This document shows positions 1-64,000 of a stretch of 64,000 nucleotides of DNA, piece by piece. Source of the stretch: Candidatus Kaiserbacteria bacterium. GTDB lineage: Bacteria > Patescibacteriota > Minisyncoccia > Phycocordibacterales > Phycocordibacteraceae. Both the position numbers and the translations under genes were made by a program. Each line of letters opens with the position of its first letter. Within the stretch, counting starts at the first letter, position 1. Where the stretch lies: assembly GCA_963813065.1 (NCBI GenBank), contig CAWEXP010000006.1:55779-119778 (forward strand), given 5' to 3'. The notes below the pieces were generated by a model. The model was not told the DNA's origin. It did not search any database and was given only the letters and a program-made list of their open reading frames with translations.

Positions 1-24
1 CATCGCTCTCGAACGGCGGCTAAC

Positions 25-282
25 ATGACTTTTGCAAATTGGGTCAATAGCATCATCGGCGCGCTCAACACGATCGTCGTGCCGATCATCTTCGCGCTCG
101 CCTTTATCTCCTTCCTCTGGGGCGTCGTGAATTATTTCTTCCTCCATCCGGGCGACGAGTCCAAGCGCGCCGAGGGTCGCCAGTTCGTCTTGTGGGGCAT
201 TCTCGGGATGGTCGTCCTCTTCTCGGTCTGGGGAGTCGTCAATATATTGTTATCCACGCTCGGCATCGCGCCCTCGGCGTAG
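25..282 (+). CDS. TrbC/VirB2-like T4SS pilin family small membrane protein (paralog 1)
   Basis: 85 aa with two hydrophobic helices; conserved core VVPIIFALAFISFLWGV...LWGILGMVVLFSVWGVVNIL shared with the next four ORFs; resembles the CPR-type T4SS pilin family. Confidence 0.55.
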   Translation: MTFANWVNSIIGALNTIVVPIIFALAFISFLWGVVNYFFLHPGDESKRAEGRQFVLWGILGMVVLFSVWGVVNILLSTLGIAPSA

Positions 283-300
283 TATGCGATACTTACCTCT

Positions 301-639
301 ATGAACTTCTCGCTTATCATTTCTTCGGGTAGTACGTGCACGGGAGCTATCTGTAATCTCGCGAACACCATCCTCTATCTTATTAACTATGTCGCGGTGC
401 CGGTGCTCTTCGCGCTCGCCTTTATCGTCTTCCTTTGGGGCATTGCGAGCGCCTACATTTTCTCGCACGGTGATCCAGACAAGGTGGCAGAGGGCCATAA
501 GCTGGTGCTCTGGGGCATCATCGGCTTCGTCGTGATGATCTCGCTCTGGGGCCTGGTCAATGTCGTCTCCTCGACCTTCGGCCTCTCGGGCTATGGCGCG
601 CCGCCGCTCCCGACCAGTAATCACTCGGTGGTCCTATGA
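301..639 (+). CDS. TrbC/VirB2-like pilin family protein (paralog 2)
   Basis: Same two-helix core (VPVLFALAFIVFLWGI ... LVLWGIIGFVVMISLWGLVNV) as paralog 1, in tandem. Confidence 0.55.
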   Translation: MNFSLIISSGSTCTGAICNLANTILYLINYVAVPVLFALAFIVFLWGIASAYIFSHGDPDKVAEGHKLVLWGIIGFVVMISLWGLVNVVSSTFGLSGYGAPPLPTSNHSVVL

Positions 640-1754
640 GCGGCATCAACACCTCGTATCTCCAGGGTTACGAATCGAGCATCGTCGGCATCATCAACGG
701 TATCCTCGTCCCGCTCCTGATCGCGGTTGCCTTTATCGTCTTCCTCTGGGGCGTCTACAACTACTTCATCGCGGGCGCTGCTAATCCCGATAAGCGACAA
801 GAGGGAACGCAGTTTGTCTTGTATGGCGTTATCGGTCTCGTGATTATCTTCTCGGTCTGGGGCCTGGTGCAAATATTCCAAGGTACGCTCGGACTCTCGG
901 CCGGTACCATGCCCGCATATCCGACTCTAGGCACGCCGAGTTCAAACGCGGTCAATGCCGCGACGGGCGCCGTCACAGGCGCGGCGGCTACGGTCCCGGC
1001 CGGTGCGACAGTCACCGGCTACACGGCGACCGGTCAGCCAATTTATTCTGCTCCCGCGGGCACGACGATTCCGGGTTACGTCATTACCGGTACTACCGCG
1101 ACCGGTCAGCCGATCTATTCGCCCGCATCAGCGACCGGCTCCGGCTCGGGTGGCAATGATGGAACTGTCGGACAAGGAGGCAACTGCGAAAACAACGCAC
1201 AGGCTTGTTCTTCAGGATACATATGTCAAGTTAACAACAATGGTAATGACACTTGTGTTTCAGCAACGAGTGCAACAGGGCAAATCGCCTGCGACACGGG
1301 CTCCGTTCCCGCTGGAACCCAGTGCGCAAAGTGTTCAAATGGAGAAACTGCCGATACAGGAACTGATTGTCCAACCGGCAGCTCTGTAGTGGTGCCACAG
1401 GACAATTCCCTTGCAGCAGGAGGAGATTGCGAGGAGAATATAAATGCCTGCCAGTCCGGGCTTATCTGTCAGCAGATCGCAAACGGCGATGACACGTGTG
1501 TATCACCAAATAGCAGTCCAGGAGATGGAACGCTTGGAGCAGGAGGGGATTGTGAACAAAATGCTAATGCTTGTTCTTCAGGTTATTCGTGCCAGCAAAA
1601 CGCAAATGGCGACGACACGTGTGTAGCGTCTGGCGGCGCAACAGGACAGATTGCGTGTGACGCAGGCTCGGTTCCAGCTGGTCAGAGTTGTGTCTCATGT
1701 TGGGATGGCAGTACAGCCGATACTGCAGGTGATTGTCCCGCAAATCCTAATTAA
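636..1754 (+). CDS. TrbC/VirB2-like pilin family protein with long Gly/Thr/Cys-rich repeated C-terminal extension (paralog 3)
   Basis: N-terminal 110 aa carry the same pilin core. C-terminal ~260 aa contain three ~30-aa repeats GG(N/D)CExNxxAC(S/Q)SGxxCQ..NG(N/D)DTCV and two repeats ATGQIACDxGSVPAG..C..C..G.TADT..DCP. DNA from ~1140-1750 is visibly AT-richer than the flanks. Start codon overlaps the paralog-2 stop. Confidence 0.55.
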   Translation: MSGINTSYLQGYESSIVGIINGILVPLLIAVAFIVFLWGVYNYFIAGAANPDKRQEGTQFVLYGVIGLVIIFSVWGLVQIFQGTLGLSAGTMPAYPTLGTPSSNAVNAATGAVTGAAATVPAGATVTGYTATGQPIYSAPAGTTIPGYVITGTTATGQPIYSPASATGSGSGGNDGTVGQGGNCENNAQACSSGYICQVNNNGNDTCVSATSATGQIACDTGSVPAGTQCAKCSNGETADTGTDCPTGSSVVVPQDNSLAAGGDCEENINACQSGLICQQIANGDDTCVSPNSSPGDGTLGAGGDCEQNANACSSGYSCQQNANGDDTCVASGGATGQIACDAGSVPAGQSCVSCWDGSTADTAGDCPANPN

Positions 1755-1853
1755 AAACTGTGCGGTTTATTGATTATCCCCACATGCGCGAGAAATGCAT
1801 TGACCAGGCGCACGGGAGCGTTACACTACTAGAGTTATTCACTTACCCATACT

Positions 1854-2231
1854 ATGAAAAAAGCCCTCGTACCCGTTCTCGGAACTCTCGCGGCATTCGC
1901 TCTGCCGCTCGTTTCTTTCGCCGCTATCAACAACATCGCGGATGCCGGTTCCTTCTTTATCAACACGGTCAACAATATCGTCGTTCCGGTGCTCTTCGCG
2001 CTCGCCTTCATCGTCTTCCTCTTCGGCGTGTTCGAGACTTTCATTTGGGGTGCCAATAGCGAAGAGGTCAGAGAGAAGGGCAAGAACCTCATGCTCTGGG
2101 GCCTCATCGGATTCTTCGTCATGGTCTCGGTCTGGGGCTTGGTGAACATCCTCACGGGCACGATCTCCTTCGGTAACAACTCCGGTCCGACCGGCGGCAC
2201 GCCGACGGCAGGTGTCCAGGTCGGCGGCTAA
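1854..2231 (+). CDS. TrbC/VirB2-like pilin family protein (paralog 4) with cleavable signal peptide
   Basis: MKKALVPVLGTLAAFALPLVSFA signal-like N-terminus followed by the same core (VVPVLFALAFIVFLFGV...LMLWGLIGFFVMVSVWGLVNIL). Confidence 0.55.
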   Translation: MKKALVPVLGTLAAFALPLVSFAAINNIADAGSFFINTVNNIVVPVLFALAFIVFLFGVFETFIWGANSEEVREKGKNLMLWGLIGFFVMVSVWGLVNILTGTISFGNNSGPTGGTPTAGVQVGG

Positions 2232-2529
2232 CTCTATGTTGAACGCGGCCGCCGCCGCTTCTGCGGGGAATCCAGTGCTCACTGGATTCCTTCAGCGCGT
2301 CGTAGTGCAAATCATCAATCCGATTATTCTCCTCCTCGCGGCGGGCGCGTTCGTGGTTTTCCTCTGGGGCGTGTTCGAGTTCATCCGCAACGCGGGCGAC
2401 GAGAAGGCGCGCCTCGAGGGCCGGAGCGCCATCCTTTGGGGCTTCGTTGGACTCGTGATTATCTTCGGCGCGTATGGACTCATCAACGTCGTGCTCACGA
2501 CCTTCAATATTCCAAACATCACCCATTAG
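2212..2529 (+). CDS. TrbC/VirB2-like pilin family protein (paralog 5)
   Basis: Core IILLLAAGAFVVFLWGV...AILWGFVGLVIIFGAYGLINVV. The true start may be the internal Met at ~2236. Confidence 0.5.
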   Translation: MSRSAANSMLNAAAAASAGNPVLTGFLQRVVVQIINPIILLLAAGAFVVFLWGVFEFIRNAGDEKARLEGRSAILWGFVGLVIIFGAYGLINVVLTTFNIPNITH

Positions 2530-2611
2530 TGCTGGGGGAGAGACTTGAACTCTCAACCCTTACGGGACATGGTCCTAAGCCATGCGCGTATACCAATTCC
2601 GCCACCCCAGC
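2530..2611 (-). tRNA. tRNA-Leu (anticodon TAG)
   Basis: Reverse complement folds as a type II tRNA: acceptor GCTGGGG/CCCCAGC, anticodon loop CTTAGGA, long variable arm, T-loop GAGAGTTCAAGTCTCTC. Confidence 0.8.
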
Positions 2612-2700
2612 GTTCCAATCAGATTAACATAGCATAAGTCTTGAAACCTAGGAGAATGCTATGGTTTTATGGGTTGTCATATGGTAACCTATAGAATACT

Positions 2701-2976
2701 ATGCCAACCAATAAAAATGTCGGCTACCAGACGTTTATTTCAACCTCTGAACTGGCGAGGCTTATGGGTGTTAGTCGGCAAGCAATTCTGAAAAAAATAA
2801 AAACCGGCAATATACATGCCCAAAAAGTCGGAAGGAATTACATCATACCGGCTGAAGAATTTGCTTCCGCGGTCGGAGAGTTTGTTTCTCAGAAGAAAAA
2901 AGAAGAAATTGAACGTGTGGTGAAAAAAGCGGTTAAAGAATACCGAGAGACGCTTCGTCTACTCGGGCGTGAATAA
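2701..2976 (+). CDS. HTH DNA-binding protein (excisionase/HTH_17-like); candidate antitoxin partner of the downstream Doc
   Basis: 91 aa with helix-turn-helix signature SELARLMGVSRQAILKKIK. Ends 4 nt before the Doc gene. Local AT-rich patch. Confidence 0.45.
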   Translation: MPTNKNVGYQTFISTSELARLMGVSRQAILKKIKTGNIHAQKVGRNYIIPAEEFASAVGEFVSQKKKEEIERVVKKAVKEYRETLRLLGRE

Positions 2977-2979
2977 GGT

Positions 2980-3444
2980 ATGGCGAGAAGGCCGATCAAG
3001 TCGCTATCGGTTGTTGAGGTTGAATATGTTGCGCACCGTCTTGCGCAAGAGTTGATGGATTATGGCGAGCCCATACCGCCGTTCAATACTCGTTTTCCAG
3101 ATCGTCTTGAAAGTTGCTTGAAAACTCCTTTCCAGAAGTTCGACAATAAAAGTCTTTATGCGGGCCTTGTGCTTAAGGCGGCAATGTTGTTCTACTTGAT
3201 GGTAAAAAATCATCCTTTTCAAAACGGCAACAAGAGAGTTGCGGTATTAACGTTGCTTGTTTTCCTCAGCGAGAATGGGCGTTGGTTGAAAGTAGCCAAT
3301 ATTACGCTCTACACATTTGCCAGAGAGATAGCAGAGAGTGACTCTGCGAAAAGCAGAGAAACAATAAGACACATCGTGGATTTCATAGAAAATTATGCCA
3401 TCCACTCTTCTGAAGATGAAATTGTGGAGGATGAAACGTTCTAA
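2980..3444 (+). CDS. Fic/Doc family toxin (death-on-curing-like)
   Basis: 154 aa with the Doc-type Fic motif HPFQNGNKRVAV (HxFx(N/D)GNKR). Confidence 0.6.
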   Translation: MARRPIKSLSVVEVEYVAHRLAQELMDYGEPIPPFNTRFPDRLESCLKTPFQKFDNKSLYAGLVLKAAMLFYLMVKNHPFQNGNKRVAVLTLLVFLSENGRWLKVANITLYTFAREIAESDSAKSRETIRHIVDFIENYAIHSSEDEIVEDETF

Positions 3445-3451
3445 TTTTATT

Positions 3452-5014
3452 TTACGCCTTCGGCAAGGTGAACCAGAAGGTACTGCCGAGGTCGGTGCCG
3501 GGGGAGTCGAAGCCAACCGTGCCACCCTGGCGCTCGGCGAGATTCTTCAAGAGCGAGAGGCCGAGGCCGGTGCCTTCGGTGTCGGCAATGCGCGCCGAGT
3601 CGGCGCGGAAGAAGCCGGAGAAAATGCTTTTACGATTCTCGGGCGCGATACCGATGCCGGTATCGGTAACTGAAAAACGGACGTTGCCGCGATCATCGGG
3701 CGCGATATATACCGCAATCGAGCCTATCGTTGTGTAGTGAACGGCATTCTCGACGAGCACATCAATCATCGAGGCAACGGCGCGCTCTGCGGCAAGCGCA
3801 CGCACGGCCTTGGAGAAGTCGGTCGTGACCACGATCTTTTTTCGTTCGGTCTCGGTTTTGAAACGCTCCAGCGCGGCTTGGGTAAGCGGCACGAGATCGA
3901 CCGGTGCCTTCTGGAGCGCCGTCGCTTCGCCCGAGTGCGAGACTTCAATCAGCGCGTTCGTCAGCTCGACGAGACGGTTCGCCGCTTCGTCGATGTGCGC
4001 GAGGCCGGTACGTGTCGCGTCATCGACATTCGGGTGCTCAAGCATCTCGGCGATACTCCAGCGGATTTCGGTCAGCGGCGTGCGGAGCTTGTGCGTCGCG
4101 ACCGTGATGAACTCGTACTTGAGCCGCTCGCTTTCATTCAACTGCCAGAGCACTAAGCGACCGACGGCGAGTGCGATCAATGCCACAATGAGTGGAAGCA
4201 TCCAGAATTGGAGTTCGGGAATCACTCGCGCCAAGACCGAGTTCAAAAGAAGTAGGACCACGAGGAAGGCCGTGACCGCGGCAATCGCCAGCGCGTAGTA
4301 GAAGGTGCGTCGCACCGCAATGCGGATGTCGAGGAGATCGTTCGCGAAGATACCGTACGCAATCGGGAGCATGCAGAAGCCGGTCAACAGGCCCAGAATT
4401 GGATCAATGGGCACATCGAAGACGGGCAGGAAATTGATCGAGCCGAAGAGATAGGCAATCACGAACATGAGGATGAAATATTCGAACCGTTTGCGCTCGA
4501 CCCCGGTCGAGGATCGGTAGACCAGGGTGAGATTCACTATCGGCACCAGCGGGAAGCCCAGGAAATAGGCAAGCATGACGCCATAGAGCCAGCCACCCTC
4601 GAGATAATAGAAGAAGTATGCCTTGGGGAGCACGGTGGGCAAGAACCATGAGGGCTCAAGGCGCGCGGCAAGCAGGATGGCGATGCCGACGCCATAGCTC
4701 AAGATAATATACCAGCGCAATACCTTGTCTTTACCCGCGACGCGGAGGACGAAGTGCACCACGAACATCACAATAAAAACGTCGACGATATTGAGCGACC
4801 ACCAGAAGTAGGCGGGTGCGTAGGAGGTCTGCAGAGCGGCAATGATAAAGAAGACCTCGTACAAGAACACGCCGATGATCATGAAAAAGAAGAGCTGGTT
4901 CTCCAGCTTGCGCCATTTCTGTGTCGCGACGAAGGCGGAGACGCCGAGCAGAAGCGCTCCCGAGAGGGCGTGCCCCGCGATGGCAACCAAGAGCTCTGGC
5001 GGAAAGGTGTTCAT
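3452..5014 (-). CDS. Membrane sensor histidine kinase
   Basis: Multi-TM N-terminal domain; HisKA H-box ATHKLRTPLTEIRWSIAEM; HATPase_c G-boxes (DTGIGI, GTGLGLSL). Confidence 0.8.
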   Translation of the reverse strand: MNTFPPELLVAIAGHALSGALLLGVSAFVATQKWRKLENQLFFFMIIGVFLYEVFFIIAALQTSYAPAYFWWSLNIVDVFIVMFVVHFVLRVAGKDKVLRWYIILSYGVGIAILLAARLEPSWFLPTVLPKAYFFYYLEGGWLYGVMLAYFLGFPLVPIVNLTLVYRSSTGVERKRFEYFILMFVIAYLFGSINFLPVFDVPIDPILGLLTGFCMLPIAYGIFANDLLDIRIAVRRTFYYALAIAAVTAFLVVLLLLNSVLARVIPELQFWMLPLIVALIALAVGRLVLWQLNESERLKYEFITVATHKLRTPLTEIRWSIAEMLEHPNVDDATRTGLAHIDEAANRLVELTNALIEVSHSGEATALQKAPVDLVPLTQAALERFKTETERKKIVVTTDFSKAVRALAAERAVASMIDVLVENAVHYTTIGSIAVYIAPDDRGNVRFSVTDTGIGIAPENRKSIFSGFFRADSARIADTEGTGLGLSLLKNLAERQGGTVGFDSPGTDLGSTFWFTLPKA

Positions 5015-5022
5015 CGCCGGAT

Positions 5023-5415
5023 CTACGGCGTCTTGAGGCGCGCTTTCACCCTATCGACTATTTCGTTGGGGAGCGTCATCGCCTTAACCATGAAGTCTTC
5101 GGCACCGAGCGCACGCAGTTCTTTCTGTTCTGTTTCCGCGCTGAGGTTGGAGAGAACGATGATGGGAATATTTTTGGTCGCGGGGTCAGCCTTCAATTGT
5201 TTCAAGACCTCTTTGCCGTCAATCTTCGGCAAGACCAGATCGAGCAAGACGAGATCCGGTTTCTCTCGGCGAATGAGCTCGAGGCCCGATTCACCATCCC
5301 CTGCGGTAGCGGTCGAATATCCCGCTTCGGTCAACATCCTGCTCACGGTACCAGAAAAGAACGGCTCGTCTTCGACGTACACCACAACGATTCGGGCATG
5401 ATGATCATCAGACAT
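5023..5415 (-). CDS. Response regulator, receiver domain only (CheY-like)
   Basis: Receiver-domain pattern (VVYVEDE...LLDLVLPKIDG...K). Start taken at internal MSDDHH. Adjacent to the histidine kinase. Confidence 0.75.
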   Translation of the reverse strand: MSDDHHARIVVVYVEDEPFFSGTVSRMLTEAGYSTATAGDGESGLELIRREKPDLVLLDLVLPKIDGKEVLKQLKADPATKNIPIIVLSNLSAETEQKELRALGAEDFMVKAMTLPNEIVDRVKARLKTP

Positions 5416-5478
5416 AGATAGTCCAAGTATACCCCGGGCCACGCGTGGCAAAAGGGGGACTGTGAGTAACGTAACGGG

Positions 5479-5551
5479 TGCGCCCACCAGGGCTCGAACC
5501 TGGGACCCACTGCTTAAGAGGCAGTTGCTCTACCAACTGAGCTATGGGCGC
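5479..5551 (-). tRNA. tRNA-Lys (anticodon CTT)
   Basis: Cloverleaf on minus strand: GCGCCCA acceptor, anticodon loop CTCTTAA, T-arm CCAGGTTCGAGCCCTGG. Confidence 0.8.
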
Positions 5552-5575
5552 AATATTTCCCTTATACCATATTTG

Positions 5576-5664
5576 TACCGAGGGTGAGACTCGAACTCAC
5601 ATGAAGGTTTTTAGGCCCTCTCAGGATTTTAAGTCCTGTGCGTCTACCATTCCGCCACCTCGGC
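5576..5664 (-). tRNA. tRNA-Leu (anticodon TAA)
   Basis: Type II tRNA on minus strand: acceptor GCCGAGG, anticodon loop CTTAAAA, long variable arm, T-arm GAGTTCGAGTCTC. Confidence 0.8.
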
Positions 5665-5668
5665 GAGC

Positions 5669-5938
5669 CTATACTGGCAACTTTATTTTCGTGTGCTGTG
5701 CAAGCGTTGCAATCTGCCGGTCGTGCCGTGCTAAGTGCACCGCGCCGGCACCGTTTTCTATATCGAGCCGGTGTATGGCACCGGCGATTCCATCGAGAGT
5801 ATTTTCTATACGTGCCGCCGTACCCGCAACAGTATCCAGCTTGTCATGGATTTCTCCCAATTCAACTTTGACGTCAGCGAGCTCCTCTTTGGTCGCGAAG
5901 ACCCCTTTCAATTTCGTGATGTCCGCGTTGGTAATCAT
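5669..5938 (-). CDS. Hypothetical small protein (coiled-coil-like)
   Basis: 89-aa ORF lying between tRNA genes; no recognisable domain. Confidence 0.3.
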   Translation of the reverse strand: MITNADITKLKGVFATKEELADVKVELGEIHDKLDTVAGTAARIENTLDGIAGAIHRLDIENGAGAVHLARHDRQIATLAQHTKIKLPV

Positions 5939-5965
5939 GTGAACAATATACTACCATGCAGAGAC

Positions 5966-6040
5966 GGCCCGGTGGCGAAGTGGTAACGCGACGGTCTGCA
6001 AAACCGTTATGCGCGGGTTCAATTCCCGCCCGGGCCTCCA
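5966..6040 (+). tRNA. tRNA-Cys (anticodon GCA), CCA encoded
   Basis: GGCCCGG acceptor, anticodon loop CTGCAAA, T-arm GCGGGTTCAATTCCCGC, 3' CCA. Confidence 0.8.
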
Positions 6041-6387
6041 GTGGTAGAGCGGTCGTCGAGCATGAAGTCGACGCGCGGGAGCGGGCGTAAGCGGGTGTGC
6101 TTTTTTAAATGTTCGGAAAAACTCGTGCGTTGGCGCTCGAGAAAAGAAATCGCGGCGCGACCGCGGTCCTCGGGGAAGACGGAGACGAAGACTGTCATGC
6201 GCCCGCCCGACCGGACGAGTCCGCTCGTTCGGGCAGGCTCGCCGTGCGAGAGCGGAAGTGCGCGGACGACCGTGATCAGGGAGCCAGGGCCCGCCTCCTG
6301 CGCGATGAAGTTCGCGGCTTCGTGCGCGATCAACTCGGCGGCGCGATCGTTGTGATGGCTCTTCGACCGGGGGCGTTCGGGATTCAT
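6019..6387 (-). CDS. rbfA: Ribosome-binding factor A
   Basis: ~120 aa with RbfA-like pattern (LITVVRA...SGLVRSGGRMTVFVSV...LRPLPRVDFMLD). Lies immediately downstream of infB, the classical gene order. 3' end overlaps tRNA-Cys on the opposite strand. Confidence 0.6.
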   Translation of the reverse strand: MNPERPRSKSHHNDRAAELIAHEAANFIAQEAGPGSLITVVRALPLSHGEPARTSGLVRSGGRMTVFVSVFPEDRGRAAISFLERQRTSFSEHLKKHTRLRPLPRVDFMLDDRSTTGGPGGN

Positions 6388-7853
6388 GATTCAGAAATAG
6401 TGAACGCGACGAGCTCGTCGCCGGGCGCGGCGTCCTCCTTGGCCTCAATCTCGGTGCCGAATTCGCCTTCGGTGTGGATCTCTTTCACATCAGCGCGCGC
6501 GACTTGGAGATTCAAAATCTTGCCACGGGCGATCTCCTCGCCGCGGCGTTCGAGCTTGACCAGTGCGCCGAGTGCGAAGGCGCCGGAGAGATGGCGCACG
6601 CCGAGCACCTGCCGCTTCGCGCCCGAGGAAAATGTTTTCAACACTTTCCCGCGGCCGAGCTCGACCTCGCGCGCGATGTGCGGTGCGCGCTCGGCGAGGA
6701 GCTCGGTAACTTTCTCTGACAATTCATAAATAATCGTGAACGATGCGATGGGGACGCCATCGCGCTCGGCGAGTTCGCGCGCGGCCGAGTCGACGCTGGT
6801 GTTGAAGGTGATAATCGTGGCACTCGCCGCCGAGGCAGACTTCACATCGCCCTCGGCCACCGAGCCGACGCCTGCAGAAATGATGGAAATCACCACACCT
6901 TCGTGCGAGAGCTTCAAGAGCTCGTGTTGGATCGCGTCGATGGAGCCCTGCACGTCAGCTTTGATGACGAGCGGGAGCTCAACGACGCCTTCGGCGAGGG
7001 TGTCGCGGGCGACCGCGGCTTTCGCGGCGTTCATCGTGGCATGAGTGAGCACCTCGGCTTCTTTTTTGGTCTTCGCGAGCGTGAAAGGCGTGCCGGCATC
7101 GGGCAATTTCGAGAATCCAGAAATGCGCACGGGCTCCGCGGGCCCAGCCGATTCGATCCGCTTACCGAGATAGTTCTCGATGAAGCGCACGGGCGCGAAA
7201 GCGTCACCCGCGACAACGAACGTCCCCGTATTGAGGGTGCCGTCGCGGATGATGAGTGTGGCAGAGGCGCCGCGCTTGGCGTCTTGAGTCGATTCGAGGA
7301 CGAAGCCCTCGGCCGGAGCCGCGACATCGGCAGTCAGCTCGAGGAGGTCGGCCGCGAGGAGCACGAGGTCGAGGAGCTCGGGGATGCCCGCGCCACTTTT
7401 ATTAGAAACGAGCGCGTACGGGATGTCGCCGCCGAGGCCCTCGATATAGACGCCGTGTTCGAGCAGGGAATTCTTTGCGTGTTCGACGTCGGCATTATTT
7501 TTATCAATTTTTGTAATCGCGACGACGAAAGGAATTTTCGCTTCTTGGATTGCGGCGAGTGCATCGAGCGTTTGCGGCATCACGCCCTCGTCCGCCGCGA
7601 CGACGAGGATGGCGATGTCGGCCGACTGTGCGCCGCGTGCCCGCAGAGTTTTAAAAGCTTCGTGCCCGGGCGTATCGAGAAAGGTAACCTTGCGCCCCTG
7701 ATGTTCGGCAACATACGCCGAGACGTGTTGGGTAATCCCGCCCGCTTCGCCGGCCACCGTATTGGCGGTCCGGATATAATCGAGGAGGGAAGACTTGCCG
7801 TGGTCTATGTGACCCATCACCGCGATGATGGGCGCTCGCGCGGTTCTCGCCAT
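6384..7853 (-). CDS. infB: Translation initiation factor IF-2 (short form)
   Basis: G-domain motifs [27 protein letters not shown]; IF2 domain order; 489 aa. Confidence 0.85.
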
Positions 7854-7910
7854 ATAGAGCCTATTTCATCATAAAAATGGCTTTACTGCAATGTGCGGTA
7901 GAATGAAGAA

Positions 7911-9116
7911 ATGTTTTTCAAGAAGCGAACATATCTCGATTATGCCGCGGGGGCTAAAGGGAATCCGAGCTCAGCGCATGAGGAAGGCCGCAGGTCCCGA
8001 GAGCAACTCGAGGGAGCCCGCAAAGACATTGCAACTCTGACGGAGGTGAAACCAGACGACATCATTTTCACCAGCGGCGCGACGGAGGCGAATGCCATCG
8101 CCATCCTTGGGATAGGTAACTGTGAAGGTCAGACCTTCACAAAAAAACATGCGCTGTATTTGCCGAGTGCCCACGCGTCGATAGTCGAAAATATGAAATT
8201 GCTCGAGGAACGGGGAGTCGTGGTCGAGCCGTTGCCGATTAAAAATGGACAAGTTGATTGCCCAGCACTCGAAAAAATGATTCGACCGGAAACGGTGCTT
8301 GTTGCGATGGACGCGGTCTGTGGTGAGACGGGGACAATCTGGAATACGCGTGAGGTTGCAAATGTTCTGCGCGTGGCGGAGAAACGTTTTCTAGCTCCCT
8401 CGGGCCTCATCGGAATGAGTCAGCCAGTCGCGTCGAAAAGCTTTTTCCCCTCACGGGCTCTTCTGCACGTGGACGCGAGTCAGGCGCCGATGACCGAAAA
8501 GATTTCGCGCGCACATTTCTCGGCCGACACTTTGGTTTTTGATTCGGTGAAAGTCGGTGGGCCGCGTGGCGTCGGGTGCCTCATCGCGCACCGTACCATT
8601 CCCATCGCTCCCTTATATAGAGGCGGCGGCCAGGAGCGCGGCCTGCGACCAGGCACCGAGAATCCCGAGGCGGCGAGAGATTTTGCGCGGGCATTACGGA
8701 CTGCGAATGAAAACCATGATGCATTTCGTGCACACTCAACTTCGCTTAGGGCGCTTCTGCTCAAGGATTTAGCAAGGTTAAACCTTAAGAATAATGCATC
8801 AAGGTTTAACCTTGCTATAAATGCCGGCAAGGAAGTCGCTCCACACATTTTGAATATCTCTCTGCCCGGCAAGGATACCGATTATCTCGTCGCGCTCCTC
8901 GATGAGGCCGGGTTCGCCGTCTCGACGCGGAGCGCGTGCGAGACCGATTCAGAAGAGGGTTCGCGCGCGGTCTTTGCATTGACCAATGATCTCGAACGCG
9001 CGAAATCAACCCTCCGCATCTCGTGGGGACCTGCCACCTCCGACCGCGATCTTGCGCGTTTTGCCGCCGAACTCGTGCGTCAGGTCGCCTTCATTGACAG
9101 CACGGCTTCGCGGTAG
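7911..9116 (+). CDS. Class V aminotransferase / cysteine desulfurase family protein
   Basis: NifS/IscS-like layout (TSGATEANAIAI..., HVDASQA..., SACETD near the C-terminus). Confidence 0.7.
   Translation: MFFKKRTYLDYAAGAKGNPSSAHEEGRRSREQLEGARKDIATLTEVKPDDIIFTSGATEANAIAILGIGNCEGQTFTKKHALYLPSAHASIVENMKLLEERGVVVEPLPIKNGQVDCPALEKMIRPETVLVAMDAVCGETGTIWNTREVANVLRVAEKRFLAPSGLIGMSQPVASKSFFPSRALLHVDASQAPMTEKISRAHFSADTLVFDSVKVGGPRGVGCLIAHRTIPIAPLYRGGGQERGLRPGTENPEAARDFARALRTANENHDAFRAHSTSLRALLLKDLARLNLKNNASRFNLAINAGKEVAPHILNISLPGKDTDYLVALLDEAGFAVSTRSACETDSEEGSRAVFALTNDLERAKSTLRISWGPATSDRDLARFAAELVRQVAFIDSTASR
8770..8817. repeat. REP-like palindromic element inside the cysteine desulfurase CDS (17-bp inverted arms TAGCAAGGTTAAACCTT, 14-nt spacer)
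   Basis: Perfect 17-bp inverted repeat. Core AGGTT(T)AAACCT is shared with the REPs flanking the RAYT at 56974 and 57668. Reads through in frame (LARLNLKNNASRFNLAI). Confidence 0.6.
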
Positions 9117-9128
9117 CATCATAGGCCT

Positions 9129-9911
9129 ATGAATATCGAGGAACTCTCAAAGTCTCAACTGATATTGCTCACGATTCTTGTGAATTTCGTTACCTCGGTC
9201 GCGACCGGTATTTTGACGGTGTCCTTGCTCGACCACGTTCCGGCGGTGGTGACCCAGACGGTCAATCGTGTGGTCGACCACACGATCGAGACCGTCACGA
9301 CGGCTCCGGCGGCAGTGATAGCCGCGACACCCATCGCTACTCCTGCGCCCTCGAATCAGGATCTCGTGACGAGCGCACTCTCGGCGTCTGACGCACGTTT
9401 CGTTGCTATTTATCCTGCCGACATCGGTACCTCGACGCCTGCCATCGCTATCGGTACCTACCTGCCCAAGACGCGTGCGATTGTGACCGCCGCACAGAGC
9501 GCCCTGCCGAAGGAGGTGCTCGTCGGGTTCACCGATGGCTCGTATGTCGGCGCCTCGCTCTCGCACGAAGGTCGCGGCATCGCAATCTACGGCTTCGCGG
9601 ACAAGGCACCACTCTTCCAGACCTCAGCGCCGGAGCTCGTCTCTGCGAACAATTTGAAGCTTGGTGAGACGGCACTCGCCATCGCCGCCGACGGAAGCGC
9701 GACCACGGGCATCGTCGCGCGCGTCGGCACGGATGGCATCCACACGACCTTACCGGACATCGGTGCGGGTAGTGCGACCGTCGATCTCTCGGGCAACCTC
9801 ATCGGCATTGCCGCGGGCGGCACCGCCGGGCTCTTGATCCCGACCGACGCCATTCTCGCACTCCTCACCGCCACCTCCACGACGGCGACCTCCACGCCGG
9901 TAACGCACTAG
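9129..9911 (+). CDS. Membrane-anchored Ala/Thr-rich hypothetical protein
   Basis: N-terminal TM helix. C-terminal segment [17 protein letters not shown] faintly recalls a trypsin-like fold, but no catalytic Ser motif. Confidence 0.4.
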
Positions 9912-9915
9912 TCTC

Positions 9916-12601
9916 ATGCCTCCATTCAACCACTTCACTACCAAAGCCAAAGAAGCCGTTCGTCGCGCGCACGAGCTCGCTATTGAGCGTGGGCAGAATC
10001 ACGTGTCCTCGCTCCACCTCCTCGCCGCCTTAGTGCTCCAAGAGGAGTCACTCGTCTTCTCGATGCTCGACCGGATGGAAGTTGACCCCATCATGCTTGC
10101 CGATTCGGTACTCGAAAATCTCGAAGCGCCGGAGTCCGCCTCAGTGCTCTCGCCCTCCTATCAGATTTATCTCACGCCCGATCTCGCCAAGGCGCTCGAG
10201 GCGGCAGGGAAGGTCGCGGCGCGGATGAACGAAAATTTCGTTGGTACCGAACATCTTTTTATCGCGCTCATCGAAGAGCCGGGTCCGGCGATGGAGATTC
10301 TCGCGCGTTTCCGCATCGACAAGGATTCTGCACTCGCGGTTTTGAAAGAATTGAAGAATAGTAAGGACGGCCAGATTACGGAGCCGAAGCGTTTCCGCGC
10401 GCTCTCCAAATATGCGCGTAATCTCACCAAGATGGCCGCCGACAATAAGCTCGACCCGGTCATCGGTCGCGACCAGGAGATTAATCGCGTCATCCAGATT
10501 CTCGCGCGCCGTACTAAGAATAATCCGGTCCTCATCGGCGAGCCGGGCACGGGCAAGACTTCTATTGCAGAAGGATTGGCGCTGCGCATGGCGACCAACG
10601 ACGTGCCGGAATCGATTCGCGGCAAGGAACTCCTCTCGCTCGATCTCGGTCTGCTTATCGCGGGCACCAAGTATCGCGGCGAATTTGAAGAGCGATTGAA
10701 AAATGTGATGAAGGAAGTCGAGCGCGCAGAAGGGAAGGTTATCCTTTTCGTCGACGAGCTCCACACCATTGTCGGCGCGGGTGGGGCAGAGGGCTCGCTC
10801 GATGCCTCGAACATGCTTAAGCCGGCGCTCAGCCGCGGCGAGCTCCGCATGATTGGTGCAACAACGTTGAAGGAGTATCAGAAATATGTCGAGAAGGATG
10901 CGGCGCTCACGCGGCGATTCCAGCCGGTCTTTGTCGCGGAGCCGACCGTCGAAGATGGTATCGCGATTCTGCGTGGCCTGCGCGACAAGTACGAGCTTTT
11001 CCACGGCGTGCGGATTACCGATGGCGCCATTGTCGCCGCGGTGGATCTCTCCGCGCGCTATATCAGCGATCGCTATTTGCCCGACAAGGCGATCGACCTG
11101 ATTGATGAAGCCGCCTCTGGCCTGCGTATCGCGCTCGAGAACAAGCCGCCGCTCCTCGAAGAAACCGACCGCAAAATTCGCCGCCTCGAGATTGAACGCC
11201 AAGCACTCTCGAAGGATGCCGAGACCGAGCAGAGCAAAGAGATTACCGAGCGCCTGAAGGCAATTGAGAAAGAAATTGCTGACCTGAAAGAGAAGACGAG
11301 CGAGCTCGAGCTGAAGTGGAAAAATGAAAAAGAAGTGCTTGAGGGTATCCGCGCCGAATAAGACTGAGCTGGAAAAATTGAAGACAGCAGGCCGACCTCG
11401 CCGATGTCGCCGCAGACCTCGGCACCGTCGCCGAGATTCGCTACGGCAAGATCCCGCAATTGCAAAAAGACTTGGAAGTGAAACTGAAGCGCTTGAAAAC
11501 GCTCCAGAAGTCGCGCCGCGTGTTGAATGAAGAAGTGACCGAGCACGAGATTGCGGCGGTTGTCGGTCGCTGGACCGGCATTCCCGTTTCCAGGATGCTC
11601 GAAGAAGAGGCGACGAAGCTCTCGCGCATGGAGGAGACGTTGAAGAAGACCATCATCGGCCAGGACGCGGCGATCCAGAAGGTCGCGGATGCGGTGAAGC
11701 GCTCGCGCGTCGGCATCAGCGACCCGAATCGGCCCATCGGCTCGTTCCTCTTCCTCGGGCCCACCGGCGTCGGCAAGACCGAGCTCTCGCGCCAGCTGGC
11801 GGAATTTATGTTCAACGATCCCGAGGCTCTGGTGCGCGTCGACATGAGCGAATTTATGGAGAAACACTCAGTGGCGAAACTCATTGGCGCACCGCCGGGC
11901 TATGTCGGCCACGAAGAAGCGGGCTCGCTGACCGAGCGCATGCGTCACCGCCCGTATGCCGTCATTCTCTTCGACGAAATCGAGAAGGCGCATCCGGAAG
12001 TCTTTAATATCCTCCTCCAAGTGCTCGACTCGGGGCACCTCACCGACTCAAGGGTCGCAAGGTCAATTTCAAGAACACGATTATCATTCTCACGAGCAAC
12101 ATCGGCGGGGAATACGTCGATCGCCTCGCGCATATCGGATTCGGCGCTACGGATGCCACCGACGCGACGCGCTACGAGGAGACGAAAGAAAAGGTGATGA
12201 ACGCTCTGAAGGATCACTTCCGTCCCGAGTTCCTCAATCGCCTCGACGACATCATCATCTTCGATGTGCTCTCGCGGGAGGCGCTCGCCGGTATCGTCGA
12301 GAAACAGGTCGCCGAAGTGGTCGGCCGACTCGCCGAGAAAAAGATTTCGCTCGCTATCACGCCCGAGGTGCGTGCCTGGCTCGCGGAGAAGGGGTACAGC
12401 CTGCAGTACGGCGCGCGCCCTCTGCGCCGCACCATCCAGGACAAGATCCTCACGCCGCTCGCGTCGCTGATGATCTCGCATGGCGTCAGCGAGGGTGGCA
12501 CGGTCACGGTCTCGTTGAAAAATGGCGAACCGAATTTTGAAGTCCAGAAACGCGCCCCGCGTGCGGTCAAAGCCTCGCGCGCGACTGCCGCGGTTGCCTA
12601 A
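9916..12601 (+). CDS. clpB: ClpB/ClpC-like AAA+ chaperone ATPase, interrupted by three apparent 1-nt frameshifts
   Basis: Clp_N repeats; AAA-1 Walker [10 protein letters not shown]; middle-domain coiled coil; AAA-2 Walker [10 protein letters not shown]; ClpB_D2-small in the third ORF. Frame breaks at ~11362, ~11400 and ~12050 (the last in the A run of tcaaggg). Confidence 0.8.
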
Positions 12602-12630
12602 GAGGCGTTCGTCTGCTAGATTCTCCCTAT

Positions 12631-12786
12631 ATGTCCCAAGACCGCATTTTGAAGCTGAAGTCCACCAAGTCGAAGCACGTCATCTGGACGCGCAAGAACA
12701 AGAAGCAGGTGGAGCGCAAGATTGAGCTCATGAAGTTCGATCCGACTTTGCGCAAGCGTGTCCTCTTCAAAGAGGCAAAGAAATAA
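12631..12786 (+). CDS. rpmG: 50S ribosomal protein L33
   Basis: 51-aa ORF MSQDRILKLKSTKSKHVIWTRKNKKQVERKIELMKFDPTLRKRVLFKEAKK matching the L33 pattern (..KLELKKFDP..R.HV.YKEAK). Not in the supplied ORF track because <60 aa. Confidence 0.8.
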   Translation: MSQDRILKLKSTKSKHVIWTRKNKKQVERKIELMKFDPTLRKRVLFKEAKK

Positions 12787-12845
12787 TTGCTTTTTCCTGC
12801 CACTGGCGGTAGGCTCTCGCCAGAGTTGTAACACAGGAGTTCGTC

Positions 12846-13424
12846 GTGAAGACAGCGAAACTGCAACCAGGCGAGTGGGGTGTGCGTGGGCCAATCGAGT
12901 TCGAGGTGCCCTACGGCATCCCGGCCGATGTCGAATATGCTTTCAAAGAGGACGAGCGCGCCTGTTTCAAAGATGCGAAGAACTCAGTCGGGCGTTTCAA
13001 TCAATGCCGAACCAATTCACGCGAACGGAAAATTGTTCGTCCAATGCTCGGCGCTATTGCGATTCTCCCATACGCTGGCGTACTCTCAGATCAGCTGGAG
13101 AAGATTGTCGAAAATTTGACGGCGCTTGCCGGCTACACCGCGGCCGATGCCTACGAGCTCGCCGCGTGGGTCAAAAGGGTAGAGCGACGCAAGCTCTCGC
13201 CCGACATTCTCTTCGCGCCCTGTACCTTCACTCGCACGGCGCGGGACAACATCGATCTGCTCTGCTACGTTAAAACATTGCGCCGTTGTGAATTTCTCAA
13301 CGTCTCGCAAGGCTCGCTTACGAGCGAGTACGGTCCGGCGATGGTGCGCGGGGATAACTCGCACTGGCTCTTCAAGTCGCACATGACCGCCGGCGTGCTG
13401 TGCACCAAACCATTCAATCAATAA
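12846..13424 (+). CDS. Hypothetical protein
   Basis: 192-aa ORF with coding-like composition; no recognisable domain. Confidence 0.45.
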   Translation: MKTAKLQPGEWGVRGPIEFEVPYGIPADVEYAFKEDERACFKDAKNSVGRFNQCRTNSRERKIVRPMLGAIAILPYAGVLSDQLEKIVENLTALAGYTAADAYELAAWVKRVERRKLSPDILFAPCTFTRTARDNIDLLCYVKTLRRCEFLNVSQGSLTSEYGPAMVRGDNSHWLFKSHMTAGVLCTKPFNQ

Positions 13425-13429
13425 TAAAA

Positions 13430-13459
13430 ACGGCCCCAAATCGGGGCCGTCATTTTTTC
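13430..13459 (+). terminator. Rho-independent terminator (bidirectional position)
   Basis: ACGGCCCCaaatCGGGGCCGT hairpin followed by TTTTTT, immediately after the 12846-13424 stop. Confidence 0.7.
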
Positions 13460-13760
13460 AGATTGTCATCGGATCGACGGTAAGGGATGTGTCCTCGCGC
13501 CAGATCTCGTTGCCGTCATCGTCTTTGAGCACGACATTCCGCACGCGAACCGGTTCGCCGCGCGGGCCGATATTCGGTATGGGTAAGCGGCTGATGAAAT
13601 TTTGCGCAATAAAGATGGCCGCTCTATTACTCTCATCGCTTGACGTACCGCTCGGCACATCGACGGGCGCTGATTTGGGTTCCCAGACAATGGGGCCGCT
13701 ATGCGGCGAATCGCCAGGCCCGCGAGTGGGCTGTTCGAAGGTCAATTCGTACGTTTTCAT
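13458..13760 (-). CDS. Hypothetical protein
   Basis: Start placed at internal MKTYELTFEQ because the longer ORF would overlap tRNA-Trp. Confidence 0.4.
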   Translation of the reverse strand: MKTYELTFEQPTRGPGDSPHSGPIVWEPKSAPVDVPSGTSSDESNRAAIFIAQNFISRLPIPNIGPRGEPVRVRNVVLKDDDGNEIWREDTSLTVDPMTI

Positions 13761-13838
13761 CGCACGCTCCTTTTCGGGTGCTGATCTTCCTCCATCATCG
13801 CCCCCTGCGACCCGAGCGTCAAGTATTAAAAATAAAGG

Positions 13839-13909
13839 CGGGTCCACCAGGATTCGAACCTGGATTAACGGTTTTGGAGACCGTCGTTCTACCATTGAAC
13901 TATGAACCC
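13839..13909 (-). tRNA. tRNA-Trp (anticodon CCA)
   Basis: Minus-strand cloverleaf: GGGTTCA acceptor, anticodon loop CTCCAAA, T-arm CCAGGTTCGAATCCTGG. Confidence 0.8.
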
Positions 13910-14061
13910 GGAGTGAGGTCACGAGCGATACGTCTGCGTATTGCTCGTGCGCCGAACGCAGGGTTCACACGCTTACGTATGAACCCGTAGTGGAAGGGTA
14001 GCAGACTCGAGGCGGTGGGGAAAGCTGCTCTGGCGCCTTACAGAGGGAGTATGATGGCGGT

Positions 14062-15072
14062 ATGCGTTCTCGCTTGCCGCTTTTGGCACTGCTCGCCACC
14101 CTCGGGTCTTTTGCGCTCCCACTCTTTGCGCATGCCACGGGCATCCCGTACTTCGGCCCTGTGGTGCCGAGCAATGCCGCCACCTGCGCCGCTGGCTGGC
14201 AGAGCCTCATCCAACTCATCAACAACGCCGTCGCGGTGGGCATCACCATCGTCCTGCTCTTCATCGCGCCCATCATGATCGCCTACGCCGGTTTTCTCTA
14301 TGTGGTGAATCCGGTTAATCCGAGCGGAAGGAGCCAGGCGAATAAGATGATGCTCAATGTGGTCACGGGCATCGTTATCTCGCTCGCGGCCTGGCTCATT
14401 GTGGATGCGGTTCTCACGACGCTTACCAATCAGGGCGGCCTAAATGTTTGGACCGCCGGCATGTTTGGCGACGGCACCACGCCCTGCCTCATTACCGATG
14501 CCAGTTTGAATACTTTTAATCAGAGCACGGGACAGACGGTCACGAGCGCGAGCGCGAACAGCGCGGCGCTCTCGGGTACCGGTGTCGGCTCCTGCGATCC
14601 CATCGAGGTCGGTGTCGGCGCGTCGAATGGCGGGTATGCCACAACTGCGGCAGAGGACCAGGCGCTTGCCTGCATCGCGCGCTACGAGAGTTCCTGTGGC
14701 ACCAAGAATCCGCCCTACAATCTCAACTCGAGCTGGAACACTCCAATAGCTAGCGCGGGTGGCAAAGCATCAACTGCGGCCGGTGCATTCCAGGTGCTTC
14801 TTGCTTCGAATCATACCTGCTACGACAATAACGCCTGTGATGCGGCGGTAAACTTGCCTCCCGGCACGCCGCTCAATTGCAACAAGGCGTTTACCTCGCT
14901 CGGCCTTCCGATTGATGGTCCCGCTCTGCAACAATGCGAACAAGCGGCGGGAAATGTCGCGTGCAGTTCGGCGGCCGCAGCCTGTCTGCTCACCCAGCAA
15001 ACTTTTCTCAAAGCCTATGCGGCCGATTCCTATGCGCAGAGTTGCGCGAGCCAGGCCGGCTACAGTGGCTAA
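14062..15072 (+). CDS. Fusion protein: signal peptide + pilin-like two-helix membrane domain + C-terminal lytic transglycosylase (SLT/VirB1-like) domain
   Basis: N-terminus MRSRLPLLALLATLGSFALPLFAHA. Hydrophobic core AVGITIVLLFIAPIMIAYAGFLYVV, pilin-paralog-like. C-terminal SLT-type signature ARYESSCGTKNPPYNLNSS...AGAFQVL (ES...NP...S..GA.G.xQ). Confidence 0.5.
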   Translation: MRSRLPLLALLATLGSFALPLFAHATGIPYFGPVVPSNAATCAAGWQSLIQLINNAVAVGITIVLLFIAPIMIAYAGFLYVVNPVNPSGRSQANKMMLNVVTGIVISLAAWLIVDAVLTTLTNQGGLNVWTAGMFGDGTTPCLITDASLNTFNQSTGQTVTSASANSAALSGTGVGSCDPIEVGVGASNGGYATTAAEDQALACIARYESSCGTKNPPYNLNSSWNTPIASAGGKASTAAGAFQVLLASNHTCYDNNACDAAVNLPPGTPLNCNKAFTSLGLPIDGPALQQCEQAAGNVACSSAAAACLLTQQTFLKAYAADSYAQSCASQAGYSG

Positions 15073-15089
15073 TGCGCTATGATGCAACT

Positions 15090-15629
15090 ATGAAAAAAGT
15101 ACTTATCATCCTCGCAATTCTCCTCATTATTCTCGGCGCAGTGTATTTCTTTTTCTTCACTGCGAAGATGCCAAACACACTCATCACCGGTACGCCCGGC
15201 TTACCAGTTGCCGGTTCGCAGTTGACGCCCGTTGGCTCGGAGGCGTCGACCACGACGAGCGCAGCGGAAGTCACGGTCGCTGCGCGTGGCACGGACCAGC
15301 CGATCGTCGTCAATGATTTTGTGCACAACGGCACCACGGCGCCTGACCCTTCGAATACGGGTAATTATTATCTCGCGGGTATGAACGGGAGCGATTTCGC
15401 TATCAGCTACAACGCGACGAGCCAATTTTTCACCATCGCGCTCAACAAAGAGCCCATCGGCACTGCGCGGCTTGAGGCAGAGCAATTCCTCCTGAAGGCA
15501 CTTGGGATACCTGAGGCACAACTCTGTAATATTAATTATTATCTCGGCACCGACGTATACACCAACTCGCTCTATGCCGGCAAGAACCTCGGCTTCAGCT
15601 TCTGCCCGGGCGCAACCGCATTACCCTAG
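15090..15629 (+). CDS. Membrane-anchored hypothetical protein
   Basis: MKKVLIILAILLIILGAVYFFFF N-terminal TM helix followed by a soluble domain. Confidence 0.45.
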   Translation: MKKVLIILAILLIILGAVYFFFFTAKMPNTLITGTPGLPVAGSQLTPVGSEASTTTSAAEVTVAARGTDQPIVVNDFVHNGTTAPDPSNTGNYYLAGMNGSDFAISYNATSQFFTIALNKEPIGTARLEAEQFLLKALGIPEAQLCNINYYLGTDVYTNSLYAGKNLGFSFCPGATALP

Positions 15630-15682
15630 TCACGAGTGCTCACCAAGCAAACAAAACAGAGCGCTCGGGCCGCTAGGCCAAT

Positions 15683-16654
15683 TCAACTCTGTTTTGTTCG
15701 CTTGCCTCGCACTCGTTTGCCAGCTTGCGGAGCCACGGCTTTTTGGCGACGGGCGTACTGCCACAGTTTAGCCGAAAGGGTAGGGAGAAGTGATTCTTTT
15801 GTGCGTTCATCACGCAAAAATTCGCCGACGATTTTGTACTCGAGACCGAGTTCGTTGAGGCGTAGTGCCTGCCCGGCTCGCTCGCGAGACGGGTCGCCAA
15901 CTTCTGCGCGCACGCGGGCGACCTCTTCGATAAGTCCGCGCTCCAGAGCGCTCGCGAGTCGCGCATCAATGTGTGCGCGCAATTCTTCGCGTGGTGGATC
16001 GATCATGATCCACTCGATTTGGTATTTGGGAAGGTCCTGTTTGTTCAGGTCAGACCTAAACAGTTGCTGTTTAGGTCTGACCTGAACAGGTCGCAGAGGG
16101 ACAGAGCCGCGAGCGGCAATAATCTCGAGCGCGCGGACGAGTCGGCGACGATTCTGCGGATCGAGCTCGGCCGCGCGGCGCGGGTCGGCTGTTTGTACTC
16201 TCGCAAACAGTTCTTCGGTCGAGAGCGTTCGAGCTCGGCGCGCAGTTCTGGATTCATGGCCACACTGCCGGGCAAACCTTTCAGCAATGCATCAAAATAA
16301 AAATGCGTCCCGCCGGCGAGGATCGGCAATTTCCCACGCGCGTTATCTCTGCGATCAGTCGCTCCGGCGTCGTGGACAAAATCTCCTGCCGAATAACTTT
16401 CGATTGCGTTGCGAATATCGATAAGGTGGTGAGATATGCCACGCATTTCCTCGCTCGTGTATTTTCTCCGTGCCAATGTCGAGGCCGCGGTAGACTTGGC
16501 GTGAGTCGACCGAAATCGACCTCGCCCCCCGCGCGAGCGCTTCTTGCACGGCCCGCGCGGATTTCCCCGAGGCGGTCGGCCCGGCGATGATAAGGATTTG
16601 CTCTGCCATCAGCCGCGATGGTATCCATAAATGTATGAAAGAAATGAAAAGCAA
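15683..16654 (-). CDS. miaA: tRNA dimethylallyltransferase MiaA, split into three ORFs by two apparent 1-nt frameshifts and carrying an in-frame palindromic insert
   Basis: P-loop GPTASGKS; motifs GISHHLIDI and ILAGGTHFY; C-terminal RALEIIAARG and WQYARRQ. Frame breaks at ~16448 (AAAA run) and ~16205. Confidence 0.65.
16037..16093. repeat. Palindromic element inserted in frame in miaA (CAGGTCAGACCTAAACAG-ttg-CTGTTTAGGTCTGACCTG plus imperfect flanks)
   Basis: 18-bp perfect inverted arms with 3-nt loop, extended by imperfect pairing. Translates without a stop in the miaA frame as RPVQVRPKQQLFRSDLNKQ. Confidence 0.7.
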
Positions 16655-17296
16655 TTATTGCGAGCATTGCGGCGAGTTCCACGATCATCCGGCCACGACT
16701 ATGTGAGCCAGGTGCGTGTTGGCGAGAGCGTGCCGGACTTCGAGTTCGAGGTCTACCAGAAGGAGAATATTAAAAAGATGTCGCTGTCCTCTCTGCGCGG
16801 CAAGTGGGCCGTGCTGGTCTTCTATCCGGCTGACTTCACGTTCGTCTGTCCGACCGAGCTCGAAGAATATGCGCATCTCTATTCGAAGTTCCAAGAATTG
16901 AATGCCGAAGTGATTTCGGTTTCCTCAGACACGGTCTTCACGCACAAGGCCTGGCACGACACGAGCGAGGCAATCAGCAGAATCAACTATCCGATGGCGG
17001 CTGACCCTTCGGGCAAATTGGCGTACGCCTTTGGCGTGCTCATTGAGGGTGGCGAGGCGGAGCTGACGCCGGACGAGGGTCTCGCTCTGCGCGGTACCTT
17101 CCTCATCGACCCGGCGGGCATCCTCCGCGCGATGGAGATCAACGACAATTCGATGGGCCGCAAGGCCGCCGAGACGCTCCGCAAGCTCCAGATGGCGCAG
17201 TACGTCGAGACGCACAAGGGTCAGGTCTGTCCGGCTTCGTGGGAGCCGGGTGACGACACGCTCGAGCCGGGGCTTGATCTGGTAGGGAAGATATAA
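16631..17296 (+). CDS. Peroxiredoxin (AhpC/Prx1 family, 2-Cys)
   Basis: FYPADFTFVCPTEL peroxidatic-Cys motif and resolving Cys near the C-terminus (VCPASW). True start probably downstream, e.g. GTG ~16703. Confidence 0.75.
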   Translation: MYERNEKQLLRALRRVPRSSGHDYVSQVRVGESVPDFEFEVYQKENIKKMSLSSLRGKWAVLVFYPADFTFVCPTELEEYAHLYSKFQELNAEVISVSSDTVFTHKAWHDTSEAISRINYPMAADPSGKLAYAFGVLIEGGEAELTPDEGLALRGTFLIDPAGILRAMEINDNSMGRKAAETLRKLQMAQYVETHKGQVCPASWEPGDDTLEPGLDLVGKI

Positions 17297-17297
17297 C

Positions 17298-17906
17298 GTG
17301 CCATCTTCGCGCGAACTCTTCGACTCGTCGGGCGCGCTCACGCACGGGCATTTCATTTTCACCAACGGTCGCCACAGCGATCGCTATGTTGACAAGGACC
17401 GCGCGCTTGCGCCGAGCGTTGCGGCGCGCGTGCACGCCTGGAATATCGCGCACGCATTTGCAGGGCGGGGCATCGAGGTGGTGATTTCGCCCGCTGAAGG
17501 TGCCATCGCGCTCGGCGCGCGGGTCGCCGATGCCCTCACCGATCTCGATGGTCACGAAGTCTTTTTCGCCATATTGAAAAAAGACGCCGAGTCTCCGCAC
17601 GGATTCAGCTTTCGCTCAACGGGTGCTGATTGGGTGGCGGGCAAACGTGCACTCATTGTCGAGGATGTGCTCACAACGGGCGGGAGCGCGCGTAAAGCGG
17701 TCGGTGCCACGCGCGCAGTAGGTGCCGAGGTTGTTGCGCTCGCGGCCTTTGCCAATCGCGAGAGCGTCACGGCGGGCGACCTCGGCGTGCCCGAGCTCTT
17801 CACCCTCCTCCACATCCCCACACTCTCGTGGCCGCCCGAACGGTGCCCGCTCTGCCAGGCTGGCGTCCCCATCACCGAAACCCTCGGGCACGGAAAGCAG
17901 AAATAA
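17298..17906 (+). CDS. Type I phosphoribosyltransferase (orotate PRTase-like)
   Basis: PRPP-binding motif ALIVEDVLTTGGS. Confidence 0.6.
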   Translation: MPSSRELFDSSGALTHGHFIFTNGRHSDRYVDKDRALAPSVAARVHAWNIAHAFAGRGIEVVISPAEGAIALGARVADALTDLDGHEVFFAILKKDAESPHGFSFRSTGADWVAGKRALIVEDVLTTGGSARKAVGATRAVGAEVVALAAFANRESVTAGDLGVPELFTLLHIPTLSWPPERCPLCQAGVPITETLGHGKQK

Positions 17907-17917
17907 AATTACGTTGT

Positions 17918-17998
17918 GCCGGGAGAGAGACTCGAACTCTCATGACTCGCGTCGAGGGGTTTTGAATCCCTTGCGTCTACCAATTCCGCCATCCCGGC
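17918..17998 (-). tRNA. tRNA-Leu (anticodon CAA)
   Basis: Type II tRNA on minus strand: acceptor GCCGGGA, anticodon loop TTCAAAA, T-arm GAGAGTTCGAGTCTCTC. A31-C39 mismatch in the anticodon stem. Confidence 0.7.
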
Positions 17999-18055
17999 TG
18001 TGCATTCAACACTAGCATTTTCTCTCTTTATTTTCATCGTGGTAGAATTGCACCA

Positions 18056-19030
18056 ATGCCCGACGATGCGAAGTACGTCCCGACCAAATACGACTCGATT
18101 TTCTTGATTGATGTCGAGAAGATACACCCAAACCCTTTCCAACCGCGGCGGGAGTTCGACATGGAGAAACTGAAGTCGCTCGCCGAGTCGATCCGCCAGT
18201 ACGGCCTCCTCCAGCCCCTGACCGTGACACGCAACGATGTGGAGCGGCCGGAGGGCGGCCTCGTGAGCGAGTACGAGCTCATCGCGGGCGAGCGGCGCCT
18301 CCGTGCAAGCAAGCTTATCGGGCTCAAGCAGGTGCCGGTGGTTATCCGCACCGGCGAGACCAACCTCACCAAGCTCGAGCTCGCCATCATCGAGAATCTC
18401 CAGCGCGAAGACCTTAACGCCATCGATCGCGCGAAAGCGCTCGCCCAGCTCATCGAACAATTTAAAATTTCACACGCGGAGACGGCCGCCAAGATCGGCA
18501 AGAGCCGCGAATACGTTACTAACTCCCTGCGCCTCCTCACGCTCCCCGAGGAGATGCAGAATGCGATTGTGAATAAAGAAATTAGCGAGGGTCACGCGCG
18601 CACTCTGCTCGCGCTCAACGAGCGCCCTGAAGAGCGCGAGACGCTGTTCAAAGAAATTACGCTCAAGAAGCTCTCGGTGCGCGCGGCCGAGCGCATTGCG
18701 CGCTCCATCGCGCAGGAGCGCGTGCGTGCGCATCACAAGAAGACGCCCGAGATGATGGAAATCGAGAAGTCGCTGACTGAGAGTCTCGGCACGCGCGTCA
18801 TCATCGAGGCGAGCGCCGAGGGCGGTCGGCTGACCATCGACTTCTTCTCGCCCGAGGATCTTGCGGCAATTGTTTCGTCCTTCGCGTTCGAGCAGAAGAG
18901 TGCGTCTGCGCCTTCGGTTTCGCCCATCCTCTATCCCAACACGACACAACTCTCCTCCGACCCCGTCGCTCCGCCGGCGCCCGAGGAGAGCGAGGAGGAT
19001 TCTTATTCCGTCAGCACTTTTAGTCTTTGA
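18056..19030 (+). CDS. parB: ParB/Spo0J family chromosome partitioning protein
   Basis: ParB N-terminal box GERRLRASKLIG; HTH; C-terminal dimerisation region. No parA in the window. Confidence 0.75.
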   Translation: MPDDAKYVPTKYDSIFLIDVEKIHPNPFQPRREFDMEKLKSLAESIRQYGLLQPLTVTRNDVERPEGGLVSEYELIAGERRLRASKLIGLKQVPVVIRTGETNLTKLELAIIENLQREDLNAIDRAKALAQLIEQFKISHAETAAKIGKSREYVTNSLRLLTLPEEMQNAIVNKEISEGHARTLLALNERPEERETLFKEITLKKLSVRAAERIARSIAQERVRAHHKKTPEMMEIEKSLTESLGTRVIIEASAEGGRLTIDFFSPEDLAAIVSSFAFEQKSASAPSVSPILYPNTTQLSSDPVAPPAPEESEEDSYSVSTFSL

Positions 19031-20400
19031 CTATGGCAGGGAAATGGCTCGAGCGATTTTTCGAGGCACCGGCCCGCGCGCTCGAGAGCGGCATCGAGTC
19101 GACCGAGCGAGCAGGAAAGGCCGTCATCAATAAAAAGCCTTTTAAGTTGGCAGAAGAATATTGGCACACGCTCGGCCCTGGCCTCACCACCGGCGCTGCC
19201 GACGACGACCCCTCGGGCATCGCGACGTACTCGCAGACCGGCGCCGGCTACGGCTTTTCGCTCCTCTGGCTCGCCGCATGGACCTTCCCGCTCATGGCGA
19301 TCGTGCAGGAAATGTGTGCGCGGATCGGTTTCGTCACCGGCCACGGTCTCGCGGCAAATATTAAAGAGCATTATTCGCGACCAGTGCTCTATGGCATCAC
19401 CGCGCTCCTCTTCGCGGCCAACACCTTCAACATTGGTGCCGACCTCGGCGCGATGGCGCAGGGCGTCCAACTCCTTGTACCGCGAGTCAATGTGCCATTC
19501 CTCATCATCTCGCTCGCCGGTTTCAGCCTTCTCTTACAGATTTTCACCACCTACGCGCGCTATGCGAAATATTTGAAATATCTCGCGCTCGTCCTCTTCG
19601 CGTACGTTTTTTCGGCATTCCTCTCGCATCTCGACTGGTCGACCGTGCTCCTGCACGCATTCATCCCTTCGTTCCACTTCACGCGCGATCAAATCTATCT
19701 CATCTGCGGTATCTTGGGTACGACCATTTCGCCCTATCTCTTCTTCTGGCAGACGTCGCAAGAAGTTGAGGAGCAGAACCTGCATGCGCCTGAAGAGACC
19801 GGTTGGCACCAGCATCCGACGCACAAGGAAATGCGGCACTTGAAGACCGACATCTGGAGCGGCATGTTCTTCTCGAACGCGGCAATGTTCTTCATCATCG
19901 CGGCCTGTGCCGGCACGCTCTATGCGCACGGCATCACCAATATCGCGACTGCCGCCGACGCCGCCGCGGCCCTGCGACCTTTGGCTGGCAACGCCGCCTT
20001 CTTCCTCTTCGCGGTCGGCATCATCGGCGTCGGCCTCCTCGCTATCCCCGTGCTCGCCGGCTCGACCTCCTATGCGCTCTCCGAGAGTTTCGGCTGGCCG
20101 CACGGTCTCTATCGCAAATTGAAGGAGGCATACGCGTTCTACGGCATCATCATCATCTCGATGGCGCTCGGTATCGCAATGAACTTCATCGGGCTAAATC
20201 CAATCAAGGCTCTTATTTATTCTGCCGTCGCAAACGGTATTGTCGCACCCTTCGTGCTTGTGCTCATTGTGCAGATGAGTAGCAATACACACATCATGCA
20301 GGAACACGTGAACGGTCGTTCGGCGAAAATCTTTGGTTGGCTCACGGTACTTATCATGGCGGTCGCGGGCATCGCCACGATTGGCTCATTCTTTATATAA
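19027..20400 (+). CDS. mntH: NRAMP family divalent metal (Mn2+/Fe2+) transporter
   Basis: NRAMP signature (GPGLTTGAADDDPSGIATYSQTGAGYGFSLLW); ~11 TM segments. Confidence 0.8.
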   Translation: MTMAGKWLERFFEAPARALESGIESTERAGKAVINKKPFKLAEEYWHTLGPGLTTGAADDDPSGIATYSQTGAGYGFSLLWLAAWTFPLMAIVQEMCARIGFVTGHGLAANIKEHYSRPVLYGITALLFAANTFNIGADLGAMAQGVQLLVPRVNVPFLIISLAGFSLLLQIFTTYARYAKYLKYLALVLFAYVFSAFLSHLDWSTVLLHAFIPSFHFTRDQIYLICGILGTTISPYLFFWQTSQEVEEQNLHAPEETGWHQHPTHKEMRHLKTDIWSGMFFSNAAMFFIIAACAGTLYAHGITNIATAADAAAALRPLAGNAAFFLFAVGIIGVGLLAIPVLAGSTSYALSESFGWPHGLYRKLKEAYAFYGIIIISMALGIAMNFIGLNPIKALIYSAVANGIVAPFVLVLIVQMSSNTHIMQEHVNGRSAKIFGWLTVLIMAVAGIATIGSFFI

Positions 20401-20401
20401 A

Positions 20402-20425
20402 AAAGCCGCCTCATGCGAGGCGGTC
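20402..20425 (-). terminator. Intrinsic terminator hairpin for the 20440-20808 gene
   Basis: GCCGCCTCatgcGAGGCGG hairpin with U-run on the minus strand (AAAAA on plus). Confidence 0.5.
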
Positions 20426-20439
20426 ATGCTGGCGAATGT

Positions 20440-20808
20440 TTAGTCGGATCCGGTGGTCCTTTCGATGGCGGCCTGAAACTCGTCGGTCGTACAGATTTTG
20501 TACTGTTCGAAAGCCACCCGATAGTTCCACCACCCATCAAAACGATCTCCCCAGATAAACTTGAGCGCTTTCTTGTAATCGGCCTCGTTATCGAAGCCTG
20601 GTTTCCCCTCGCTGACACCAATGCGGAGTCCGCGAGAAATTAAGAAAGCCTTCTGCTCGGCCATCTGGAGGACATCGCCATCCAGAAAGTGCCTGAGCGT
20701 TTTATCGACCTTACGCGTTTGGTCGAGGAGATCCAAGGCGATCAGTGTTGCATGAGAACTTTTATTCATCTCGAATACTCCCAGTAGCGGATGCTCCCAA
20801 TGCGGCAT
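20440..20808 (-). CDS. Hypothetical protein
   Basis: 122-aa ORF; no domain recognised. Confidence 0.4.
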   Translation of the reverse strand: MPHWEHPLLGVFEMNKSSHATLIALDLLDQTRKVDKTLRHFLDGDVLQMAEQKAFLISRGLRIGVSEGKPGFDNEADYKKALKFIWGDRFDGWWNYRVAFEQYKICTTDEFQAAIERTTGSD

Positions 20809-20814
20809 CTGTCA

Positions 20815-21069
20815 TTAGAATACGCCGATAATATTCGGTGTCAAGCCGCGCGGCTCCGGAGCCAATCCATCACTTTCTTGCGGTGAATATCGAGACGACC
20901 AGGCTTTCGGCGACTTGAAGAGGGCGCTGTGTGCATGGCGGAACTCCTCGAGGAGTTCTGCCGAGGCACGAGGGAAGGCGGCCGGAAGATGCTCGTTGTA
21001 TTCCTGGAGGAATTCAGCAAGTGAGCGGGTTTTCTCGCTCCGCGCACGATCGAGGTCCGGCGTTCTCAT
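20815..21069 (-). CDS. Hypothetical protein
   Basis: 84-aa ORF. Confidence 0.3.
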   Translation of the reverse strand: MRTPDLDRARSEKTRSLAEFLQEYNEHLPAAFPRASAELLEEFRHAHSALFKSPKAWSSRYSPQESDGLAPEPRGLTPNIIGVF

Positions 21070-21112
21070 CTCTTGAATATACCATAAACTCGAAAAAATG
21101 TCATCTGTTGCG

Positions 21113-22342
21113 TTATTGATTCAACACTGCGCGGGTTGCGGGCCCGACGCTACCAACCTGGGCAATGCCATGCGCCGCTTGGAACTTCTTCACGCCCACA
21201 GCGGTCAGGGCGCCGAAGTAGCCGGTCAGGGGGCCATTGTAGAAACCGAGCGCAGTGAGGCGTTTTTGCAATTCGAGCACGGCCGCAGTGCGCGAGCCGA
21301 TCCCGAGCGCTGTAGTGAAGTGGTAGGCGAGCGCGGTGGTTGTTGGAGGAGTTGCGGTTGTCGTGGCGGTCGTCACTGCGGTTGGTGCGATTGCTGGAGC
21401 AACGACGGTTGTGGTGGGAGTCGCGGGTGCGGCCACAACCCAGATGCTCGCGGTGCTCGACGCAGAATTCCCATACGTGTCGGCGGCTGTAATGGTGATG
21501 AGGTGTGATCCGAGGTCGGCGACTGAGGGTGTCCAGTTGAACATGCCCGAGGAATTGAGTGTGCGTGCCGAGATGGTTGTAGTGCCGGCGAAGGAATCCG
21601 CAATGCTATACGTTGAACTCGCCAATCCGGAGACGCGAGTGATGAAGGAGATTGGGGAGCCAGTGGGCGCGCTCGGCGCGAGAGGCGGGATAGAAACCTG
21701 CGGATGAATAACGGTCACCTGTACGAAGGTTTGTGCGCTGTGCCCGTACGCGTCCGTAGCGCGGACGGTGAGCGAGTGCGCGCCGAGGTCGTCGATGCTT
21801 GGTTTCCATGAGAAGGCGCCAGAGGAATTTATGTTGCCCGGTGTGAGCGTTGTTGCGGCCGAAGAATCATAGACACTGAAGTAGGGAGTGGTGAATCCGG
21901 GTGCCGTGACCGTGAAGGTGAATGGATGCATGGTAGAGACAAACGGTCCGGGCGCGATATTGGTCACGAGTACATTGTTGCTCGCGACGAGAATGTTGAC
22001 GGTCGTCGAGGCCATATCCTTCGCCACGTCGTTGACCGATACCATAATGGTATGCAGGCCAGCATCGTAGATGCCCGGTGTCCAGCTATAATTGCCTGCC
22101 TTATCGATGTTCCCCGTCGTCGCGCCAGAGGCACTGAAGGCATCGCTGAGGGTATAGACCGGATCGCTAAAGCCGCTCGCCGATGCGATGAAGCTAACGG
22201 TTGCGCCTGGAGTAATGGCTCCGGTGGGCCAGAGTCCTTCTATTTGGACTGATGCCGCCAGCGCCGTTGAGGCACCAACCATCAACAGAGCGCCAGTAAT
22301 GCACGAACCACATATGATACGAAAAGAAAGTTTTGGATTCAT
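21113..22342 (-). CDS. Secreted repeat-domain (Ig-like) protein with C-terminal peptidoglycan-binding domain
   Basis: Signal peptide MNPKLSFRIICGSCITGALLMVGASTALA. Four ~70-aa beta-rich repeats. C-terminal PG_binding_1 motif LQKRLTALGFYNGPLTGYFGALTAVGVKKFQ. Confidence 0.65.
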   Translation of the reverse strand: MNPKLSFRIICGSCITGALLMVGASTALAASVQIEGLWPTGAITPGATVSFIASASGFSDPVYTLSDAFSASGATTGNIDKAGNYSWTPGIYDAGLHTIMVSVNDVAKDMASTTVNILVASNNVLVTNIAPGPFVSTMHPFTFTVTAPGFTTPYFSVYDSSAATTLTPGNINSSGAFSWKPSIDDLGAHSLTVRATDAYGHSAQTFVQVTVIHPQVSIPPLAPSAPTGSPISFITRVSGLASSTYSIADSFAGTTTISARTLNSSGMFNWTPSVADLGSHLITITAADTYGNSASSTASIWVVAAPATPTTTVVAPAIAPTAVTTATTTATPPTTTALAYHFTTALGIGSRTAAVLELQKRLTALGFYNGPLTGYFGALTAVGVKKFQAAHGIAQVGSVGPATRAVLNQ

Positions 22343-22410
22343 AGTTTTACTATATCATTTGCTGAAGTTGTGCTATAAGGACGCCGGAATAGATTCGGGA
22401 GGAATCAGCC

Positions 22411-23082
22411 ATGCGCCTCACCAGCGTCGTTCTGTGTCTTCTACTAGCCGTGCCCGCATCGGCAGGTTCTGCGCCGATTAATGCCGTACATACCAGCACG
22501 CCCTGCGTCGCACTCACGTTCGACGATGGACCCGACAGAGTACAGACGCCGCGATTACTCGCCATTCTCGAGCAGAGGCATATCTCGGCGACGTTCTTCG
22601 TCATCGGGACACGCGTGACTGCGCACCCAGAAATTGTGCGACGAGCGCATGACGACGGTGATGAAGTCGGGAACCATTCGTGGAACCATCCGTTCTTCAC
22701 GCTTATCGCGAGTCGAGATGTGCGTTGGCAAATTCATCGCACCGATACGGCAATCAACTCTGCGACGGGCAGTATGCCGGTGCTTCTCCGTGCGCCGTAC
22801 GGCTCGTTGAGTCACCGTGTGCTCGGTCTCGAGAAGCGTTCGTTTATCGGATGGAACGTTGATACGCTCGACTGGCATCACCACGATACGGCGTGGATTG
22901 TGCAGTCGCTAGATGCGGTGCACGATGGTTCGATTATCATCATGCACGACACGCATGCCACAACCATCGATGCAGTGCCCGAGGTCATCGATCGTTTGAT
23001 TGCCCGTGGATTTTTCTTCGGGACGGTGTCAGAGCTCAGAGCGGGTACGTGCCCCATGCCCGATATCATTCCGGGAACATAG
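22411..23082 (+). CDS. Polysaccharide deacetylase (NodB homology domain), secreted
   Basis: Signal peptide; NodB motifs CVALTFDDGP, HSWNHP, metal-binding His. Confidence 0.75.
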   Translation: MRLTSVVLCLLLAVPASAGSAPINAVHTSTPCVALTFDDGPDRVQTPRLLAILEQRHISATFFVIGTRVTAHPEIVRRAHDDGDEVGNHSWNHPFFTLIASRDVRWQIHRTDTAINSATGSMPVLLRAPYGSLSHRVLGLEKRSFIGWNVDTLDWHHHDTAWIVQSLDAVHDGSIIIMHDTHATTIDAVPEVIDRLIARGFFFGTVSELRAGTCPMPDIIPGT

Positions 23083-23112
23083 TTCCGCCGCGGCTCCTGC
23101 CGCGGCGGTTTT

Positions 23113-24135
23113 TCATTTTTGCAATACGCTATAGACACTCGGGAGCTCGAGGCCGAGCGCCCATGCGGAGAAGCCGTAGAGCCCCTCTTTTTTAATTAAT
23201 GCCATTTTATCTGCCAAGCTTCGCGCGTTTTCGTACCATATCGAAAATTCTTGGGCATGGCTCCAATAGACGAGGTACGGTTCGTGTTCGGTCGCACTGT
23301 AGTAGTAGCTCACTTTGTGTTTCTTGATGACATTCTCGATGCCTTGATTACCGCCAATGCCAACGCGTTTGCCCGCCGCATTGTTCCATTGCCAGTAGTA
23401 GAGCCCGATGCCGAGTGATATTTTCTGCGCAGGGATATGGGCGAGGCTGTAGGCGAGGACTTTCTGATACCAATCATATTCTGCAACGGGACCCTTCGAC
23501 TCGGGGTCGTCATAGGCCATGACGCTGACAAAATCGGTGCTCGAAGCGAGCGCGCCGTAGTCGTACACACCCGCAAGGTCTTGCCAGAGCGTGCCCTGAT
23601 ACTCAATCGGCATGTCCGAGATCTTGGCGACGACCGCCACACTGAGAACGAGACCATTCGCTCGCAGTACCGTGTCCAGATTCTGGACGAATGTGGAAAA
23701 TTTGTCTCGATAGGACGCATCCATCTGCTCGAAGTCGATCTGCCAGCCCCAGTAGCCTTGTTTCTTTGCTTCCTGCACGAGCGAGCTGATGGCCGCCGCT
23801 TGCGTGGTCGATGAATCGAGCAGGTTCTGGTACGCGGTCTGCCCAAAGTCGTCGTTGGTCACCAGGGGCATGACCTTGATGTGGTGTTTCGCCGCGAAGG
23901 TGAGGAGGGCAGGATCAACACTCCCAACCAGCGCACCGGTCCCCTGGAGTGCATACGATTGTGGCGCGAAAATATCAATGGAACTCGGATGCGCGAAGAA
24001 AGACTTCCGCGCCAGCGTTCCTTCGCGATAATAAAAGAGACGCACCGGAGCCGCCGCATGTGCTGAGTATGCTCCCATACCGAGCGAGATGCCGATACCG
24101 AGAGAAAGGAGTAGTGTGCGAGCGGCAGGAGACAT
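23113..24135 (-). CDS. Glycoside hydrolase family 18 protein, secreted
   Basis: Signal peptide. GH18 catalytic motif GWQIDFE (DxxDxDxE-like). Resembles YaaH/YdhD-type peptidoglycan/chitin hydrolases. Confidence 0.65.
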   Translation of the reverse strand: MSPAARTLLLSLGIGISLGMGAYSAHAAAPVRLFYYREGTLARKSFFAHPSSIDIFAPQSYALQGTGALVGSVDPALLTFAAKHHIKVMPLVTNDDFGQTAYQNLLDSSTTQAAAISSLVQEAKKQGYWGWQIDFEQMDASYRDKFSTFVQNLDTVLRANGLVLSVAVVAKISDMPIEYQGTLWQDLAGVYDYGALASSTDFVSVMAYDDPESKGPVAEYDWYQKVLAYSLAHIPAQKISLGIGLYYWQWNNAAGKRVGIGGNQGIENVIKKHKVSYYYSATEHEPYLVYWSHAQEFSIWYENARSLADKMALIKKEGLYGFSAWALGLELPSVYSVLQK

Positions 24136-24137
24136 GG

Positions 24138-24884
24138 TCAGCGTTTAATTTTTTCTAAGAGCATTTCGTAATCTCTCGTGGTGACATGCCAGTCGCCCGG
24201 CTCGAGCGGATTGTCGAGATCGGTCAGGACGAGGAAGATGGAGAACGCGAGGCCCGCGATGCTGGCGGTGAAGAGGAAGGCGAGTCCGGGATCGCGAATC
24301 CCAATGAACATCGAGAGTCCGATGAGCAGGAATGCCGAAAACTGGAGTGTGTTCTTCAAGAGGTGCGGCATGCGTTGGCGACTGTACTCGAGCCGTGAGG
24401 AGCGGTGGTCGAGAATATCAGAGAGGAGGGCGAAGGAGGTCGGCATGAGTTGTGGTGCCTCGTCGAAGATGTCGTAAATGCTCGTATTCAAGTCGGCGAT
24501 GACCTCCTCGAGCTTGGTACTGCGCTCGCCTTTCTTGCTGTGGGTCCAGCCCTCGTGAATGATGAGTTCGAGATAGCGTGTGATCTGCGCATGAATCCGG
24601 TCGCGAATCTTCTCGGGGAAGTGGCTCGACCAGAGATAGAGCTTGTCGAGACCGTCGACTTCGCCGCGCACCGCTTCGGTCAAAGAGTCCCACTTGCCCC
24701 ATTCCTTCTGAATCGCGAATGCCGCGAGGATGGAGAAGATGGTGCCCACCGTTGCGTAGAGCCAGGGCACGCCGTCGATGTTCGCCAGCAAGACGCGCAG
24801 GTCATACTCCGAGCTTGAGCGGACGAGATAGAACACGCCGGAGAAGACGACGAGGAAGGGGATGAGTTTCTTGATGAGTCCCAT
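24138..24884 (-). CDS. Integral membrane hypothetical protein
   Basis: 2 N-terminal + 2 C-terminal TM helices around a soluble core. Confidence 0.4.
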   Translation of the reverse strand: MGLIKKLIPFLVVFSGVFYLVRSSSEYDLRVLLANIDGVPWLYATVGTIFSILAAFAIQKEWGKWDSLTEAVRGEVDGLDKLYLWSSHFPEKIRDRIHAQITRYLELIIHEGWTHSKKGERSTKLEEVIADLNTSIYDIFDEAPQLMPTSFALLSDILDHRSSRLEYSRQRMPHLLKNTLQFSAFLLIGLSMFIGIRDPGLAFLFTASIAGLAFSIFLVLTDLDNPLEPGDWHVTTRDYEMLLEKIKR

Positions 24885-24940
24885 ACTTTGATTATACGCT
24901 GAACGTAACCATATATTCTCGAGCCTCGTTATCACTGGGT

Positions 24941-25753
24941 ATGAAAACTATTGCCATCATCGGTCGGGGATATGTCGGGCGCGCACTCGAAGAATTTTTC
25001 AAAGATAAGTTTAACGTCGTCATTTACGACCCACCGCAGGGTTTTAAAGATAAAAAAGCGGTGAACAAGGCTGACCTCGCCGTCGTCTCGGTCCCGACCG
25101 TGATGCGGAAAGAGGGGACGGCTGATCTCTCGGTCGTCGAAGAGACCTTCTCCTGGCTCACCACGCCGCTCGTCGTGCTCAAGAGCACGGTGCTCCCGGG
25201 AACGACCGCTCTCTTGGTGAAGAAATATAAGATGGCGGATCGACTCGTCTTCTCGCCCGAGTTCATCGGCGAGGGCGGATATCCGGTCCCGCACTGGGAG
25301 GGTGTCCCGCATGCGACCGACATGAAGCTCCACAAAGCGTTCATCTTCGGCGGCACGCGGAGCGCGGTGGAGCGTGTCATCCCATTCTTCGCGCGCGTGC
25401 GTGGGCCATTTGGCGAGTATCACATCACCGACAGCACCACTGCGGAGTTGATGAAATATATGGAGAATGCATGGATCGCCGCGAAGGTCACCTTCTGCAA
25501 TGAGTTCTACAATATTGCCGAGGCGTATGGCGTGTCCTACGACGAACTCCGCGAACTCTGGCTCACCGACGGCCGCGTCGGTCGTTCACACACGCTCGTG
25601 TATCCGGATAAGCGCGGCTTTGATGGCAAGTGCATTCCCAAAGATACAACCGCCATTTACCTCGCCACGAAGAAACAGGGCTACAACGCGACCTTCCTTG
25701 ACGCCATCTTGCGGAAGAACGCCACATTGCGCAAAGAAAAAATCCCGTATTAA
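24941..25753 (+). CDS. UDP-glucose/GDP-mannose dehydrogenase family protein (short form)
   Basis: Rossmann IAIIGRGYVG; catalytic-Cys motif GFDGKCIPKD. Only 270 aa, shorter than canonical UGDH. Confidence 0.55.
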   Translation: MKTIAIIGRGYVGRALEEFFKDKFNVVIYDPPQGFKDKKAVNKADLAVVSVPTVMRKEGTADLSVVEETFSWLTTPLVVLKSTVLPGTTALLVKKYKMADRLVFSPEFIGEGGYPVPHWEGVPHATDMKLHKAFIFGGTRSAVERVIPFFARVRGPFGEYHITDSTTAELMKYMENAWIAAKVTFCNEFYNIAEAYGVSYDELRELWLTDGRVGRSHTLVYPDKRGFDGKCIPKDTTAIYLATKKQGYNATFLDAILRKNATLRKEKIPY

Positions 25754-25820
25754 CGGCACACCAGCCCGTGCTATCATAGGCTCGTACGTGCGGTGCGTTT
25801 AAAAAATAATATATCGAGTT

Positions 25821-26048
25821 ATGAAGACGATGACCTGCGCACAGATGGGCGGCCCCTGCGACACTGCGATCACCGCCGAGACCGAAGACGAAATGATGGC
25901 GAAGGGCATGGCACACCTCGAGAGCGCGCATCCCGAGATGGCCGCCAAAGTGAAGGCGACGCCAAAGGATGATCCGATGATGGTCGCGTGGGGCGAAAAG
26001 TTCCATGCGGACTGGGCCGCGGCTCCGGAAGTGCCGGCTGCGGTTTAG
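25821..26048 (+). CDS. DUF1059-like small metal-binding protein
   Basis: [40 protein letters not shown] matches the DUF1059 pattern. Confidence 0.6.
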
Positions 26049-26130
26049 ACATCTCACGAGAGGAGGAAAACGCCCGTTCGGGCGTTTTCGCGTTTACAGA
26101 AACGGTTGGCACCGTGATACCATAAGCCCC

Positions 26131-26469
26131 ATGAATGAATCCATTTTGGTGGTCACCACCAACGACGTGCCGGGCTACGAGGTGGTGAAGGTCTACGGCG
26201 AGGTTTTCGGCTTGCTGGTGCGGAGTCGCAATCTCGTGAGCAATATCGGCGCGGGCTTGAAGGCGATTATTGGTGGCGAGATAGGCGGCTATACCAAGCT
26301 CCTGAGCGACAGTCGCATCGAGGCAATCGAGCGGATGAAGCAGGCGGCGGCCGAGAAGGGCGCGAACGCAGTCCTGATGATGCGCTTCGACACGGGCGAC
26401 ATCGGCGCGTCGATGAACGAAGTTGCCGCGTACGGCACCGCGGTCACCATCCGCCCCCTCGCACACTAA
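26131..26469 (+). CDS. YbjQ/UPF0145 family protein
   Basis: 112 aa with [20 protein letters not shown]...AVLMMRFD... pattern. Confidence 0.65.
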
Positions 26470-26591
26470 TGGCTGACCACGACGATTTCAAAACGCATAT
26501 CAAAGAGCCGCGTTGGCAACAGGTGGTGAGCATCCTCATTGTCCTCGTCGTTTTCGCCGTGTGGCTCTGGCTCGCTGTGCATCGGGGATAA
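26469..26591 (+). CDS. Small single-TM protein (40 aa)
   Basis: [40 protein letters not shown]. Start overlaps the previous stop. Confidence 0.3.
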   Translation: MADHDDFKTHIKEPRWQQVVSILIVLVVFAVWLWLAVHRG

Positions 26592-26907
26592 TTTTTCAAA
26601 GAAGCAAGAGCTTCTGGAGTAGGAAAAAGAAAAAAGCCGCTCACGTTCGCCAGCCGGCGGACTACAACCAACTCCTTACATTTATTCCTAGTTTTCCAAA
26701 CTCTGCTCCCGGAACATCACCTCCATATACCGTCTCTTTTCAATAGGGAATACATGGAAAATATGGCTCACCAATTGAGGGTTATTCGATTGATGGAAAG
26801 AACGGATGGTGAAGTTAAATGCGTTTAAATACCTTGAGTTCGGCGACTCCTTCATTCCGTGAGACTAATATAACTTGCTGGCGAATGGGTGTTAGAATAG
26901 GCCAATC

Positions 26908-29418
26908 ATGGGCCAAATATCGAAAAAACGGGACAATAAAGACATTTCTCTCGAGCAGTACCAACATACAACTGTGAAGCGGGCCAATAATCCGCAAGTC
27001 GGACTCGTTAGCGGTACCTTGGATTCAAAGCCGAAAAAGAAAACATACCAACATGACCCGTATATTGATCCAACATTGTCTTGGGCGGGTAAGGCCGAAG
27101 GTGCTTCGTTTGGTGTTGATACTGTCTCGCTTCATATCCACGAACGGATAGATCCAAAAAGAATAATAAAACAAGTCCTAAAAAAGACTGAAGAAACAGT
27201 TAAATTGCAGCCATCACTTTTTGAACAACCGAGCGAAAATTTGAATACAGAAAAAGAGTTTGATTTTTATGGCCACACCAAAAACTGGTCAAATCGTCTT
27301 ATCGCCGGAGACAGCTTGCTCGTCATGAACTCTCTTCTGGAAAAAGAGAAAATGGCTGGGAAAGTACAGATGATTTATATAGATCCCCCGTATGGGATTA
27401 AATACAACTCAAACTTTCAACCTTTCACAAATAAGAGAGACGTGAAAGACAGGGACGACGACAGCATTCCTGCTGAACCAGAGATGATTAAAGCGTTTCG
27501 AGACACGTGGGAGCTTGGCATCCACAGCTACCTCACATATTTGCGAGATCGTTTACAGCTTTCGCACGACTTGCTGCATGAAAGCGGTAGTATTTTCTTG
27601 CAGATCTCCGACGAGAACGTACACCACATTAGAGAGTTGCTAGATGAGATTTTCGGGATGGAAAACTTTGTGGCGCAGATCAACTTCCGTAGCATGTCCC
27701 CGCTCGGTCAGTCTGGGATGGCGAGGGTCTACGATTACATACTCTGGTACGCCCGCGACAAGAAGAAAATGAAATACCGATCTATTTTTATAAACAGAGA
27801 AATCGAGGAGGAGCCCGAATTTTGCTATCTCGATACTGGCGATGGTTTGTATAAGAAGTTGAACCGCGAGGAAATAGCGGCTTTGCCTGCCGATCAAAGA
27901 AAAAAGATCTTCAAGAGGTCAACCCTCACGTCTTCTGGCTACACGCCCTCTTGCACCTATCCTTTCGAGTTGGGTGGGAAGGAATATCGTCCGCTTAGTG
28001 GGAAAAGTTGGCGAACTCATCCGGAGGGAATGAAGAAACTGATTGCCAAGCACCGCATCTTTGTACTCGGCCAGAATCCGTACTTCAAGCAGTACCACTC
28101 TGATTTTCCGTTCGTGCAACTCGAAAACGGATGGAAGGATACGGCCGCAGGATTTAGTGATCAGAAAATATATGTTGTGCAGACAAACAATAAAGTGATC
28201 GAGCGATGTGTTCTGATGGTCACGGATCCAGGAGATTTGGTCCTGGACCCGACTTGTGGCTCTGGCACGACAGCGTATGTAGCAGAACAGTGGGGTCGTC
28301 GTTGGATCATGTGCGATACTTCCCGTGTGGCAATCCAACTTGCAAAACAACGGTTGATGACCAGTCAATTTGATTATTACGAAATGGCACAACAAGAAGA
28401 AGGTGTCTCGTCTGGATTTAAATATAAAACCGTTCCACACACCACACTTGGAAGTGTTGCGAACAACGAACTAACCAAAGAAGAGACTCTCTATAATCAG
28501 CCATTTGTCATAAGAGATAAAGTTCGGGTGACTGGACCATTCACAGTAGAGGCCGTTCCGGGCATCCGCACCAAGCCAATTGAAGGAAATCTCCCGGATG
28601 TATCTGACAAAACAAATCCAACGAATCCGATTTCCGAGAAATTGAACGACTACCTCGATAGCATTCGTGCTTCAGGCATTCGCTCATACCACAATGAAGG
28701 AATTACATTCAACAGCGTAGAAGTTTCCGAAGGATTTAATGAAATTCATGCATTTGGAAATATTGATAGCAATGGGGAATATAAAAAGTGTGCAATAGTC
28801 TTTGGCCCTGATTATGCTCCCATGGAACAGACCCAAATTGAGCGAACAATGGACGAAATTAGAAATATGGCTGAGAAACCAAACATGGTCATCTTTTGTT
28901 CGTATGCTTTTGACCCCGAAGCATCAAAGGATGTTGATAACATAAAAATATCCGGTCTCCAGATTTTGAAAGCTCAAATGAATACGGACTTGCTCACTAA
29001 AGATTTAAAGAAAAAAGCAAACGCAGACAGACCATTTTGGCTCATTGGGGAACCAGATATTGAAATCAATAAAACCAAAGAAGGGAAATTCCAAGTGGAG
29101 GTGAAGGGATTCGATTACTATGATCCTCGTACCCAGGAGCTCAAGGGTGGCAGTACAGACAAAATTGCTGTCTGGATGATTGATACAGATTACGACAATA
29201 GATCCCTATTCCCCTCACAGATATTTTTCCCAATGCAAGATCAGAAAAGAGATTGGACTAAACTTGCAAAAGCGTTAAATGGGAGTGTAGACGAAGAGTT
29301 ATTGGAGCAATATACTGGCACAACATCAATACCTTTCGCATCAGGCGATAAACGAACCATAGCGGTAAAAATAGTCGATGACCGCGGTGTTGAGATGTTA
29401 GTGGTCAAGAAAATATAG
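26908..29418 (+). CDS. mod: Type III restriction-modification Mod subunit (N6-adenine/N4-cytosine beta-class DNA methyltransferase) with long C-terminal extension
   Basis: Motif IV IYIDPPY precedes motif I DPTCGSGTT (beta-class order). 836 aa, with ~350 aa after the MTase core. 4-nt gap to res. Confidence 0.75.
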   Translation: MGQISKKRDNKDISLEQYQHTTVKRANNPQVGLVSGTLDSKPKKKTYQHDPYIDPTLSWAGKAEGASFGVDTVSLHIHERIDPKRIIKQVLKKTEETVKLQPSLFEQPSENLNTEKEFDFYGHTKNWSNRLIAGDSLLVMNSLLEKEKMAGKVQMIYIDPPYGIKYNSNFQPFTNKRDVKDRDDDSIPAEPEMIKAFRDTWELGIHSYLTYLRDRLQLSHDLLHESGSIFLQISDENVHHIRELLDEIFGMENFVAQINFRSMSPLGQSGMARVYDYILWYARDKKKMKYRSIFINREIEEEPEFCYLDTGDGLYKKLNREEIAALPADQRKKIFKRSTLTSSGYTPSCTYPFELGGKEYRPLSGKSWRTHPEGMKKLIAKHRIFVLGQNPYFKQYHSDFPFVQLENGWKDTAAGFSDQKIYVVQTNNKVIERCVLMVTDPGDLVLDPTCGSGTTAYVAEQWGRRWIMCDTSRVAIQLAKQRLMTSQFDYYEMAQQEEGVSSGFKYKTVPHTTLGSVANNELTKEETLYNQPFVIRDKVRVTGPFTVEAVPGIRTKPIEGNLPDVSDKTNPTNPISEKLNDYLDSIRASGIRSYHNEGITFNSVEVSEGFNEIHAFGNIDSNGEYKKCAIVFGPDYAPMEQTQIERTMDEIRNMAEKPNMVIFCSYAFDPEASKDVDNIKISGLQILKAQMNTDLLTKDLKKKANADRPFWLIGEPDIEINKTKEGKFQVEVKGFDYYDPRTQELKGGSTDKIAVWMIDTDYDNRSLFPSQIFFPMQDQKRDWTKLAKALNGSVDEELLEQYTGTTSIPFASGDKRTIAVKIVDDRGVEMLVVKKI

Positions 29419-29422
29419 GTGT

Positions 29423-32152
29423 ATGGAATCTGTAGACAAAAAACAAGGATTCGTAATCAACTCACCATACTTCGAACCGAAGTATCATTTTGAATACGAC
29501 GAAAATAGCGAGAGTTATCACAGAGAGGATGGCCGCAGAAAGGCCGGGTACTATGCAACTGTAGGTAAACAAGAAGTGGGGAAAGGGGCGACGCAATTCC
29601 TAGAGTTAGAGCTGGCTAGCATGATACGGCCACGAGTTAAAGAGTGGAAAGAAAAAGGATATCCAAATGTGACTTCAACTACAAAAAAGCTCCTGGAGCA
29701 CTGGAACAGATTTGATCAAGAGGGATTTGAGCAGGATGGTCAGAGGTACTTCTGGTGTCAGATAGAGGCGATTGAAACTATCATCTGGCTTGTTGAGGCT
29801 CCGGATGCCGTAAAAGTAGGAATAAATCTAAAAGACAGGAGCGATAGTGATTGGATGCGGGCCTGTACAAAGCTGGCGACGGGTACGGGAAAAACGGTTG
29901 TGATGGCGATGATTATTGCATGGCAGGTGCTCAATAAAGTTGCTAACCCAAAAGATACGAGATTTACGAAAAATATACTCGTGATGGCACCTGGCATTAC
30001 CGTGCGACATCGTCTCGAAGTGCTAATTCCAAGTAACGAGTCAAATTACTATGACGTCTTCAATATCGTACCCGCTTCACTTAAAGAATATCTATATCAA
30101 TCAAAAATAGCGATACTCAACTGGCAGTCAGTTGCTCCTAAGAAGAAGGAGTCCTTACCGAAAGTAATGCGAGATATGATGGGAGAGGAGAGCGATGGGG
30201 CATTTACGAGAAGAGTTCTATCTGAACTTCCGGGAGACGCACCGATATTGGTAATAAACGACGAGGCGCATCACTGCCATAGGCATACTGCTGAGATAGG
30301 AAAATCAAAAGAGGATAAAGAACAAGAAAAGAAAGAAAATGAAGAAGCGACAGTTTGGGTACAAGGTTTAGATAAAATACATAAAGCACGGGGAATTATT
30401 ACCGCTTATGACATGTCCGCAACTCCTTTTGTTCCGAAAGGTCGTAGCTCCAATACGGGATTCGAACTGTTTAACTGGATTATATCTGATTTTGGTCTGC
30501 ATGATGCCATCGAATCCGGTTTGGTAAAAACACCAACAATTGCAGTAAGGGACAGTTCGTATTCGTCAGAAAAAGTGGCCGGAGACAAGTCAAAGTTGTT
30601 CCACATCTATTATGAAGAAGGTATTCGGGAAGATCTCAATAAAAAATGTGAACCGAATGTAGATTTACCTGACCTTGTGCGAAGTGCGTTCAAGATCCTC
30701 TCAACAGATTGGTTGGCAACTAAAAACGAATGGAGTAAAGGAGTACCACCATCGATGATAGTGATTTGTAATAATACCTTTACATCTCAGCGAATTGAAT
30801 ACTCCATTTTAAATAGTCATTTAGGCGTATCAGAGATGGCAGATAAGAGTAAGGTATTGAGAGTCGATAGCACGGCTGAAGACATAGAAGATGAATCTCT
30901 TCGAGAAAAGTTCAATACCGTTGGTAAACAGGGGAAGCCAGGTGCAGATGTCGAATGTGTGATTGGTGTGAATATGCTCTCAGAAGGATGGGATGCAAAT
31001 AACGTTAAACAGATACTCGGCTTGCGCGCCTTTACATCACAATTGCTTTGTGAGCAGGTTGTAGGCAGAGGGCTCCGTAGAATGAGCTACGATATTGATG
31101 AAAGTACAGGGTTATTGAAACCAGAGTATGTAACAGTTTTCGGTATTCCCTTCAGCTTCTTACCAATAGAGGGTAAGGAGGGACCAGATCCTGGCCCAGA
31201 AAAGCCAAAAACTTTCGTACAGGTGCTACCACAGAAAAGACAATATCAAATTCTATTTCCCAACATCTTGAGGGTGCAAAAAGAGACAGAGCACTTTGTC
31301 GATATTGATTGGAAGAAAACAGAAAAATTGGCCTTGTCTCCAACAGAGAACCCTGTGTGGGTTCAGGTTGCTCCCACCATTGATCGCCCCGACTTGTCTC
31401 AGTCTCAAAAGATGAGTTCGATTCAAGAATATCTCGGTAAAGACTATCGCTTAAAACAAAGCGTTTTTGCGATTACTTCGAGTATCAAAAACGGTTTGGA
31501 CGACACTTGGAAGAATATAGATGATGGTAATAAATTCCAACAAATATTTAAAATTGTTTCTGATTTTATCGAGAAGAATGTAACTATAGATGCTGACAAA
31601 AGTAATCACGACGTGTATAAAAATATTCTTATTGGTTTAAACACCACCAAAATAACAGCAATGGTTAGACAGGCGATAAACTTGAGTCAAGACACGAAGT
31701 CTTATCCAATACCCGATCCAATCAACAAATTCAAAACAACATCAGTAATGACGCCGTGGTACACAACCCGGGATACCTACTCTTCGCCTGAAATGAAATG
31801 CCACATTAGTCATCTCGTACAAGATAGTAGATGGGAAAATATAGGGAAGATTCTCGATAATGAAATCGATGATGTTACGGCTTGGGTCAAGAATGACCAT
31901 TTGGCTTTCACCATTCCCTACATACACAAAGGGTTGATGCGATCTTTTTTCCCCGATTTCGTTATTCAATATAAAGGGAACCGACATCTACTTCTGGAAA
32001 TAAAAGGAAAGGAGAGAGAACAAGACCAAACTAAATGGGATTCGGCGAAGCTGTGGTGTGAAGCCTTAAATTCCGACAAAGATTCTTGGGGAGAGTGGCA
32101 GTTTAGAGTTGTGAAAAATAAGCCAAATATTTCCGACCTAAAATGGAAATAA
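29423..32152 (+). CDS. res: Type III restriction enzyme Res subunit (SF2 helicase + PD-(D/E)xK nuclease)
   Basis: Walker A LATGTGKT; DEAH box INDEAHHC; helicase motif VI QVVGRGLRR; C-terminal PDF...LEIKGKE nuclease motif. Confidence 0.75.
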   Translation: MESVDKKQGFVINSPYFEPKYHFEYDENSESYHREDGRRKAGYYATVGKQEVGKGATQFLELELASMIRPRVKEWKEKGYPNVTSTTKKLLEHWNRFDQEGFEQDGQRYFWCQIEAIETIIWLVEAPDAVKVGINLKDRSDSDWMRACTKLATGTGKTVVMAMIIAWQVLNKVANPKDTRFTKNILVMAPGITVRHRLEVLIPSNESNYYDVFNIVPASLKEYLYQSKIAILNWQSVAPKKKESLPKVMRDMMGEESDGAFTRRVLSELPGDAPILVINDEAHHCHRHTAEIGKSKEDKEQEKKENEEATVWVQGLDKIHKARGIITAYDMSATPFVPKGRSSNTGFELFNWIISDFGLHDAIESGLVKTPTIAVRDSSYSSEKVAGDKSKLFHIYYEEGIREDLNKKCEPNVDLPDLVRSAFKILSTDWLATKNEWSKGVPPSMIVICNNTFTSQRIEYSILNSHLGVSEMADKSKVLRVDSTAEDIEDESLREKFNTVGKQGKPGADVECVIGVNMLSEGWDANNVKQILGLRAFTSQLLCEQVVGRGLRRMSYDIDESTGLLKPEYVTVFGIPFSFLPIEGKEGPDPGPEKPKTFVQVLPQKRQYQILFPNILRVQKETEHFVDIDWKKTEKLALSPTENPVWVQVAPTIDRPDLSQSQKMSSIQEYLGKDYRLKQSVFAITSSIKNGLDDTWKNIDDGNKFQQIFKIVSDFIEKNVTIDADKSNHDVYKNILIGLNTTKITAMVRQAINLSQDTKSYPIPDPINKFKTTSVMTPWYTTRDTYSSPEMKCHISHLVQDSRWENIGKILDNEIDDVTAWVKNDHLAFTIPYIHKGLMRSFFPDFVIQYKGNRHLLLEIKGKEREQDQTKWDSAKLWCEALNSDKDSWGEWQFRVVKNKPNISDLKWK

Positions 32153-32156
32153 TCTT

Positions 32157-32288
32157 ATGGACGAGGAACTCTTCGAACTTGCAAAAGATAACGACCTAAC
32201 TCTAGACGAGGCGCAGGAGGTTCAAGATCTTGCCGACGAAACGGGACTAGACCTGGAAGAGGCGTTAGAGATTTGGCAGGCGCAATAA
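32157..32288 (+). CDS. Small acidic protein (43 aa) immediately after res
   Basis: MDEELFELAKDNDLTLDEAQEVQDLADETGLDLEEALEIWQAQ starts 5 nt after the res stop. ~35% Asp/Glu. Confidence 0.35.
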   Translation: MDEELFELAKDNDLTLDEAQEVQDLADETGLDLEEALEIWQAQ

Positions 32289-32290
32289 CC

Positions 32291-32743
32291 CTAATCGCCC
32301 CGTTCTAGTTGCGCAACGAGTTCAACAATCCCAATCCCTCCTTGGTGCTGGATCGTCTCCTTGGGCTTGCCGATTGTATGTTCGAGCAGTAGCCGTGCGG
32401 CGTTGGTGTCGGGTGCCAATTCAGATACAGATTGTCTCCCCTTAAAGTCGGTACGAGTGATGCGAAGATTCCCGATAGCGGCTTGGATTTGAGCATCGAG
32501 AATGGGGTCAAGTTTCTCAACTATCTTCTGTACCATGCGCTCTCGAATCATTTGAGTAATGAGTGTCTTGCTTGCTACTGGCCGCCCCCCTTTTATTTTT
32601 TCCGGAAACATCGAGTTAATTATATAATTCGTTTTCAACTCCTCTGTAGATATAGTCGGTACTTCGCGTCTACGCCGTTTGTTCGCCTCGCAGCGAGGAG
32701 TCATTACTTGGTTGGGTATAGGATGCCTTTGCCCGGTAAACAA
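32291..32743 (-). CDS. Hypothetical protein (island operon gene 4)
   Basis: 150-aa ORF; basic N-terminus; no domain recognised. Confidence 0.4.
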   Translation of the reverse strand: MFTGQRHPIPNQVMTPRCEANKRRRREVPTISTEELKTNYIINSMFPEKIKGGRPVASKTLITQMIRERMVQKIVEKLDPILDAQIQAAIGNLRITRTDFKGRQSVSELAPDTNAARLLLEHTIGKPKETIQHQGGIGIVELVAQLERGD

Positions 32744-33393
32744 CTGTCAGACGCGGAGATAAGTATGGGATTGTCGTGCTTATCGAAGGTGTAGGTATTC
32801 GTCGTCCCGCACTCCGATGACATATGCCAATAAACATCGACTTCTCCGGTTTTGGGGAAAGATAAGAAACCAAATACCGAGCCATCGGTGTCCCGCTCCA
32901 TTGAGATAGTGGTCGTTGAGCCAGCGTCAGAATAGAAGTCAAATCCAATTACGTGACGAACTAATCCTTTCTTTTCTTCAAGTAGGGCAAAGTATGGGCA
33001 TCCACCACTGCCGCAAAAACCGACAACGAGAGGATCAACGAAGTAGAGAACCTTTCCGTCGGAAAGAGTAGTCGAGGCTACATCAGACTGATTTCCGCAT
33101 AAAAAGTCAGAAAGGGGGTAAGGCTTCACAAAGTCGGATAGTTCGTTGTCGATAGGATCGTTGCCGCTGCCACTGTTCTCATAGTACGGAACACAGTTCG
33201 GATTAATTGCTCCAAGCTCTTCAATATAATTCGGGTCGAAAGTATTAGGCGAGAAATCATCTTTAGATAAAGTATCCAAGACGGCTTTCCCAGCAGCTTG
33301 CTGGTACACGATAGGATAGGCAATAAAGAGTCCAGCGAAGACAATTGCGACGAGGCCGCATAGAAGTAAGAGTCTGGTGCCCAGATTTTTCAT
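32704..33393 (-). CDS. Membrane-anchored extracytoplasmic Cys-containing hypothetical protein (island operon gene 3)
   Basis: N-terminal MKNLGTRLLLLCGLVAIVFAGLFIAYPIV TM helix. Start overlaps the upstream gene. Confidence 0.45.
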   Translation of the reverse strand: MKNLGTRLLLLCGLVAIVFAGLFIAYPIVYQQAAGKAVLDTLSKDDFSPNTFDPNYIEELGAINPNCVPYYENSGSGNDPIDNELSDFVKPYPLSDFLCGNQSDVASTTLSDGKVLYFVDPLVVGFCGSGGCPYFALLEEKKGLVRHVIGFDFYSDAGSTTTISMERDTDGSVFGFLSFPKTGEVDVYWHMSSECGTTNTYTFDKHDNPILISASDSCLPGKGILYPTK

Positions 33394-33632
33394 ACCATCC
33401 ATTCGTACCACTCTTTTTCTCTTGCCACCGGTCGATTGTTTTCCCCTCTTTCTCGCAACCCTCTAGTCTCTGATTCAAGGCTAAATATTTTTTGTTGTAG
33501 AGCATTTATTACGCTCGCTGCGTTATGGCTTTTGTCCTCGAAGTACCAAATAACAAGAAAGGCGAGAAAACCAGCGCCGCCGCTATTACTCGCTCCTCCT
33601 ATTATGAATCCCCATAAAATTGCCCATACCAT
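33390..33632 (-). CDS. Small membrane protein with C-terminal coiled coil (island operon gene 2)
   Basis: 80 aa; MVWAILWGFIIGG... TM helix; overlapping start/stop with neighbours. Confidence 0.4.
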   Translation of the reverse strand: MVWAILWGFIIGGASNSGGAGFLAFLVIWYFEDKSHNAASVINALQQKIFSLESETRGLRERGENNRPVAREKEWYEWMV

Positions 33633-33634
33633 AG

Positions 33635-34234
33635 TTATATTTGTTTTAAATACTTTTCCGAATTTCTCAAACCGGAGTTATTCACACTACCTATAAAATC
33701 TTGCATATCTTCGTACCAAGATTCTCCCCACAATGTTCTATCGCAATCACGCAAAGAGAGTGCGGGGTAGGTTCCTCGAACAAGTGATACATACTTCCAA
33801 TACAGTCTCTTTTTCTCTTTCCGGTTAACAACGGTACTAAGATTTCTGATTTTCTCGCTACCGTCTCCAATTCTTTTATTTACTTGTTCTCGTACCCGAT
33901 AGTCGTACACAGTGAAGGTCTCGGGGTAAAGTGTCGTGAGGACTGCTGACGCCATTGCGATATCGAACCCATCTTTATCCAGAAGGATGTCTAGTTTTGT
34001 ATCCAGATCTTTTTCATTAGCAATTGTTTCGGTTAAATTCTTTATCGCCTCATCAGACAAACTTGCTCGGATTCTTTTTGCTGGGCGCTTTGATTTCCAA
34101 AAAATGATTGCAAAAAACTCTTCTGCGGTAAGGAAATGATTTTTAACAAAAGCTGGCCGCACCTCTTTTTCAAGGTAATTATCCAACCAGTAATATTTGA
34201 GATAGTTTTTTGTAGACATGCAAAAACCCACCAC
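33635..34234 (-). CDS. Hypothetical protein (island operon gene 1)
   Basis: 199-aa AT-rich ORF; no recognisable domain, not integrase-like. Confidence 0.4.
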   Translation of the reverse strand: MVGFCMSTKNYLKYYWLDNYLEKEVRPAFVKNHFLTAEEFFAIIFWKSKRPAKRIRASLSDEAIKNLTETIANEKDLDTKLDILLDKDGFDIAMASAVLTTLYPETFTVYDYRVREQVNKRIGDGSEKIRNLSTVVNRKEKKRLYWKYVSLVRGTYPALSLRDCDRTLWGESWYEDMQDFIGSVNNSGLRNSEKYLKQI

Positions 34235-34494
34235 GTGGGTAGAGGCTTGCGCCTCTCATACGAGTTTCCCCGTATGGCCGGTAAAGACGACCCCACATGA
34301 TGGGTTTCCGCGTCTTTACCGGACTTCTCCAGCCATGCCCAGCCCGGAGGCTGAGTTTAGGCCATATCGCACCCTTGTATCGTACTCGGTCTGGAGCTTA
34401 TGTGAAGGCGGAACGTGCTTTCTACAAAAAACCAGAAACAGAAAAAACCATAGATTCTATGGCTTCTTCTGAGGTTATATTAACTGGCCTTCGG

Positions 34495-34566
34495 CTCCGC
34501 GGGTAGGACTCGAACCTACAACCAACTCCTTAACAGGGAGCTGCTCTACCATTGAGCTACCGCGGA
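34495..34566 (-). tRNA. tRNA-Asn (anticodon GTT)
   Basis: Minus-strand cloverleaf: acceptor TCCGCGG/CCGCGGA, anticodon loop CTGTTAA, T-arm GTAGGTTCGAGTCCTAC. Confidence 0.8.
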
Positions 34567-34705
34567 ATGTTGTCGTACCCCTGACTTTTTTGAACATACC
34601 GGAGGTACCGCGGAATGTCTATGATGTCTGCACCGCTATCGGTGCCACGGCATTCTAGCTGAAACTGCACAGAATTGCCACCCGCTCGTTTGGTATACTT
34701 GTGTA

Positions 34706-34933
34706 ATGATGACGCTCTACATTCGCCCAACGTGCCCCTATTGCCACAAGGTGCTCAAGCGCGCCGAGGAGCTCGGCATCGAGTTCGACTTGAAAGATAT
34801 TACCGATCCCGCCATTGCCACCGAGCTCGTGGCGAAAGGCGGGAAACAGCAAGTGCCATACCTCGTCGACGCCGAGCACAGCGTCGCGATGTACGAGTCG
34901 GGAGATATTATTTCCTATATTGAGCGACCGTGA
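34706..34933 (+). CDS. Glutaredoxin/NrdH-like small redoxin
   Basis: 75 aa with CPYC active site and thioredoxin fold (PYLVD...G). Confidence 0.7.
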   Translation: MMTLYIRPTCPYCHKVLKRAEELGIEFDLKDITDPAIATELVAKGGKQQVPYLVDAEHSVAMYESGDIISYIERP

Positions 34934-35148
34934 GCTATCTTAAAGTATTCGTCACGCCCTCGGCGCGCCGCGAGCGCGTCGAGGAGAAAGGTGACACGCT
35001 CCTGATAGCGGTCAAAGAGCCTGCGCAGGGGAATCAGGCGAACCTACGCGTGCGTACTATAGTTGCGGAGCGGCTTGGCCTGCCCGTGAGTGCGGTACGA
35101 TTACTAACAGGGCATCGTTCGCGTTCAAAAATGTTAACCATCGGCTAA
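34930..35148 (+). CDS. DUF167/YggU family protein
   Basis: 72 aa; overlapping stop/start with the glutaredoxin gene. Confidence 0.5.
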   Translation: MSYLKVFVTPSARRERVEEKGDTLLIAVKEPAQGNQANLRVRTIVAERLGLPVSAVRLLTGHRSRSKMLTIG

Positions 35149-35158
35149 TTCTTTCACC

Positions 35159-35515
35159 ATGCGCACCACCATCAAGGCGAACAAGTATCCGCTCAGTCCT
35201 GAGAGCGAAGCGATTCTGGAAGAAAAGTTGGCGGCGCCCCTGCGACTCCTCGGCGAGGAGGGCGACGGCGCACTGCTCGAGATAGAAATAGAAGAGGCGC
35301 CGGCCGAGGGGCGCTCGGCCGAACCGGTGCGGGTCGTGGCGAACGTCATCATCGGCGGGAAAGTCTTCCATTCTGAAGCAGTGAAGCCCTCTCCCTTAAG
35401 CGCGGCTGATCGGGTGCGGAGCCAGCTCGAAGCGGAGATACGGAAGTTCCGCGGGCGCGAGCGGAGCTACCTGCGCCGCGGGCGCGCGAGGATCAAGAAG
35501 TTTTTTGGACGCTAA
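35159..35515 (+). CDS. hpf: Ribosome hibernation promoting factor / RaiA-like
   Basis: ~118 aa with beta-alpha-beta-beta-beta-alpha-like pattern typical of the sigma-54 modulation protein family. Confidence 0.5.
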   Translation: MRTTIKANKYPLSPESEAILEEKLAAPLRLLGEEGDGALLEIEIEEAPAEGRSAEPVRVVANVIIGGKVFHSEAVKPSPLSAADRVRSQLEAEIRKFRGRERSYLRRGRARIKKFFGR

Positions 35516-36326
35516 TCTCGCGCCCGCCCTCGGGGATGACGCGCTCGATGGTGAACTGATTGTGTGCAAATGAGGCACGCGTAATCTTCACGCGTTTGCC
35601 GTCTCGGAAAAAATACACGCCGGGCCAACCTTCGTAGGCGAGATATTTCAGATACGCGGAGCGCGAGCGATCATCGCTCTGGATTTCGCCATCTTCTTTT
35701 TTTATTTTCTTCGTCACCGTCGCGAGCGATTCGTCTTGTACCGCGCCTTTCAGGTCGCCCGTGAGCCAGCTCGGGAGGATGGTGGCGAGCAGTGCACCAC
35801 CGCGACTCCAGAGGAGCGTGTTGAGATCGTTCCGGCGCGGGAGCTCGGGCAGAGCGACTTCTTCTTGGGCGACGAGTGGCCCGTGGTCCATCTTTTCATC
35901 CATCTCGATAATCGAAACGCCGATGTGTTGCTCGTCGGCAAGAATCTGGCTCTCGACCGGCGACGTGCCGCGATAGCGGGGCAGGAGCGAGGGGTGGACA
36001 TTGAGCGCGCCGTGCGAGGGGATAGCGAGGAGTGCGGCAGGAAGAATTTTCCCATACGCCGCGACGATAAAAAGGTCGGCATGCGTCGCGCGCAGAGCCA
36101 CGAGTGTCGGCTCATCAAATTTCTCGGGCTGGAGCACGGGTATCTCGCGCGCGAGGGCCCACTGCTTGACCGGCGACATGGTCAGCTCAAGTCCGCGACC
36201 AGCGGGGCGGTCGGGCGTGGTCACCACAAGCGCAGGCAAGTATCCGGCATTAGCCAAAGGATCGAGCACGAGAGTCGAGAATGAGGGCGTACCGAAATAG
36301 ACGAAATTAGGAGGCTGGTTCTTCAT
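35493..36326 (-). CDS. fmt: Methionyl-tRNA formyltransferase
   Basis: Formyl transferase motifs (VVTTPDRPAGRG, NVHPSLLPRYRG). Start placed at MKNQPPNFVYFGTP. Confidence 0.8.
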   Translation of the reverse strand: MKNQPPNFVYFGTPSFSTLVLDPLANAGYLPALVVTTPDRPAGRGLELTMSPVKQWALAREIPVLQPEKFDEPTLVALRATHADLFIVAAYGKILPAALLAIPSHGALNVHPSLLPRYRGTSPVESQILADEQHIGVSIIEMDEKMDHGPLVAQEEVALPELPRRNDLNTLLWSRGGALLATILPSWLTGDLKGAVQDESLATVTKKIKKEDGEIQSDDRSRSAYLKYLAYEGWPGVYFFRDGKRVKITRASFAHNQFTIERVIPEGGREISVQKTS

Positions 36327-36839
36327 GGGCGGGATGCTTGAGCTCGATGAGGTGTTCAGCATGGTCGGTGAAGAGGATGCCATTTAAATGGTCCACTTCA
36401 TGTTCAAAAATTTGCGCGAGGAGCCCGGAGGCGCCACGCTCGAACCGCTTGCCGTCGACCGTGCGTGCGCGGAGCGTGACGCGTTCGTGCCGACTCGTGG
36501 TGCCGTAGACGCCGCGCACCGAGAGACAACCCTCATCCTCTTTCTGCCGCTTGCGTGAGGTCTTCACGATTTCGGGATTTATGAAAACGTCGACTTGCGG
36601 CTTCGCCTTCGGTTCGCCCTCGGGAGGGAGGGGAAGGGTTCGGTCAATGCGTACGACGAAGAGGCGATACGGGACCGCAATCTGGGCGCGGCGAGTGCTA
36701 CGCCGTCGAGCTCAGCATCGAGCGCGGTGCTCATGTCGGCGACGATGCGCGCAAGCTTGGCACTACCGAAGAGCTCCTCGGGTACTGGAGGAGCCACGTT
36801 CCGCAAGATTGGTGCGCCTTCTTGGACGATGGTCTTCAT
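36307..36839 (-). CDS. def: Peptide deformylase, split by one apparent 1-nt frameshift
   Basis: Motif 1 GVALAAP(Q) region, EGCLS, HEVDHLNG. Frameshift at ~36680 within a CCC run (GVALAAP | QIAVPYRLFVV). Confidence 0.75.
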
Positions 36840-37031
36840 GCTGTAGAGCCTACTATATAACAAAAAGCGCCCGAAGGCGCTTGGAAAGATCGGCGGCACG
36901 GGCTACCAGGGGGGCTGAGCGCCCGTGCCGCACGGACGTGCAAGATCACTCGGGATCGTTCGGAGGGGGTCGACCCCGCGCGACGCGTTCGCACGCCACT
37001 GTCCTTAAGTTACACCAATCGGCTCTGGAAG

Positions 37032-37331
37032 TCAATACTCCGGCTCCTGATGCTTCTTGGGGTCAACTTCCCACCAGAATTTCTTCGAGAAGTGTTTGGC
37101 GCGACTGCAGACGCTCTTCAAATAATATAAGTCGTTGGTGGGGATGCCTTCGAGGATGAGGCCAAGACGCGACATGGTGAGCGGCACGAGCCCGTCCTTC
37201 TTGCGCGAATAATTAAGATGTTTCTGGAAGAATTGCAGGAGCTCGCCGCGCTCCGTCTTCCGCTGACGCCCGCCCGGCGCTGACGCCATCTTCTTCTCGA
37301 TGTCGGGCAAAATCTCCTTGATGGACTTCAT
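37032..37331 (-). CDS. Hypothetical protein
   Basis: 99-aa basic ORF overlapping the murA start. Confidence 0.35.
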   Translation of the reverse strand: MKSIKEILPDIEKKMASAPGGRQRKTERGELLQFFQKHLNYSRKKDGLVPLTMSRLGLILEGIPTNDLYYLKSVCSRAKHFSKKFWWEVDPKKHQEPEY

Positions 37332-38632
37332 GACGTTTCAATTTCAGCACCGAGAGACTTGAGGCGCGTGACGATATCCTCATAGCCGCGGGAGATCGAG
37401 TAGACGTTGCGGAGGGTTGAGCGACCGGCGCTGCCGAGCATGGCGACGAGGATGATGGTCGCGGGGCGCAGTGCGGGCGGGCAGACGACCTCGGCCGCCT
37501 TGAGCCGCACGGGGCCGGGGATCGAGATGCGATGCGGATCGTGGAGCACGGTCTGCGCGCCGAGTCGATCGAGCTCGGTGTAATAGATCGCGCGCTTCTC
37601 GTAGACCCAGTCGTGGATAAGGGTTGTGCCCTTGGCCACGAGCGCAATGGCGGCGAAGAAGGGGAGATTGTCGATGTTGAGACCCGGATAGGGGCGGGCA
37701 TGAATTTTTTCGGGGAAGGCAGTCAGGCTCGACGGCTTCAGGTGCAGGTCGATGATCTTGGTAATGCCATTCTCTGAGACGCGTGGATTCTTGAGCGAGT
37801 ATTTCAATCCCATTTTCTCGAGAATAAAAAGTTCGGTCTCGAGGAACTCGATGGGCGCACTGCGAATGACGAGCGCTGACTTCGTCACGATGGCCGCAGA
37901 GATGAAGAACATCGCGTCGGTCGGATCTTCGGCGACGGTGTATGAAATATCTTTTTTAATCTCTCGAATGCCGCGCACCGTGAGTGTCGTCGAGCCGGTG
38001 CCCTCAATCTCGACGCCGAGCGCTTGCAAGAATCCGCAGACTTCCTGCACCTGATAATTCGCCGAGGCGTACTTGATGATGCTCGTGCCGGGAATCTTCG
38101 CGGCGGCGAAGAGGGCATTAATGGTCGCGGTGTCGCTCGATTCGTAGAGAGTCACTTCGGCCGGGTGCAGAGTCGTATGCGTAATACGGTAGCGGTCACG
38201 GAGTGCGCTGATGGCAATGCCGAACTTCTCGAGCGCGTAGAGATGCGGCCGCGCCGAACGGAGGCCCAAGGTACAACCGCCCGATTGCGGCAACTCGAAT
38301 TTTTTGAAACGGTGCACCAAGGGGCCGATGAACATCAAAATACTGCGCGTCTTGGTCGCGGCGACCTTATCAATTTTATCGAGGTTTAACCTCGATGAGG
38401 GGGCAACGATGAGGCTCGAACCGTTCCATTCCACCGAGACACCAATCGACCGCAGGACTTCGACGAGTCGGTGCACCTCCTCGATCTTCGGCACGCGCTC
38501 GAGGGTCGTGACACCATCGTTCAGTAGCGAAGCGGCGAGGAGTGCGACCGCGCCGTTCTTCGAGCGCGAGGTGATGACTTCGCCTCTCAGTTTCTTGCCG
38601 CCCTCAATCACGAAATTCATGCCGTCGGCCAT
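37328..38632 (-). CDS. murA: UDP-N-acetylglucosamine 1-carboxyvinyltransferase
   Basis: EPSP-synthase fold pattern: KLRGEVITSRSKNGAVALLAASLL..., active-site region RSARPHLYALEKFG (catalytic Cys replaced). Confidence 0.8.
   Translation of the reverse strand: MADGMNFVIEGGKKLRGEVITSRSKNGAVALLAASLLNDGVTTLERVPKIEEVHRLVEVLRSIGVSVEWNGSSLIVAPSSRLNLDKIDKVAATKTRSILMFIGPLVHRFKKFELPQSGGCTLGLRSARPHLYALEKFGIAISALRDRYRITHTTLHPAEVTLYESSDTATINALFAAAKIPGTSIIKYASANYQVQEVCGFLQALGVEIEGTGSTTLTVRGIREIKKDISYTVAEDPTDAMFFISAAIVTKSALVIRSAPIEFLETELFILEKMGLKYSLKNPRVSENGITKIIDLHLKPSSLTAFPEKIHARPYPGLNIDNLPFFAAIALVAKGTTLIHDWVYEKRAIYYTELDRLGAQTVLHDPHRISIPGPVRLKAAEVVCPPALRPATIILVAMLGSAGRSTLRNVYSISRGYEDIVTRLKSLGAEIETS
38378..38396. 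repeat. REP palindrome ATCGAGGTTTAACCTCGAT within the murA coding sequence
   Basis: 19-bp perfect palindrome identical to the core of the RAYT-flanking REPs; encodes SSRLNLDKI in frame. Confidence 0.6.
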
Positions 38633-38634
38633 AG

Positions 38635-39255
38635 TCAGGGGAGGAGATCGAAGAGGCGCTCGAGGAAGGTGCGACGCAGAGCCATCACCGTCGGCTGATC
38701 ATGCGCGTAGGTGGCGATCATGTCCTGGTGCTGTTGGGCGCGGAATGCGCGCAGAGATTCGACCGTGAACGTGCCATGCTCGGTCTCGGCCTGGCCATTG
38801 AGGAGGCGGGTGATGTGCGGCATCGACTTGTCGAGCGTTTTGATAAATCGTGCTTCTGGTGTCGTTAACGATTCGTAGGCCGCAATGGTCTCGGGTATCC
38901 AGGGCAGAGTCGCACCGAACTCGTCGCGGATGCGCACGAAGGCCGCGTGCTCGCGCCGCATTTTCTCCTCTTTGTCTTCGACCGACATCGGCTTGAGCGT
39001 ATTCGTGTCGCCCGCGTAGACCTCGACCAAGTCGTGCACGAGGGCAAATTGCGCGACTTTCCCCAGATCCAGCTCGGGCGCCTCGCGCGCGGCGAAGGCG
39101 CAGGCGATGAGTGCGAGCATGACGGTGTGATCGGTGTCGGATTCGAAGGTCTCGCCGTCTTCGTGGTAGGTGGCGCGATTCGTCCGCCCGAATTGGAGCG
39201 CCAATCGCCCGAGTCGTACGACCGCATCCGCAACTTCCTCCATTCGTTCCTGCAT
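38635..39255 (-). CDS. HD-domain phosphohydrolase (YfbR-like)
   Basis: HD motif ...SDTDHT...VHDLVEVYAGD... Confidence 0.65.
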   Translation of the reverse strand: MQERMEEVADAVVRLGRLALQFGRTNRATYHEDGETFESDTDHTVMLALIACAFAAREAPELDLGKVAQFALVHDLVEVYAGDTNTLKPMSVEDKEEKMRREHAAFVRIRDEFGATLPWIPETIAAYESLTTPEARFIKTLDKSMPHITRLLNGQAETEHGTFTVESLRAFRAQQHQDMIATYAHDQPTVMALRRTFLERLFDLLP

Positions 39256-39330
39256 AGGCGTATTGTATGCCGGTCCGCGAACTTCTCCAACGGGTATAAA
39301 AAAGCCGGCCTCGTGAAGAGGCCGGTTCTG

Positions 39331-39630
39331 TTAGAAGGTGTTGCACTGGGGAATGAGATGGCAAGTCTGGTGTGCCCAGCCCGCCAGCTGACACAGCCAG
39401 TAGTAGAGCAATTCATAGCTCATGATCGCGAGGACAGAGCCCAGCAAGGCGAAACCGAGCCATCGCGGAGTTTTCTTGTCCGAGGTGTCGTTGGGTGCGA
39501 TGTTGCAGACGAACGTGATGATCAACACCACGCAGGGTGCGAGCGCGACAAAGAAATTGTACACAACACCCAGAGTCGCGGTGGCCGCGTAGGCGATGAG
39601 TGCGAGTAGCACATAGGAAAAAGTGCGCAT
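39331..39630 (-). CDS. Small integral membrane protein
   Basis: Three predicted TM helices; no domain recognised. Confidence 0.35.
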   Translation of the reverse strand: MRTFSYVLLALIAYAATATLGVVYNFFVALAPCVVLIITFVCNIAPNDTSDKKTPRWLGFALLGSVLAIMSYELLYYWLCQLAGWAHQTCHLIPQCNTF

Positions 39631-39725
39631 GCGAGTCTCCTTCAGATCGCAGATTGTTCCGGAAATATCATACCGCATATTTAATTATTTTGCAAGTGCC
39701 ACGGGAAGCGGTATGATACGGGCAA

Positions 39726-40757
39726 ATGTCATTCTTTTCTCCCAAACTCGGTATCGATCTCGGGACGACCAACGTGCTGGTCTTCGTGCCGGGCAAGGGC
39801 GTCATCATCAATGAGCCCTCGGTCGTCGCGGTGGGGAAGAACGAGGGCCCGCGCGGCGGGAAGAATAAGATTCTGGCGATTGGCATCGAGGCCAAGAAGA
39901 TGATTGGTCGCACGCCCGACGACATCATCGCCTATCAGCCGATGAAGGACGGCGTCATCGCTGACTACCGAATCACGGAGGTGATGTTGCGCTATTTCAT
40001 CCGCAAGGCGCTCGGCCGCTGGAACCCGTTCAAGCCGACGGTGCTGGTGTCGGTGCCCGCAGGCGTCACCTCGACCGAGAAGCGCGCGGTCATCGAGGCG
40101 GCGATGAAGGCGGGCGCGAAAAACGCGTTCGTGGTCAAGGAGCCGATTCTCGCCGCGATTGGTGCGGGCATCCCCATTCACGAGCCGATGGGCCGAATGG
40201 TCGCCGATATTGGTGGCGGTACCATCGACGTCGCCGTGATCTCGCTCGGCGGCATCGTCGCCTCGACCTCGGTCAAGTGCGCAGGTAATCGCCTCGACCG
40301 CGCGATTGTCGATTATATTAAGAAACAGCACAACCTCTCGATTGGCGACAAGACCGCCGAAGAAGTGAAAATAAAAATTGGCGCCGCAGTGCCGATTAAC
40401 GAAGAGCTCGCTCTGCCGATCAAAGGCCGCGACCTGGTCTCTGGCCTGCCGCGCACCATCGAACTCTCGACCAATGAAGTCGCGGGCGCGATGGCGCGTG
40501 AGCTCCGCGAGATGACGCAAGCAATCCGTAAGGTCTTGCAGGAGACGCCGCCCGAGCTCGCTTCGGACATTATCGACAATGGCATCATCCTCACCGGCGG
40601 CTCGAGCCAGCTCCGCCAGATGACCGAGCTCGTGTATCGCCGCACGGGCGTCGTCGCCAAGCTCGCGACCGATCCCTACTACTGCGTCGCGCGCGGCACT
40701 GGCATCGCGCTGAAACATTTGCATACGTATCAGAAAAGTATTTTAGCGAAGCAATAA
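39726..40757 (+). CDS. mreB: Rod shape-determining protein MreB (actin-like), copy 1
   Basis: LGIDLGTTNVLVFV phosphate-1 motif and MreB-wide similarity. Confidence 0.85.
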   Translation: MSFFSPKLGIDLGTTNVLVFVPGKGVIINEPSVVAVGKNEGPRGGKNKILAIGIEAKKMIGRTPDDIIAYQPMKDGVIADYRITEVMLRYFIRKALGRWNPFKPTVLVSVPAGVTSTEKRAVIEAAMKAGAKNAFVVKEPILAAIGAGIPIHEPMGRMVADIGGGTIDVAVISLGGIVASTSVKCAGNRLDRAIVDYIKKQHNLSIGDKTAEEVKIKIGAAVPINEELALPIKGRDLVSGLPRTIELSTNEVAGAMARELREMTQAIRKVLQETPPELASDIIDNGIILTGGSSQLRQMTELVYRRTGVVAKLATDPYYCVARGTGIALKHLHTYQKSILAKQ

Positions 40758-40801
40758 CGCATCGTTACAAAAGAAAACCCGCGGCGAGTACGCCGCGGGG
40801 A

Positions 40802-41227
40802 CTAGAAAGGAATCTTGATACCAATCACGAGTGCGCTCGTGTGGCCCAGCTTGTTCTCGCCGATGAGTGGCTCGAATTGCACACCACTCACGACCCAGCG
40901 ATACGTCAGCGCATCGTAGAAGGCGTGGAACCGGCCGCTCTCAAAAGAAAGTAGAAGGTCGCGTTCGATCGGCATGCCACTCAAGTACGCATACTTTTTC
41001 TCGAGCGTACCGATGCGCCACGGCTTCTTCGCATCATAGGCCGGTGTTGACGGTTCTTGCCACGGACGATCGCGGAATTCCTTCCACGAGGGCGGCGGAA
41101 TCACGAGGTTTATCTTGTTTAAGTCAGACTTGAACAGAGTAGCGCTATGCGCACACTCGGTCGACATCGCCAGTGCGGCAATCAAGATTACAAAAAACAA
41201 AAGAGCGAGACTCAACCAGCGCTTCAT
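40802..41227 (-). CDS. Secreted hypothetical protein
   Basis: Signal-like MKRWLSLALLFFVILIAALA. Confidence 0.4.
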   Translation of the reverse strand: MKRWLSLALLFFVILIAALAMSTECAHSATLFKSDLNKINLVIPPPSWKEFRDRPWQEPSTPAYDAKKPWRIGTLEKKYAYLSGMPIERDLLLSFESGRFHAFYDALTYRWVVSGVQFEPLIGENKLGHTSALVIGIKIPF

Positions 41228-41319
41228 CGGCGCCTCCTGGAACGTTTCTGCGCGAAAGTGTAGCACGGTATAAAAAGGGCGCCCGGTGAGGGGCGCCCAA
41301 GATTTTCGCACCAACTGTT

Positions 41320-42162
41320 TTAGCCGAAGATGTGCCCAAGAGCATACGAGAACTTGAGCATCCACACATCATCGAGATGATGTTTGAAGTACAGAGCCTG
41401 TCCGGTAACGTTTATCGTGAACCAATCCGTCGGATGATAGGTGAGTCCGCCCATGCCGATGGTCGAGTTCGAGCTGTTGCCCGTGAGGCTCACCGCCTGT
41501 GCCACTAAGAGATTGGCATCGACGCTGTCGGACCTGCCGAAAAGGCGATTGAGTGCCTTGAAGTCTGCCGACACGCCGAGACTGCTGGTGACGTAGGTAT
41601 CGTATTCGTTGATGCCTTCGAAGGCCTCAACTTTACCGGTGATACCGAAGGTCACCTTCCCATCCTTGAACGGACGTGTCGCGGCGAAGGACTGATAGAG
41701 TCCATCGTCTTTCAACGTCGCAAGGAAGTCTCGATCGTGGAAAGAAAGAAACCAATACGAGGCGGTTGCTTCGTAGTCGATCGGCCCGACGAAGGTCGAT
41801 GTTGAGCCGTCGCCGCCGATCGTCACGTCTGCTTCCTTGGCAGTTTCGAGATCGTTGCGGTGGTTACGGAACGAGTTCCACCAATCGCCCCAGACGTTAT
41901 CGAACAAGGGAGCGAACCAGGACGGATGGTCCCAATTCAGTGTGAACCCAGCGTTCGTTGTCGGTCCACGGGACGCCTGCATGCCGAAGTACGCGGCGAT
42001 GTATTTCGTCCGCTCACCGCCGTAGACGCTTACATCGGGCCCAGAGTCGACGGTAGTTACCATTGGATCTGTGCCGAGGCCCGCAATCGCAAACGACGGG
42101 GTCGTCGCCAATGCCAGCGCGAAGCCAGCAAGCATAATGGAAGTGAAAAGACCGTTGCGCAT
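41320..42162 (-). CDS. Secreted hypothetical protein (beta-rich; ends ...GHIFG)
   Basis: Signal peptide MRNGLFTSIMLAGFALALATTPSFA; alternating hydrophobic pattern. Confidence 0.4.
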   Translation of the reverse strand: MRNGLFTSIMLAGFALALATTPSFAIAGLGTDPMVTTVDSGPDVSVYGGERTKYIAAYFGMQASRGPTTNAGFTLNWDHPSWFAPLFDNVWGDWWNSFRNHRNDLETAKEADVTIGGDGSTSTFVGPIDYEATASYWFLSFHDRDFLATLKDDGLYQSFAATRPFKDGKVTFGITGKVEAFEGINEYDTYVTSSLGVSADFKALNRLFGRSDSVDANLLVAQAVSLTGNSSNSTIGMGGLTYHPTDWFTINVTGQALYFKHHLDDVWMLKFSYALGHIFG

Positions 42163-42289
42163 GTGAATCCTCCAGATTCTGCCGGCAGAGTGCCAGCGTG
42201 AGCGCAATTCAACTGCACATATTATATACACAATTGACAACGTTTGTCAATCTCCGTAAAACAGCGTAGCTAGGCGCTATACTCACTCA

Positions 42290-43030
42290 ATGCACCACGC
42301 TTTTTTCATCGAGGCGGAAGCGGAAGCGGGAACGGCACTCGCGCTCGAGAGTATCGAGCGCGAGTTGGGGATGAAGGCGGCGGGGAATCCAGACGTCGTC
42401 GTTTTGAAATATGGATTGCTCTCGGTTGAGGATACGCGACGAATTATTGAAATAGCTTCAACGAAAGCATTTGGGAAGGCTAAAACTTCCTCTGAAGGAC
42501 GTTCGCCCGACGCTTCGGGAGAAGCGTCTAGGGCGATTGTTATCGCGGCGAGTCGCGCGTATCACGAGGCGCAGAACGCACTCCTGAAAATATTCGAGGA
42601 GCCCGCGCCCGGCACACACCTATTTCTCATTCTCCCCTCAGCGGGGATGCTCTTGCCGACGCTGAAATCTCGAATGCAAATTGTGGACACGCCGTGTCCT
42701 AAATCAGATTTAGGACACGCCGTGTCCAACTTGCCGGAAGCGGCGCAAAAGTTCCTCGCGGCGACGAGCGAGAAGCGCACGGCAATTGCGAAGAAGCTCG
42801 CAACGGGCGATGACGAAGACGATCGACGTGCCAATCGTGACGAGGCGCTCGCGATTGTGAATGGCATTGAGCTCGCGGCATACCGCGCATCGAAGAAACA
42901 GCCGGACCCAGCACTCTTCGCGCTCCTCTCCGACCTCGCAATCCTGCGCACGTATCTCCACGAACGCTCGGCGCCGGTCCGTATGATTCTCGAGCACGTC
43001 GCGCTCGTGATTCCAAAAAGCTTGAAATGA
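42290..43030 (+). CDS. holB: DNA polymerase III delta' subunit
   Basis: AAA+ clamp-loader pattern ALLKIFEEPAPGTHLFLI...LPTLKSRMQ. Confidence 0.65.
   Translation: MHHAFFIEAEAEAGTALALESIERELGMKAAGNPDVVVLKYGLLSVEDTRRIIEIASTKAFGKAKTSSEGRSPDASGEASRAIVIAASRAYHEAQNALLKIFEEPAPGTHLFLILPSAGMLLPTLKSRMQIVDTPCPKSDLGHAVSNLPEAAQKFLAATSEKRTAIAKKLATGDDEDDRRANRDEALAIVNGIELAAYRASKKQPDPALFALLSDLAILRTYLHERSAPVRMILEHVALVIPKSLK
42685..42727. repeat. 43-bp perfect palindrome inside holB (GGACACGCCGTGTCC-TAAATCAGATTTA-GGACACGCCGTGTCC)
   Basis: Two copies of a 15-bp self-palindrome flank a 13-bp palindromic spacer; read in frame as DTPCPKSDLGHAVSN. Shares the CCTAAA(T)CAG core with the miaA element. Confidence 0.65.
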
Positions 43031-43042
43031 TATACTGGGCGC

Positions 43043-43594
43043 ATGGCATACGATTTTTCACCACTGAAGACACAGATTAAAGAGACCGAAGAGTGGCTCG
43101 GGCGCGAGCTCTCGGGCATCCGTACGGGCCGCGCAACGCCCCTGCTTCTCGACGGCGTGAAGCCCGAGGCCTATGGCGCCCGTACACCGTTGAACCAGCT
43201 CGCGGCCGTCTCGGTCGAGGATGCGCGCACGCTTCGCATCGTCCCGTGGGATTCCTCGCTGACGAAAGCAATCGAGAAGGCGATTATCGAGGCCGATCTC
43301 GGCATCTCGCCCTCGGTCGACGACCAGGGCCTGCGCATCTCCTTCCCCGAGCTCACCAGCGATCGTCGCACACAATTGAAAAAACTCGCGGGAGAAAAAG
43401 CCGAGCACGCGAAAGTGACGCTCCGTTCACATCGCACCGACGCCATCCACGCGCTCGAAGAAGTCGAGAGCGAGGGCGGCATGGGCGAGGATGAGGCGAA
43501 GCGGCTCAAAGTCGAAATCCAAAAACTCATCGACGCATCCACCGCCAACCTCGCGAAGCTCGTCGAGAAAAAAGAAGTAGAGATTTCGCAATAA
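43043..43594 (+). CDS. frr: Ribosome recycling factor
   Basis: RRF-wide similarity (LDGV...RIVPWDSS...KAIIEADLGISP...). Confidence 0.85.
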   Translation: MAYDFSPLKTQIKETEEWLGRELSGIRTGRATPLLLDGVKPEAYGARTPLNQLAAVSVEDARTLRIVPWDSSLTKAIEKAIIEADLGISPSVDDQGLRISFPELTSDRRTQLKKLAGEKAEHAKVTLRSHRTDAIHALEEVESEGGMGEDEAKRLKVEIQKLIDASTANLAKLVEKKEVEISQ

Positions 43595-43643
43595 CAATGA
43601 CGGATAACTTGCATTTAAAACCTAACTGGTATACTCCCTATAT

Positions 43644-43907
43644 ATGGCCACAGAAGAATCTACCAAAGTAGTTAGAGCCGCATACGAGTATCTCCTGCAA
43701 GTTCTTGTAGCGGGCGGCACATCTCTTGACAAAGTTTCTGACTTTCGTGTGGAAGAATTGACGCAAAATAAAAGTACGAAGGCCTATCAAGTCACTTTGA
43801 GTTACGAAGTGACCGGTCAATTCCAATTTGACAAAAAAAGAGAGCTTAAAGATTTTGATGTTACCCCAGCTGGCAAGGTGCTAGCTATGCGCATACGTAA
43901 GCAGTAA
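43644..43907 (+). CDS. Hypothetical small protein (possible partner of the PIN-like protein)
   Basis: 87-aa ORF in an AT-rich patch; stop 3 nt before the next start. Confidence 0.35.
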   Translation: MATEESTKVVRAAYEYLLQVLVAGGTSLDKVSDFRVEELTQNKSTKAYQVTLSYEVTGQFQFDKKRELKDFDVTPAGKVLAMRIRKQ

Positions 43908-43909
43908 AT

Positions 43910-44452
43910 GTGGCAAGTGGCTTAAACAGTTTGGAAGCGATAGAAACATATCGTCTCGCCAGAAGACCCGATGGGATAATTGTAGACACGGACGTTTTGC
44001 ATCTTCTGCTGGTCGGTCTTTTCGATCCAAAGGAAATAGAATCATGTAGCCTGCTGCAGGACGGCGGGAAAAACTTCAAGGAAGAAGATTTCAAACTAGC
44101 GTTAGATATAGTATCTCGATTTAAGAAGGTTGTTATAACCCCTCACATTTTGGCTGAGTTATCGAACCAATCTAAGCAAGCATTTCATGGAGCAAAATTT
44201 GAATTATATTTTCAATCACTGATTGGCTATCTCAAAAATACTGAGGAAGATCACGTGACCTTAGATTCTTTGCTGCAAATTGATTTGAAAATAATCGAGA
44301 GATATGGGTTTACCGATTCGGCCATATTTGAACTAGCAAGAACAACAGGAATGCCCATATTTACTGATGATACGAAGCTACATATTTTCCTTGAAAATCA
44401 TGTGCCGATAATTAAATTCGGACATCTACGATATTTGGGTCTTTTAAAATAA
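43910..44452 (+). CDS. PIN-domain-like protein (VapC-like candidate)
   Basis: Acidic residues arranged as in PIN (IVDTDVL..., ...HILAELS..., ...FTDSAIFE..., ...IFTDD). AT-rich. Confidence 0.4.
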   Translation: MASGLNSLEAIETYRLARRPDGIIVDTDVLHLLLVGLFDPKEIESCSLLQDGGKNFKEEDFKLALDIVSRFKKVVITPHILAELSNQSKQAFHGAKFELYFQSLIGYLKNTEEDHVTLDSLLQIDLKIIERYGFTDSAIFELARTTGMPIFTDDTKLHIFLENHVPIIKFGHLRYLGLLK

Positions 44453-44454
44453 AA

Positions 44455-44497
44455 GGGCTTTGAATTTTTAAGAAAAGCCCCTCGCGAGAGGGGGCTT
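44455..44497. terminator. Bidirectional intrinsic terminator between convergent genes
   Basis: Overlapping hairpins GGGCTTT...AAAGCCC and AAGCCCCTCgcgaGAGGGGGCTT with flanking A/T runs. Confidence 0.6.
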
Positions 44498-44501
44498 GGT
44501 G

Positions 44502-44900
44502 TTAGAGGGCATTCACTTTCTTGAGTTCGGCAGCGATGCGGTGGAATTTCTTGGAAAATTCTCGAGCGACGAGTTTGTCGCCGTGCCCGATGTCGCTCTT
44601 GCGACTGGCAAGTTTGTCGAATGCCTCTGCCTGCTTTTCGAGTGTGGCGATGAAATCCGATAGCTTCACGACCGGTGGTTTGGGCGGGGCGATTTGGTCC
44701 TTCGGGATTTTTTCCCAATCCTGATAAGAATCGGATATACCGAAACCCTTTTCCTTCCTTGCGCACGTGCCGCAGAAAGGGTGGTCGCCGGAGAATTGTG
44801 TGTGGCGAATCCATCGTGCAGGCTTGTCGCAGTGATATCCTCCGCCGCAACAATACAAAGGTTCAGTTGGCTTCGCACGCATTACTTTCTTCTTCGACAT
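44502..44900 (-). CDS. Zn-ribbon-containing hypothetical protein
   Basis: CCGGGYHC...CGTC cysteine pairs; start placed at MSKKKVMRAK. Confidence 0.4.
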   Translation of the reverse strand: MSKKKVMRAKPTEPLYCCGGGYHCDKPARWIRHTQFSGDHPFCGTCARKEKGFGISDSYQDWEKIPKDQIAPPKPPVVKLSDFIATLEKQAEAFDKLASRKSDIGHGDKLVAREFSKKFHRIAAELKKVNAL

Positions 44901-44968
44901 GAGTGGCTCCTTTCGCCAGTTCCGCGGTGAATCTAGCATATCGAGCGATTTTGTAAAAGCATAGTAGA

Positions 44969-46072
44969 ATGGCGACAATGGAAGTCGTCATTTTTATTCT
45001 CGTTATCGTCGCGCTGATTGTGGTCCACGAGTTTGGACATTTCGTCGTGGCGAAGATTTGCGGCATGCGCGTCGACGAGTTCGGTCTCGGGTATCCACCG
45101 CGCGCACTCACCATTGCGAAAGTGGGCGAGACCGAGTACACGCTCAATTGGTTGCCCTTCGGCGGTTTCGTGAAGATTTATGGAGAAGAAATAGATGCGA
45201 AAGAAATGGATGCGCGCGCGTTCAATAAGAAAAACAGATTCTTGCAAGCGCTGGTGCTCGTCGCGGGCATCGCGATGAATCTTATTTTTGCGTACGTTCT
45301 TATTACTAGTGCGCTTATCACCGGCACGCCGCGCGCCCTCACCGCGCCCGAGATCGCGCACGCGACCGGTCTCCAGCTCGCCATCGCGGATGTCGTGCCG
45401 AGCTCGCCTGCCGCGCGTGCGGGTATCTTGCCCGGCGATTCCATCCTCTCGGCCAAGGATACGGTTGGGGAGTGGCGCGCAAGTGACCCCGAGAGCTTCA
45501 CCGCGTTTATTGCGGCAAGTGGTGGGAGCGCCGTCAGTCTCACGCTCCTTCATAATGGCGCCGACGAAACAGTCACCGCAGAGCCGCAAGCGGGTGTCGT
45601 CCCGGGTGATCCCGCGCGCTACGCGCTCGGCGTCGAGGTCGCGACGATTGGCGTCGTGCCTGTCTCCTTTGTCAGCGCGCTCGGGCAGGGCGCCGAGCTG
45701 ACGTGGGAAATTACCAAGATGACCGCGCTCGGGCTCCTACACTTCTTCGCGAGCCTCTTCACCTTCTCGGCCGATCTCTCGCAGGTCGCGGGGCCCATCG
45801 GCATCGCGGGCGCGGTTGGCGGCGCGGCGGCGAGCGGGCTCGGCAATCTCCTCTCGCTTATCGCGGTCATTTCTATCAATCTCGCGCTCATCAATTTGAT
45901 TCCCATTCCTGCGCTCGACGGCGGCCGCCTCTTCTTTGTGATTATCGAATCAATTATCCGTCGGCCTATCCCCGCGCGTGCGGCGCAGGCGGTGAACACC
46001 GTCGGCTTCGCGCTCCTGGTCCTCCTCATGGTCGTGGTTTCGCTTCACGATATTTATAAAATCGTCGGTTGA
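44969..46072 (+). CDS. rseP: RIP metalloprotease RseP (site-2 protease)
   Basis: HEFGHFVVA zinc motif, PDZ domain, LDGG motif near the C-terminus. Confidence 0.8.
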   Translation: MATMEVVIFILVIVALIVVHEFGHFVVAKICGMRVDEFGLGYPPRALTIAKVGETEYTLNWLPFGGFVKIYGEEIDAKEMDARAFNKKNRFLQALVLVAGIAMNLIFAYVLITSALITGTPRALTAPEIAHATGLQLAIADVVPSSPAARAGILPGDSILSAKDTVGEWRASDPESFTAFIAASGGSAVSLTLLHNGADETVTAEPQAGVVPGDPARYALGVEVATIGVVPVSFVSALGQGAELTWEITKMTALGLLHFFASLFTFSADLSQVAGPIGIAGAVGGAAASGLGNLLSLIAVISINLALINLIPIPALDGGRLFFVIIESIIRRPIPARAAQAVNTVGFALLVLLMVVVSLHDIYKIVG

Positions 46073-46144
46073 GTCATCAATGTCAAGATGTTATCTTGAC
46101 ATGGCCCATTGCATTTTTCCAAAACAAGCGTATTGTAATCGTAG

Positions 46145-46600
46145 TTGCAGATCTTGCAGGAGAGCAAGCAGATGAATAAGCGTGAGACCACCAATCACTA
46201 CTTCAAGGACGACCACGACCGCATCATCAGCGTAATCGTCGACGACTTCAATGATGGTAGGCCGCCGCGCGTCGACGCCATGTTGCTCGGTATGCCAGAC
46301 GCAGGCGGGAAGTGGCGATTCTTCAAACTGCCACCCGTCGAACGACCGCAACAGGTTGCGTGGAATGAAGGGCGACTCGAAGATCTTGAGCAGAAAGCGA
46401 AGTATTGCCCGCTCAATGCTGAGTGGGGCGACGCGACAACGTCTTCGACGGTCGAAGTTGAAGCTGAAGTCGGCAATCTGTATAAGATTTTCGGCCAACG
46501 AAACGAAAGCGCGGGTGGTCATATGTACTGGGAATTCTTGATGGACCGCATTCGCAAATTACACCGCATGCTCACCAACGTTCTCGTTTCCGGCTCATAG
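46145..46600 (+). CDS. Hypothetical protein
   Basis: 151-aa ORF. Confidence 0.35.
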   Translation: MQILQESKQMNKRETTNHYFKDDHDRIISVIVDDFNDGRPPRVDAMLLGMPDAGGKWRFFKLPPVERPQQVAWNEGRLEDLEQKAKYCPLNAEWGDATTSSTVEVEAEVGNLYKIFGQRNESAGGHMYWEFLMDRIRKLHRMLTNVLVSGS

Positions 46601-46670
46601 CCGACACGGCCCCTCGGGGCCGTTTTCTTTACACTTTGCCCTTTGTTCGCTCCAGCTCTATACTAGCGAC

Positions 46671-47909
46671 ATGAGGCAATCACAACTCTTCACCAAAGCG
46701 CGACGCGAAGCGCCGGCCGACGAGGTCGCGAAGAACGCCCAGCTCCTCGTCCGCGCGGGGTATCTGCATAAGGAGATGGCCGGCGTCTACGATTATCTGC
46801 CGCTCGGCCTGCGTGTGTTCAAGAAGATTGAGCAAATTATTCGCGAAGAGATGGACGCCATCGGCGGACAAGAACTCTTCATGACCACGCTCCAGGATCC
46901 CGAGCTCTGGAAGAAAACGAATCGTTGGGACGACGCGGTCGTCGACAACTGGTTCAAGAGCGAACTCGCGGCGGGCGGCGAGATTGGCATTGCGAATACG
47001 CACGAGGAAGTCATCACGCGCATTCTCACCAACTACGTCAGCTCGTACAAAGACTTGCCGCTCTACGCCTATCAGTTCCAAAATAAATTTAGAAACGAAT
47101 TGCGCGCCAAGAGCGGCATCATGCGCGTGCGCGAGTTCGTGATGAAAGATTTGTATTCCTTCAGCCGCTCTGAAGAAGAGTTTAGACTGTTTTATGAAAA
47201 GGCTGCGGAGGCCTATACCAAGATATTCGAGCGTGTGGGCCTCGGCGCGATGACGTATCGCACCATCGCCGCGGGTGGCTCATTCACCACGGGGCTCACC
47301 GACGAGTTCCAGACCATCTCTTCGGCGGGCGAAGACACTATTTATGTTGACGAGAAGAAAAAAATTGCAGTGAATAAAGAAGTGCTGAATGATGAAGTCC
47401 TGCAGAAATATAATCTTGATCGGGCCGATCTCGTTGAACACAAATCCATCGAAGTCGGCAACATTTTCCCGCTCGGGACGAAATATTCTTCTGCACTCGG
47501 CCTTCTCTATACCGACGCAGAAGGGAAGAAGCACCCGGCGATTATGGGCTCCTATGGCATTGGGCTCGGCCGCTTGCTGGGCACGATTGTTGAAGTCTTT
47601 GCCGACGAAAAGGGTATTGTCTGGCCGGAGGCAGTTGCACCATTCTCGTATCATTTGGTCTCGCTCGGCAAGCCAGGCGACGAACTCTCGAAGATTGCCG
47701 ACACTCTATATGAGCAGGCGCAGAAGAAGGGTGCGAGCGTGCTCTACGACGACCGCGACGCCAGTGCCGGGGCCAAATTCGCCGAGAGCGACTTGCTCGG
47801 CATTCCGACGCGGATTGTCGTCGGGCGCGATGCCGCGAGTGGCGTGGTCGAAGTGGTCGACCGTGCGAGTGGGAAGGTAGAGAAGAAAAAGTATGCCGAA
47901 ATTTTCTAA
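46671..47909 (+). CDS. proS: Prolyl-tRNA synthetase (short form without INS domain)
   Basis: N-terminus MRQSQLFTKARREAPADEVAKNAQLLVRAGYL...YDYLPLGLRV matches ProRS; class II motifs; C-terminal anticodon-binding domain. Confidence 0.75.
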   Translation: MRQSQLFTKARREAPADEVAKNAQLLVRAGYLHKEMAGVYDYLPLGLRVFKKIEQIIREEMDAIGGQELFMTTLQDPELWKKTNRWDDAVVDNWFKSELAAGGEIGIANTHEEVITRILTNYVSSYKDLPLYAYQFQNKFRNELRAKSGIMRVREFVMKDLYSFSRSEEEFRLFYEKAAEAYTKIFERVGLGAMTYRTIAAGGSFTTGLTDEFQTISSAGEDTIYVDEKKKIAVNKEVLNDEVLQKYNLDRADLVEHKSIEVGNIFPLGTKYSSALGLLYTDAEGKKHPAIMGSYGIGLGRLLGTIVEVFADEKGIVWPEAVAPFSYHLVSLGKPGDELSKIADTLYEQAQKKGASVLYDDRDASAGAKFAESDLLGIPTRIVVGRDAASGVVEVVDRASGKVEKKKYAEIF

Positions 47910-48945
47910 AAATTCTTTTTTCTCAAGCGACATTGGCATTGATCTCGGAACGGCGAATTCGCTGGTCTATGTGCGCGGGCGCGGAATTATTCTGAACGAA
48001 CCCTCGGTTGTTGCGGTCAATGACAAGACCGGCCAGGTGGTCGCCATCGGTGCCGACGCGCGTCGCATGCTCGGTAAGACGCCGCCCCACATCCGCACGG
48101 TTCGGCCGCTCTCGCACGGCGTCCTCTCTGATTTCGAAGTGACGGAAGAATTGCTCACGCACCTCATCAACAAAGCGCAGAACGGTCGTGCGCGCCTCTT
48201 CGGTCCGCGCGTGGTGGTGGGCGTGCCGACGGGCGTGACGAACGTGCAGAGCCGCGCGGTGCGTGACGTCACCGAGAACGCCGGTGCACGGCAAGTATTC
48301 ATTCTCGAAGAACCGGTCGCGGGTGCTATCGGCGCCAAGCTCCCGACCGGCGAAGCCATCGGTACGATGGTGCTCGACATCGGTGCGGGCACGACCGACA
48401 TCGCCGTCATCTCGCTCTCGGGCACCGTCGCATCGAGGAGTTCGCAGATCGCGGGAGATCGTTTCAATGAAAATATTATCGATTTTGTTCGGAGTGAATT
48501 TAAGCTGGGCATCGGTGAGCGAACCGCCGAGGAAGTGAAGGTCGCCATCGGCGCCGTTCTTCCACTTTCTGAAACGCTTTCGCGGAGCGTGCGCGGTCGC
48601 GACCTCGCGACGGGTCTGCCGCGCGAGATTGTCCTCACCGATGCACACATTCGCGAAGCGCTCGCGCCCTCGCTCGATGGGTTGATGGACGCGATGAAGG
48701 ACGTCATCGAGCGCACGCCGTCAGAACTTTTGTCAGACGTACTCGAACGCGGCGTGACCGTCTTCGGCGGCGGCGCACTGCTCCGTGGCCTGCCGCCGGT
48801 GCTCGCCAAGATGCTCGGTGTGCCGGTCAAGGTCGCGCCGGAGCCTCTGACCGCCGTCGTGCGCGGTACCGGTATGGCGACCGAGGACCCCGAGCTCTAC
48901 GCCGATTTTTTCATCGATGAAGAAGACATTCTTAGCGAAGCGTAA
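47893..48945 (+). CDS. mreB: MreB-like actin homolog, copy 2
   Basis: IGIDLGTANSLVYV...; full-length similarity to copy 1. Confidence 0.8.
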   Translation: MPKFSKNSFFSSDIGIDLGTANSLVYVRGRGIILNEPSVVAVNDKTGQVVAIGADARRMLGKTPPHIRTVRPLSHGVLSDFEVTEELLTHLINKAQNGRARLFGPRVVVGVPTGVTNVQSRAVRDVTENAGARQVFILEEPVAGAIGAKLPTGEAIGTMVLDIGAGTTDIAVISLSGTVASRSSQIAGDRFNENIIDFVRSEFKLGIGERTAEEVKVAIGAVLPLSETLSRSVRGRDLATGLPREIVLTDAHIREALAPSLDGLMDAMKDVIERTPSELLSDVLERGVTVFGGGALLRGLPPVLAKMLGVPVKVAPEPLTAVVRGTGMATEDPELYADFFIDEEDILSEA

Positions 48946-49705
48946 CGCCTGGCTCTCGCCCTCGGGTGTCTCGTGGGGCGCGGGAGCGCTCCTCTTTGTG
49001 CTCGCACTACTCCTCGTGCGTATCCTATTTCCGGGATTCGTTCTGGAAATCACTGCGCCCGTATTCGGCGTGGGTGATTGGATAGCGGGCGAAGTACAAA
49101 ATCTCTCCTCCGGGTTCGATTCGAATGCAGGGCTCGCACGCGCGAATGCAGAATTGCTCGCGCAAAATGAGGCGCTCTCGCTCGAGAATCGTACTCTTGT
49201 CGAGCAGGGTGCCGACACTGCCAAACTCATGGCACCCATGAATTCGGCACACGATGTTATCGCAGGCGTCATCCTGCGCCCGCCCGAATCGCCCTATGAC
49301 ACACTCGTGATTGGCGCCGGGAGTGCAGAGGGCATTGCGCAGGGGAGGGAAGTCTTCGGCCCCGGTGGCGTACCGCTCGGCACTATCTCGAGTGTCTCCA
49401 CTGATGATTCGCGTGTCACGCTTTTCTCTGCGACAGGCGTTCAGACTCCGGCATGGGTCGGCAGTACACGGATTCCACTCAATCTCATTGGTAGTGGCGG
49501 CGGCACCTTTGTCGCGACCGTGCCACGCACTGCGCCCATCGCGGTCGGCGATCTCGTACTCGTGGGAGCTCCAGGCGCAATTCCTATCGGTAGCGTCACG
49601 CGCATCGATACCGACTCGAGTTCGCCGACACTGTCGCTCCGTATCGTTCCGGCAATTAATCTCTTCTCGCTCACGTGGATGCGGGTTGGTTCGATAGTTC
49701 CATGA
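48917..49705 (+). CDS. mreC: Rod shape-determining protein MreC
   Basis: N-terminal TM, coiled coil (ANAELLAQNEALSLENRTL), beta-domain; position between mreB and the mreD-like gene. Confidence 0.7.
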   Translation: MKKTFLAKRNAWLSPSGVSWGAGALLFVLALLLVRILFPGFVLEITAPVFGVGDWIAGEVQNLSSGFDSNAGLARANAELLAQNEALSLENRTLVEQGADTAKLMAPMNSAHDVIAGVILRPPESPYDTLVIGAGSAEGIAQGREVFGPGGVPLGTISSVSTDDSRVTLFSATGVQTPAWVGSTRIPLNLIGSGGGTFVATVPRTAPIAVGDLVLVGAPGAIPIGSVTRIDTDSSSPTLSLRIVPAINLFSLTWMRVGSIVP

Positions 49706-49947
49706 TTCGCCCGGCGCTCATCGTCCTCGCGCTCGTCGCCGTCATCTGTACGCCCTGGCCTTTCGCATTCGTGCTAGCCATTGTTGCGGCATTCGCGTCA
49801 CCTCTGGCACCGCTCGCGGTCGGCATCTTTGCTGATACGCTCTATTATGCACACGGCGTGCCTTGGGCAACCGTGCTCGGCCTCTTCGTGACACTCGCGG
49901 CTTTCGGCGTGCACGCGCTCCTCGAGACGCGTATCATGCGTGCATGA
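49702..49947 (+). CDS. mreD: MreD-like small membrane protein
   Basis: Hydrophobic 80-90 aa ORF between mreC and pbp2; overlapping stops/starts. Confidence 0.45.
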   Translation: MIRPALIVLALVAVICTPWPFAFVLAIVAAFASPLAPLAVGIFADTLYYAHGVPWATVLGLFVTLAAFGVHALLETRIMRA

Positions 49948-51614
49948 AGTTTCGTCGCCGTCATACTCCCGATCCCGAGATTGCGCCTGATGAGATTTTT
50001 CTCGACGCAGTCAATTCGCCCGACTTCGATCGCTCCCGTTTCGAAGGACGCATCGAGCGACCACTCGGCTCCTCAACCTTCGCCTTTATCGGCGGTGTAC
50101 TGATATTGTTTTTTCTTATTCTCCTTGCGGGCGCCTACCGACTCCAAGTGACCGATGGCGTGGTCTATGCACTCCAGAGCGCTCACAATTCGCTCGACTC
50201 GACAACCATTTTCGCCGAGCGCGGCGTCATCAGTGATTCGCGCGGCGTGCCGCTGGTGACCAATGCTTCGACGCCCGAAGGTTTCGTCAAGCGCGTCTAC
50301 ACGACCTTGCCCGGCTTCGGCGCCTTGCTCGGCTACGTTTCGTATCCAAAAAAAGATTCAAGTGGAAATTATTACGATACCGATCTAAAAGGACTTGCGG
50401 GCCTCGAGTCTTCTGAAAATGACACGCTCTCCGGTACCGACGGCACCATGCTCGTCGAGAAGAATGTGCTCGGCACGGTCGTCTCTTCGGGCACGGTTAT
50501 TCCGGCGAAGGATGGCACCTCGCTCACCCTCTCGATCGATTCGCGCGCGCAGGTGGCACTCTATGATGCGATTTCCCAGCTCTCCGATCGCGTGCCTTTT
50601 TCCGGTGGCGCGGGTGTCTTGATGGATGTGCACACCGGCGAACTCCGCGCGCTCGTTTCCTATCCCTCGTACGATTCAACGGTGATGTCCTCGGGCGGTC
50701 CAAGCGATGTCATTCTTGGCTACGCGAACGATCCGCGTCGCGTCTATCTCGATCGCGCGGTACAGGGACTCTATACGCCCGGCTCGGTGGTGAAACCGAT
50801 CGAAGCGTCGGGAGCGCTCACCGATGGCACCATCGATCCCAACTACACGATTAACGATACCGGTTCGATTTCAGTCCCGAATCCGTACGACGCATCGCAC
50901 CCCAATATTTTCGTTGACTGGAAGGCGATTGGTACCGAGGATTTGCGGCGCGCCATCGCGTTTTCCTCGGACGTCTATTTCTACATCGTCGGCGGCGGGT
51001 ATGGTTCGCAGAAAGGTCTCGGCATTGATCGTTTGAAATATTGGTATGACACGTTCGGCTTCGAGAGTCCGACCAATATCCAATTGCCTGGCGAACGTAC
51101 CGGCTTCGTGCCGACACCCGCGTGGAAGCTCGCGACCTATGGCCAAGCCTGGAACATTGGCGATACCTACCACACCGCCATCGGTCAGTATGCCGTGCAG
51201 ATTACGCCGCTTGAAGAAGCGCGCGCCATCTCGGCAATCGCAAACGGCGGCACGCTCGTTCAACCAACGCTCCTCGAAGGTAGTGGAATCAAGTCATCGC
51301 CACTCCCTGTTAATCCTGCCGATCTCGAGATTGTGCGCGAGGGCATGCGCGAGGGCGTGCTCGAGGGCACATCGATTGGTCTCTCTGACATGTCGTTCGC
51401 CCAGTTGGCGGGGAAGACGGGCACCGCGCAGACCGGTTCGCACAATCAGTTCTACAATGGTTGGGCCGTCGGCTTCTGGCCCTACACCAATCCGAAATAC
51501 GTGTACGTCGTGGTGATGGAACATGGGCCGTCGGGCAATTCGCTCGGCGGCATCTACGCCGTGCATCAATTTCTTGAAGAGCTCCATTCAGCGGCACCCG
51601 ATTACTTCCAATAA
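49944..51614 (+). CDS. mrdA: Penicillin-binding protein 2 (elongasome transpeptidase)
   Basis: N-terminal TM, SxxK (GSVVKP), SSD, KTGTAQ; operon mreBCD-pbp2. Confidence 0.8.
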   Translation: MKFRRRHTPDPEIAPDEIFLDAVNSPDFDRSRFEGRIERPLGSSTFAFIGGVLILFFLILLAGAYRLQVTDGVVYALQSAHNSLDSTTIFAERGVISDSRGVPLVTNASTPEGFVKRVYTTLPGFGALLGYVSYPKKDSSGNYYDTDLKGLAGLESSENDTLSGTDGTMLVEKNVLGTVVSSGTVIPAKDGTSLTLSIDSRAQVALYDAISQLSDRVPFSGGAGVLMDVHTGELRALVSYPSYDSTVMSSGGPSDVILGYANDPRRVYLDRAVQGLYTPGSVVKPIEASGALTDGTIDPNYTINDTGSISVPNPYDASHPNIFVDWKAIGTEDLRRAIAFSSDVYFYIVGGGYGSQKGLGIDRLKYWYDTFGFESPTNIQLPGERTGFVPTPAWKLATYGQAWNIGDTYHTAIGQYAVQITPLEEARAISAIANGGTLVQPTLLEGSGIKSSPLPVNPADLEIVREGMREGVLEGTSIGLSDMSFAQLAGKTGTAQTGSHNQFYNGWAVGFWPYTNPKYVYVVVMEHGPSGNSLGGIYAVHQFLEELHSAAPDYFQ

Positions 51615-51671
51615 AAGCGAGTAGTGTATAACCCGCACGCACATCCCATAGGCTTTGCTATAGTAGTACGT

Positions 51672-53342
51672 ATGCGTATCCGTGCGTTGTCCGCGACCTC
51701 GTTCGCCCTTGGCGTTCTCCTTTTCCTTCCACTCGCGGCTCACGCGTATGTAACGCCGGGTACAACACTCGACCCGGGTTGTGCGCCAAGCGACCCTGCC
51801 TGCGCCGTCGCGACGAGCACCATCGCCGCTGGTACCGCGGGACAGGTCGCCTACTACTCGGTCAACGGACAGGCACTCTCGGGCATCGCTCTCTCATCAT
51901 TAAATGTTTCTAGTTTCAATAATGATGCCGGCTATGTGAATGCCGCTGGCGCCCGCTCAGCGCTGAGTGGGCAAAACATTTCGATGTTCAACAACGACGC
52001 CAACTACATCACCGCCAGTGTTAGCTCGCTCACGAGTCTTGGTACTATCTCGAGTTCACTCTCGGGCGTCTTGAGTGCAACGGCCGGCGCGCTCTCGGCG
52101 GGGCTCGTCAACCTCGCGTCGCAAGTGAGCGGCATCCTGCCAGTCGGCAATGGTGGCACCGGCGTTTCCGCCATCGCCGCTGGCGCGATTCCTTTTGGCA
52201 ACGGTTCGGGCGCGATTGCGACCAGCACCGCACTTTTCTTCGACAGTACCAACGGGCGTCTCGGTATCGGCACGACTTCACCGACGGCACCCCTCGAGAT
52301 TTATGGTTCCAACTCATCGACCAATTTGGCCACAGGCGGCGGCGTCTTCGCAGCTCTCACCAACGCCGACCAGACCGATGGAAATTTTGATTCGATTTCC
52401 TATCGCGAGATAAATAGTGCGGGTGCCGAGGTGACCGGCACCCGCATTTCTGGCGTGTTCAATTCTCACACCGCCGGAACCGAGTCCGCAGATCTCGCCC
52501 TGCTCACGCGCAACAACGGCTCTCTGAGCGAGAAGGTGCGCATCACGGGCGCGGGCACGGTCGGCGTCGGCAGTTCGACCCCTTTCGCCAAGCTCTCGGT
52601 GCAGGCGAATAGCACCGACACCAATGCCTATCTTTTTGCCATCGGCTCTTCGACCGCCAGTGCGACCACCACACTTTTCGCTGTTTCCAATAGCGGTGTC
52701 GCCACCTTCAGCGGTCCGGGTGGCACGTGTGTTATCGATGGTTCGGGCAATTGCACCTCTGACCAGAGGTTGAAGACCAATATCGCGCCGATCAGCGGCA
52801 CCGACGCACTCGCGAAACTCTCTTTGATACAGGGCGTCACCTACAACTGGCTCGACCCCTCACTGACCCAGAGTCAGCAAGTCGGTGTCATCGCACAGAA
52901 TGTATTGAAAGCGTTTCCACAGCTCGTGGGCACGGTGCAGACCTCGCTCGATGGGGTCGCCGGTACCTACTACACGGTCAATTACGCGGGCCTCGTCGCG
53001 CCGCTTATCTCGGCGGTAAATAGTTTTGCACAATCGATTACAACCGCGGTATTGAACGCCACCACCATCCACACCGATACGCTCTGCGTCGGCACCACGT
53101 GTGTCAATCAATCCCAGCTCCAGCAACTTTTGCAAGCCAACGGTGTGTCGGCGATACAGCAGGATGTGATTGCACCATCCGTGGATAGTGGGGCGGGGGA
53201 TTCGGTCGCGACCAGCACCGACAACTCAGACTCGTCGCAATCCGCCGCAACCACAACGCCGACCGACGACTCTACTGTCTCTGCCACAGATTCGAGTACT
53301 GCATCGCAAACTGACGACAGCGCGACCACCACCCCCGAATAG
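51672..53342 (+). CDS. Secreted tail-fibre-like protein with C-terminal S74-type intramolecular chaperone motif and Ser/Thr/Asp-rich tail
   Basis: Signal peptide MRIRALSATSFALGVLLFLPLAAHA. Gly-rich repeat region. GNCTSDQRLKTNIAPISGTDALAKLSLIQGVTYNW matches the SD.R.K.NI...V.Y.W motif of phage tail-spike chaperone domains. Confidence 0.5.
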   Translation: MRIRALSATSFALGVLLFLPLAAHAYVTPGTTLDPGCAPSDPACAVATSTIAAGTAGQVAYYSVNGQALSGIALSSLNVSSFNNDAGYVNAAGARSALSGQNISMFNNDANYITASVSSLTSLGTISSSLSGVLSATAGALSAGLVNLASQVSGILPVGNGGTGVSAIAAGAIPFGNGSGAIATSTALFFDSTNGRLGIGTTSPTAPLEIYGSNSSTNLATGGGVFAALTNADQTDGNFDSISYREINSAGAEVTGTRISGVFNSHTAGTESADLALLTRNNGSLSEKVRITGAGTVGVGSSTPFAKLSVQANSTDTNAYLFAIGSSTASATTTLFAVSNSGVATFSGPGGTCVIDGSGNCTSDQRLKTNIAPISGTDALAKLSLIQGVTYNWLDPSLTQSQQVGVIAQNVLKAFPQLVGTVQTSLDGVAGTYYTVNYAGLVAPLISAVNSFAQSITTAVLNATTIHTDTLCVGTTCVNQSQLQQLLQANGVSAIQQDVIAPSVDSGAGDSVATSTDNSDSSQSAATTTPTDDSTVSATDSSTASQTDDSATTTPE

Positions 53343-53343
53343 T

Positions 53344-53736
53344 ATGAGCGTTGTATTTTCATTCACCCGCCGATTCTTCTGGCCGATTCTGATTTTCGTC
53401 GTGCTGATTTTGTTATGCATCGCCTACGGGGCTGGGCGTGCGAGCGTGTATCAGGCGAACCCAGGTCTCGCGCAGGCTGAACAGGCGAACTCAATCCTCG
53501 CGCACGTCGGCAAGTTTATGCAATTGCCCTCTGAGACGCCAACAATGGCGACCATTAAGGACGCCGCGAGTGCGAAGGCGGCGCAACCATTCCTCGTGAA
53601 TGCCGAAAATGGCGACGTGCTCATTGTGTTCCAGCAGGCGGCCGAAGCCATTCTTTATCGCCCCTCAACTGATAAAATAATCTCGGTCGGCCCCGTGAGC
53701 CCCATCAATGTCCAAAATGCAGGAACAAATAAATAG
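53344..53736 (+). CDS. Membrane-anchored hypothetical protein
   Basis: N-terminal TM FWPILIFVVLILLCIAYGAG; start directly after the previous stop. Confidence 0.4.
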   Translation: MSVVFSFTRRFFWPILIFVVLILLCIAYGAGRASVYQANPGLAQAEQANSILAHVGKFMQLPSETPTMATIKDAASAKAAQPFLVNAENGDVLIVFQQAAEAILYRPSTDKIISVGPVSPINVQNAGTNK

Positions 53737-54655
53737 CAGTCGCCCACCTAGGCCAAGTCTTACTAACTTTTTCTGGCCCGTCGCTCTGGGACTTTTCGTT
53801 CTCGCACCACTTGTGGCGTATGCAGGCACTATCTCGAGCTCGCACCAGTACGCATGGAGCAACGACGCGGGCTGGGTCAACTTCGCGCCGTCACAGTCGA
53901 CGGTGACCGTTTCCGACTCTGGATTGAGCGGCTACGCATGGAGCCAGAATGATGGCTGGATCAACCTCTCGCCCTCGCAGAGTGGCGTGACGAATAGTAA
54001 TGGCACACTTGGTGGCTTCGCGTGGGATCCGCTCGCAGGCTGGGTCAATTTCTCGGGCGTGACGATAGACTCAAGCGGCAAGTTCCATGGCGAGGCAAAC
54101 GGTAGTAACAGTTACGCAATCAACTTCGACTGTGCGAATTGCGATGTCGAGACTGATTGGCGCTTGACCACCACAAACACCAATACCAACACGACCTCCT
54201 CGTCTCCCGGTTCGATTTCGCCCATCTTCATCTCTGCACCGCTCGCGGCGGTCACGCAGGCCGTGAGTTGGGTGAGTTCACTTTTCAATACTCTGCCCAT
54301 TGGCGATTTGCCGCCAGGTGACCAGCCGCCCGTGACCCATACCAAAACTCCTGCGGCTGTTGTGCTCGCGCAACCCACTCCTCCAACACCAACGCCCGTT
54401 GTAACGCCGGCTCCGCCAGTCACTCCGCCGAGCGCCAATGTCGCCACGACTTCGGTGCCAACTATTTTCCAGCCCATCGCCACCTCAACCTCTGCGACGA
54501 CCACGCCGGAAGTCACGGTCGCAACCGCAACACCGGTCGCCCTCGTTCCGTCGGCGCCAACAACCTCTTTCTTTTCAATACTTGCGCCCTACGCAATCCC
54601 GATCGGCGCTGGCGCTGGTGCGCTGATTCTGCTCGGCATCGCGCTCCTTCTCTAG
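53708..54655 (+). CDS. Secreted repeat protein with Pro/Thr-rich linker and C-terminal TM anchor
   Basis: Three GYAWSxNDGW(I/V)NF-type repeats; PT-rich region; C-terminal LAPYAIPIGAGAGALILLGIALLL. Confidence 0.45.
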   Translation: MSKMQEQINSSRPPRPSLTNFFWPVALGLFVLAPLVAYAGTISSSHQYAWSNDAGWVNFAPSQSTVTVSDSGLSGYAWSQNDGWINLSPSQSGVTNSNGTLGGFAWDPLAGWVNFSGVTIDSSGKFHGEANGSNSYAINFDCANCDVETDWRLTTTNTNTNTTSSSPGSISPIFISAPLAAVTQAVSWVSSLFNTLPIGDLPPGDQPPVTHTKTPAAVVLAQPTPPTPTPVVTPAPPVTPPSANVATTSVPTIFQPIATSTSATTTPEVTVATATPVALVPSAPTTSFFSILAPYAIPIGAGAGALILLGIALLL

Positions 54656-54712
54656 ACTCTCCCCAGTTGCGCTCCTGGCGTACTCGCGTACAATTGCGAG
54701 ACTCACATCTAT

Positions 54713-55189
54713 ATGGCTGATAACGAAAAAGAGACATTATTGTCCCAAGAAAAATTCGATGAGGTCGTGAAAGAACTTCACGAGCTGAAGACCGTGCGTC
54801 GCACCGAGATCGCCAAGAATCTCGAGTACGCGCGTTCGCTCGGCGACCTCTCAGAGAATGCCGAATATCAGGAAGCGCGCGACCTCCAGGCGGCCACCGA
54901 GGAGCGCATCCGCAAACTCGAAGACCTCGTCCGCCACGCCAAGATTCTCACCGACGGCAAGAAGAAAGATATCGTCGGATTCAATTCGAAAGTGTCAATC
55001 AAACGCGCTGGGGCAGAGGAGGCGCACGAATACACCATCGTCGGGAGCGAGGAAGCCGACATGCGCGTGAAGAAGCTCTCGCACGTTTCTCCGCTCGGCG
55101 CGGCCCTCATGGGCAAGAAGAAGGGCGATACCTTCACCTTCGAGACGCCCTCGGGCAAGCAGACCTACACCATCGAGAAAGTTGCCTAA
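54713..55189 (+). CDS. greA: Transcription elongation factor GreA
   Basis: GreA N-terminal coiled coil and C-terminal FKBP-like domain (GDLSENAEYQEARD...). Confidence 0.85.
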   Translation: MADNEKETLLSQEKFDEVVKELHELKTVRRTEIAKNLEYARSLGDLSENAEYQEARDLQAATEERIRKLEDLVRHAKILTDGKKKDIVGFNSKVSIKRAGAEEAHEYTIVGSEEADMRVKKLSHVSPLGAALMGKKKGDTFTFETPSGKQTYTIEKVA

Positions 55190-55235
55190 GAGCGTGCCCC
55201 AGCACTAACCTGGTTAGTGCTGGGCGTGATAGGAT

Positions 55236-56699
55236 GTGCGCATGGCTCTCGAAACGTTACGGGCAGAGCGGCTCGCCAAGATTGAGAAACTGCAATTGGC
55301 TGGCATGGAGGCGTATCCCGCCTCGACGCGTCGTACCCACACGGTCGAAGAATTTCTGACCAATCACGACCGCCTCATGCAGGCGGGTGAGGTCGCGGTG
55401 CTCGCGGGCCGCGTGATGAGTATCCGCGAACACGGCGGCTCGCTCTTCGTCGACCTCTTCGATGGCTCCGGCAAGGCGCAGTGCTATTTGAAAAAGGATG
55501 CGCTCGGTGATGCCGTCTATGAACTCTTCGCGAGCACCGTCGACGTAAGCGATATTATCGAGGTCGCGGGGCAGGCCTTCGTCACCAAGCGGGGCATGCC
55601 CTCGCTTGAAGCCGAGTCCTGGCGCATGCTCGCCAAGAGTTTGCGTCAGGTACCGGACGAATGGTTCGGGATTAAAGATGAGGACGAGCGTTATCGCAAG
55701 CGCTATTTGGATATTTTATTGTCGAAGGAACTGGCCGGTCGCTTCGTGCGGCGTTCGCAATTCTGGAATACGATGCGCGATTTCCTCCGCGCGCGCGGAT
55801 TCATCGAGGTCGAGACGCCCGTGCTCGAGACCACCACCGGCGGCGCCGACGCGCGCCCCTTCGCGACGCACCACAACGCGCTCGATATCGACGTCTATCT
55901 CCGCATCTCGGCGGGCGAGCTCTGGCAGAAGCGCCTCATGGTCGCCGGATTGCCGAAAGTTTTTGAAATTGGTCGCATCTTCCGTAATGAGGGCATTAGC
56001 GCCGAGCACGCGCAGGACTATACGCAGATGGAGTTCTACGAGGCCTTCGCCGACTACGAGCACGGAATGGAGATGATCACCGAGCTGTATCGCGCAATCG
56101 CCGACACCGTGTACGACACACGCGTTTTCAAAATAAAAGAATTCGATGTCGACCTGGGCAAAGAGTGGGAGCGCATCGATTATTGCGAGGCGCTGAAAAA
56201 AGAATTTGGCATCGATCCACTCGAGACCTCCATTGCCGACGTCTGTCTGACGCTCGACCAGCACAAGATCAAGTATGATCGCGACGGCTTCAACATCGAG
56301 CGCGGCGTCGACCTGCTCTGGAAGCATATCCGCAAAAATATTGGCGGCCCGGCCTTCCTCACTGGCGTACCGGTCTATCTCGAGCCCTTGGCCAAGCGGA
56401 GTCGGAAGGATCCGCGCGTCGTCGAACGCTTCCAGATCATCCTGGGCGGCTCGGAGAATGGCAAGGGCTTCAGCGAGCTCAACGACCCCGTGGATCAGGC
56501 CGAGCGTTTCCGTGAGCAACAGGCACTGCGCGAGGCGGGCGACGAGGAGGCGCAGATGACAGATGAGAGCTATGTCGAGGCGCTCGAATACGGCATGCCG
56601 CCGACCTTCGGCTTCGGCGTCTCCGAACGCCTTTTCGCCTTTTTCGAAAACGTTTCCCTGCGCGAAGCGCAAATCTTCCCCCTGATGCGTCCGAAGTAG
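55236..56699 (+). CDS. lysS: Lysyl-tRNA synthetase (class II)
   Basis: OB-fold anticodon-binding domain, class II motifs 1-3 (FRNEG, GGSENGKGFSELNDP). Confidence 0.85.
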   Translation: MRMALETLRAERLAKIEKLQLAGMEAYPASTRRTHTVEEFLTNHDRLMQAGEVAVLAGRVMSIREHGGSLFVDLFDGSGKAQCYLKKDALGDAVYELFASTVDVSDIIEVAGQAFVTKRGMPSLEAESWRMLAKSLRQVPDEWFGIKDEDERYRKRYLDILLSKELAGRFVRRSQFWNTMRDFLRARGFIEVETPVLETTTGGADARPFATHHNALDIDVYLRISAGELWQKRLMVAGLPKVFEIGRIFRNEGISAEHAQDYTQMEFYEAFADYEHGMEMITELYRAIADTVYDTRVFKIKEFDVDLGKEWERIDYCEALKKEFGIDPLETSIADVCLTLDQHKIKYDRDGFNIERGVDLLWKHIRKNIGGPAFLTGVPVYLEPLAKRSRKDPRVVERFQIILGGSENGKGFSELNDPVDQAERFREQQALREAGDEEAQMTDESYVEALEYGMPPTFGFGVSERLFAFFENVSLREAQIFPLMRPK

Positions 56700-56755
56700 T
56701 TGACAGAGTTATTACAAACGTTATACTTTACTTAGCGCCACAGAGGAGAGTTGCT

Positions 56756-56929
56756 ATGTTATTGAACAACGAATTGGGTGATCGACGGTTGCAATTGCCA
56801 GACGAAAATATGTTTCGGTATCTGGCGCCAACTATCGCGGAAATGCCAACCGACGACTCGGTCACTCCAGTTATCTTCCGGACCGCTTTCGAAATCGAGA
56901 CGGAACGGAGAGCCAGCAAACAATCCTAA
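56756..56929 (+). CDS. Small hypothetical protein (57 aa)
   Basis: GAGGAG SD 10 nt upstream of the ATG; followed by an intrinsic terminator; not in the ORF track (<60 aa). Confidence 0.35.
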   Translation: MLLNNELGDRRLQLPDENMFRYLAPTIAEMPTDDSVTPVIFRTAFEIETERRASKQS

Positions 56930-56936
56930 ATTTCAA

Positions 56937-56961
56937 GGCCGGGAGCAATCCCGGCCTTTTT
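56937..56961 (+). terminator. Rho-independent terminator
   Basis: GGCCGGGAgcaaTCCCGGCC hairpin + TTTTT. Confidence 0.7.
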
Positions 56962-56973
56962 ATATAAAACAGT

Positions 56974-56994
56974 TATCGAGGTTTAACCTCGATA
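56974..56994. repeat. REP palindrome TATCGAGGTTTAACCTCGATA (RAYT 3' flank)
   Basis: 21-bp perfect palindrome overlapping the RAYT stop. Confidence 0.7.
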
Positions 56995-57657
56995 TTCTTG
57001 ATAGTATTCATGCGCGTCAGTAATCATTTCCTCAAGAGAGGGGAGTTCCTCGTAGAGTTCAAAAACCGTCATGCCAAGGAGATGTTTTTCTAGTCGTTGC
57101 AACTTCAGAAAGTCTGGAAGACTCGAGTATCGGTACCGGATGAGTTCGTTTTTAATCTGCGATACGTTTCCGTCGCCATTTTTCCATGCAGAATCAAAGA
57201 GTTTTGCAGGATTCAGATGGACATAGGCAACCAACCGCTTAAGATACAGATCATCGTCGACAATCTTCGATTTAAACGTTCCCGCAAACAATGCGCCCGT
57301 TCGTTCATATTTAGTATTAAAGTACATCGTGTAGCCCGTACAAAGTTTTTGCATGAAGCGCGCAATGCCTCCCTTGTCTATCTCTTTAAGTACCAGATGA
57401 AAGTGGTTTGGCATCAAACAATATGCACCGATTTCTACAATGGCGTTTCCACGGTCAAAACTCGAATCAAGAATTACATCCGCCAATCTTTTGTTTTTAA
57501 GATTAGAGGTCTGTACTGGTTTTTCGCCACCGCTCGTAAAGAGGGCGAGCAGAAAACGTTCATAATCTGCAGAATCTTGATACACCAGCCGTTTATCTAC
57601 CCCACGGTTGTAGCAGTGATACCACTCATCAATTCCAAATGCCGGTCGCGTAGGCAT
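56983..57657 (-). CDS. REP-associated tyrosine transposase (IS200/IS605-like HUH Y1 transposase)
   Basis: HUH motif HFHLVL, conserved Tyr region (AYVHLNPAK), ~220 aa; flanked on both sides by the same REP palindrome. Confidence 0.7.
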   Translation of the reverse strand: MPTRPAFGIDEWYHCYNRGVDKRLVYQDSADYERFLLALFTSGGEKPVQTSNLKNKRLADVILDSSFDRGNAIVEIGAYCLMPNHFHLVLKEIDKGGIARFMQKLCTGYTMYFNTKYERTGALFAGTFKSKIVDDDLYLKRLVAYVHLNPAKLFDSAWKNGDGNVSQIKNELIRYRYSSLPDFLKLQRLEKHLLGMTVFELYEELPSLEEMITDAHEYYQEYRG

Positions 57658-57667
57658 GACCGCATCT

Positions 57668-57688
57668 TATCGAGGTTAAACCTCGATA
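57668..57688. repeat. REP palindrome TATCGAGGTTAAACCTCGATA (RAYT 5' flank)
   Basis: 21-bp palindrome, variant of the 56974 copy. Confidence 0.7.
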
Positions 57689-57786
57689 TTTAGGAGAATT
57701 ATACGAGGTGTGGATAACAGTGTTTGGGCTGGTGGGGCAAAGTGGGATATACTGCGTAGCAGTGGGAAATCGTCCCGCTCCCGTCT

Positions 57787-58215
57787 ATGTTCCTCGGCGA
57801 ATACCTTCACACTTTTGATTCAAAAAATAGAGTTTCTCTCCCCTCGAAGTTCCGAAAGGAACTCGGTCGTGTGGTGGTGGTGACGCGCGGGCTTGATCAC
57901 TGCCTCAATGTGTACTCCAAAAAGGCGTGGGAGAAGGAGGCGAAGAAATATGCCGCACAGACGAGCGGGAGCTCTGCCGAGCGCGGGCTCGCACGCCTCT
58001 TCCTCGCCGGGAGCGCCGAGGGCGAGGTCGATAGTGCTGGTCGCGTGCTGATTCCAGAAAATTTGAAGTCGTTTGCGGCCATCCGCGAGAAGGCGATTGT
58101 GGCGGGTGTCGCAGATCGGGTCGAGATCTGGGAGGAGACAGCATGGAAGAAGTACACCGCCGCTATCGAGCGCGACGCCGAGAGCTACGCCGAGAAAGTC
58201 GGCGAGCGTCACTAA
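57787..58215 (+). CDS. mraZ: Transcriptional regulator MraZ
   Basis: Duplicated DxxxR-like MraZ half-domains (LDSKNRVSLP..., DSAGRVLIPE). Confidence 0.8.
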   Translation: MFLGEYLHTFDSKNRVSLPSKFRKELGRVVVVTRGLDHCLNVYSKKAWEKEAKKYAAQTSGSSAERGLARLFLAGSAEGEVDSAGRVLIPENLKSFAAIREKAIVAGVADRVEIWEETAWKKYTAAIERDAESYAEKVGERH

Positions 58216-58216
58216 T

Positions 58217-59176
58217 ATGCCCGGTATGGAAGAAAATCTCCACACACCAGTCCTGATGCAAGAAGTCCTCGATGCACTCGCGGTTGCGCCGAGCGATGTG
58301 GTCGTAGATGCAACCTTGGGTGGGGCAGGGCACTTCGCTGAGCTACTCGCGCGACTCGGTGCTGATGGCGTTATCGTCGGCTTTGACGCCGATGCCGAGG
58401 CGGTCGAGCGTGCTCGCACCGCGTATGCCGCCGATCGCCGGATTGATCGCCCGACGACGCACGTGGTCAATGACAATTTCCGCAATCTCGCGCGCACGCT
58501 CGATCGACTCGAGATTGCACACGTTAATAAATTTCTCTTCGACCTCGGTTGGAGCGGCTATCAGATTGCCTCGTCGCGCGGATTTTCTTTCCAGAGTGAT
58601 GCGCCACTCCTGATGAATTATGGTGAGGGGAGCGAGACGGCGGCCGACATTGTGAACAGCGCTTCCGAGACCGAGCTCGCCGACATTATTTTCACCTACG
58701 GCGAGGAACGCTTCGCACGCAAGATTGCGCGTGCCATTGTCGATGCACGGAAGAAGAAGCACATTCTTACCACTCAGCAACTTGTTTCGATAATCGAATC
58801 CGCGGTGCCTCGCGCGTACCGCGAGGGGAAATTGCATCCGGCAACCAAGACATTCCAAGCGCTCCGTATCGCCGCCAACGACGAGCTCGGTGCGCTGAAG
58901 GAGGGTCTCGCCGCGGCCCTCGCGCGTCTCGCGCCTGAGGGCAGGATTGCGGTCATCACGTTCCATAGTCTCGAGGATCGCATGGTGAAGAATGTGTTCC
59001 GCACAGCCGCACTCGCGGGGCAGGGTAGTGTGACAACCAAGAAACCGATTGGGCCGAGTCGTGCCGAGGTGGTCGCGAATCGTCGCGCGCGAAGCGCGAA
59101 GCTCCGCGTCTTCGAGCGCTCGGCCGCAGGCACCTTTATTGATGAAGAAGCTCTTGCCATTCCTGCGTATGCATAA
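58217..59176 (+). CDS. rsmH: 16S rRNA (cytosine1402-N4)-methyltransferase RsmH
   Basis: HTPVLMQEVL..., SAM motif DATLGGAGH, FHSLEDR. Confidence 0.85.
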   Translation: MPGMEENLHTPVLMQEVLDALAVAPSDVVVDATLGGAGHFAELLARLGADGVIVGFDADAEAVERARTAYAADRRIDRPTTHVVNDNFRNLARTLDRLEIAHVNKFLFDLGWSGYQIASSRGFSFQSDAPLLMNYGEGSETAADIVNSASETELADIIFTYGEERFARKIARAIVDARKKKHILTTQQLVSIIESAVPRAYREGKLHPATKTFQALRIAANDELGALKEGLAAALARLAPEGRIAVITFHSLEDRMVKNVFRTAALAGQGSVTTKKPIGPSRAEVVANRRARSAKLRVFERSAAGTFIDEEALAIPAYA

Positions 59177-59456
59177 TTTCCATTGTTCGTTCTCCCCAAC
59201 CTCCTATCTCGCGACATTGGCGGGAGCATTGCTCGTCACGTATTTCGCGCTCGTGGCGGTGGTGATGAGTTACGCGGCGCTGACAGTCGAGTTTTCGCAA
59301 CAGGAGCGCAACGATGAGGCGGCAGTCGCGACGCTCGAATCGCAGTATCTCGCGCAGATTGCATCGGTAACCACCGCAGACTACACCGCGCTCGGCTATG
59401 CCAAGCCCACGGCACAACTGTTCGTATCGGGTACGCCTGCCACGGCATTGCGGTAG
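59168..59456 (+). CDS. FtsL-like single-TM division protein
   Basis: Short ORF with one TM helix, between rsmH and ftsI (dcw order); start uncertain (59142 or 59168). Confidence 0.4.
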
Positions 59457-59465
59457 AGTGAGACA

Positions 59466-61200
59466 ATGAGAGGGCAATTCCGTTTCCGCATCCGCATCGT
59501 ACTCTTTGCGGTTGTATTCATCGCACTGCTGATTGTCGTGCGACTCTACTTCGTCCAAGTGGTCGATGGCGCGAACTACTCTTTGAAGGCCGATCACCAA
59601 TTCGCCTCGGGCGGGAGCGGACTCTTCGATCGCGGTTCGATTTATTTCACCACTAAGAACGGTACACTGGTCTCCGCCGCGACTCTGGAGACCGGTTTCC
59701 TCGTCGCGCTCAATCCACAGACCATACAAGACCCTGAGGCGGCCTATGCGGCAGTTTCGGCGTCTGCGTCGACGTCGATCTCGCATGATGCCTTTATCGC
59801 GGCCGCCGCGAAGAAGAACCAAGTGTATATCGAGGTCGCGCATCACCTCTCGGACGCCGCAGGCAAGGCGCTCGTCGCGCGGAACATCCCGGGCCTCGAT
59901 GTCTTGCGGGAGCGCTGGCGCGTCTATCCGGGTGGTGACTTGGCCGCGAACGCCGTCGGCATCGTCTCGTACGGCTCGGGCGATGACCTCACCGGTCAGA
60001 CCGGTCTCGAGTCGGAGTACGACACCGCGCTCGCACGTTCGGGTGATGCGCTCTACAAGAATTTCTTTGCTCAGCTCTTCTCGAATGTGGGCGACGTACT
60101 CATTGATGCACGGAGTGCGCGCGAGGGCGATGTGGTGACTACCGTCGAGCCCGAGGTTGAGACACGACTCGCGCAGGATCTCGCGCAAGTGAATCAAAAA
60201 TATTCGAGCAAGGAGTCCGGCGGTATCATCATGGATCCAGCCACGGGCGCCCTCATCGCGCTCGCGACCTATCCGACCTATGATCCAAATGATTTGACGA
60301 GCGTACCGCCCGCACTCCTCGGCGATCCGCTCGTCGAGCATGTGTACGAGTTTGGTTCGATTATGAAATCGCTCACGATGGCCTCCGGGCTCGATGCAGG
60401 CGTCATCACGCCCGCGACGACCTATAACGATACGGGCTGTATCCACGTCGACTCGGCGACGATTTGTAACTACGACTTGAAGGCGCGCGGCGTGATCCCC
60501 ATGCAACAAATTCTCTCGCAGTCCTTAAATGTCGGTGCATCGTGGATCGCGACGCAACTCGGGCAGAGCGCATTCCGTTCGTACTTCACGGCACTCTTCG
60601 GGCAGAAGACGGGCATCGATCTGCCTTCAGAAACCAGCGCCCTGCTCGGCAACCTTTCCAAGCCGCAACAAGTCGCCTTCGACACGGCCTCCTTCGGCCA
60701 GGGGATTGCGGTCTCGCCCGTGCAGATGATCCGTGCGCTCGGCGCCTTGGCGAATAATGGCTCGATGGTCCGGCCACATGTAGTGAGCGCCATCCAGCTC
60801 GACAATGGCGTGACGCGCACGCTCGACTGGAGCGGCGAGACACCCGTCTTCTCGCCCACCGCCGTGCGCGAGGACACCACCATGCTCACCAGCGTGGCTG
60901 ACGTATTCTCTCGCCAATGGCAAAGACCGCATTCCGACCACCAGCTTCGCGGCCAAGACCGGCACCGCCCAATTGACCAATGGCCAGGGTGGCTATTACA
61001 AGGATCGCTACTTCCACTCCTTCTTTGGGTACTTCCCCTCGTACGCGCCGAGGTTTATTATCCTGCTCTACACCAACGATCCGCAGGGTGTCGAATATGC
61101 TTCTGAAACGCTTACCTCGACCTTCATGGACTTGACCCACTTCCTCATCGACTATTATCAGATACCGCCTGACCGCTCGGCCACAACGACAACCCCATGA
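59466..61200 (+). CDS. ftsI: Penicillin-binding protein FtsI/PBP3-like transpeptidase, with one apparent frameshift near the C-terminus
   Basis: N-terminal TM, SxxK (GSIMKS), SxN, KTGTAQ found in the +1 frame (ORF 60973-61200). Frame break ~60895-60915. Confidence 0.75.
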
Positions 61201-62483
61201 AAAAACTCTTGAAAGTCCCCTTCACGCTTTTCCTCTCGTTTCTCGCGCGGGGCGTCGTGCGCCGGTATCACCCGCAGATCGTGATGGTGACGGGGAGCGT
61301 GGGGAAGACCTCGACCAAAGATGCGGTCGCGGCGGTACTCTCCGCTCGTTTTTTCCTTCGCCAGAGCGAGAAGAGTTTCAATAGTGAGTTCGGCGTACCA
61401 CTCACCATCTTCGGCGCGAAGAATCCATGGTTGAACCCCATCGGTTGGCTCGGTGTTTTCAAGACCGCGCTCGCACTTCTCATTCTGCCGAATCATTATC
61501 CCAACCTGCTCGTGCTCGAAGTCGGCGCCGACCGCCCGGGAGACCTCAAGCGCATTATGCGCATTGCCACTCCGAAGGCTGTGGTCGTGACGAAATTGCC
61601 CGAGATACCGGTACATGTCGAAGCGTATGCCTCACCCGAGGCTCTGCGCGAAGAAGAATTCTTGCCGGCACAATATTTGCCCGCTGGCGCGCCCTTGGTG
61701 TTCCTCGGCGACGACGAGCACGCGCTCAAGATGTCGGCCTGCGTGCCGGCGCAGGCGCTCACCTACGGTACCGGGAGCGACGCGAATCTCCGCATCAGCG
61801 CTATCGATTTTTATATTGAAGACGGCGTCGTGGCGGGTATGCAAGCGCACGTGGAATTAAATGGAGAGAAAGGTGTCGTCGTGGTGAAGGGTTCGGTAGG
61901 GAAGACACAAGTGCTCCCAGCCGCCGCGGCCATCACCCTCGCGAGCGCCTTCGGCATGACGCTCCAGGAATCCATCGTTGCGCTCGAGAGTTATGAGCCG
62001 CCGCCGGGGAGAGGGCGGCTTTTTGTGGGCAAAAATGAGTCGGTCATCATCGACGAGTCCTACAACTCATCGCCTGCGGCGCTCGAAGAGGCGCTCGAAA
62101 CACTCAAGAAGTTTCCTGCAAAAAGAAAAATCGCGGTGATGGGCGACATGCTTGAACTCGGTCGGTATTCAGTCATGGAGCACGAACGCATTGGTGCCCT
62201 CGCGGCCTCCTGTGCCGATATCGTCGTCAGTGTCGGTATCCGTGCGCGTCGCATACTCGATTCAGCGACCGCCGCCGGATTACCGGCGGCGCACTCCTAT
62301 GCCTATGACAACGCCCAGGACGCCGCCACCGCGCTCTCGTCACTCATCGAGCCCGGCGACGTGGTGATGATAAAAGGTTCGCAATCTATCCGCACCGAGC
62401 GTATCGTCGCCGCGCTCCTGGCTAACTCCGCCGACCTCTCCCGTCTCGTCCGGCAGGATACGGAGTGGACCCGTCGGGTGTAG
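61197..62483 (+). CDS. Mur ligase family protein (MurF/MurE-like)
   Basis: P-loop VTGSVGKTSTKD, Mur ligase central and C-terminal domains; dcw position after ftsI. N-terminal domain short. Confidence 0.55.
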   Translation: MKKLLKVPFTLFLSFLARGVVRRYHPQIVMVTGSVGKTSTKDAVAAVLSARFFLRQSEKSFNSEFGVPLTIFGAKNPWLNPIGWLGVFKTALALLILPNHYPNLLVLEVGADRPGDLKRIMRIATPKAVVVTKLPEIPVHVEAYASPEALREEEFLPAQYLPAGAPLVFLGDDEHALKMSACVPAQALTYGTGSDANLRISAIDFYIEDGVVAGMQAHVELNGEKGVVVVKGSVGKTQVLPAAAAITLASAFGMTLQESIVALESYEPPPGRGRLFVGKNESVIIDESYNSSPAALEEALETLKKFPAKRKIAVMGDMLELGRYSVMEHERIGALAASCADIVVSVGIRARRILDSATAAGLPAAHSYAYDNAQDAATALSSLIEPGDVVMIKGSQSIRTERIVAALLANSADLSRLVRQDTEWTRRV

Positions 62484-62486
62484 AAA

Positions 62487-63254
62487 TTAGTGCTTTTGAG
62501 CAAAACGGGCGGTAAGTCGAACCAGTTCCGGAAGCAGCATTTCATAACAACGAACTCGTTTTAAAAGTGGTGCATGCGAGGTTGTTTCGGTGCAGCATGT
62601 AAAAATGCAGCCGCGGTGCGCCATGTAATCTTCTGCGGTATGGTCGTGATTGTCGTAACACACTCCACTGAGGATAGTCTCGCTGCCGCTATCTCCATAG
62701 GAGTCGTCGGGCAGAATAGGGAAGAATTTCTTGCCGACAGCAAGTATCGGCTTTTCAAAACGACGGTCGCCGAATGAAAACAGATAGAAAGCATTCCACA
62801 CGTCATCATCCTCATGTAAACTCGCGAAGACGGTCGGGCGGTACTGCCGCATATCGTTCATAAGAGTTTTAACTTCCCCGGACTTCCGTCCGTGGTCGTG
62901 CACCCAATTTCTATTGCAATTCAATCCGTGGCGGTTGTAGCGGTAGTTTCGATCAAAACCCCACGGATTTACCAGCGGATACACGACGAGACTCACGCCG
63001 TACCTCCGAGCTGATTCCGCAAGCACTTTGTATCGTTTGAAGAGCGCTAAGACCGAGGCAGGTTCTTCTCCATGGCAGCCAGCCATAAGCATAAGGAGTG
63101 GGGCGTCGGCGTGCACGATGCTTTCCATTTTCAACAACTTGAAGCGCTCCCCTTTGACGGGAAGCAATGAAGTCAAAAAATATTTTTCTATTTGCGGTCG
63201 CGCACGTAGCAGTTCCCGATATTGAGGATGTAGTTTCGTGATACGGGGCGCCAT
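62487..63254 (-). CDS. M14 / succinylglutamate desuccinylase-aspartoacylase family zinc carboxypeptidase
   Basis: Zn-binding GCHGEEP (GxHGxE) and catalytic LHED motifs. Confidence 0.55.
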   Translation of the reverse strand: MAPRITKLHPQYRELLRARPQIEKYFLTSLLPVKGERFKLLKMESIVHADAPLLMLMAGCHGEEPASVLALFKRYKVLAESARRYGVSLVVYPLVNPWGFDRNYRYNRHGLNCNRNWVHDHGRKSGEVKTLMNDMRQYRPTVFASLHEDDDVWNAFYLFSFGDRRFEKPILAVGKKFFPILPDDSYGDSGSETILSGVCYDNHDHTAEDYMAHRGCIFTCCTETTSHAPLLKRVRCYEMLLPELVRLTARFAQKH

Positions 63255-63259
63255 GATTG

Positions 63260-63331
63260 TGACCTCACGGGGAATCGAACCCCGGTTCCGGGCTTGAGAA
63301 GCCCGTGTCCTAGCCGCTAGACGATGAGGCC
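63260..63331 (-). tRNA. tRNA-Glu (anticodon CTC)
   Basis: Acceptor GGCCTCA/TGAGGTC, anticodon loop TTCTCAA, T-arm CCGGGGTTCGATTCCCCG. Confidence 0.8.
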
Positions 63332-63392
63332 GTTTACAGACTCTACTATAGTTGCCTTAGTTTTTGAACCCCGGTAACTTTTCAAGTATTTT

Positions 63393-63578
63393 TCACGTTG
63401 GTGGGCGGCAACTCGTGTTGCGAATGATTCGGTATACAAAAGTTCGAACGGACGACGATTTTTTTGTTGAGCTGACGCGCCCGGCATTATGTATCGCGAG
63501 GCGTTGCTCGATATTTTGAGTCATGCCAACGTACAATCGGCCATCTTTGAGACTGCGAAGAATGTAGACGAAATGCAT
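63393..63578 (-). CDS. GIY-YIG nuclease family small protein (frameshifted at an A7 run)
   Basis: FVYILRSLKDGRLYVGMTQNIEQRLAIHNAG matches the GIY-YIG core. After the A7 run the -1 frame continues TKNRRPFELLYTESFATRVAAHQREKYLK, the expected C-terminal half. Confidence 0.6.
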   Translation of the reverse strand: MHFVYILRSLKDGRLYVGMTQNIEQRLAIHNAGRVSSTKKSSSVRTFVYRIIRNTSCRPPT

Positions 63579-63579
63579 A

Positions 63580-63645
63580 GAGAAGCCCGTGTCCTAGCCG
63601 CTAGCCTGCCCGCGGACGGGCCTCCCGGCCAGGGACGATGAGGCC
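63580..63645 (-). repeat. Degenerate partial copy of tRNA-Glu (nt 1-36) with a 30-nt hairpin insert in the D-arm
   Basis: 63580-63604 and 63635-63645 are identical to tRNA-Glu nt 13-36 and 1-11; 63605-63634 (CCTGCCCGCGGACGGGCCTCCCGGCCAGGG) is an imperfect palindrome. The copy ends exactly at the anticodon. Confidence 0.6.
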
Positions 63646-63729
63646 GCTATCCGGCCGCACCGGGCCGTTGGTTGTTTTATAACAAAAAACTGGGGATAGT
63701 GAAGTGCCCGCGACTGCTAGGATAGGGTC

Positions 63730-64000
63730 ATGACCTTACTTTTCATTTCGCTTATTGCGGGGATTCTCACCGTGCTCTCGCCGTGTGTACTGCCGCTCTT
63801 GCCGGTCATCGTCGGCGGATCGCTCGCGGGTCAGCGGAGTCTGCGTCGCACATTGACGGTCACGATTGCCCTCGGCCTCTCGGTATTCCTCTTCACGTTC
63901 CTCTTGAAGGTCTCGACGGCATTCATCATGGTGCCCGCAAGTGTCTGGAATTGGCTCTCGGGCGGGATTCTCTTCCTCGTCGGCATCTTCTTCCTCTTCC
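63730..64000 (+). CDS. ccdA: CcdA/DsbD-family thiol-disulfide transporter (partial, runs off the window)
   Basis: LSPCVLPLLPVI motif and TM helices. Confidence 0.65.
   Translation, partial: MTLLFISLIAGILTVLSPCVLPLLPVIVGGSLAGQRSLRRTLTVTIALGLSVFLFTFLLKVSTAFIMVPASVWNWLSGGILFLVGIFFLF

Follow-up and report, generated by a model that had tools for sequence, protein, structure and literature searches.

Much of bacterial diversity belongs to Patescibacteria, most of which appear to live attached to other cells. To our knowledge, a Patescibacterial type IV secretion system (T4SS) has yet to be assigned a pilus, an adhesin, or a substrate, and we know of no organism in which a pilus made of a PF18895 protein has been observed. 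Tandem arrays of VirB2-like genes, six-gene sets included, are already known in this group: 441 arrays of 2–11 genes have been published, with six-gene sets in Saccharibacteria (PMC12102498, PMC10633639, PMC12857230). In Southlakia epibionticum, the one species studied by genetics, the T4SS is essential; six PF18895 genes (SEML1_0014-0019), which sit beside VirB4, VirB6, and PrgI, are essential too (PMC10633639; PMC12857230), and this is the only species with Tn-seq data on the requirement of an array for epibiotic growth (PMC10633639). A location near virB4, seen in 1135 of 1948 assemblies, is not obligatory, and identity within arrays has a mean of 25% and a maximum of 54% (PMC12102498; PMC10633639). 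A PrgB-like adhesin has not been found in Patescibacteria (PMC12102498).

The array described here begins the window, by which we mean the whole 64,000-nucleotide stretch of DNA that was analysed. The source organism is a Kaiserbacteria-like member of Paceibacteria (Patescibacteria/CPR); the nearest relatives of the locus are titled Kaiserbacteria, Paceibacterota, or Parcubacteria. The published definition of an array is at least two tandem PF18895/PF04956 genes in a Patescibacterial genome, and here there are six in a row. The Saccharibacterial set (SEML1_0014-0019 of S. epibionticum and the TM7x "Sec-secreted array"; Wang et al. 2023, Quiñonero-Coronel et al. 2025, FEMS 2025 review) likewise consists of six tandem, same-strand, divergent PF18895 hairpins, some members of both sets have weak TrbC/VirB2 similarity, and the identity between paralogs here (22%–48%) fits the published range. 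Unlike the Saccharibacterial set, the array here lies in a gyrA–methyltransferase–SBP–pilins–infB neighborhood (SBP, solute-binding protein) and not beside VirB4, VirB6, and PrgI, with no virB4 close by, and one member carries a Cys-rich extension of about 290 aa with a foreign-looking composition. An earlier note on this DNA had called such a run of pilin subunits unusual; given the 441 published arrays and the retention of this set in at least 58 of 80 related loci, that view does not hold.

Six Pilin-Like Genes in Tandem

The earlier note had also described five ORFs with a common core, and their coordinates (25–2529), + strand, and shared core motifs are borne out. The full array has six genes, the sixth (p0) lying just upstream of the window: according to Logan contig L001, which overlaps the window and is identical to it over 5646 nt, window bases 1–23 are the 3' end of p0. 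The features of the array are as follows.

1..23, + strand: 3' end of p0, the first pilin gene (…SLSNGG, then the stop); the full gene is at L001 2428-2772 and encodes 114 aa with a Sec signal peptide (PF18895, 32.5 bits)
25..282, + strand: p1, a bare 85-aa pilin-like hairpin without a signal peptide (PF18895, 43.5 bits)
301..639, + strand: p2, 112 aa, a pilin-like hairpin whose N-tail holds one Cys pair (PF18895, 40.1 bits)
636..1754, + strand: p3, a 372-aa decorated pilin (PF18895, 34.9 bits), modeled by AF2 as a hairpin, a linker, and β-rich modules
1800..1827, + strand: weak match to a sigma-70-like promoter, TTGACC-16-TACACT, within the gap of 99 nt between p3 and p4 (9/12 match, not above shuffle expectation)
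1854..2231, + strand: p4, a 125-aa protein bearing a canonical Sec signal peptide (…VSFAA/IN, the slash marking the predicted cleavage site; PF18895, 37.2 bits)
2236..2529, + strand: p5, 97 aa, bare and without a signal peptide (PF18895, 30.9 bits)

The start of p3 overlaps the stop of p2 (ATGA), and for p5 the ATG at 2236 is a more likely start than the alternative GTG at 2212. Counts in the promoter and terminator scan were within shuffle expectation, and the promoter-like site before p4 is a lead only.

Family, Fold, and Topology

Membership of a T4SS pilin family, which the earlier note had suggested checking with HMMs, is well supported. Scored with the whole-protein HMM, p0 and all five window genes (30.9–43.5 bits) pass the PF18895 (T4SS_pilin) gathering threshold of 26.6 bits. 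No array member reaches the 27.9-bit gathering threshold of PF04956 (TrbC/VirB2), p0 scoring 24.8 bits (E = 2.5e-5), p5 12.7 bits, and the rest giving no match. NF045849 is the top NCBIfam match for all six proteins, at 24.5–36.8 bits, with none reaching its cutoff of 40 bits. This model represents the Mbov_0395 family of Mycoplasma ICEs, likewise VirB2-like hairpins from a monoderm lineage; unlike those ICE genes, the genes here are chromosomal core genes. We rejected holins and small membrane proteins of the bacteriocin-immunity type, against which the core-genome synteny across 80 species and PF18895 membership both speak.

Each of the six proteins has two hydrophobic segments, and in the AF2 model of p3 these form the predicted helical hairpin, with helices at residues 6–46 and 51–84 (block-mean pLDDT 76–95). 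Lys and Arg are confined to the inter-helix loop, and the 287-aa tail of p3 has one K/R versus 22 D/E. In the topology that we propose, the short basic loop would be cytoplasmic and both termini would point outward. PDB sequence searches with the pilin profile, the Cys region of p3, and the C-domain of a further protein encoded at 14062 (see below) returned nothing meaningful.

With VirB2, TrbC, and TraA the array shares the two-helix hairpin, the basic loop, the outer termini, the small bare subunits, the signal peptide on p0 and p4, and, in p0, a score near the PF04956 threshold. Unlike those pilins, its members fall below the PF04956 cutoff, there are six subunits and not one major pilin, no T4SS is adjacent, and the host is monoderm. 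A signal-peptide-like N-terminus is restricted to p0 and p4 and is a property of position, being present in 80 of 83 p4 orthologues and in none of 71 p5 orthologues. Four of the six subunits (p1, p2, p3, and p5) thus lack the signal peptide typical of VirB2/TraA, which counts against a T4SS pilus.

Positional Orthology and Gene Neighborhood

Our comparison set comprised 80 Kaiserbacteria/Paceibacterota species-level loci. The order p0–p5 is found in 58 of them, p1 orthologues occupying position 2 in the same number, and identity across species at a given position is 59%–76%, higher than the 22%–48% seen between paralogs overall (37%–48% for p1 against the other members). The best-conserved member is p4, with a mean cross-species identity of 76%. 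The six are orthologues in fixed positions, not a run of paralogs free to diversify.

For the VirB2 paralogs found in Bartonella and Anaplasma, a role in antigenic or host-range variation has been proposed. The same has been suggested for Patescibacterial arrays (PMC12102498), and the low identity between paralogs here would suit recently duplicated, fast-diversifying, interchangeable pilins. Against this, each position is an orthogroup in 58 of the 80 species and is more similar across species than to its paralogs in the same genome, the presence of a signal peptide is tied to position, and the variation is concentrated in the cassettes that p3 and p0 carry rather than in the cores. In view of the positional orthology, we reject a recent paralog expansion or an array for antigenic variation as largely refuted, and regard it as very improbable for this locus.

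The neighborhood is also conserved. An SBP gene lies directly upstream of the pilins in 75 of the 80 loci, a methyltransferase gene is present in 70, and gyrA in 57. The SBP stop codon overlaps the p0 start; the protein matches SBP_bac_8 (71.8 bits) and SBP_bac_1 (49.3 bits) and is only distantly MalE-like. This steady coupling to an SBP is an additional lead, for which the T4SS model offers no explanation.

VirB4, VirD4, and VirB6 were not found among the window ORFs scanned against Pfam, which included every ORF of at least 480 aa, in agreement with the earlier observation that the window holds no VirB4/VirD4 ATPase. Nor do any T4SS machinery genes appear among the conserved neighbors within ±10 kb of the array in the 80 related loci, and the same intervals contain no conserved ABC permease or ATPase. 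With no T4SS gene near the array, the tie to such a system comes from homology with a set in another class, the essential six pilins of the S. epibionticum T4SS cluster, and on that basis we infer assembly by a T4SS. The fixed positional orthology, and the conserved gyrA–methyltransferase–SBP–pilins neighborhood without a nearby T4SS ATPase, appear to be new.

An arrangement of this kind could also be read without any T4SS, the hairpins and the co-translated orphan SBP forming a nutrient-capture or uptake device that a Cys-rich head docks onto the host. A loose analogue is the "bindosome" of archaea, where pilin-like machinery organizes binding proteins. This reading draws on the near-constant upstream position and overlapping stop codon of the SBP, on its distance from MalE, and on the lack of either a conserved ABC permease/ATPase or a T4SS gene within ±10 kb. 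The homologous six-gene set of Saccharibacteria, however, sits in a T4SS cluster with no SBP reported there, synteny by itself is no proof of physical interaction, and we know of no transporter built from such hairpins. We consider an uptake device unlikely.

A Cysteine-Rich Cassette on p3

The modular Cys-rich extension that had been noticed on p3 resolves into the following parts.

636..905, + strand: hairpin core of p3 (aa 1-90), with the conserved junction motif MPAYPTLG at its end (AF2 helices)
906..1160, + strand: Gly/Thr/Ala/Pro-rich flexible linker (block-mean pLDDT about 39-47; GC3 0.67)
1161..1751, + strand: whole Cys-rich cassette, of foreign-looking composition (GC3 0.38; 84% nucleotide identity to L084)
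1176..1262, + strand: module A1, four Cys, C-x6-C-x5-C-x9-C (block-mean pLDDT 83-89)
1272..1373, + strand: module B1, four Cys, C-x10-C-x2-C-x11-C (Cys pattern, repeat analysis)
1419..1505, + strand: module A2 (Cys pattern, repeat analysis)
1542..1628, + strand: module A3 (Cys pattern, repeat analysis)
1638..1739, + strand: module B2 (Cys pattern, repeat analysis)

All 20 Cys of p3 fall in these five four-Cys modules, three of type A and two of type B in the order A-B-A-A-B. Orthologues of p3 that are bare terminate at the P-x-Y-P-T-L motif, after which the extension begins here. The linker, disordered in the AF2 model, holds a twofold TGQPIYS repeat (1014–1048 and 1086–1120; repeat family D4), and the modules are β-rich at a block-mean pLDDT of 83–90. 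Tandem Repeats Finder reported no repeats in positions 1–2700; the module repeats are too diverged in DNA, with identities of only 71%–80%.

Foldseek found no match for the p3 model in the PDB at E ≤0.001. The modules resemble knottin (ICK) toxins, CBM1, and TNFR/ephrin-receptor-like (PF07699) domains in being disulfide-stabilised β-hairpins of 30–35 residues; their Foldseek E-values against knottin toxins and CBM1 were 0.057 or higher, which is not significant, and the local TM-score of 0.77–0.81 to psalmotoxin extends over just 34–35 residues. An ICK knot, with its core of three disulfides, requires six Cys, and the modules here have only four each. The extension is matched by no Pfam model, and p3 has no PF07699 or PF00020 match at E ≤1; PF07699/TNFR-like repeats are carried only by P0014 and P0016, which are distant profile matches to the B module.

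In composition the cassette looks foreign. Its GC3 of 0.38 compares with 0.72–0.83 in the five pilin cores and 0.60–0.79 in the housekeeping genes of the window, where equally low values are seen only in an HTH/Doc pair and a restriction-modification pair; the AT-richness remarked on earlier is thus confirmed and sharpened. Against the relative L084, the cassette shares 84% nucleotide identity and its flanking genes 68%–76%, and among identical residues the same codon is used at a rate of 0.67 in the cassette versus 0.51–0.56 in the flanking genes. The number of modules ranges from two to seven among carriers, with five here, seven in P0004, and four in P0005. P0002, from the syntenic locus L082, has four modules placed N-terminally on p0, and P0001 has two on an unrelated pilin scaffold. 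Queried with just the Cys region, a word-indexed search for homologues gave two matches; an exhaustive HMM search of 1.84 billion representative proteins gave 13 for the A-B module and so confirmed its rarity. None of the other 80 species loci has the module. The cassette may be an exchangeable unit, acquired horizontally and differing in module number between close relatives.

Beyond this particular module, the placement of extensions is regular. C-terminal extensions of more than 50 aa occur in 23 of 77 p3 orthologues, as against 0 to 3 at each of the other positions; together with P0004 and P0005, these are homologues in which the extension recurs. Extensions with at least two Cys are found in 47 of 73 p3 and 48 of 76 p0 orthologues (0–7 at other positions), and the number of Cys is even in all of the Cys-containing tails listed. 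Such Cys-rich extensions are almost confined to p3 (at either end) and the N-terminus of p0; from one species to another, they are unrelated in sequence. This limitation to p3 and p0, and the foreign-looking p3 cassette in the present genome, also appear to be new.

A Proposed Pilus or Stalk and a Pilin–Lysozyme-Like Protein

We propose that this region covers the last five-sixths of a conserved operon on the chromosome, made up of a methyltransferase gene, an orphan SBP gene, and p0–p5, which encodes six distinct, non-interchangeable VirB2/TrbC-type pilin-like hairpins. These would be assembled by a monoderm-type Patescibacterial T4SS, with VirB4, VirB6, and PrgI encoded elsewhere in the genome, into a heteromeric pilus or stalk reaching the host cell. 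Its Sec signal peptide and highest conservation make p4 the candidate for the bulk (major) subunit, while p3 would serve for display, as would p0 in other species. On p3 the outward C-terminus, beyond the P-x-Y-P-T-L end, would carry a flexible linker of ~85 aa and five disulfide-bonded mini-domains as an exchangeable host-binding head. We infer this function, with T4SS assembly, filament formation, subunit roles, and binding, at a probability of about 0.5.

The proposed logic, a low-copy subunit displaying a binder at or along a filament, is that of VirB5 in T-pili, of GspK-type and minor pilins in type IV and type II systems, and of PrgB in Gram-positive conjugation. Unlike VirB5 and PrgB, to which p3 has no sequence or fold relation, the binder here would be fused directly to a VirB2-type scaffold; among canonical VirB2/TraA pilins, we are aware of none that bears a large added domain.

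A second fusion in the window bears on whether such hairpins polymerise at all.

14062..15072, + strand: seventh PF18895-type protein, with a signal peptide, a hairpin, and a lysozyme-like (SLT_3-type) Cys-rich domain (local HMM E=9e-8)

This protein scores 23.2 bits in Pfam, below the gathering threshold, and belongs to a conserved 336-aa family in which E209 is invariant. Of four homologues tested, three pass the PF18896 cutoff; P0127 passes that of PF01464 as well. A Foldseek search of the fusion model against the PDB gave only five meaningless matches, so the lysozyme-like fold rests only on the Pfam matches of the homologues.

A PF18895-type hairpin bearing an enzyme domain in a conserved family fits an anchor better than a polymerising subunit. 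There may be no filament, the hairpins instead forming a fixed hetero-oligomeric complex in the membrane or across the cell wall, as part of a T4SS channel, or serving as two-helix anchors that tether extracellular domains by a long leash, namely the Cys-rich binders of p3 and p0 and the muramidase of the 14062 protein. Six fixed orthologous positions suggest a defined stoichiometric complex, the disordered linker of p3 is long enough to cross a cell wall, and four of the six subunits have no signal peptide. Minor pilins with extra domains nevertheless fit into filaments in other pilus systems, and the homologous VirB2/TrbC pilins do polymerise. Also in favor of a structure without a filament, a pilus is generally absent from monoderm MPF_FATA-type T4SSs (PMC12102498). 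We hold this alternative to be rather doubtful.

Implications

Within the pilus or stalk reading, a more specific claim is put forward tentatively: that the Cys-rich cassettes of p3 and p0 are horizontally exchangeable host-recognition determinants, forming a receptor-binding head on the fixed six-subunit scaffold of a Patescibacterial T4SS pilus. Such a head, swapped between lineages, may be likened to the tips of phage tail fibres.

A conserved six-subunit scaffold with hypervariable disulfide-rich modules at two positions provides concrete host-binding candidates. The published idea of interchangeable variants is corrected, in that the cores are fixed orthologues, at least in this Paceibacteria lineage. 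If the proposal is true, the cassettes would be the adhesin whose absence from these systems has been reported in surveys, and would offer a sequence-level handle for predicting the host of an uncultured CPR bacterium.

Array Membership and Positional Orthology

The earlier note described five consecutive genes with a common core, and the ORF listing and alignment bear this out: the quoted core is visible, and identity to the first paralog is 37%–48% across the window pilins. The array is, in addition, cut by the window edge: bases 1–23 hold the end of a different reading frame, ...SLSNGG-stop. A sixth member, p0, appears upstream on L001, a Logan contig that matches the window without a difference over 5646 nt.

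Pilin genes of the array
L001 2428–2772, upstream of p1: p0, 114 aa, signal peptide
25–282, + strand: p1, 85 aa
301–639, + strand: p2, 112 aa
636–1754, + strand: p3, 372 aa
1854–2231, + strand: p4, 125 aa
2212–2529 as listed, + strand: p5, more plausibly starting at ATG 2236 (97 aa)

The proposed T4SS pilin affiliation holds for all five window genes, which score 30.9–43.5 bits on Pfam PF18895 (T4SS_pilin; gathering score 26.6), as it does for p0 (32.5 bits). None of the six reaches the cutoff of the canonical TrbC/VirB2 model PF04956 (27.9 bits; best, p0 at 24.8), and at 24.5–36.8 bits the pilins differ from the Mycoplasma ICE pilin-like proteins of NCBIfam NF045849 in staying under its cutoff of 40. 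Such a run of pilins had been called unusual, a claim that fails because similar arrays are already in the literature. The T4SS cluster of Southlakia epibionticum holds a series of essential pilin genes (PMC10633639), SEML1_0014–0019 being six PF18895 proteins that adjoin VirB6, PrgI, and VirB4 (PMC10633639 supplement), and 441 VirB2-like arrays of 2–11 genes have been reported in 383 Patescibacterial assemblies (PMC12102498). The array itself is a further example of these.

Scanning one genome per GTDB species gave 402 loci with related genes, the best 80 of which, all from Kaiserbacteria, Paceibacterota, or Parcubacteria MAGs, were analyzed by searching their six-frame ORFs with an HMM of the six cores. 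Six consecutive matches turned up in nearly all untruncated loci, and by best match the order is p0, p1, p2, p3, p4, p5 in 58 of the 80; the remainder are mostly cut contigs or five-gene variants. Mean identity to the window protein at the same position (59%–76%) exceeds that between paralogs within this genome (22%–48%), so the six genes are ancient positional orthologues rather than a recently diversifying family. An antigenic-variation array is largely refuted by this orthology, and we regard it as very improbable. Signal peptides are likewise tied to array position: they occur in 80/83 p4, 9/71 p1, and 0/71 p5 orthologues, and in most of those of p0. As a separate observation, p3 here begins MSGINTSY... 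and has no signal peptide (window 636–700), and P0007 and P0009 lack one too. In its homolog P0004, 69% identical to p3, a 20-aa Sec signal peptide precedes the same sequence as in p3, so close relatives must export the N-tail in different ways.

Genomic Neighborhood

Clustering of flanking ORFs places a solute-binding protein (SBP) immediately upstream of the pilins in 75/80 loci, a small methyltransferase ahead of it in 70/80, and gyrA farther upstream in 57/80; infB lies downstream of the pilins. Both gene junctions ahead of the array overlap in L001: the stop codon of the methyltransferase gene runs into the start of the SBP gene, and that of the SBP gene into the start of p0.

Gene coupled to the array
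L001 1130–2431, just upstream of window base 1: orphan SBP, TM-anchored, distantly MalE-like

The vicinity of the SBP has no conserved ABC permease or ATPase across the 80 loci. The pilins might be read as part of an SBP-linked uptake device unrelated to T4SS, a reading that we consider improbable. The assembly machinery, which the earlier note had not seen in the window, is indeed missing there: all ORFs of at least 480 aa were scanned and no VirB4, VirD4, or VirB6 was found, nor was such machinery seen within ±10 kb in relatives. The window content is that of ordinary chromosome (IF-2, ClpB, ParB, MreB/C, PBP2, MraW, Mur ligase, and aminoacyl-tRNA synthetases).

Several other features of the region were recorded. 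A minus-strand tRNA-Leu(tag) abuts the p5 stop codon (window 2529–3444) and is followed by an HTH_17 and Fic/Doc pair (GC 0.42–0.43, GC3 0.39–0.48), missing from the same place in the relatives' loci L082 and L084 and probably a small inserted toxin-antitoxin-like element. The clpB gene, a single 910-aa gene in L082, is seemingly split over three frames at 9916–12601 (+; 9916–11361, 11460–12197, and 12194–12601), which could reflect frameshifts, a pseudogene, or assembly errors. At 26908–32152 (+), an N6/N4 DNA methylase (836 aa) precedes a ResIII helicase-nuclease (909 aa) whose C-terminus is formed by a TnsA-like endonuclease N-terminal domain; both have low GC3 (0.40–0.46), and the pair is therefore probably a horizontally acquired restriction-modification system. 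A LOOT RNA (Rfam RF03000; 84 bits against a gathering score of 46.4) adjoins tRNA-Asn at 34241–34363 (−). Two MreB paralogs, MreC, and a PBP2-type transpeptidase lie at 39726–40757 and 47893–53342, and inside this cell-shape gene cluster is a 572-aa protein with a Peptidase_S74 (endosialidase/tail-fiber chaperone) domain.

Topology and Cysteine-Rich Extensions

An AlphaFold2 model of p3, from a shallow alignment of 15 sequences, has two long helices (6–46 and 51–84; block-mean pLDDT 76–95), a disordered stretch (91–173; ~40), and β-rich mini-domains (83–90 for A1-B1 and A3-B2, 63–70 for A2). Hairpin K/R residues are confined to the inter-helix loop in all six proteins and the tails have none; the 287-residue p3 tail has 1 K/R versus 22 D/E. 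The positive-inside rule places the loop in the cytoplasm and both termini outside. VirB2/TraA have a cytoplasmic loop with both termini facing outward, and the topology deduced for p0–p5 is the same. PDB sequence searches gave no match, and fold searches add no specificity.

All 20 Cys of p3 fall within five 4-Cys modules of two kinds, in the order A-B-A-A-B. C-terminal extensions of >50 aa occur in 23/77 p3 orthologues and in 0 to 3 at each other position. Extensions with at least two Cys are found in 47/73 p3 orthologues (N- or C-terminal) and 48/76 p0 orthologues (in 47 at the N-terminus, inserted after the signal peptide and before the core), against p1 4/71, p2 7/65, p4 4/83, and p5 0/71. 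Bare p3 orthologues stop precisely where a conserved a-P-x-(Y/F)-P-(T/K)-L motif ends, and extensions start directly past it. Between species the extensions are unrelated in sequence, yet a loose G-x-C...C-x-S-G-x-x-C...C theme recurs, and Cys counts are even (2 to 28) in all Cys-containing tails listed, as disulfide-bonded extracellular domains would show. The p3 linker holds a twofold TG(Y)T.TGQPIYS.P repeat (window 1014–1048 and 1086–1120), with similar NG(N/Q)PIY motifs in the linkers of P0004 and P0006; a role of the repeat in glycosylation or in binding is possible.

The A-B module is rare, with 13 matches (E ≤ 1e-3) among 1.84 billion representative proteins and none in loci L002–L081.

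Known carriers of A-B modules
p3 here: scaffold p3 orthologue, 5 modules
P0004 (69% identical): p3 orthologue with signal peptide, 7 modules (A-B-A-A-B-A-B)
P0005: p3 orthologue, 4 modules
P0002: p0 gene of syntenic L082, 4 modules (B-B-A-B) between signal peptide and core
P0001: different pilin, weakly PF18895/DUF4134-like, 2 modules (A-B)

The two ends of the hairpin point to one side, which makes N- and C-terminal placement equivalent for display. Foldseek matches of the p3 model to knottin toxins, CBM1, and follistatin domains are local and not significant, and ephrin-receptor/TNFR-like repeats appear only in distant profile matches of B. The modules are therefore left outside any named family, as predicted small disulfide-stabilized β-hairpin domains of binding-module type.

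Origin of the Cassette

The suggestion that the p3 extension is recently acquired or fast-evolving is supported and can be sharpened.

GC3 by region
Five pilin cores: 0.72–0.83
p3 linker: 0.67
p3 cassette (whole Cys-rich stretch, 1161–1751): 0.38
Window housekeeping genes: 0.60–0.79
HTH/Doc pair: 0.39–0.48
Restriction-modification genes: 0.40–0.46

Compared with L084, the closest relative, the cassette has 84% nucleotide identity, and identical residues share their codon at a fraction of 0.67; for the p3 core, p4, p5, histidine kinase, and IF-2 the values are 68%–76% and 0.51–0.56. Together with its GC3, this contrast points to a foreign origin of the cassette, which behaves as an exchangeable unit added to a pilin scaffold that is native and conserved. 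The same relative has a seven-gene array, with an extra p3-type gene bearing N-terminal Cys modules between p3 and p4 (L084 2351–2695 / L085 1828–2448).

A Filament or an Anchor

The hairpins could instead form a non-polymerizing membrane complex or anchor, which we hold to be possible though rather unlikely. It draws on a seventh PF18895-type protein.

Seventh PF18895-type protein
14062–15072, + strand: 336 aa, Sec signal peptide, hairpin, ~210-aa Cys-rich C-domain

Its hairpin is PF18895-like (23.2 bits, just below cutoff), and its C-domain has an invariant Glu within a YESSC motif. More than 180 homolog clusters occur in Kaiserbacteria and Paceibacterota, several homologs reaching Pfam SLT_3 (lysozyme-like) or SLT, and the protein resembles a VirB1-like muramidase joined to a VirB2-like anchor. 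A Foldseek search with the AF2 model of this protein gave nothing significant.

To go from a PF18895 hairpin whose Cys-rich tail points outward to a T4SS-assembled filament with an adhesin is a step that we infer from the Saccharibacterial gene cluster and general pilus biology. No adhesin was detected in Patescibacterial systems in a previous survey (PMC12102498). In the literature that we searched, including on cysteine-rich pilins in Patescibacteria, we found no report of a p3 whose Cys-rich cassette is exchanged horizontally and varies in copy number, of the limitation of such cassettes to two of six positions, of the fixed positional orthology of p0–p5, or of the SBP coupling. The best-supported account, to which we give about even odds, is a heteromeric pilus or stalk. 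The operon would supply its six subunits, with p4 the likely bulk subunit; a Patescibacterial T4SS encoded elsewhere would assemble it; and p3, or p0 in other species, would present variable heads for host binding on a flexible tether.

Follow-up and report, generated by a model that had tools for sequence, protein, structure and literature searches.

The window (i.e., the whole 64,000-nucleotide stretch of Candidatus Kaiserbacteria DNA that we analyzed) carries on its forward strand a complete gene at positions 14062 to 15072. This open reading frame encodes a protein of 336 amino acids (aa), with an ATG start codon and a TAA stop codon at 15070 to 15072; an upstream in-frame start was sought, and none was found. 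An identical protein was present on a contig of an independent short-read assembly (L001), and 180 homologues, mostly full length, exhibited 36 to 57% identity. Synteny around the gene was conserved in 25 related loci. The reading frame is a genuine, intact gene and not a chance occurrence. Its translation placed the ES (14686 to 14691) and GAFQV (14782 to 14796) motifs where the original prediction had put them.

A conserved partner gene (15072 to 15629, forward strand; 185 aa), recognized by the gene call on L001 and by synteny, lies directly downstream. Its start overlaps the upstream stop codon by 1 nt, although translation may instead begin at an MKK located 6 codons further downstream, and a scan between the two genes revealed no terminator-like site. 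The partner is predicted to consist of a membrane helix at the N terminus and an extracytoplasmic domain whose last residues read GKNLGFSFCPGAxxLP; it was 37 to 52% identical to its positional counterparts in six other loci, and searches of Pfam, NCBIfam, and the PDB returned no relatives. It was found directly downstream in 24 of the 25 loci, and miaA was found in 22. The gene order across the loci was ClpB-L33-[gene]-partner-miaA-Prx-ParB (Prx, peroxiredoxin). This conserved locus has a housekeeping character and is vertically inherited. The window also encodes the organism's own peptidoglycan synthesis (a MurA-like protein, two MreB proteins, two PBPs, and a Mur ligase).

The protein begins with a putative Sec-like signal peptide (aa 1 to 25; 14062 to 14136; MRSRLPLLALLATLGSFALPLFAHA, followed by T), which was read from the sequence and its hydropathy: MRSR is followed by a hydrophobic core and by AHA, after which cleavage probably occurs. 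M1, R2, P20, and H24 of this peptide were conserved in the homologue alignment. The next segment (aa 26 to 45; 14137 to 14196) is short, is predicted to be extracytoplasmic, and contains an IP(F/Y)FGP motif as well as Cys42; P29, F31, G32, P33, and C42 were invariant or nearly so in the same alignment. C42 may form a disulfide with C142.

The following region (aa 47 to 117; 14200 to 14412) corresponds to a two-helix membrane hairpin of the T4SS_pilin (VirB2-like) type. Two strongly hydrophobic stretches (Kyte-Doolittle peaks of 2.7 and 2.4) flank a short loop, NPVNPSGRSQANK, that holds the sole Lys/Arg of the region, and AlphaFold2 placed the helices at residues 46 to 82 and 87 to 122. The T4SS_pilin layout (i.e., a signal peptide, two hydrophobic helices, and a short positively charged loop) is present. 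PF18895 matched aa 47 to 117 over model positions 2 to 71 of 71 (E value, 7.2e-5), with a score (23.2 bits) below the Pfam gathering cutoff (26.6); the scores of orthologues (28.9, 30.1, 48.5, and 51.7 bits) were all above it. The NCBIfam model for a pilin-like conjugal transfer protein also matched the N terminus (E value, 9.5e-6), at 25.2 bits, below its cutoff of 40. All five of the pilin paralogs encoded upstream at 25 to 2529 passed PF18895, and the N terminus aligned with each of them (phmmer E values, 1e-6 to 2e-4; hhalign, 91%), as expected from the pilin-like N terminus that the original prediction had described. Judged by sequence, aa 1 to 122 are a signal peptide plus a hairpin homologous to the VirB2-like T4SS_pilin family PF18895. 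A second protein of the window with a pilin module (636 to 1754) also has a large C-terminal extension that is predicted to be extracellular.

The hairpin is joined by a linker of approximately 55 residues (aa 123 to 177; 14428 to 14592), predicted with low confidence (pLDDT of <50 over residues 126 to 174) and containing a conserved W130 and an invariant C142, to a cysteine-rich domain (aa 178 to 336; 14593 to 15069). The AlphaFold2 model of this domain had a pLDDT of 89.7 and a pTM of 0.86, and its secondary structure elements occur in lysozyme order (a helix, a helix ending at the Glu, a beta-hairpin with GxxQ, and further helices). The domain contains 10 cysteines; in the conservation table for 206 domains, from which C253 was left out, 8 were invariant or nearly so, and C308 was present in 153. 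Compared with its short SLT_3-type relatives, the domain is approximately 45 residues longer, with a Cys-rich insertion and extra conserved cysteines.

Direct searches with this protein did not recognize the domain. The whole protein had no lysozyme, SLT, or VirB1 match in Pfam, and PF18896 gave none at E values of up to 10. When 25 close relatives were scanned singly against Pfam, SLT (PF01464) and SLT_3 (PF18896) were detected in none, and the C-type lysozyme model (PF00062) weakly matched 2. Neither phmmer with the protein nor a narrow profile of the 25-sequence subfamily found anything in the PDB. Profile-profile comparison, by hhalign, aligned the domain with SLT_3- or SLT-positive orthologues at 96% (E value, 4.8e-9) and 97.8% (E value, 8e-13), and the ES and GxFQ motifs stood in register with those of the SLT_3-positive domains. 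More distant relatives scored 14 to 29.7 bits against PF18896 (cutoff, 27), some of them reaching or exceeding the cutoff, and one distant orthologue scored 22.3 against PF01464 (cutoff, 21.3). A broad family profile retrieved human lysozyme C from the PDB (E value, 6.4e-6), and another family-profile search matched C-type lysozymes (E value, 3e-5). A strict profile, built only from sequences that the domain itself retrieved, matched human lysozyme at an E value of 1.5e-3 (at PDB-size Z) and gave nothing against T4 lysozyme. In the alignment with human lysozyme C, Glu35 corresponds to E209, C30 to C204, G55 and Q58 to G241 and Q244, and W109...C116 to W...C328.

Foldseek searches of the PDB with both models produced no significant match. 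Against a viral library, the hits were nonsignificant (best E value, 0.16), and their names were mostly SLT, lysozyme, tail lysozyme, and LT_GEWL. Regarding the SLT-type domain proposed in the original prediction, homology to SLT_3 was thus recovered profile to profile but not as a direct Pfam SLT match, and structure prediction yielded a confident model with a lysozyme-like order of elements but no significant Foldseek match in the PDB. Membership in a VirB1-like group was not upheld: no SLT or VirB1 model matched, and the proteins of solved structure that came closest in sequence were animal C-type lysozymes and not SLT enzymes. The profile matches indicate that aa 178 to 336 belong to the lysozyme superfamily.

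The ES motif comprises the proposed catalytic Glu209 and Ser210. E209 was present in all 206 domains and S210 in 188; the pair aligns with Glu35-Ser36 of human lysozyme, and Glu209 is located at the C-terminal end of the modeled helix 196 to 209. These results bear out the catalytic Glu context of the original prediction and its lysozyme-like C terminus, for which the invariant Glu and GxxQ and the profile matches to lysozymes (E value, 6e-6) both speak. GAFQV (aa 241 to 245) has counterparts in GIFQI of lysozyme C and GLMQ of SLT, with G241 and Q244 conserved in 206 of 206 domains. Of the catalytic pair of C-type lysozymes (Glu35/Asp52 or Asp53), only the Glu is retained. Ala239, two residues before GAFQV, sits at the Asp53 position, which was Ala in 189 domains, Ser in 13, and Asp or Glu in none of the 206. 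Across the stretch from the Glu to GxxQ, 122 of the 206 domains lacked any Asp or Glu, and no column was more than 9% acidic. Lytic transglycosylases as a rule have a single-Glu site (PMC7511926), and the site described here appears to be of that kind. Because no second acid is conserved, a lytic transglycosylase fits better than a hydrolytic lysozyme.

The same site bears on whether the domain is an enzyme. A glycan-binding lysozyme fold on a membrane anchor could serve as a noncatalytic wall-binding or adhesin domain, comparable to alpha-lactalbumin or the lysozyme-like proteins of sperm. The absence of direct matches to enzyme family models, the missing second acid of hydrolytic lysozymes, and the Cys-rich insertion, which is not found in the short SLT_3-type relatives, would all be compatible with such a function. 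However, inactive lysozyme homologues typically lose exactly the general-acid Glu, and a single Glu is normal for lytic transglycosylases (PMC7511926), whereas the general-acid Glu is kept here in every domain along with S210, G241, and Q244. We therefore regard a noncatalytic role as highly improbable.

When the C-terminal profile alone was searched against 1.84 billion representative proteins, 129 matches were obtained, 114 of which contained the pilin module; the remaining 15 were fragments or repeat proteins. Almost without exception, the lysozyme-like domain is thus found in fusion with the pilin module. Orthologues at the same locus bear other lysozyme-like subtypes, and two paralogous fusions (P0119 and P0109) had weak, subthreshold matches to CHAP or NlpC/P60. 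This range of cargo points to peptidoglycan as the target. A metallopeptidase cargo, suspected by eye in P0098 and P0111, was supported neither by Pfam nor, for P0111, by a PDB search, and the cargo of P0117 had no match in our searches, Pfam included. In the literature that we searched on PF18895/PF18896, VirB2-like pilins, and Patescibacteria, we found no description of the fusion.

This exchange of C-terminal cargo (lysozyme subtypes and CHAP or NlpC/P60-like domains) on a constant N terminus resembles polymorphic effectors, and the protein might accordingly be a weapon or feeding enzyme that opens the peptidoglycan of a bacterial host for nutrients where epibiont and host touch, with the partner shielding the producer from it or regulating it. 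The long flexible linker could reach past the cell's own wall, and the tightly coupled downstream gene stands where an immunity protein is usually encoded. However, the same partner family stands behind three lysozyme-like subtypes, unchanged whatever the upstream subtype, so the partner is not a subtype-matched immunity gene, and we rejected that role for it. Furthermore, the single-copy, syntenic housekeeping context in the 25 loci is unlike that of accessory effector loci, the organism's own peptidoglycan needs remodeling enzymes, and the data analyzed include no experimental host for the lineage. A host-directed function is, in our judgment, unlikely.

We instead favor, with a probability of roughly 70%, a membrane-tethered, outward-facing enzyme that cleaves the glycan strands of peptidoglycan. 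The Sec signal peptide would direct export, and the VirB2-like hairpin would hold the protein in the cytoplasmic membrane with both hairpin ends outside and the short, positively charged loop on the cytoplasmic side. The flexible linker would bear the lysozyme-superfamily domain, compact and rich in disulfides, in which Glu209 would act as the single catalytic acid beside a small beta-sheet with the invariant GxxQ; the chemistry would more likely be that of a lytic transglycosylase than that of a hydrolytic lysozyme. Together with its membrane-anchored and presumably cotranscribed partner, the gene would form a two-gene cassette for the local opening or remodeling of peptidoglycan at the cell surface. 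Such an activity may serve growth or cell separation, the passage of an envelope-spanning machine, or the zone of contact with a host, and the wall that is cut may be the cell's own or that of the host. In Patescibacteria of the Paceibacteria/Kaiserbacteria type, the cassette is inherited vertically at a housekeeping locus, which suggests a core cell-envelope function.

The pilin homology also allows a reading in which the anchor is itself a building block. If the patescibacterial type IV secretion system (T4SS) polymerizes the VirB2-like module, the protein could be a minor or tip subunit that displays a wall-drilling domain on a pilus, acting on the donor or host wall. The homology of the anchor to VirB2-like pilins is consistent with this reading, the essentially exclusive fusion suggests that the pilin module does more than anchor, and the protein encoded at 636 to 1754 has a comparable C-terminal extension. 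Both VirB2-like pilins and arrays of them occur widely and are essential in one cultivated Saccharibacterium, and most Patescibacteria with VirB2 homologues have no recognizable VirB1 (PMC12102498; PMC12857230). The locus argues against a pilus subunit: VirB4, VirB6, and VirD4 were absent from the larger open reading frames of the 64-kb window that were scanned and from the genes called near this one in six related loci, the 2.7 kb of DNA upstream of the array of pilin genes contained no VirB4, and the inheritance is that of a housekeeping gene. The T4SS link made in the original prediction consequently found no backing in the gene content of these loci. In addition, no pilus made of a PF18895 protein was found demonstrated in the literature surveyed, and we know of no characterized VirB2 pilin with a 210-residue C-terminal load. 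We consider a pilus-borne muralytic subunit quite unlikely.

A bolder proposal, which we hold to be more doubtful still, is a "muralytic pilin" in which the VirB2-like module genuinely signals assembly and the protein is a polymerizable subunit of a T4SS-related filament with its own wall-cutting head; a second, nonexclusive part of it is that this family together with SLT_3 forms a bacterial sister group of the animal C-type and invertebrate-type lysozymes. If true, the former would explain the missing VirB1 in most VirB2-bearing Patescibacteria and show how an epibiont breaches the wall of its host, and under the latter the family would link GH22 and GH23 at the level of sequence.

A sizeable part of bacterial diversity belongs to the Patescibacteria, which live attached to other microorganisms. 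The T4SS and VirB2-like pilins were essential in the one patescibacterial species tested (PMC12857230), and the role of the patescibacterial T4SS has been described as completely unknown (PMC11665869). Our analysis shows that a distinct lysozyme-like domain is carried obligately by a pilin-type hairpin, that the fusion, conserved as a core gene, has a fixed partner, and that current domain models miss the catalytic domain; given these three features, the gene is a candidate, open to cloning, for the wall-opening activity that is missing. With it, one could also test whether patescibacterial "pilin" modules are filament subunits or plain membrane anchors. The sequence affinity to animal C-type lysozymes, together with a single-Glu site like that of transglycosylases, bears on the relationships among lysozyme families.

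Among solved structures, animal C-type lysozymes (GH22; human lysozyme and bovine stomach lysozyme C-2) were the best sequence-profile matches, and invertebrate-type lysozymes matched more weakly. The alignment with the C-type enzymes covered most of the fold (CxAxxES, GxFQI, and AW...C). Both domains are small, disulfide rich, and, as predicted here, extracellular; judged from the alignment, the disulfide patterns superpose only in part. Unlike C-type lysozymes, the protein described here is bacterial and apparently membrane tethered, contains the Cys-rich insertion, and has in place of the Asp52/53 nucleophile or base an Ala (189 of 206 domains) that is never replaced by an acid. Family 1 lytic transglycosylases (SLT; PF01464, GH23) share the ES motif, a GLMQ-like GAFQ, and the lack of a second acid; one orthologue passed PF01464, whereas the protein itself had neither a direct HMM match nor a significant Foldseek match in the PDB. 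The membrane-bound Mlt enzymes, which occur as lipoproteins in diderm bacteria, differ from our protein, with its two-helix hairpin anchor and its monoderm-type lineage. DslA of Bdellovibrio, a diverged bacterial lysozyme compared here by its published features, also belongs to the lysozyme superfamily, has an ES motif and disulfides, and is structurally between the C-type and GH23 enzymes; it is a predator's secreted hydrolase whose first beta-strand bears a second catalytic Glu (PMC7511926), an acid with no conserved equivalent here.

VirB1-type specialized lytic transglycosylases, PrgK, and TraG of pIP501 likewise contain a domain of the lysozyme superfamily in which an ES motif supplies a single catalytic Glu, and their job, the local opening of peptidoglycan, is the one proposed here. 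In contrast to them, the present gene is not encoded with T4SS genes, and its product has neither a VirB1 or SLT model match nor a CHAP second domain. The T4SS hydrolases of monoderm bacteria have a transmembrane segment at the N terminus that holds them at the membrane (PMC12102498). The protein described here is predicted to be tethered as well, by a pilin-type hairpin in place of a single helix.

The closest counterparts are patescibacterial proteins that combine PF18895 and PF18896 (e.g., P0115, P0107, and P0096). They share the signal peptide, hairpin, and conserved linker with the present gene product, and their genes occupy the same place on the chromosome, with L33 on one side and the partner or miaA on the other. 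Their C-terminal domains are homologous to ours profile to profile, with ES and GxFQ aligned; the domain described here differs in being approximately 45 residues longer, in its extra cysteines, and in being missed by PF18896 and PF01464. In some sources, members of this set of homologues are annotated as nothing more than "pilin."

The pilin-lysozyme ORF (14062-15072, + strand; 336 aa) begins with an ATG and has no in-frame start further upstream. Its ES motif (14686-14691, +) and GAFQV motif (14782-14796, +) lie where the original prediction had located them. Among 5.8 billion protein clusters, 180 homologues were detected, which were mostly 320 to 350 aa long and aligned end to end at 36 to 57% identity; all of those with a taxon name were from Patescibacteria (Kaiserbacteria and Paceibacterota). 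A second, independent short-read contig encoded an identical protein, and each of 19 loci among species-representative genomes belonged to Patescibacteria or an unclassified MAG. On the basis of the homologues, the identical copy, and the related loci, the gene is real.

Residues 1 to 25, as read from the sequence, resemble a Sec signal peptide (MRSR, a hydrophobic core, and AHA followed by T). Two long hydrophobic helices follow (aa 46 to 82 and 87 to 122; hydropathy and AlphaFold2 full-length model), and the loop between them, NPVNPSGRSQANK, is the sole K/R site of the hairpin region. Because of this distribution, the positive-inside rule would place the loop in the cytoplasm and both termini outside. 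PF18895 (T4SS_pilin) matched aa 47 to 117 over the whole model (E 7e-5; 23.2 bits, under the cut-off of 26.6), and the NCBIfam model for the Mbov_0395 family pilin-like conjugal transfer protein matched at E 9.5e-6 (25.2 bits; the cut-off of 40 was not reached). The PF18895 cut-off was exceeded by orthologues (as high as 51.7 bits) and by all five ORFs at 25-2529, each of which resembled the target N terminus (phmmer E 1e-6 to 2e-4; hhalign, 91%). Given these family matches and the similarity to the paralogs, the earlier description of the N terminus as pilin-like was correct at the level of homology.

The five PF18895 genes (+ strand), together with a sixth just upstream of the window edge, form an array of divergent sequences (L027:2428-5278 in contig coordinates). 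The visible 2.7 kb upstream of the array encode an ABC-type solute-binding protein and a methyltransferase, and no virB4. The paralog at 636-1754 carries a C-terminal extension of ~290 aa of Cys-rich repeats (GGDCE.N..AC.SG..CQ...NGDDTCV). Right after the array and a tRNA-Leu, a small HTH protein and a Fic-domain protein (2701-3444, +; L027 annotation) may form a toxin-antitoxin-like pair.

The hairpin is joined by a linker of ~55 residues (aa 123 to 177), modeled with very low confidence by AlphaFold2, to a compact domain (aa 178 to 336; pLDDT 89.7 and pTM 0.86 with a 25-sequence alignment). The linker includes the invariant Cys142, and the short ectodomain at the N terminus has a conserved Cys42, making a C42-C142 disulfide possible. 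The modeled domain follows the element order of lysozymes, i.e., two helices, the second terminating at Glu209, then a small beta-hairpin region with GAFQV, a cysteine-rich insertion, and several further helices.

The target protein had no lysozyme or SLT match in Pfam, and none of its 25 closest relatives matched SLT or SLT_3, with two weakly matching the C-type lysozyme model; phmmer and a narrow profile returned no match from PDB. PF18896 (SLT_3, "lysozyme like domain") was matched at or above its cut-off in more distant orthologues sharing the N terminus and linker, one of which also cleared the PF01464 (SLT) cut-off. Profile-profile comparison (hhalign type) of the target domain with SLT_3-type orthologue domains gave 96% (E 5e-9) and 97.8% (E 8e-13), and the ES and GxFQ motifs of the two sets coincided in the alignment. 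A broad family alignment (A4) matched 228 PDB sequences; the best 60 were all lysozyme named, human lysozyme ranking first. There, CLAKWES aligned with aCIAxxES (Glu35 with E209 and Cys30 with C204), GIFQI with GAFQV, and AW...C116 with W...C328. Because A4 included SLT_3-type sequences, a strict profile was rebuilt from only the 76 sequences retrieved by the domain itself; it matched human lysozyme C at E 1.5e-3 (PDB-size Z) and gave no score to T4 lysozyme. A profile of the SLT_3-type orthologues alone (A6) matched lysozymes across nearly the entire fold, Lysozyme C-2 being the best, and no SLT-named chain was among its 60 best PDB matches. The predicted SLT or lysozyme relationship was thus not detected by direct Pfam search but did emerge as indirect profile homology to SLT_3 domains and lysozymes.

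The catalytic Glu context anticipated for a lysozyme-like C terminus was also recovered. Over 206 domains, E209 (aligned to Glu35), G241, and Q244 were present in all and S210 in 188. C178, C204, C212, C259, C273, C292, C301, and C328 were invariant or nearly so, and C308 occurred in 153. An invariant Glu disfavors a noncatalytic binding module, which we regard as highly improbable. The domain shares Glu35/E209 and GIFQI/GAFQV with animal C-type lysozymes but differs from them at A239, the equivalent of Asp53, which is Ala in 189/206 domains and Asp or Glu in none. The interval from Glu to GxxQ lacked acidic residues in 122/206 domains, and no column was more than 9% acidic. In the framework summarized in one study (PMC7511926), the second acid lies on beta-2 in retaining c-type lysozymes and on beta-1 in inverting g-/v-type lysozymes and is absent from lytic transglycosylases. 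Within this framework, the single Glu without a second acid, as in lytic transglycosylases, suggests transglycosylase-type chemistry. The best solved relatives in the A4 and A6 searches are lysozymes, mainly animal C-type (E 6e-6 and 3e-5, respectively), although the family is devoid of the lysozyme Asp; in sequence terms, it may bridge GH22 and GH23.

With the C-terminal domain profile as the only query, 129 proteins (E <= 1e-3) were identified among 1.84 billion representative proteins. The pilin module was present on 114, and the remaining 15 were either fragments of truncated genes or large repeat proteins whose domain scores were marginal; therefore, this lysozyme-like lineage is apparently restricted to the pilin-type hairpin. 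Distant matches scored strongly for PF18895 (up to 51.7 bits) and weakly for SLT_3. The hairpin and linker of relatives also bear other cargo, i.e., short SLT_3-type domains, an "ESGGN...GLMQVN" type, or weak sub-threshold CHAP or NlpC/P60-like domains.

We propose (probability, about 0.7) that Sec exports the protein, that its VirB2-like hairpin retains it in the membrane, and that a flexible tether would display the disulfide-rich lysozyme-superfamily domain outside the cell. There the domain, probably a lytic transglycosylase, would cut peptidoglycan glycan strands, with Glu209 serving as its only catalytic acid.

The surrounding genes encode IF-2, a class-V aminotransferase, ClpB, L33, tRNA-Trp, the 185-aa partner, miaA, peroxiredoxin, ParB, and Nramp, with MurA-like, two MreB, two PBP, and Mur ligase genes farther along. 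The order ClpB-L33-target-partner-miaA-Prx-ParB was common to six related contigs, including those whose gene bears a short SLT_3-type or GLMQVN-type domain; one related contig had an NlpC/P60-type paralog in tandem. The gene lies outside any T4SS cluster, and VirB4, VirB6, and VirD4 were not found among the ORFs scanned in the window. The originally proposed filament subunit with a muralytic head seems unlikely. The most economical reading is a core cell-envelope role, given that the gene is inherited vertically at a single housekeeping locus and that the cell has wall-synthesis genes of its own. A host-wall-directed feeding enzyme, compatible with an outward-facing peptidoglycan cleaver, is possible but doubtful.

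The partner (15072-15629, +) is translationally coupled to the pilin-lysozyme gene. Its start overlaps the target stop codon by one base, with no terminator-like site between the two genes; it was directly downstream in 24/25 loci, followed by miaA in 22/25. A membrane helix at its N terminus is followed by a conserved ectodomain that closes with GKNLGFSFCPGAxxLP (GFSFCPGA..LP being invariant), and the protein had no relatives in Pfam, NCBIfam, or PDB. The same partner family follows all three lysozyme-like subtypes; a subtype-matched immunity role was therefore rejected, and a general regulator or inhibitor is possible.

Patescibacterial T4SSs and VirB2-like pilins, often in arrays of 2 to 11 genes, are described from 1,948 assemblies in a survey (PMC12102498), which reports VirB1 homologues as rare and suggests that other glycosidases might take that role. 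Reviews give the T4SS role as unknown and T4SSs as essential in one Saccharibacterium (PMC12857230; PMC11665869). We found no description of a pilin-lysozyme fusion in the passages and literature searches covered. The architecture as such is not new, being already present at the database level, because PF18895 and PF18896 are consecutive accessions and some homologues are annotated "pilin." What is new is the conserved partner gene with housekeeping synteny, a longer, Cys-rich subfamily missed by current models, its apparent confinement to the pilin hairpin, and an apparently transglycosylase-like active site in a domain whose nearest solved relatives by sequence are animal C-type lysozymes.

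The target gene is intact, although the neighboring ClpB (9916-12601, +) is divided among three reading frames (shifts at about 11356 and 12051), and miaA (15683-16688, -) is fragmented into two or three ORFs. All related loci have intact copies of both genes; the breaks reflect either pseudogenization or indel errors of this assembly. Between L33 (12631-12786) and the target, 12846-13922 is extra sequence unseen there in the related loci inspected, with a 192-aa ORF without a Pfam match and tRNA-Trp (13837-13909, -). A wall/glycan gene cluster (21113-24135) encodes a 409-aa Ig-like and PG_binding_1 protein, a polysaccharide deacetylase, and a GH18 glycosidase. A low-GC island (~26000-34500; 0.41 to 0.49 versus about 0.57 elsewhere), with tRNA-Asn (34493-34566) at its end, encodes an 836-aa N6/N4 DNA methylase and a 909-aa ResIII helicase that also has a TnsA-like endonuclease domain; its horizontal acquisition as a restriction-modification island is probable. 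A 572-aa protein (51624-53342, +) immediately following a PBP2-type transpeptidase contains Peptidase_S74, the domain that serves endosialidase and phage tail fibers as an intramolecular chaperone.

Follow-up and report, generated by a model that had tools for sequence, protein, structure and literature searches.

A perfect palindrome inside miaA

The stretch of DNA analysed here, 64 kb long and referred to below as the window (all positions are counted within it), carries a miaA gene on its minus strand, and a long perfect palindrome lies inside that gene. The features at this locus are as follows.

15673..16609, minus strand: miaA (tRNA dimethylallyltransferase), followed by three-frame translation; homologs with PF01715, about 70% identical
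16042..16088, in minus-strand miaA: 47-nt perfect palindrome, read here as a REPIN-like head-to-head doublet
16042-16063: unit 1 of the palindrome, TGTTCAGGTCAGACCTAAACAG
16064-16066: loop of the palindrome, TTG
16067-16088: unit 2 of the palindrome, CTGTTTAGGTCTGACCTGAACA
16037..16093: 57-bp extent of the original prediction, whose outermost 4-5 bases form an imperfect pairing (CCTG..CAGG, interrupted by a 4-nt bulge)

The original prediction had described a palindrome at this place in miaA, with 18-bp perfect arms extended imperfectly to 57 bp and with no stop in the miaA frame. The palindrome was indeed found there and was stronger than described: its arms were perfect over 22 nt, rather than 18, around a 3-nt spacer. 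An imperfect outer extension was present as well, and the extent of 57 bp held only by way of this CCTG/CAGG pairing with its 4-nt bulge. The local minus-strand miaA frame was open across the palindrome, as had been claimed, reading PLRPVQVRPKQQLFRSDLNKQDL (in wider context ...RALEIIAARGSVPLRPVQVRPKQQLFRSDLNKQDLPKYQIEWIMIDP...). One reading frame was open on each strand, and the other four contained stops. In MiaA, the peptide encoded by the palindrome, VQVRPKQQLFRSDLNK, is located between the helix ending ...RALEIIAARGSVPLR and the YQIEWIMIDP strand. Each arm was in turn a quasi-palindromic unit of about 21-23 nt, TGTTYAGGTCWGACCTRAACA; written as a single-stranded oligonucleotide, the sequence of the miaA unit is TGTTCAGGTCAGACCTAAACA.

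With a stem of at least 9 and a loop of at most 6, 17 perfect palindromes were counted in the window, compared to 2.4 in Markov-3 simulations (simulated maximum 5). The RNA fold of the miaA palindrome had an energy of -39.6 kcal/mol (z = -10.5), which was equalled by none of 200 shuffles, and its GC content was 45%, compared to 58% for miaA. No convincing target-site duplication was found around 16042-16088, and inspection of 16020-16110 gave no direct repeat in the flanks. At the gathering threshold, no Rfam family matched at miaA.

The reading frame of miaA in the window

The miaA of the window is not a single open frame, a point that the original prediction had missed. In three-frame translation, the MiaA-like peptide of the window changed frame several times. 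An ENA short-read contig of another lineage, L005, which is 87% identical and has an intact miaA (encoded protein P0001), served as the reference for a list of indels. Compared to L005, the miaA of the window was frameshifted by seven 1-nt indels, at 16529, 16518, 16460, 16365, 16344, 16226 and about 15744, which are probably sequence errors. A Logan contig from run ERR11630400, L094, was identical to the window over 13970-15826 save for one extra G of the window near 15739; this G is the C-terminal miaA frameshift, and L094, lacking it, reads the conserved motif QYARRQKAWLRKL in frame. As L094 contradicts the C-terminal indel, at least part of the frame breakage is an error of the assembly consensus, and the organism itself probably has an intact miaA. 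A reading of miaA as a pseudogene was dropped as the main one, one frameshift having been removed by the Logan contig. No exact-sequence record was found for the 107-aa C-terminal ORF of miaA. The gene following miaA is convergent, and further frameshifts were observed in two other genes of the window, one clpB-like (about 12190), the other encoding a PBP (about 60910).

The clustered 1-2-nt indels near the palindrome, at least one of them an error, together with the frameshifts in the clpB-like and PBP genes, could raise the suspicion that the palindrome itself is an artefact of assembly or amplification, such as a chimeric fold-back. This possibility is effectively refuted. In the independent contig L005, from another lineage, the arms were identical and stood at the same codon position; homologous palindromes occurred in dozens of unrelated metagenome contigs; and a second Logan contig of run ERR11630400, L093, was 100% identical over 7792-9354 and gave the window's other units letter for letter.

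The comparison with L005 showed two further features of the palindrome. The 3-nt loop was inverted between these close relatives, being CAA in the window and TTG in L005. Over about 270 nt around the palindrome, the window and L005 were 92-98% identical, compared to 77-88% elsewhere in miaA.

A variable linker in MiaA orthologs

The sources of the MiaA homologs (about 70% identical) name them as Paceibacterota, Kaiserbacteria or Minisyncoccota. We surveyed the linker between the conserved G-x-V-P-x-R and Y-x-V-E-W anchors in 80 loci from metagenomes as well as in L005 and the window, and both anchors were found, in any frame, in 74. An alignment of the orthologs bore out the predicted insertion: the linker was 22 aa long in the window and L005, and 5-6 aa in most orthologs. 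The loop is thus lengthened, as had been proposed, but by a net gain of about 16 aa (48 nt) and not by 19 aa. The original prediction had also asked whether orthologs share the inserted residues without the nucleotide symmetry; the sole ortholog sharing them, that of L005, shares the palindrome too, and the others have a different palindrome or none. The distance from anchor to anchor ranged from 57 to 108 nt, and in 74 of 74 loci it was a multiple of 3 and free of stops, which argues that the inserts are translated and not removed.

The linker was occupied by several kinds of palindrome. Doublets of a AGGTCAGACCT-like unit were found in the window, L005, L007, L013, L022, L027, L034, L037/38 and L053, and single units in L010, L016, L028, L046 and L078. 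Another family, in which outer stems CCTTATTT/AAATAAGG enclose a CTATAG centre, was present in L006, L008, L011, L021, L031, L039, L059 and L067. Short GC-rich palindromes, one arm of which is made from the conserved P-A-R codons (CCGGCGCGG...CCGCGCCGG), were found in L009, L024, L032, L035 and L064, and about half of the orthologs had a short linker without a notable palindrome. When a neighbour-joining tree was built from MiaA after removal of the insert, the types of insert were scattered, at a resolution too poor to separate recurrent insertion from inheritance. The long forms were mostly exact Watson-Crick palindromes despite many differences between species, and a second pair of close relatives with an inverted loop was found (GCA in L009, TGC in L032). 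The exact symmetry in spite of divergence, together with the inverted loops, points to hairpin processes at the DNA level. A second insert in the MiaA of the window (GDPSRERAGQAL, about 15862-15893) had no significant structure (z -0.75) and was, for that reason, not counted as a palindromic element.

The extra residues might be supposed to form a lineage-specific functional loop of MiaA under selection at the protein level, the nucleotide symmetry being a by-product. The linker is variable in MiaA generally, since its length differs between solved structures (long in P. aeruginosa 3CRM, short in B. halodurans 2QGN), and the insert is in frame at all loci, both of which agree with such a loop. 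We nevertheless consider it very unlikely. Selection on a peptide cannot yield a perfect 22-bp symmetry as a by-product, the peptides at this site were unrelated between species, and the insert was modelled with low confidence (pLDDT about 50 in the AlphaFold model of P0001, compared to 82-92 for the adjoining helix and core strand).

A hairpin selected as a regulatory structure in miaA (a translational pause, a processing site or an internal attenuator), its coding being incidental, would account for the very stable fold, for hairpins of different sequence at the same position in many orthologs and for the raised identity to L005 over the surrounding 270 nt. It is contradicted by the half or so of orthologs with a short linker and no notable palindrome, and by the occurrence of the same units in unrelated genes and between genes. 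Furthermore, the stems pair by strict Watson-Crick rules, by our reading the imperfect relatives do not have G-U mismatches, no Rfam family matched, and a downstream target is lacking because the next gene is convergent. On balance we regard such a regulatory role as improbable.

A dispersed family of palindromic units

Units related to the arms of the miaA palindrome, and a second family of palindromes, were found elsewhere in the window.

8121..8141, in cysteine desulfurase ORF 7911..9116(+): single 21-nt unit TGTGAAGGTCAGACCTTCACA; insert of +7 aa (21 nt)
8770..8817, in cysteine desulfurase ORF 7911..9116(+): doublet of AAGGTTWAACCTT units; 17-nt perfect arms, 14-nt spacer; peptide LARLNLKNNASRFNLAI
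38378..38396, in murA (37328..38632, minus strand): unit ATCGAGGTTTAACCTCGAT; all 19 nt match the transposase-flanking unit described below
41115..41137, in ORF 40802..41365(-): single unit TTGTTTAAGTCAGACTTGAACAG; peptide LFKSDLNK; 4 mismatches in 23 to the miaA arm
42684..42728, in DNA polymerase III delta'-like ORF 42290..43030(+): second-family doublet, GGACACGCCGTGTCC twice around TAAATCAGATTTA, in frame

The strict 11-nt core AGGTYNRACCT occurred at 8 sites in the 64-kb window, compared to 0.08 expected. In miaA-flanking loci of relatives, totalling 745 kb, it occurred at 23 sites, compared to 2.7 expected. With the relaxed core A[AG]GT[CT]N[AG]AC[CT]T, 72 sites were counted in all collected loci plus the window, compared to 6-13 in simulations. 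The closest relatives of the 23-nt miaA arm in the window were at 41115-41137 (4 mismatches) and 8120-8142 (5-6 mismatches), while simulations gave 0.0 matches at up to 4 mismatches and 0.1 at the latter level. The units were mostly located within ORFs in open frames, with the recurring peptides RSDL, KSDF, RLNL and VRP, and some lay between genes rather than inside them. Doublets with a start-to-start distance of 26-27 nt were found in the miaA and cysteine desulfurase genes of the window and in L005, L013, L027, L053, L056 and L077. In L034, GGGAAGTCAGACTTCCC occurred twice in miaA and once more in the cysteine desulfurase gene, and in L022 five AAGTCWGACTT units were spread over three genes; in both contigs, extended stems were common to different genes. 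In general, copies had the core in common but differed in their stems, unlike the products of recent copy-and-paste.

The cysteine desulfurase gene provides filled and empty sites. Its nearest relative, P0242 (76% identical), was without both units, one gap being exactly 7 aa, that is 21 nt, and both units were also missing from 18 other orthologs. The DNA fold of the doublet at 8770..8817 had a z of -7.7. Compared to the solved structures of MurA, the gain in length at the murA unit was just +2 aa, so that simple insertion is not a sufficient explanation of this unit. The second palindrome family (GGACACGCCGTGTCC) had 18 copies, compared to about 0.4 in simulations; its doublet at 42684..42728 encodes the peptide VDTPCPKSDLGHAVSN and had a DNA fold z of -8.9.

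An 18-mer of the miaA palindrome, CAGGTCAGACCTAAACAG, was also scanned against genome contigs in a collection that does not contain the source genome, giving 4 matches, in Cyanobacteria and Bacteroidota MAGs, which is about chance level. The miaA 18-mer had no match in viral scans; the transposase-flanking 19-mer had one match in them.

A RAYT-like transposase gene flanked by units

The window also carries a gene for a putative RAYT-like transposase with a unit at each end.

56983..57657, minus strand: RAYT-like Y1/HUH transposase gene, 224 aa
56974..56994: unit TATCGAGGTTTAACCTCGATA, lying across the stop codon of that gene
57668..57688: unit TATCGAGGTTAAACCTCGATA, 11 nt upstream of the start codon of the RAYT-like gene

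The protein scored 30.4 bits against Pfam Y1_Tnp (PF01797; cut-off 23) and 31.6 bits against NCBIfam REP_Tyr_transpos (NF047646), which is below the cut-off of 80; judged from its sequence, it is related to the curated RAYTs only distantly. N84, H85, H87 and Y145, which include the HUH histidines and the catalytic tyrosine in Y-x-H-L-N-P, were invariant in 37 homologs. The structural model had a pLDDT of 91.4, and its best PDB match by Foldseek was 4ER8_A (E 1.8e-5, target-normalised TM 0.71), the E. coli REP-associated tyrosine transposase with its REP hairpin, which ranked above the IS608 and ISDra2 transposases. The PDB yielded nothing when searched by sequence with the transposase; matches came from the fold search only. 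For the transposase, looked up both as the window reference and as P0121, there was no exact-sequence record.

On the contigs covered, the gene is apparently single copy: homolog clusters had one member each, on one or a few contigs. Its neighbourhood was the same in the window and L086: one side was formed by MraZ, RsmH, PBP and Mur ligase, the opposite side by a class II tRNA synthetase. In 4 of 4 lineages (window, L086/87, L088/89, L090/91), a palindrome with the core AGGTTAAACCT was located upstream of the ATG and another across the stop. A unit overlapping the stop codon predicts C-termini encoded by the unit, and according to our reading of the alignment, 19 of the 37 homologs ended in YRG/YQG, VKP or KV/EV.

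The flanking unit and the miaA unit are different variants. The RAYT-like gene is flanked by TATCGAGGTTWAACCTCGATA, with which the miaA unit shares only the core AGGT..ACCT and the 21-nt architecture; the inner bases are GTCAGAC in the miaA unit and GTTWAAC in the flanking unit. Put otherwise, the miaA unit is a GGTCAGACC variant and the flanking unit a GGTTWAACC variant, with the 8 outer bases of the core shared. The exact flanking unit recurs within murA. No RAYT homolog was detected by tblastn of the transposase against the 745 kb of miaA-flanking loci of relatives, and only one further unit was seen within 20 kb on either side of three other RAYT homologs. Neither GTAG nor CGTC was found next to the units in the window, L086, L088 or L090.

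Comparison with known repeat systems

The original prediction had called the palindrome MITE-like. MITEs are elements of 70-300 bp with a non-coding core, terminal inverted repeats and a target-site duplication. The term fits in the broad sense of a dispersed, non-autonomous family of small palindromes, but the strict anatomy is missing: the miaA element measures 47 nt and has no internal core, no bounding terminal inverted repeats and no visible target-site duplication. The anatomy found instead is that of a REP doublet.

A REPIN consists of two inverted REP units that form one hairpin, and is associated with a single-copy, vertically inherited RAYT (Nunvar 2010; PMC3116915; PMC5581495). The present units resemble REPs and REPINs in being short palindromes and in forming one long hairpin as an inverted pair. 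Their core is over-represented within the 64 kb, and units with this core flank an apparently single-copy Y1/HUH transposase whose fold is nearest to 4ER8. On the strength of the two inverted units folding as a hairpin, the dispersed family and the flanked, apparently single-copy Y1 transposase, we class the element with the REPIN/REP/RAYT systems. Several differences should be kept in view. Whereas REPs and REPINs are known mainly from positions between genes, the copies here are mostly inside genes and translated. The unit is a near-perfect palindrome of about 21 nt with a 1-nt centre and lacks the GTAG/CGTC tag carried by most described REPs, and just 3 nt separate the two halves of the doublet. 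The 3ʹ flanking unit contains the stop codon of the transposase, and the miaA unit differs in variant from the transposase-flanking one. The host belongs to the CPR/Patescibacteria, whereas the described cases are mostly from Proteobacteria.

Intragenic REPs are known. REP singletons and dimers have been described in frame in genes of known proteins, with inserts of about 20-30 aa (Di Nocera et al. 2013, PMC3733652); in Opitutus terrae, REP dimers lie 1-2 bp apart, and REPs may be nested in pre-existing target palindromes (PMC3733652). The units described here likewise occur in frame as singletons and dimers within genes. The repeats of that study, however, carry a terminal GTAG or CGTC tetranucleotide, which the miaA element does not, and their intragenic copies are a minority, whereas intragenic copies dominate in the present 64 kb (PMC3733652). 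Nor does that study report one ortholog loop recurrently occupied by different palindromes, as is seen here.

A second precedent is the RPE of Rickettsia, palindromic repeats that occur in frame within housekeeping genes where the genome is reduced, and which are translated and thought to be surface-located (Ogata 2000; PMC10969869); two Rickettsia RPE families have been equated with in-frame REPs (PMC3733652, PMC10969869). The likeness lies in a palindromic repeat in frame within a protein-coding gene. RPEs of the RPE-1 type, however, are about 100-150 bp long and have a family-specific conserved peptide, compared to 47 nt here in a Paceibacteria-like host, and no transposase is linked to RPEs (the CGTC families are without one, PMC3733652), whereas here a RAYT-like gene is flanked by the core. 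In-frame REP dimers and RPEs are known, and what is new, according to the literature searched, is such an element in a CPR lineage: in the open-access literature, we found no report of REP/RAYT systems or in-frame palindromes in CPR, Patescibacteria or Parcubacteria.

Origin of the miaA palindrome

We consider the miaA element to be, with a probability of about 0.7, a REPIN-like head-to-head doublet of a REP-type repeat that sits in a tolerant surface loop of MiaA and is translated. Now or formerly, the RAYT-like enzyme would spread the units by working on hairpins of single-stranded DNA at replication, in the manner suggested for REPINs. With almost no space between the genes, survival would be limited to copies in phase, free of stops and within tolerant protein loops; a 21-nt unit amounts to 7 codons. 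The strict Watson-Crick complementarity of the arms and the inversions of the loop may come from DNA processes templated by a hairpin or cruciform, and not from selection on an RNA fold, and the inserted peptide itself may have no dedicated function. Against this reading stand the difference between the miaA unit and the transposase-flanking variant, the variation of stems among copies that share the core, and the missing GTAG/CGTC tag. The same is true of the NCBIfam score below its cut-off, of the lack of a RAYT homolog in the 745 kb around miaA in relatives, of the single further unit near three other RAYT homologs and of the murA unit with its almost unchanged length. Different palindrome families in one MiaA loop across species also count against it, and they call for either targeting or genesis in situ.

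Quasipalindrome template-switch mutagenesis and small hairpin-loop inversions, as observed in E. coli and chloroplasts, perfect imperfect repeats and invert loops. Palindromes might be generated in place in tolerant loops, with no mobile element, by strand-switching of the replicative polymerase at short inverted repeats, which copies flanking sequence inverted and so creates, lengthens and perfects palindromes. Much of the evidence from MiaA agrees with this: unrelated palindromes in the same loop across species, the arm built from conserved P-A-R codons in some short forms, the mostly exact Watson-Crick pairing of long forms despite divergence, and the loop flips. The same is true of the murA unit, which adds almost no length. 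Left unexplained are the same 11-nt core and 23-nt unit at unrelated loci across species, the extended stems common to different genes of one genome, the core flanking a RAYT-like gene in four lineages and an element of 45% GC in a gene of 58% GC. Template switching is a process rather than an element, and it accounts for the symmetry and the loop flips but not for the shared core. We therefore judge it unlikely to be the origin of the palindrome, although template switching in situ probably also contributes to the exact symmetry of the arms.

The REPIN-like reading may be carried further, in a form that we put forward as a speculation with the odds clearly against it. The REP-RAYT system might be adapted to coding sequence, with 7-codon, mostly stop-free units that home to pre-existing hairpins and whose arms are kept exactly complementary via hairpin-templated repair. 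The same ortholog loop would then be re-occupied or overwritten repeatedly by different palindrome families, possible examples being the MiaA loop after G-x-V-P-x-R and the cysteine desulfurase loop before LLHVDASQA. If this were true, much of the lineage-specific short-insert 'decoration' of CPR proteins would be the product of one element class, which would give a steady supply of new surface loops.

The REPIN-like reading of the miaA element would place repeats of the REP/REPIN kind, together with a RAYT-like gene, in a CPR lineage with almost no intergenic space, where the surviving copies are written into proteins, and it would offer a concrete source for many short lineage-specific inserts in CPR proteins. 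The natural filled and empty sites and the loop-flip variants may be used for studying REPIN mobility and the maintenance of palindromes. For annotation, a warning follows from this locus: the stable intragenic hairpins here coincide with a patch of uncorrected assembly indels.

High-identity tract, second insert and 3' end of miaA

When the window was compared with L005, an independent contig 87% identical to it, the approximately 270 nt surrounding the palindrome (16240-15975) were 92-98% identical, while identity in the remainder of miaA was 77-88%. This high-identity stretch could be a recombination tract or could reflect constraint at the nucleotide level. The MiaA of the window carried a second insert of about 30 nt (approximately 15862-15893), GDPSRERAGQAL, which was missing in L005 and most orthologs; a similar insert, DPSRQGEAEADL, was found in the homologous protein P0005. 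No significant structure was found for this second insert. A long imperfect inverted repeat lay between miaA and the convergent upstream gene, overlapping the miaA 3' end, with a DNA fold of -26.4 kcal/mol (z -6.0):

15632-15716, inverted repeat with 30-nt arms, 83% complementary, and a 25-nt spacer

Further palindromes

A second palindrome family, GGACAY(n1-5)RTGTCC, was represented by 18 copies, compared to about 0.4 expected, and was located at window 42684-42728 and in metagenome contigs L011, L014, L032, L035, L036, L051, L067, and L077. It formed in-frame doublets in the DNA polymerase III delta'-like gene of the window (42684-42728) and in the L077 miaA gene, and a single unit was placed directly after the miaA stop codon at seven orthologous loci. 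The same perfect palindrome, 33-48 nt long, occurred twice in a single contig in some cases, with one copy in miaA and the other elsewhere:

L049, 714-761 and 6730-6771
L077, 4727-4759 and 10527-10559

A third family, ACTTGG...CCAAGT, occupied a separate miaA site near the C-terminal part (L049, L053, L061, L072). More perfect palindromes, with stems of 9-12, were observed within open frames of the window, and the genes that hold them include those for the Mur ligase and the delta'-like protein:

2267-2290, perfect palindrome
9265-9286, perfect palindrome
42337-42365, perfect palindrome
62270-62291, perfect palindrome

The transposase-flanking unit

In the RAYT-like transposase gene, the TAA stop codon falls at the middle of the palindrome that flanks the gene on its 3' side, ...CGA GGT TAA ACC TCG...; the overlap was noted in the window (gene with its flanking units, 56974-57688) and in the related lineages L086, L088, and L090. 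Upon reading the C-termini of the RAYT-like homologs, we found YRG/YQG, EVKP/KVKP, or KV/EV in 19 of 37, endings that are expected from the overlap of stop codon and palindrome. A unit matching this flank was also found inside murA:

38378-38396, 19-nt unit, peptide SSRLNLD

As the MurA of the window exceeds solved MurA structures by only 2 residues, the murA copy is not a simple insertion. One contig classed as viral, L092 of IMG/VR, also contained the transposase-flanking 19-mer (6599-6617), which lay where a glycine-rich ORF ends.

Short inserts in other proteins

Alignment of the cysteine desulfurase orthologs in contigs L040, L079, and L061 revealed other short inserts recurring at fixed sites, for example GPSPRRSWLRPRGG close to the N-terminus and an insert of 0-30 aa ahead of LLHVDASQA. 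The peptides GRSPDASGEA in the delta'-like protein of the window and GGSPDASQNE in the MiaA homolog P0008 were similar, a likeness that hints at more shared elements.

Indels and other features of the window

Compared with L005, indels of 1-2 nt were clustered at 15600-16700 of the window: seven fell in miaA, one further at 16624, and a 2-nt insertion at 16692-16693 broke the N-terminus of the peroxiredoxin gene. The indel near 15739 is an assembly error, because it was missing from the otherwise identical Logan contig L094. Apparent frameshifts were also noted in a clpB-like gene (approximately 12190), which continued in a different frame after ...LTDS, and in a PBP gene (approximately 60910), whose KTGTAQ motif was out of frame with the ORF 59466..61106.

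A low-GC island (26908-32152; 41-49% compared to about 57%) resembles a type III restriction-modification system and was probably acquired horizontally. Its genes included:

DNA methylase, PF01555, 836 aa
ResIII helicase/endonuclease, 909 aa

Eight tRNAs were found in the window, and an Rfam match to LOOT RNA adjoined a tRNA:

34241-34363, minus strand, LOOT RNA, Rfam match of 84 bits (gathering score 46.4)
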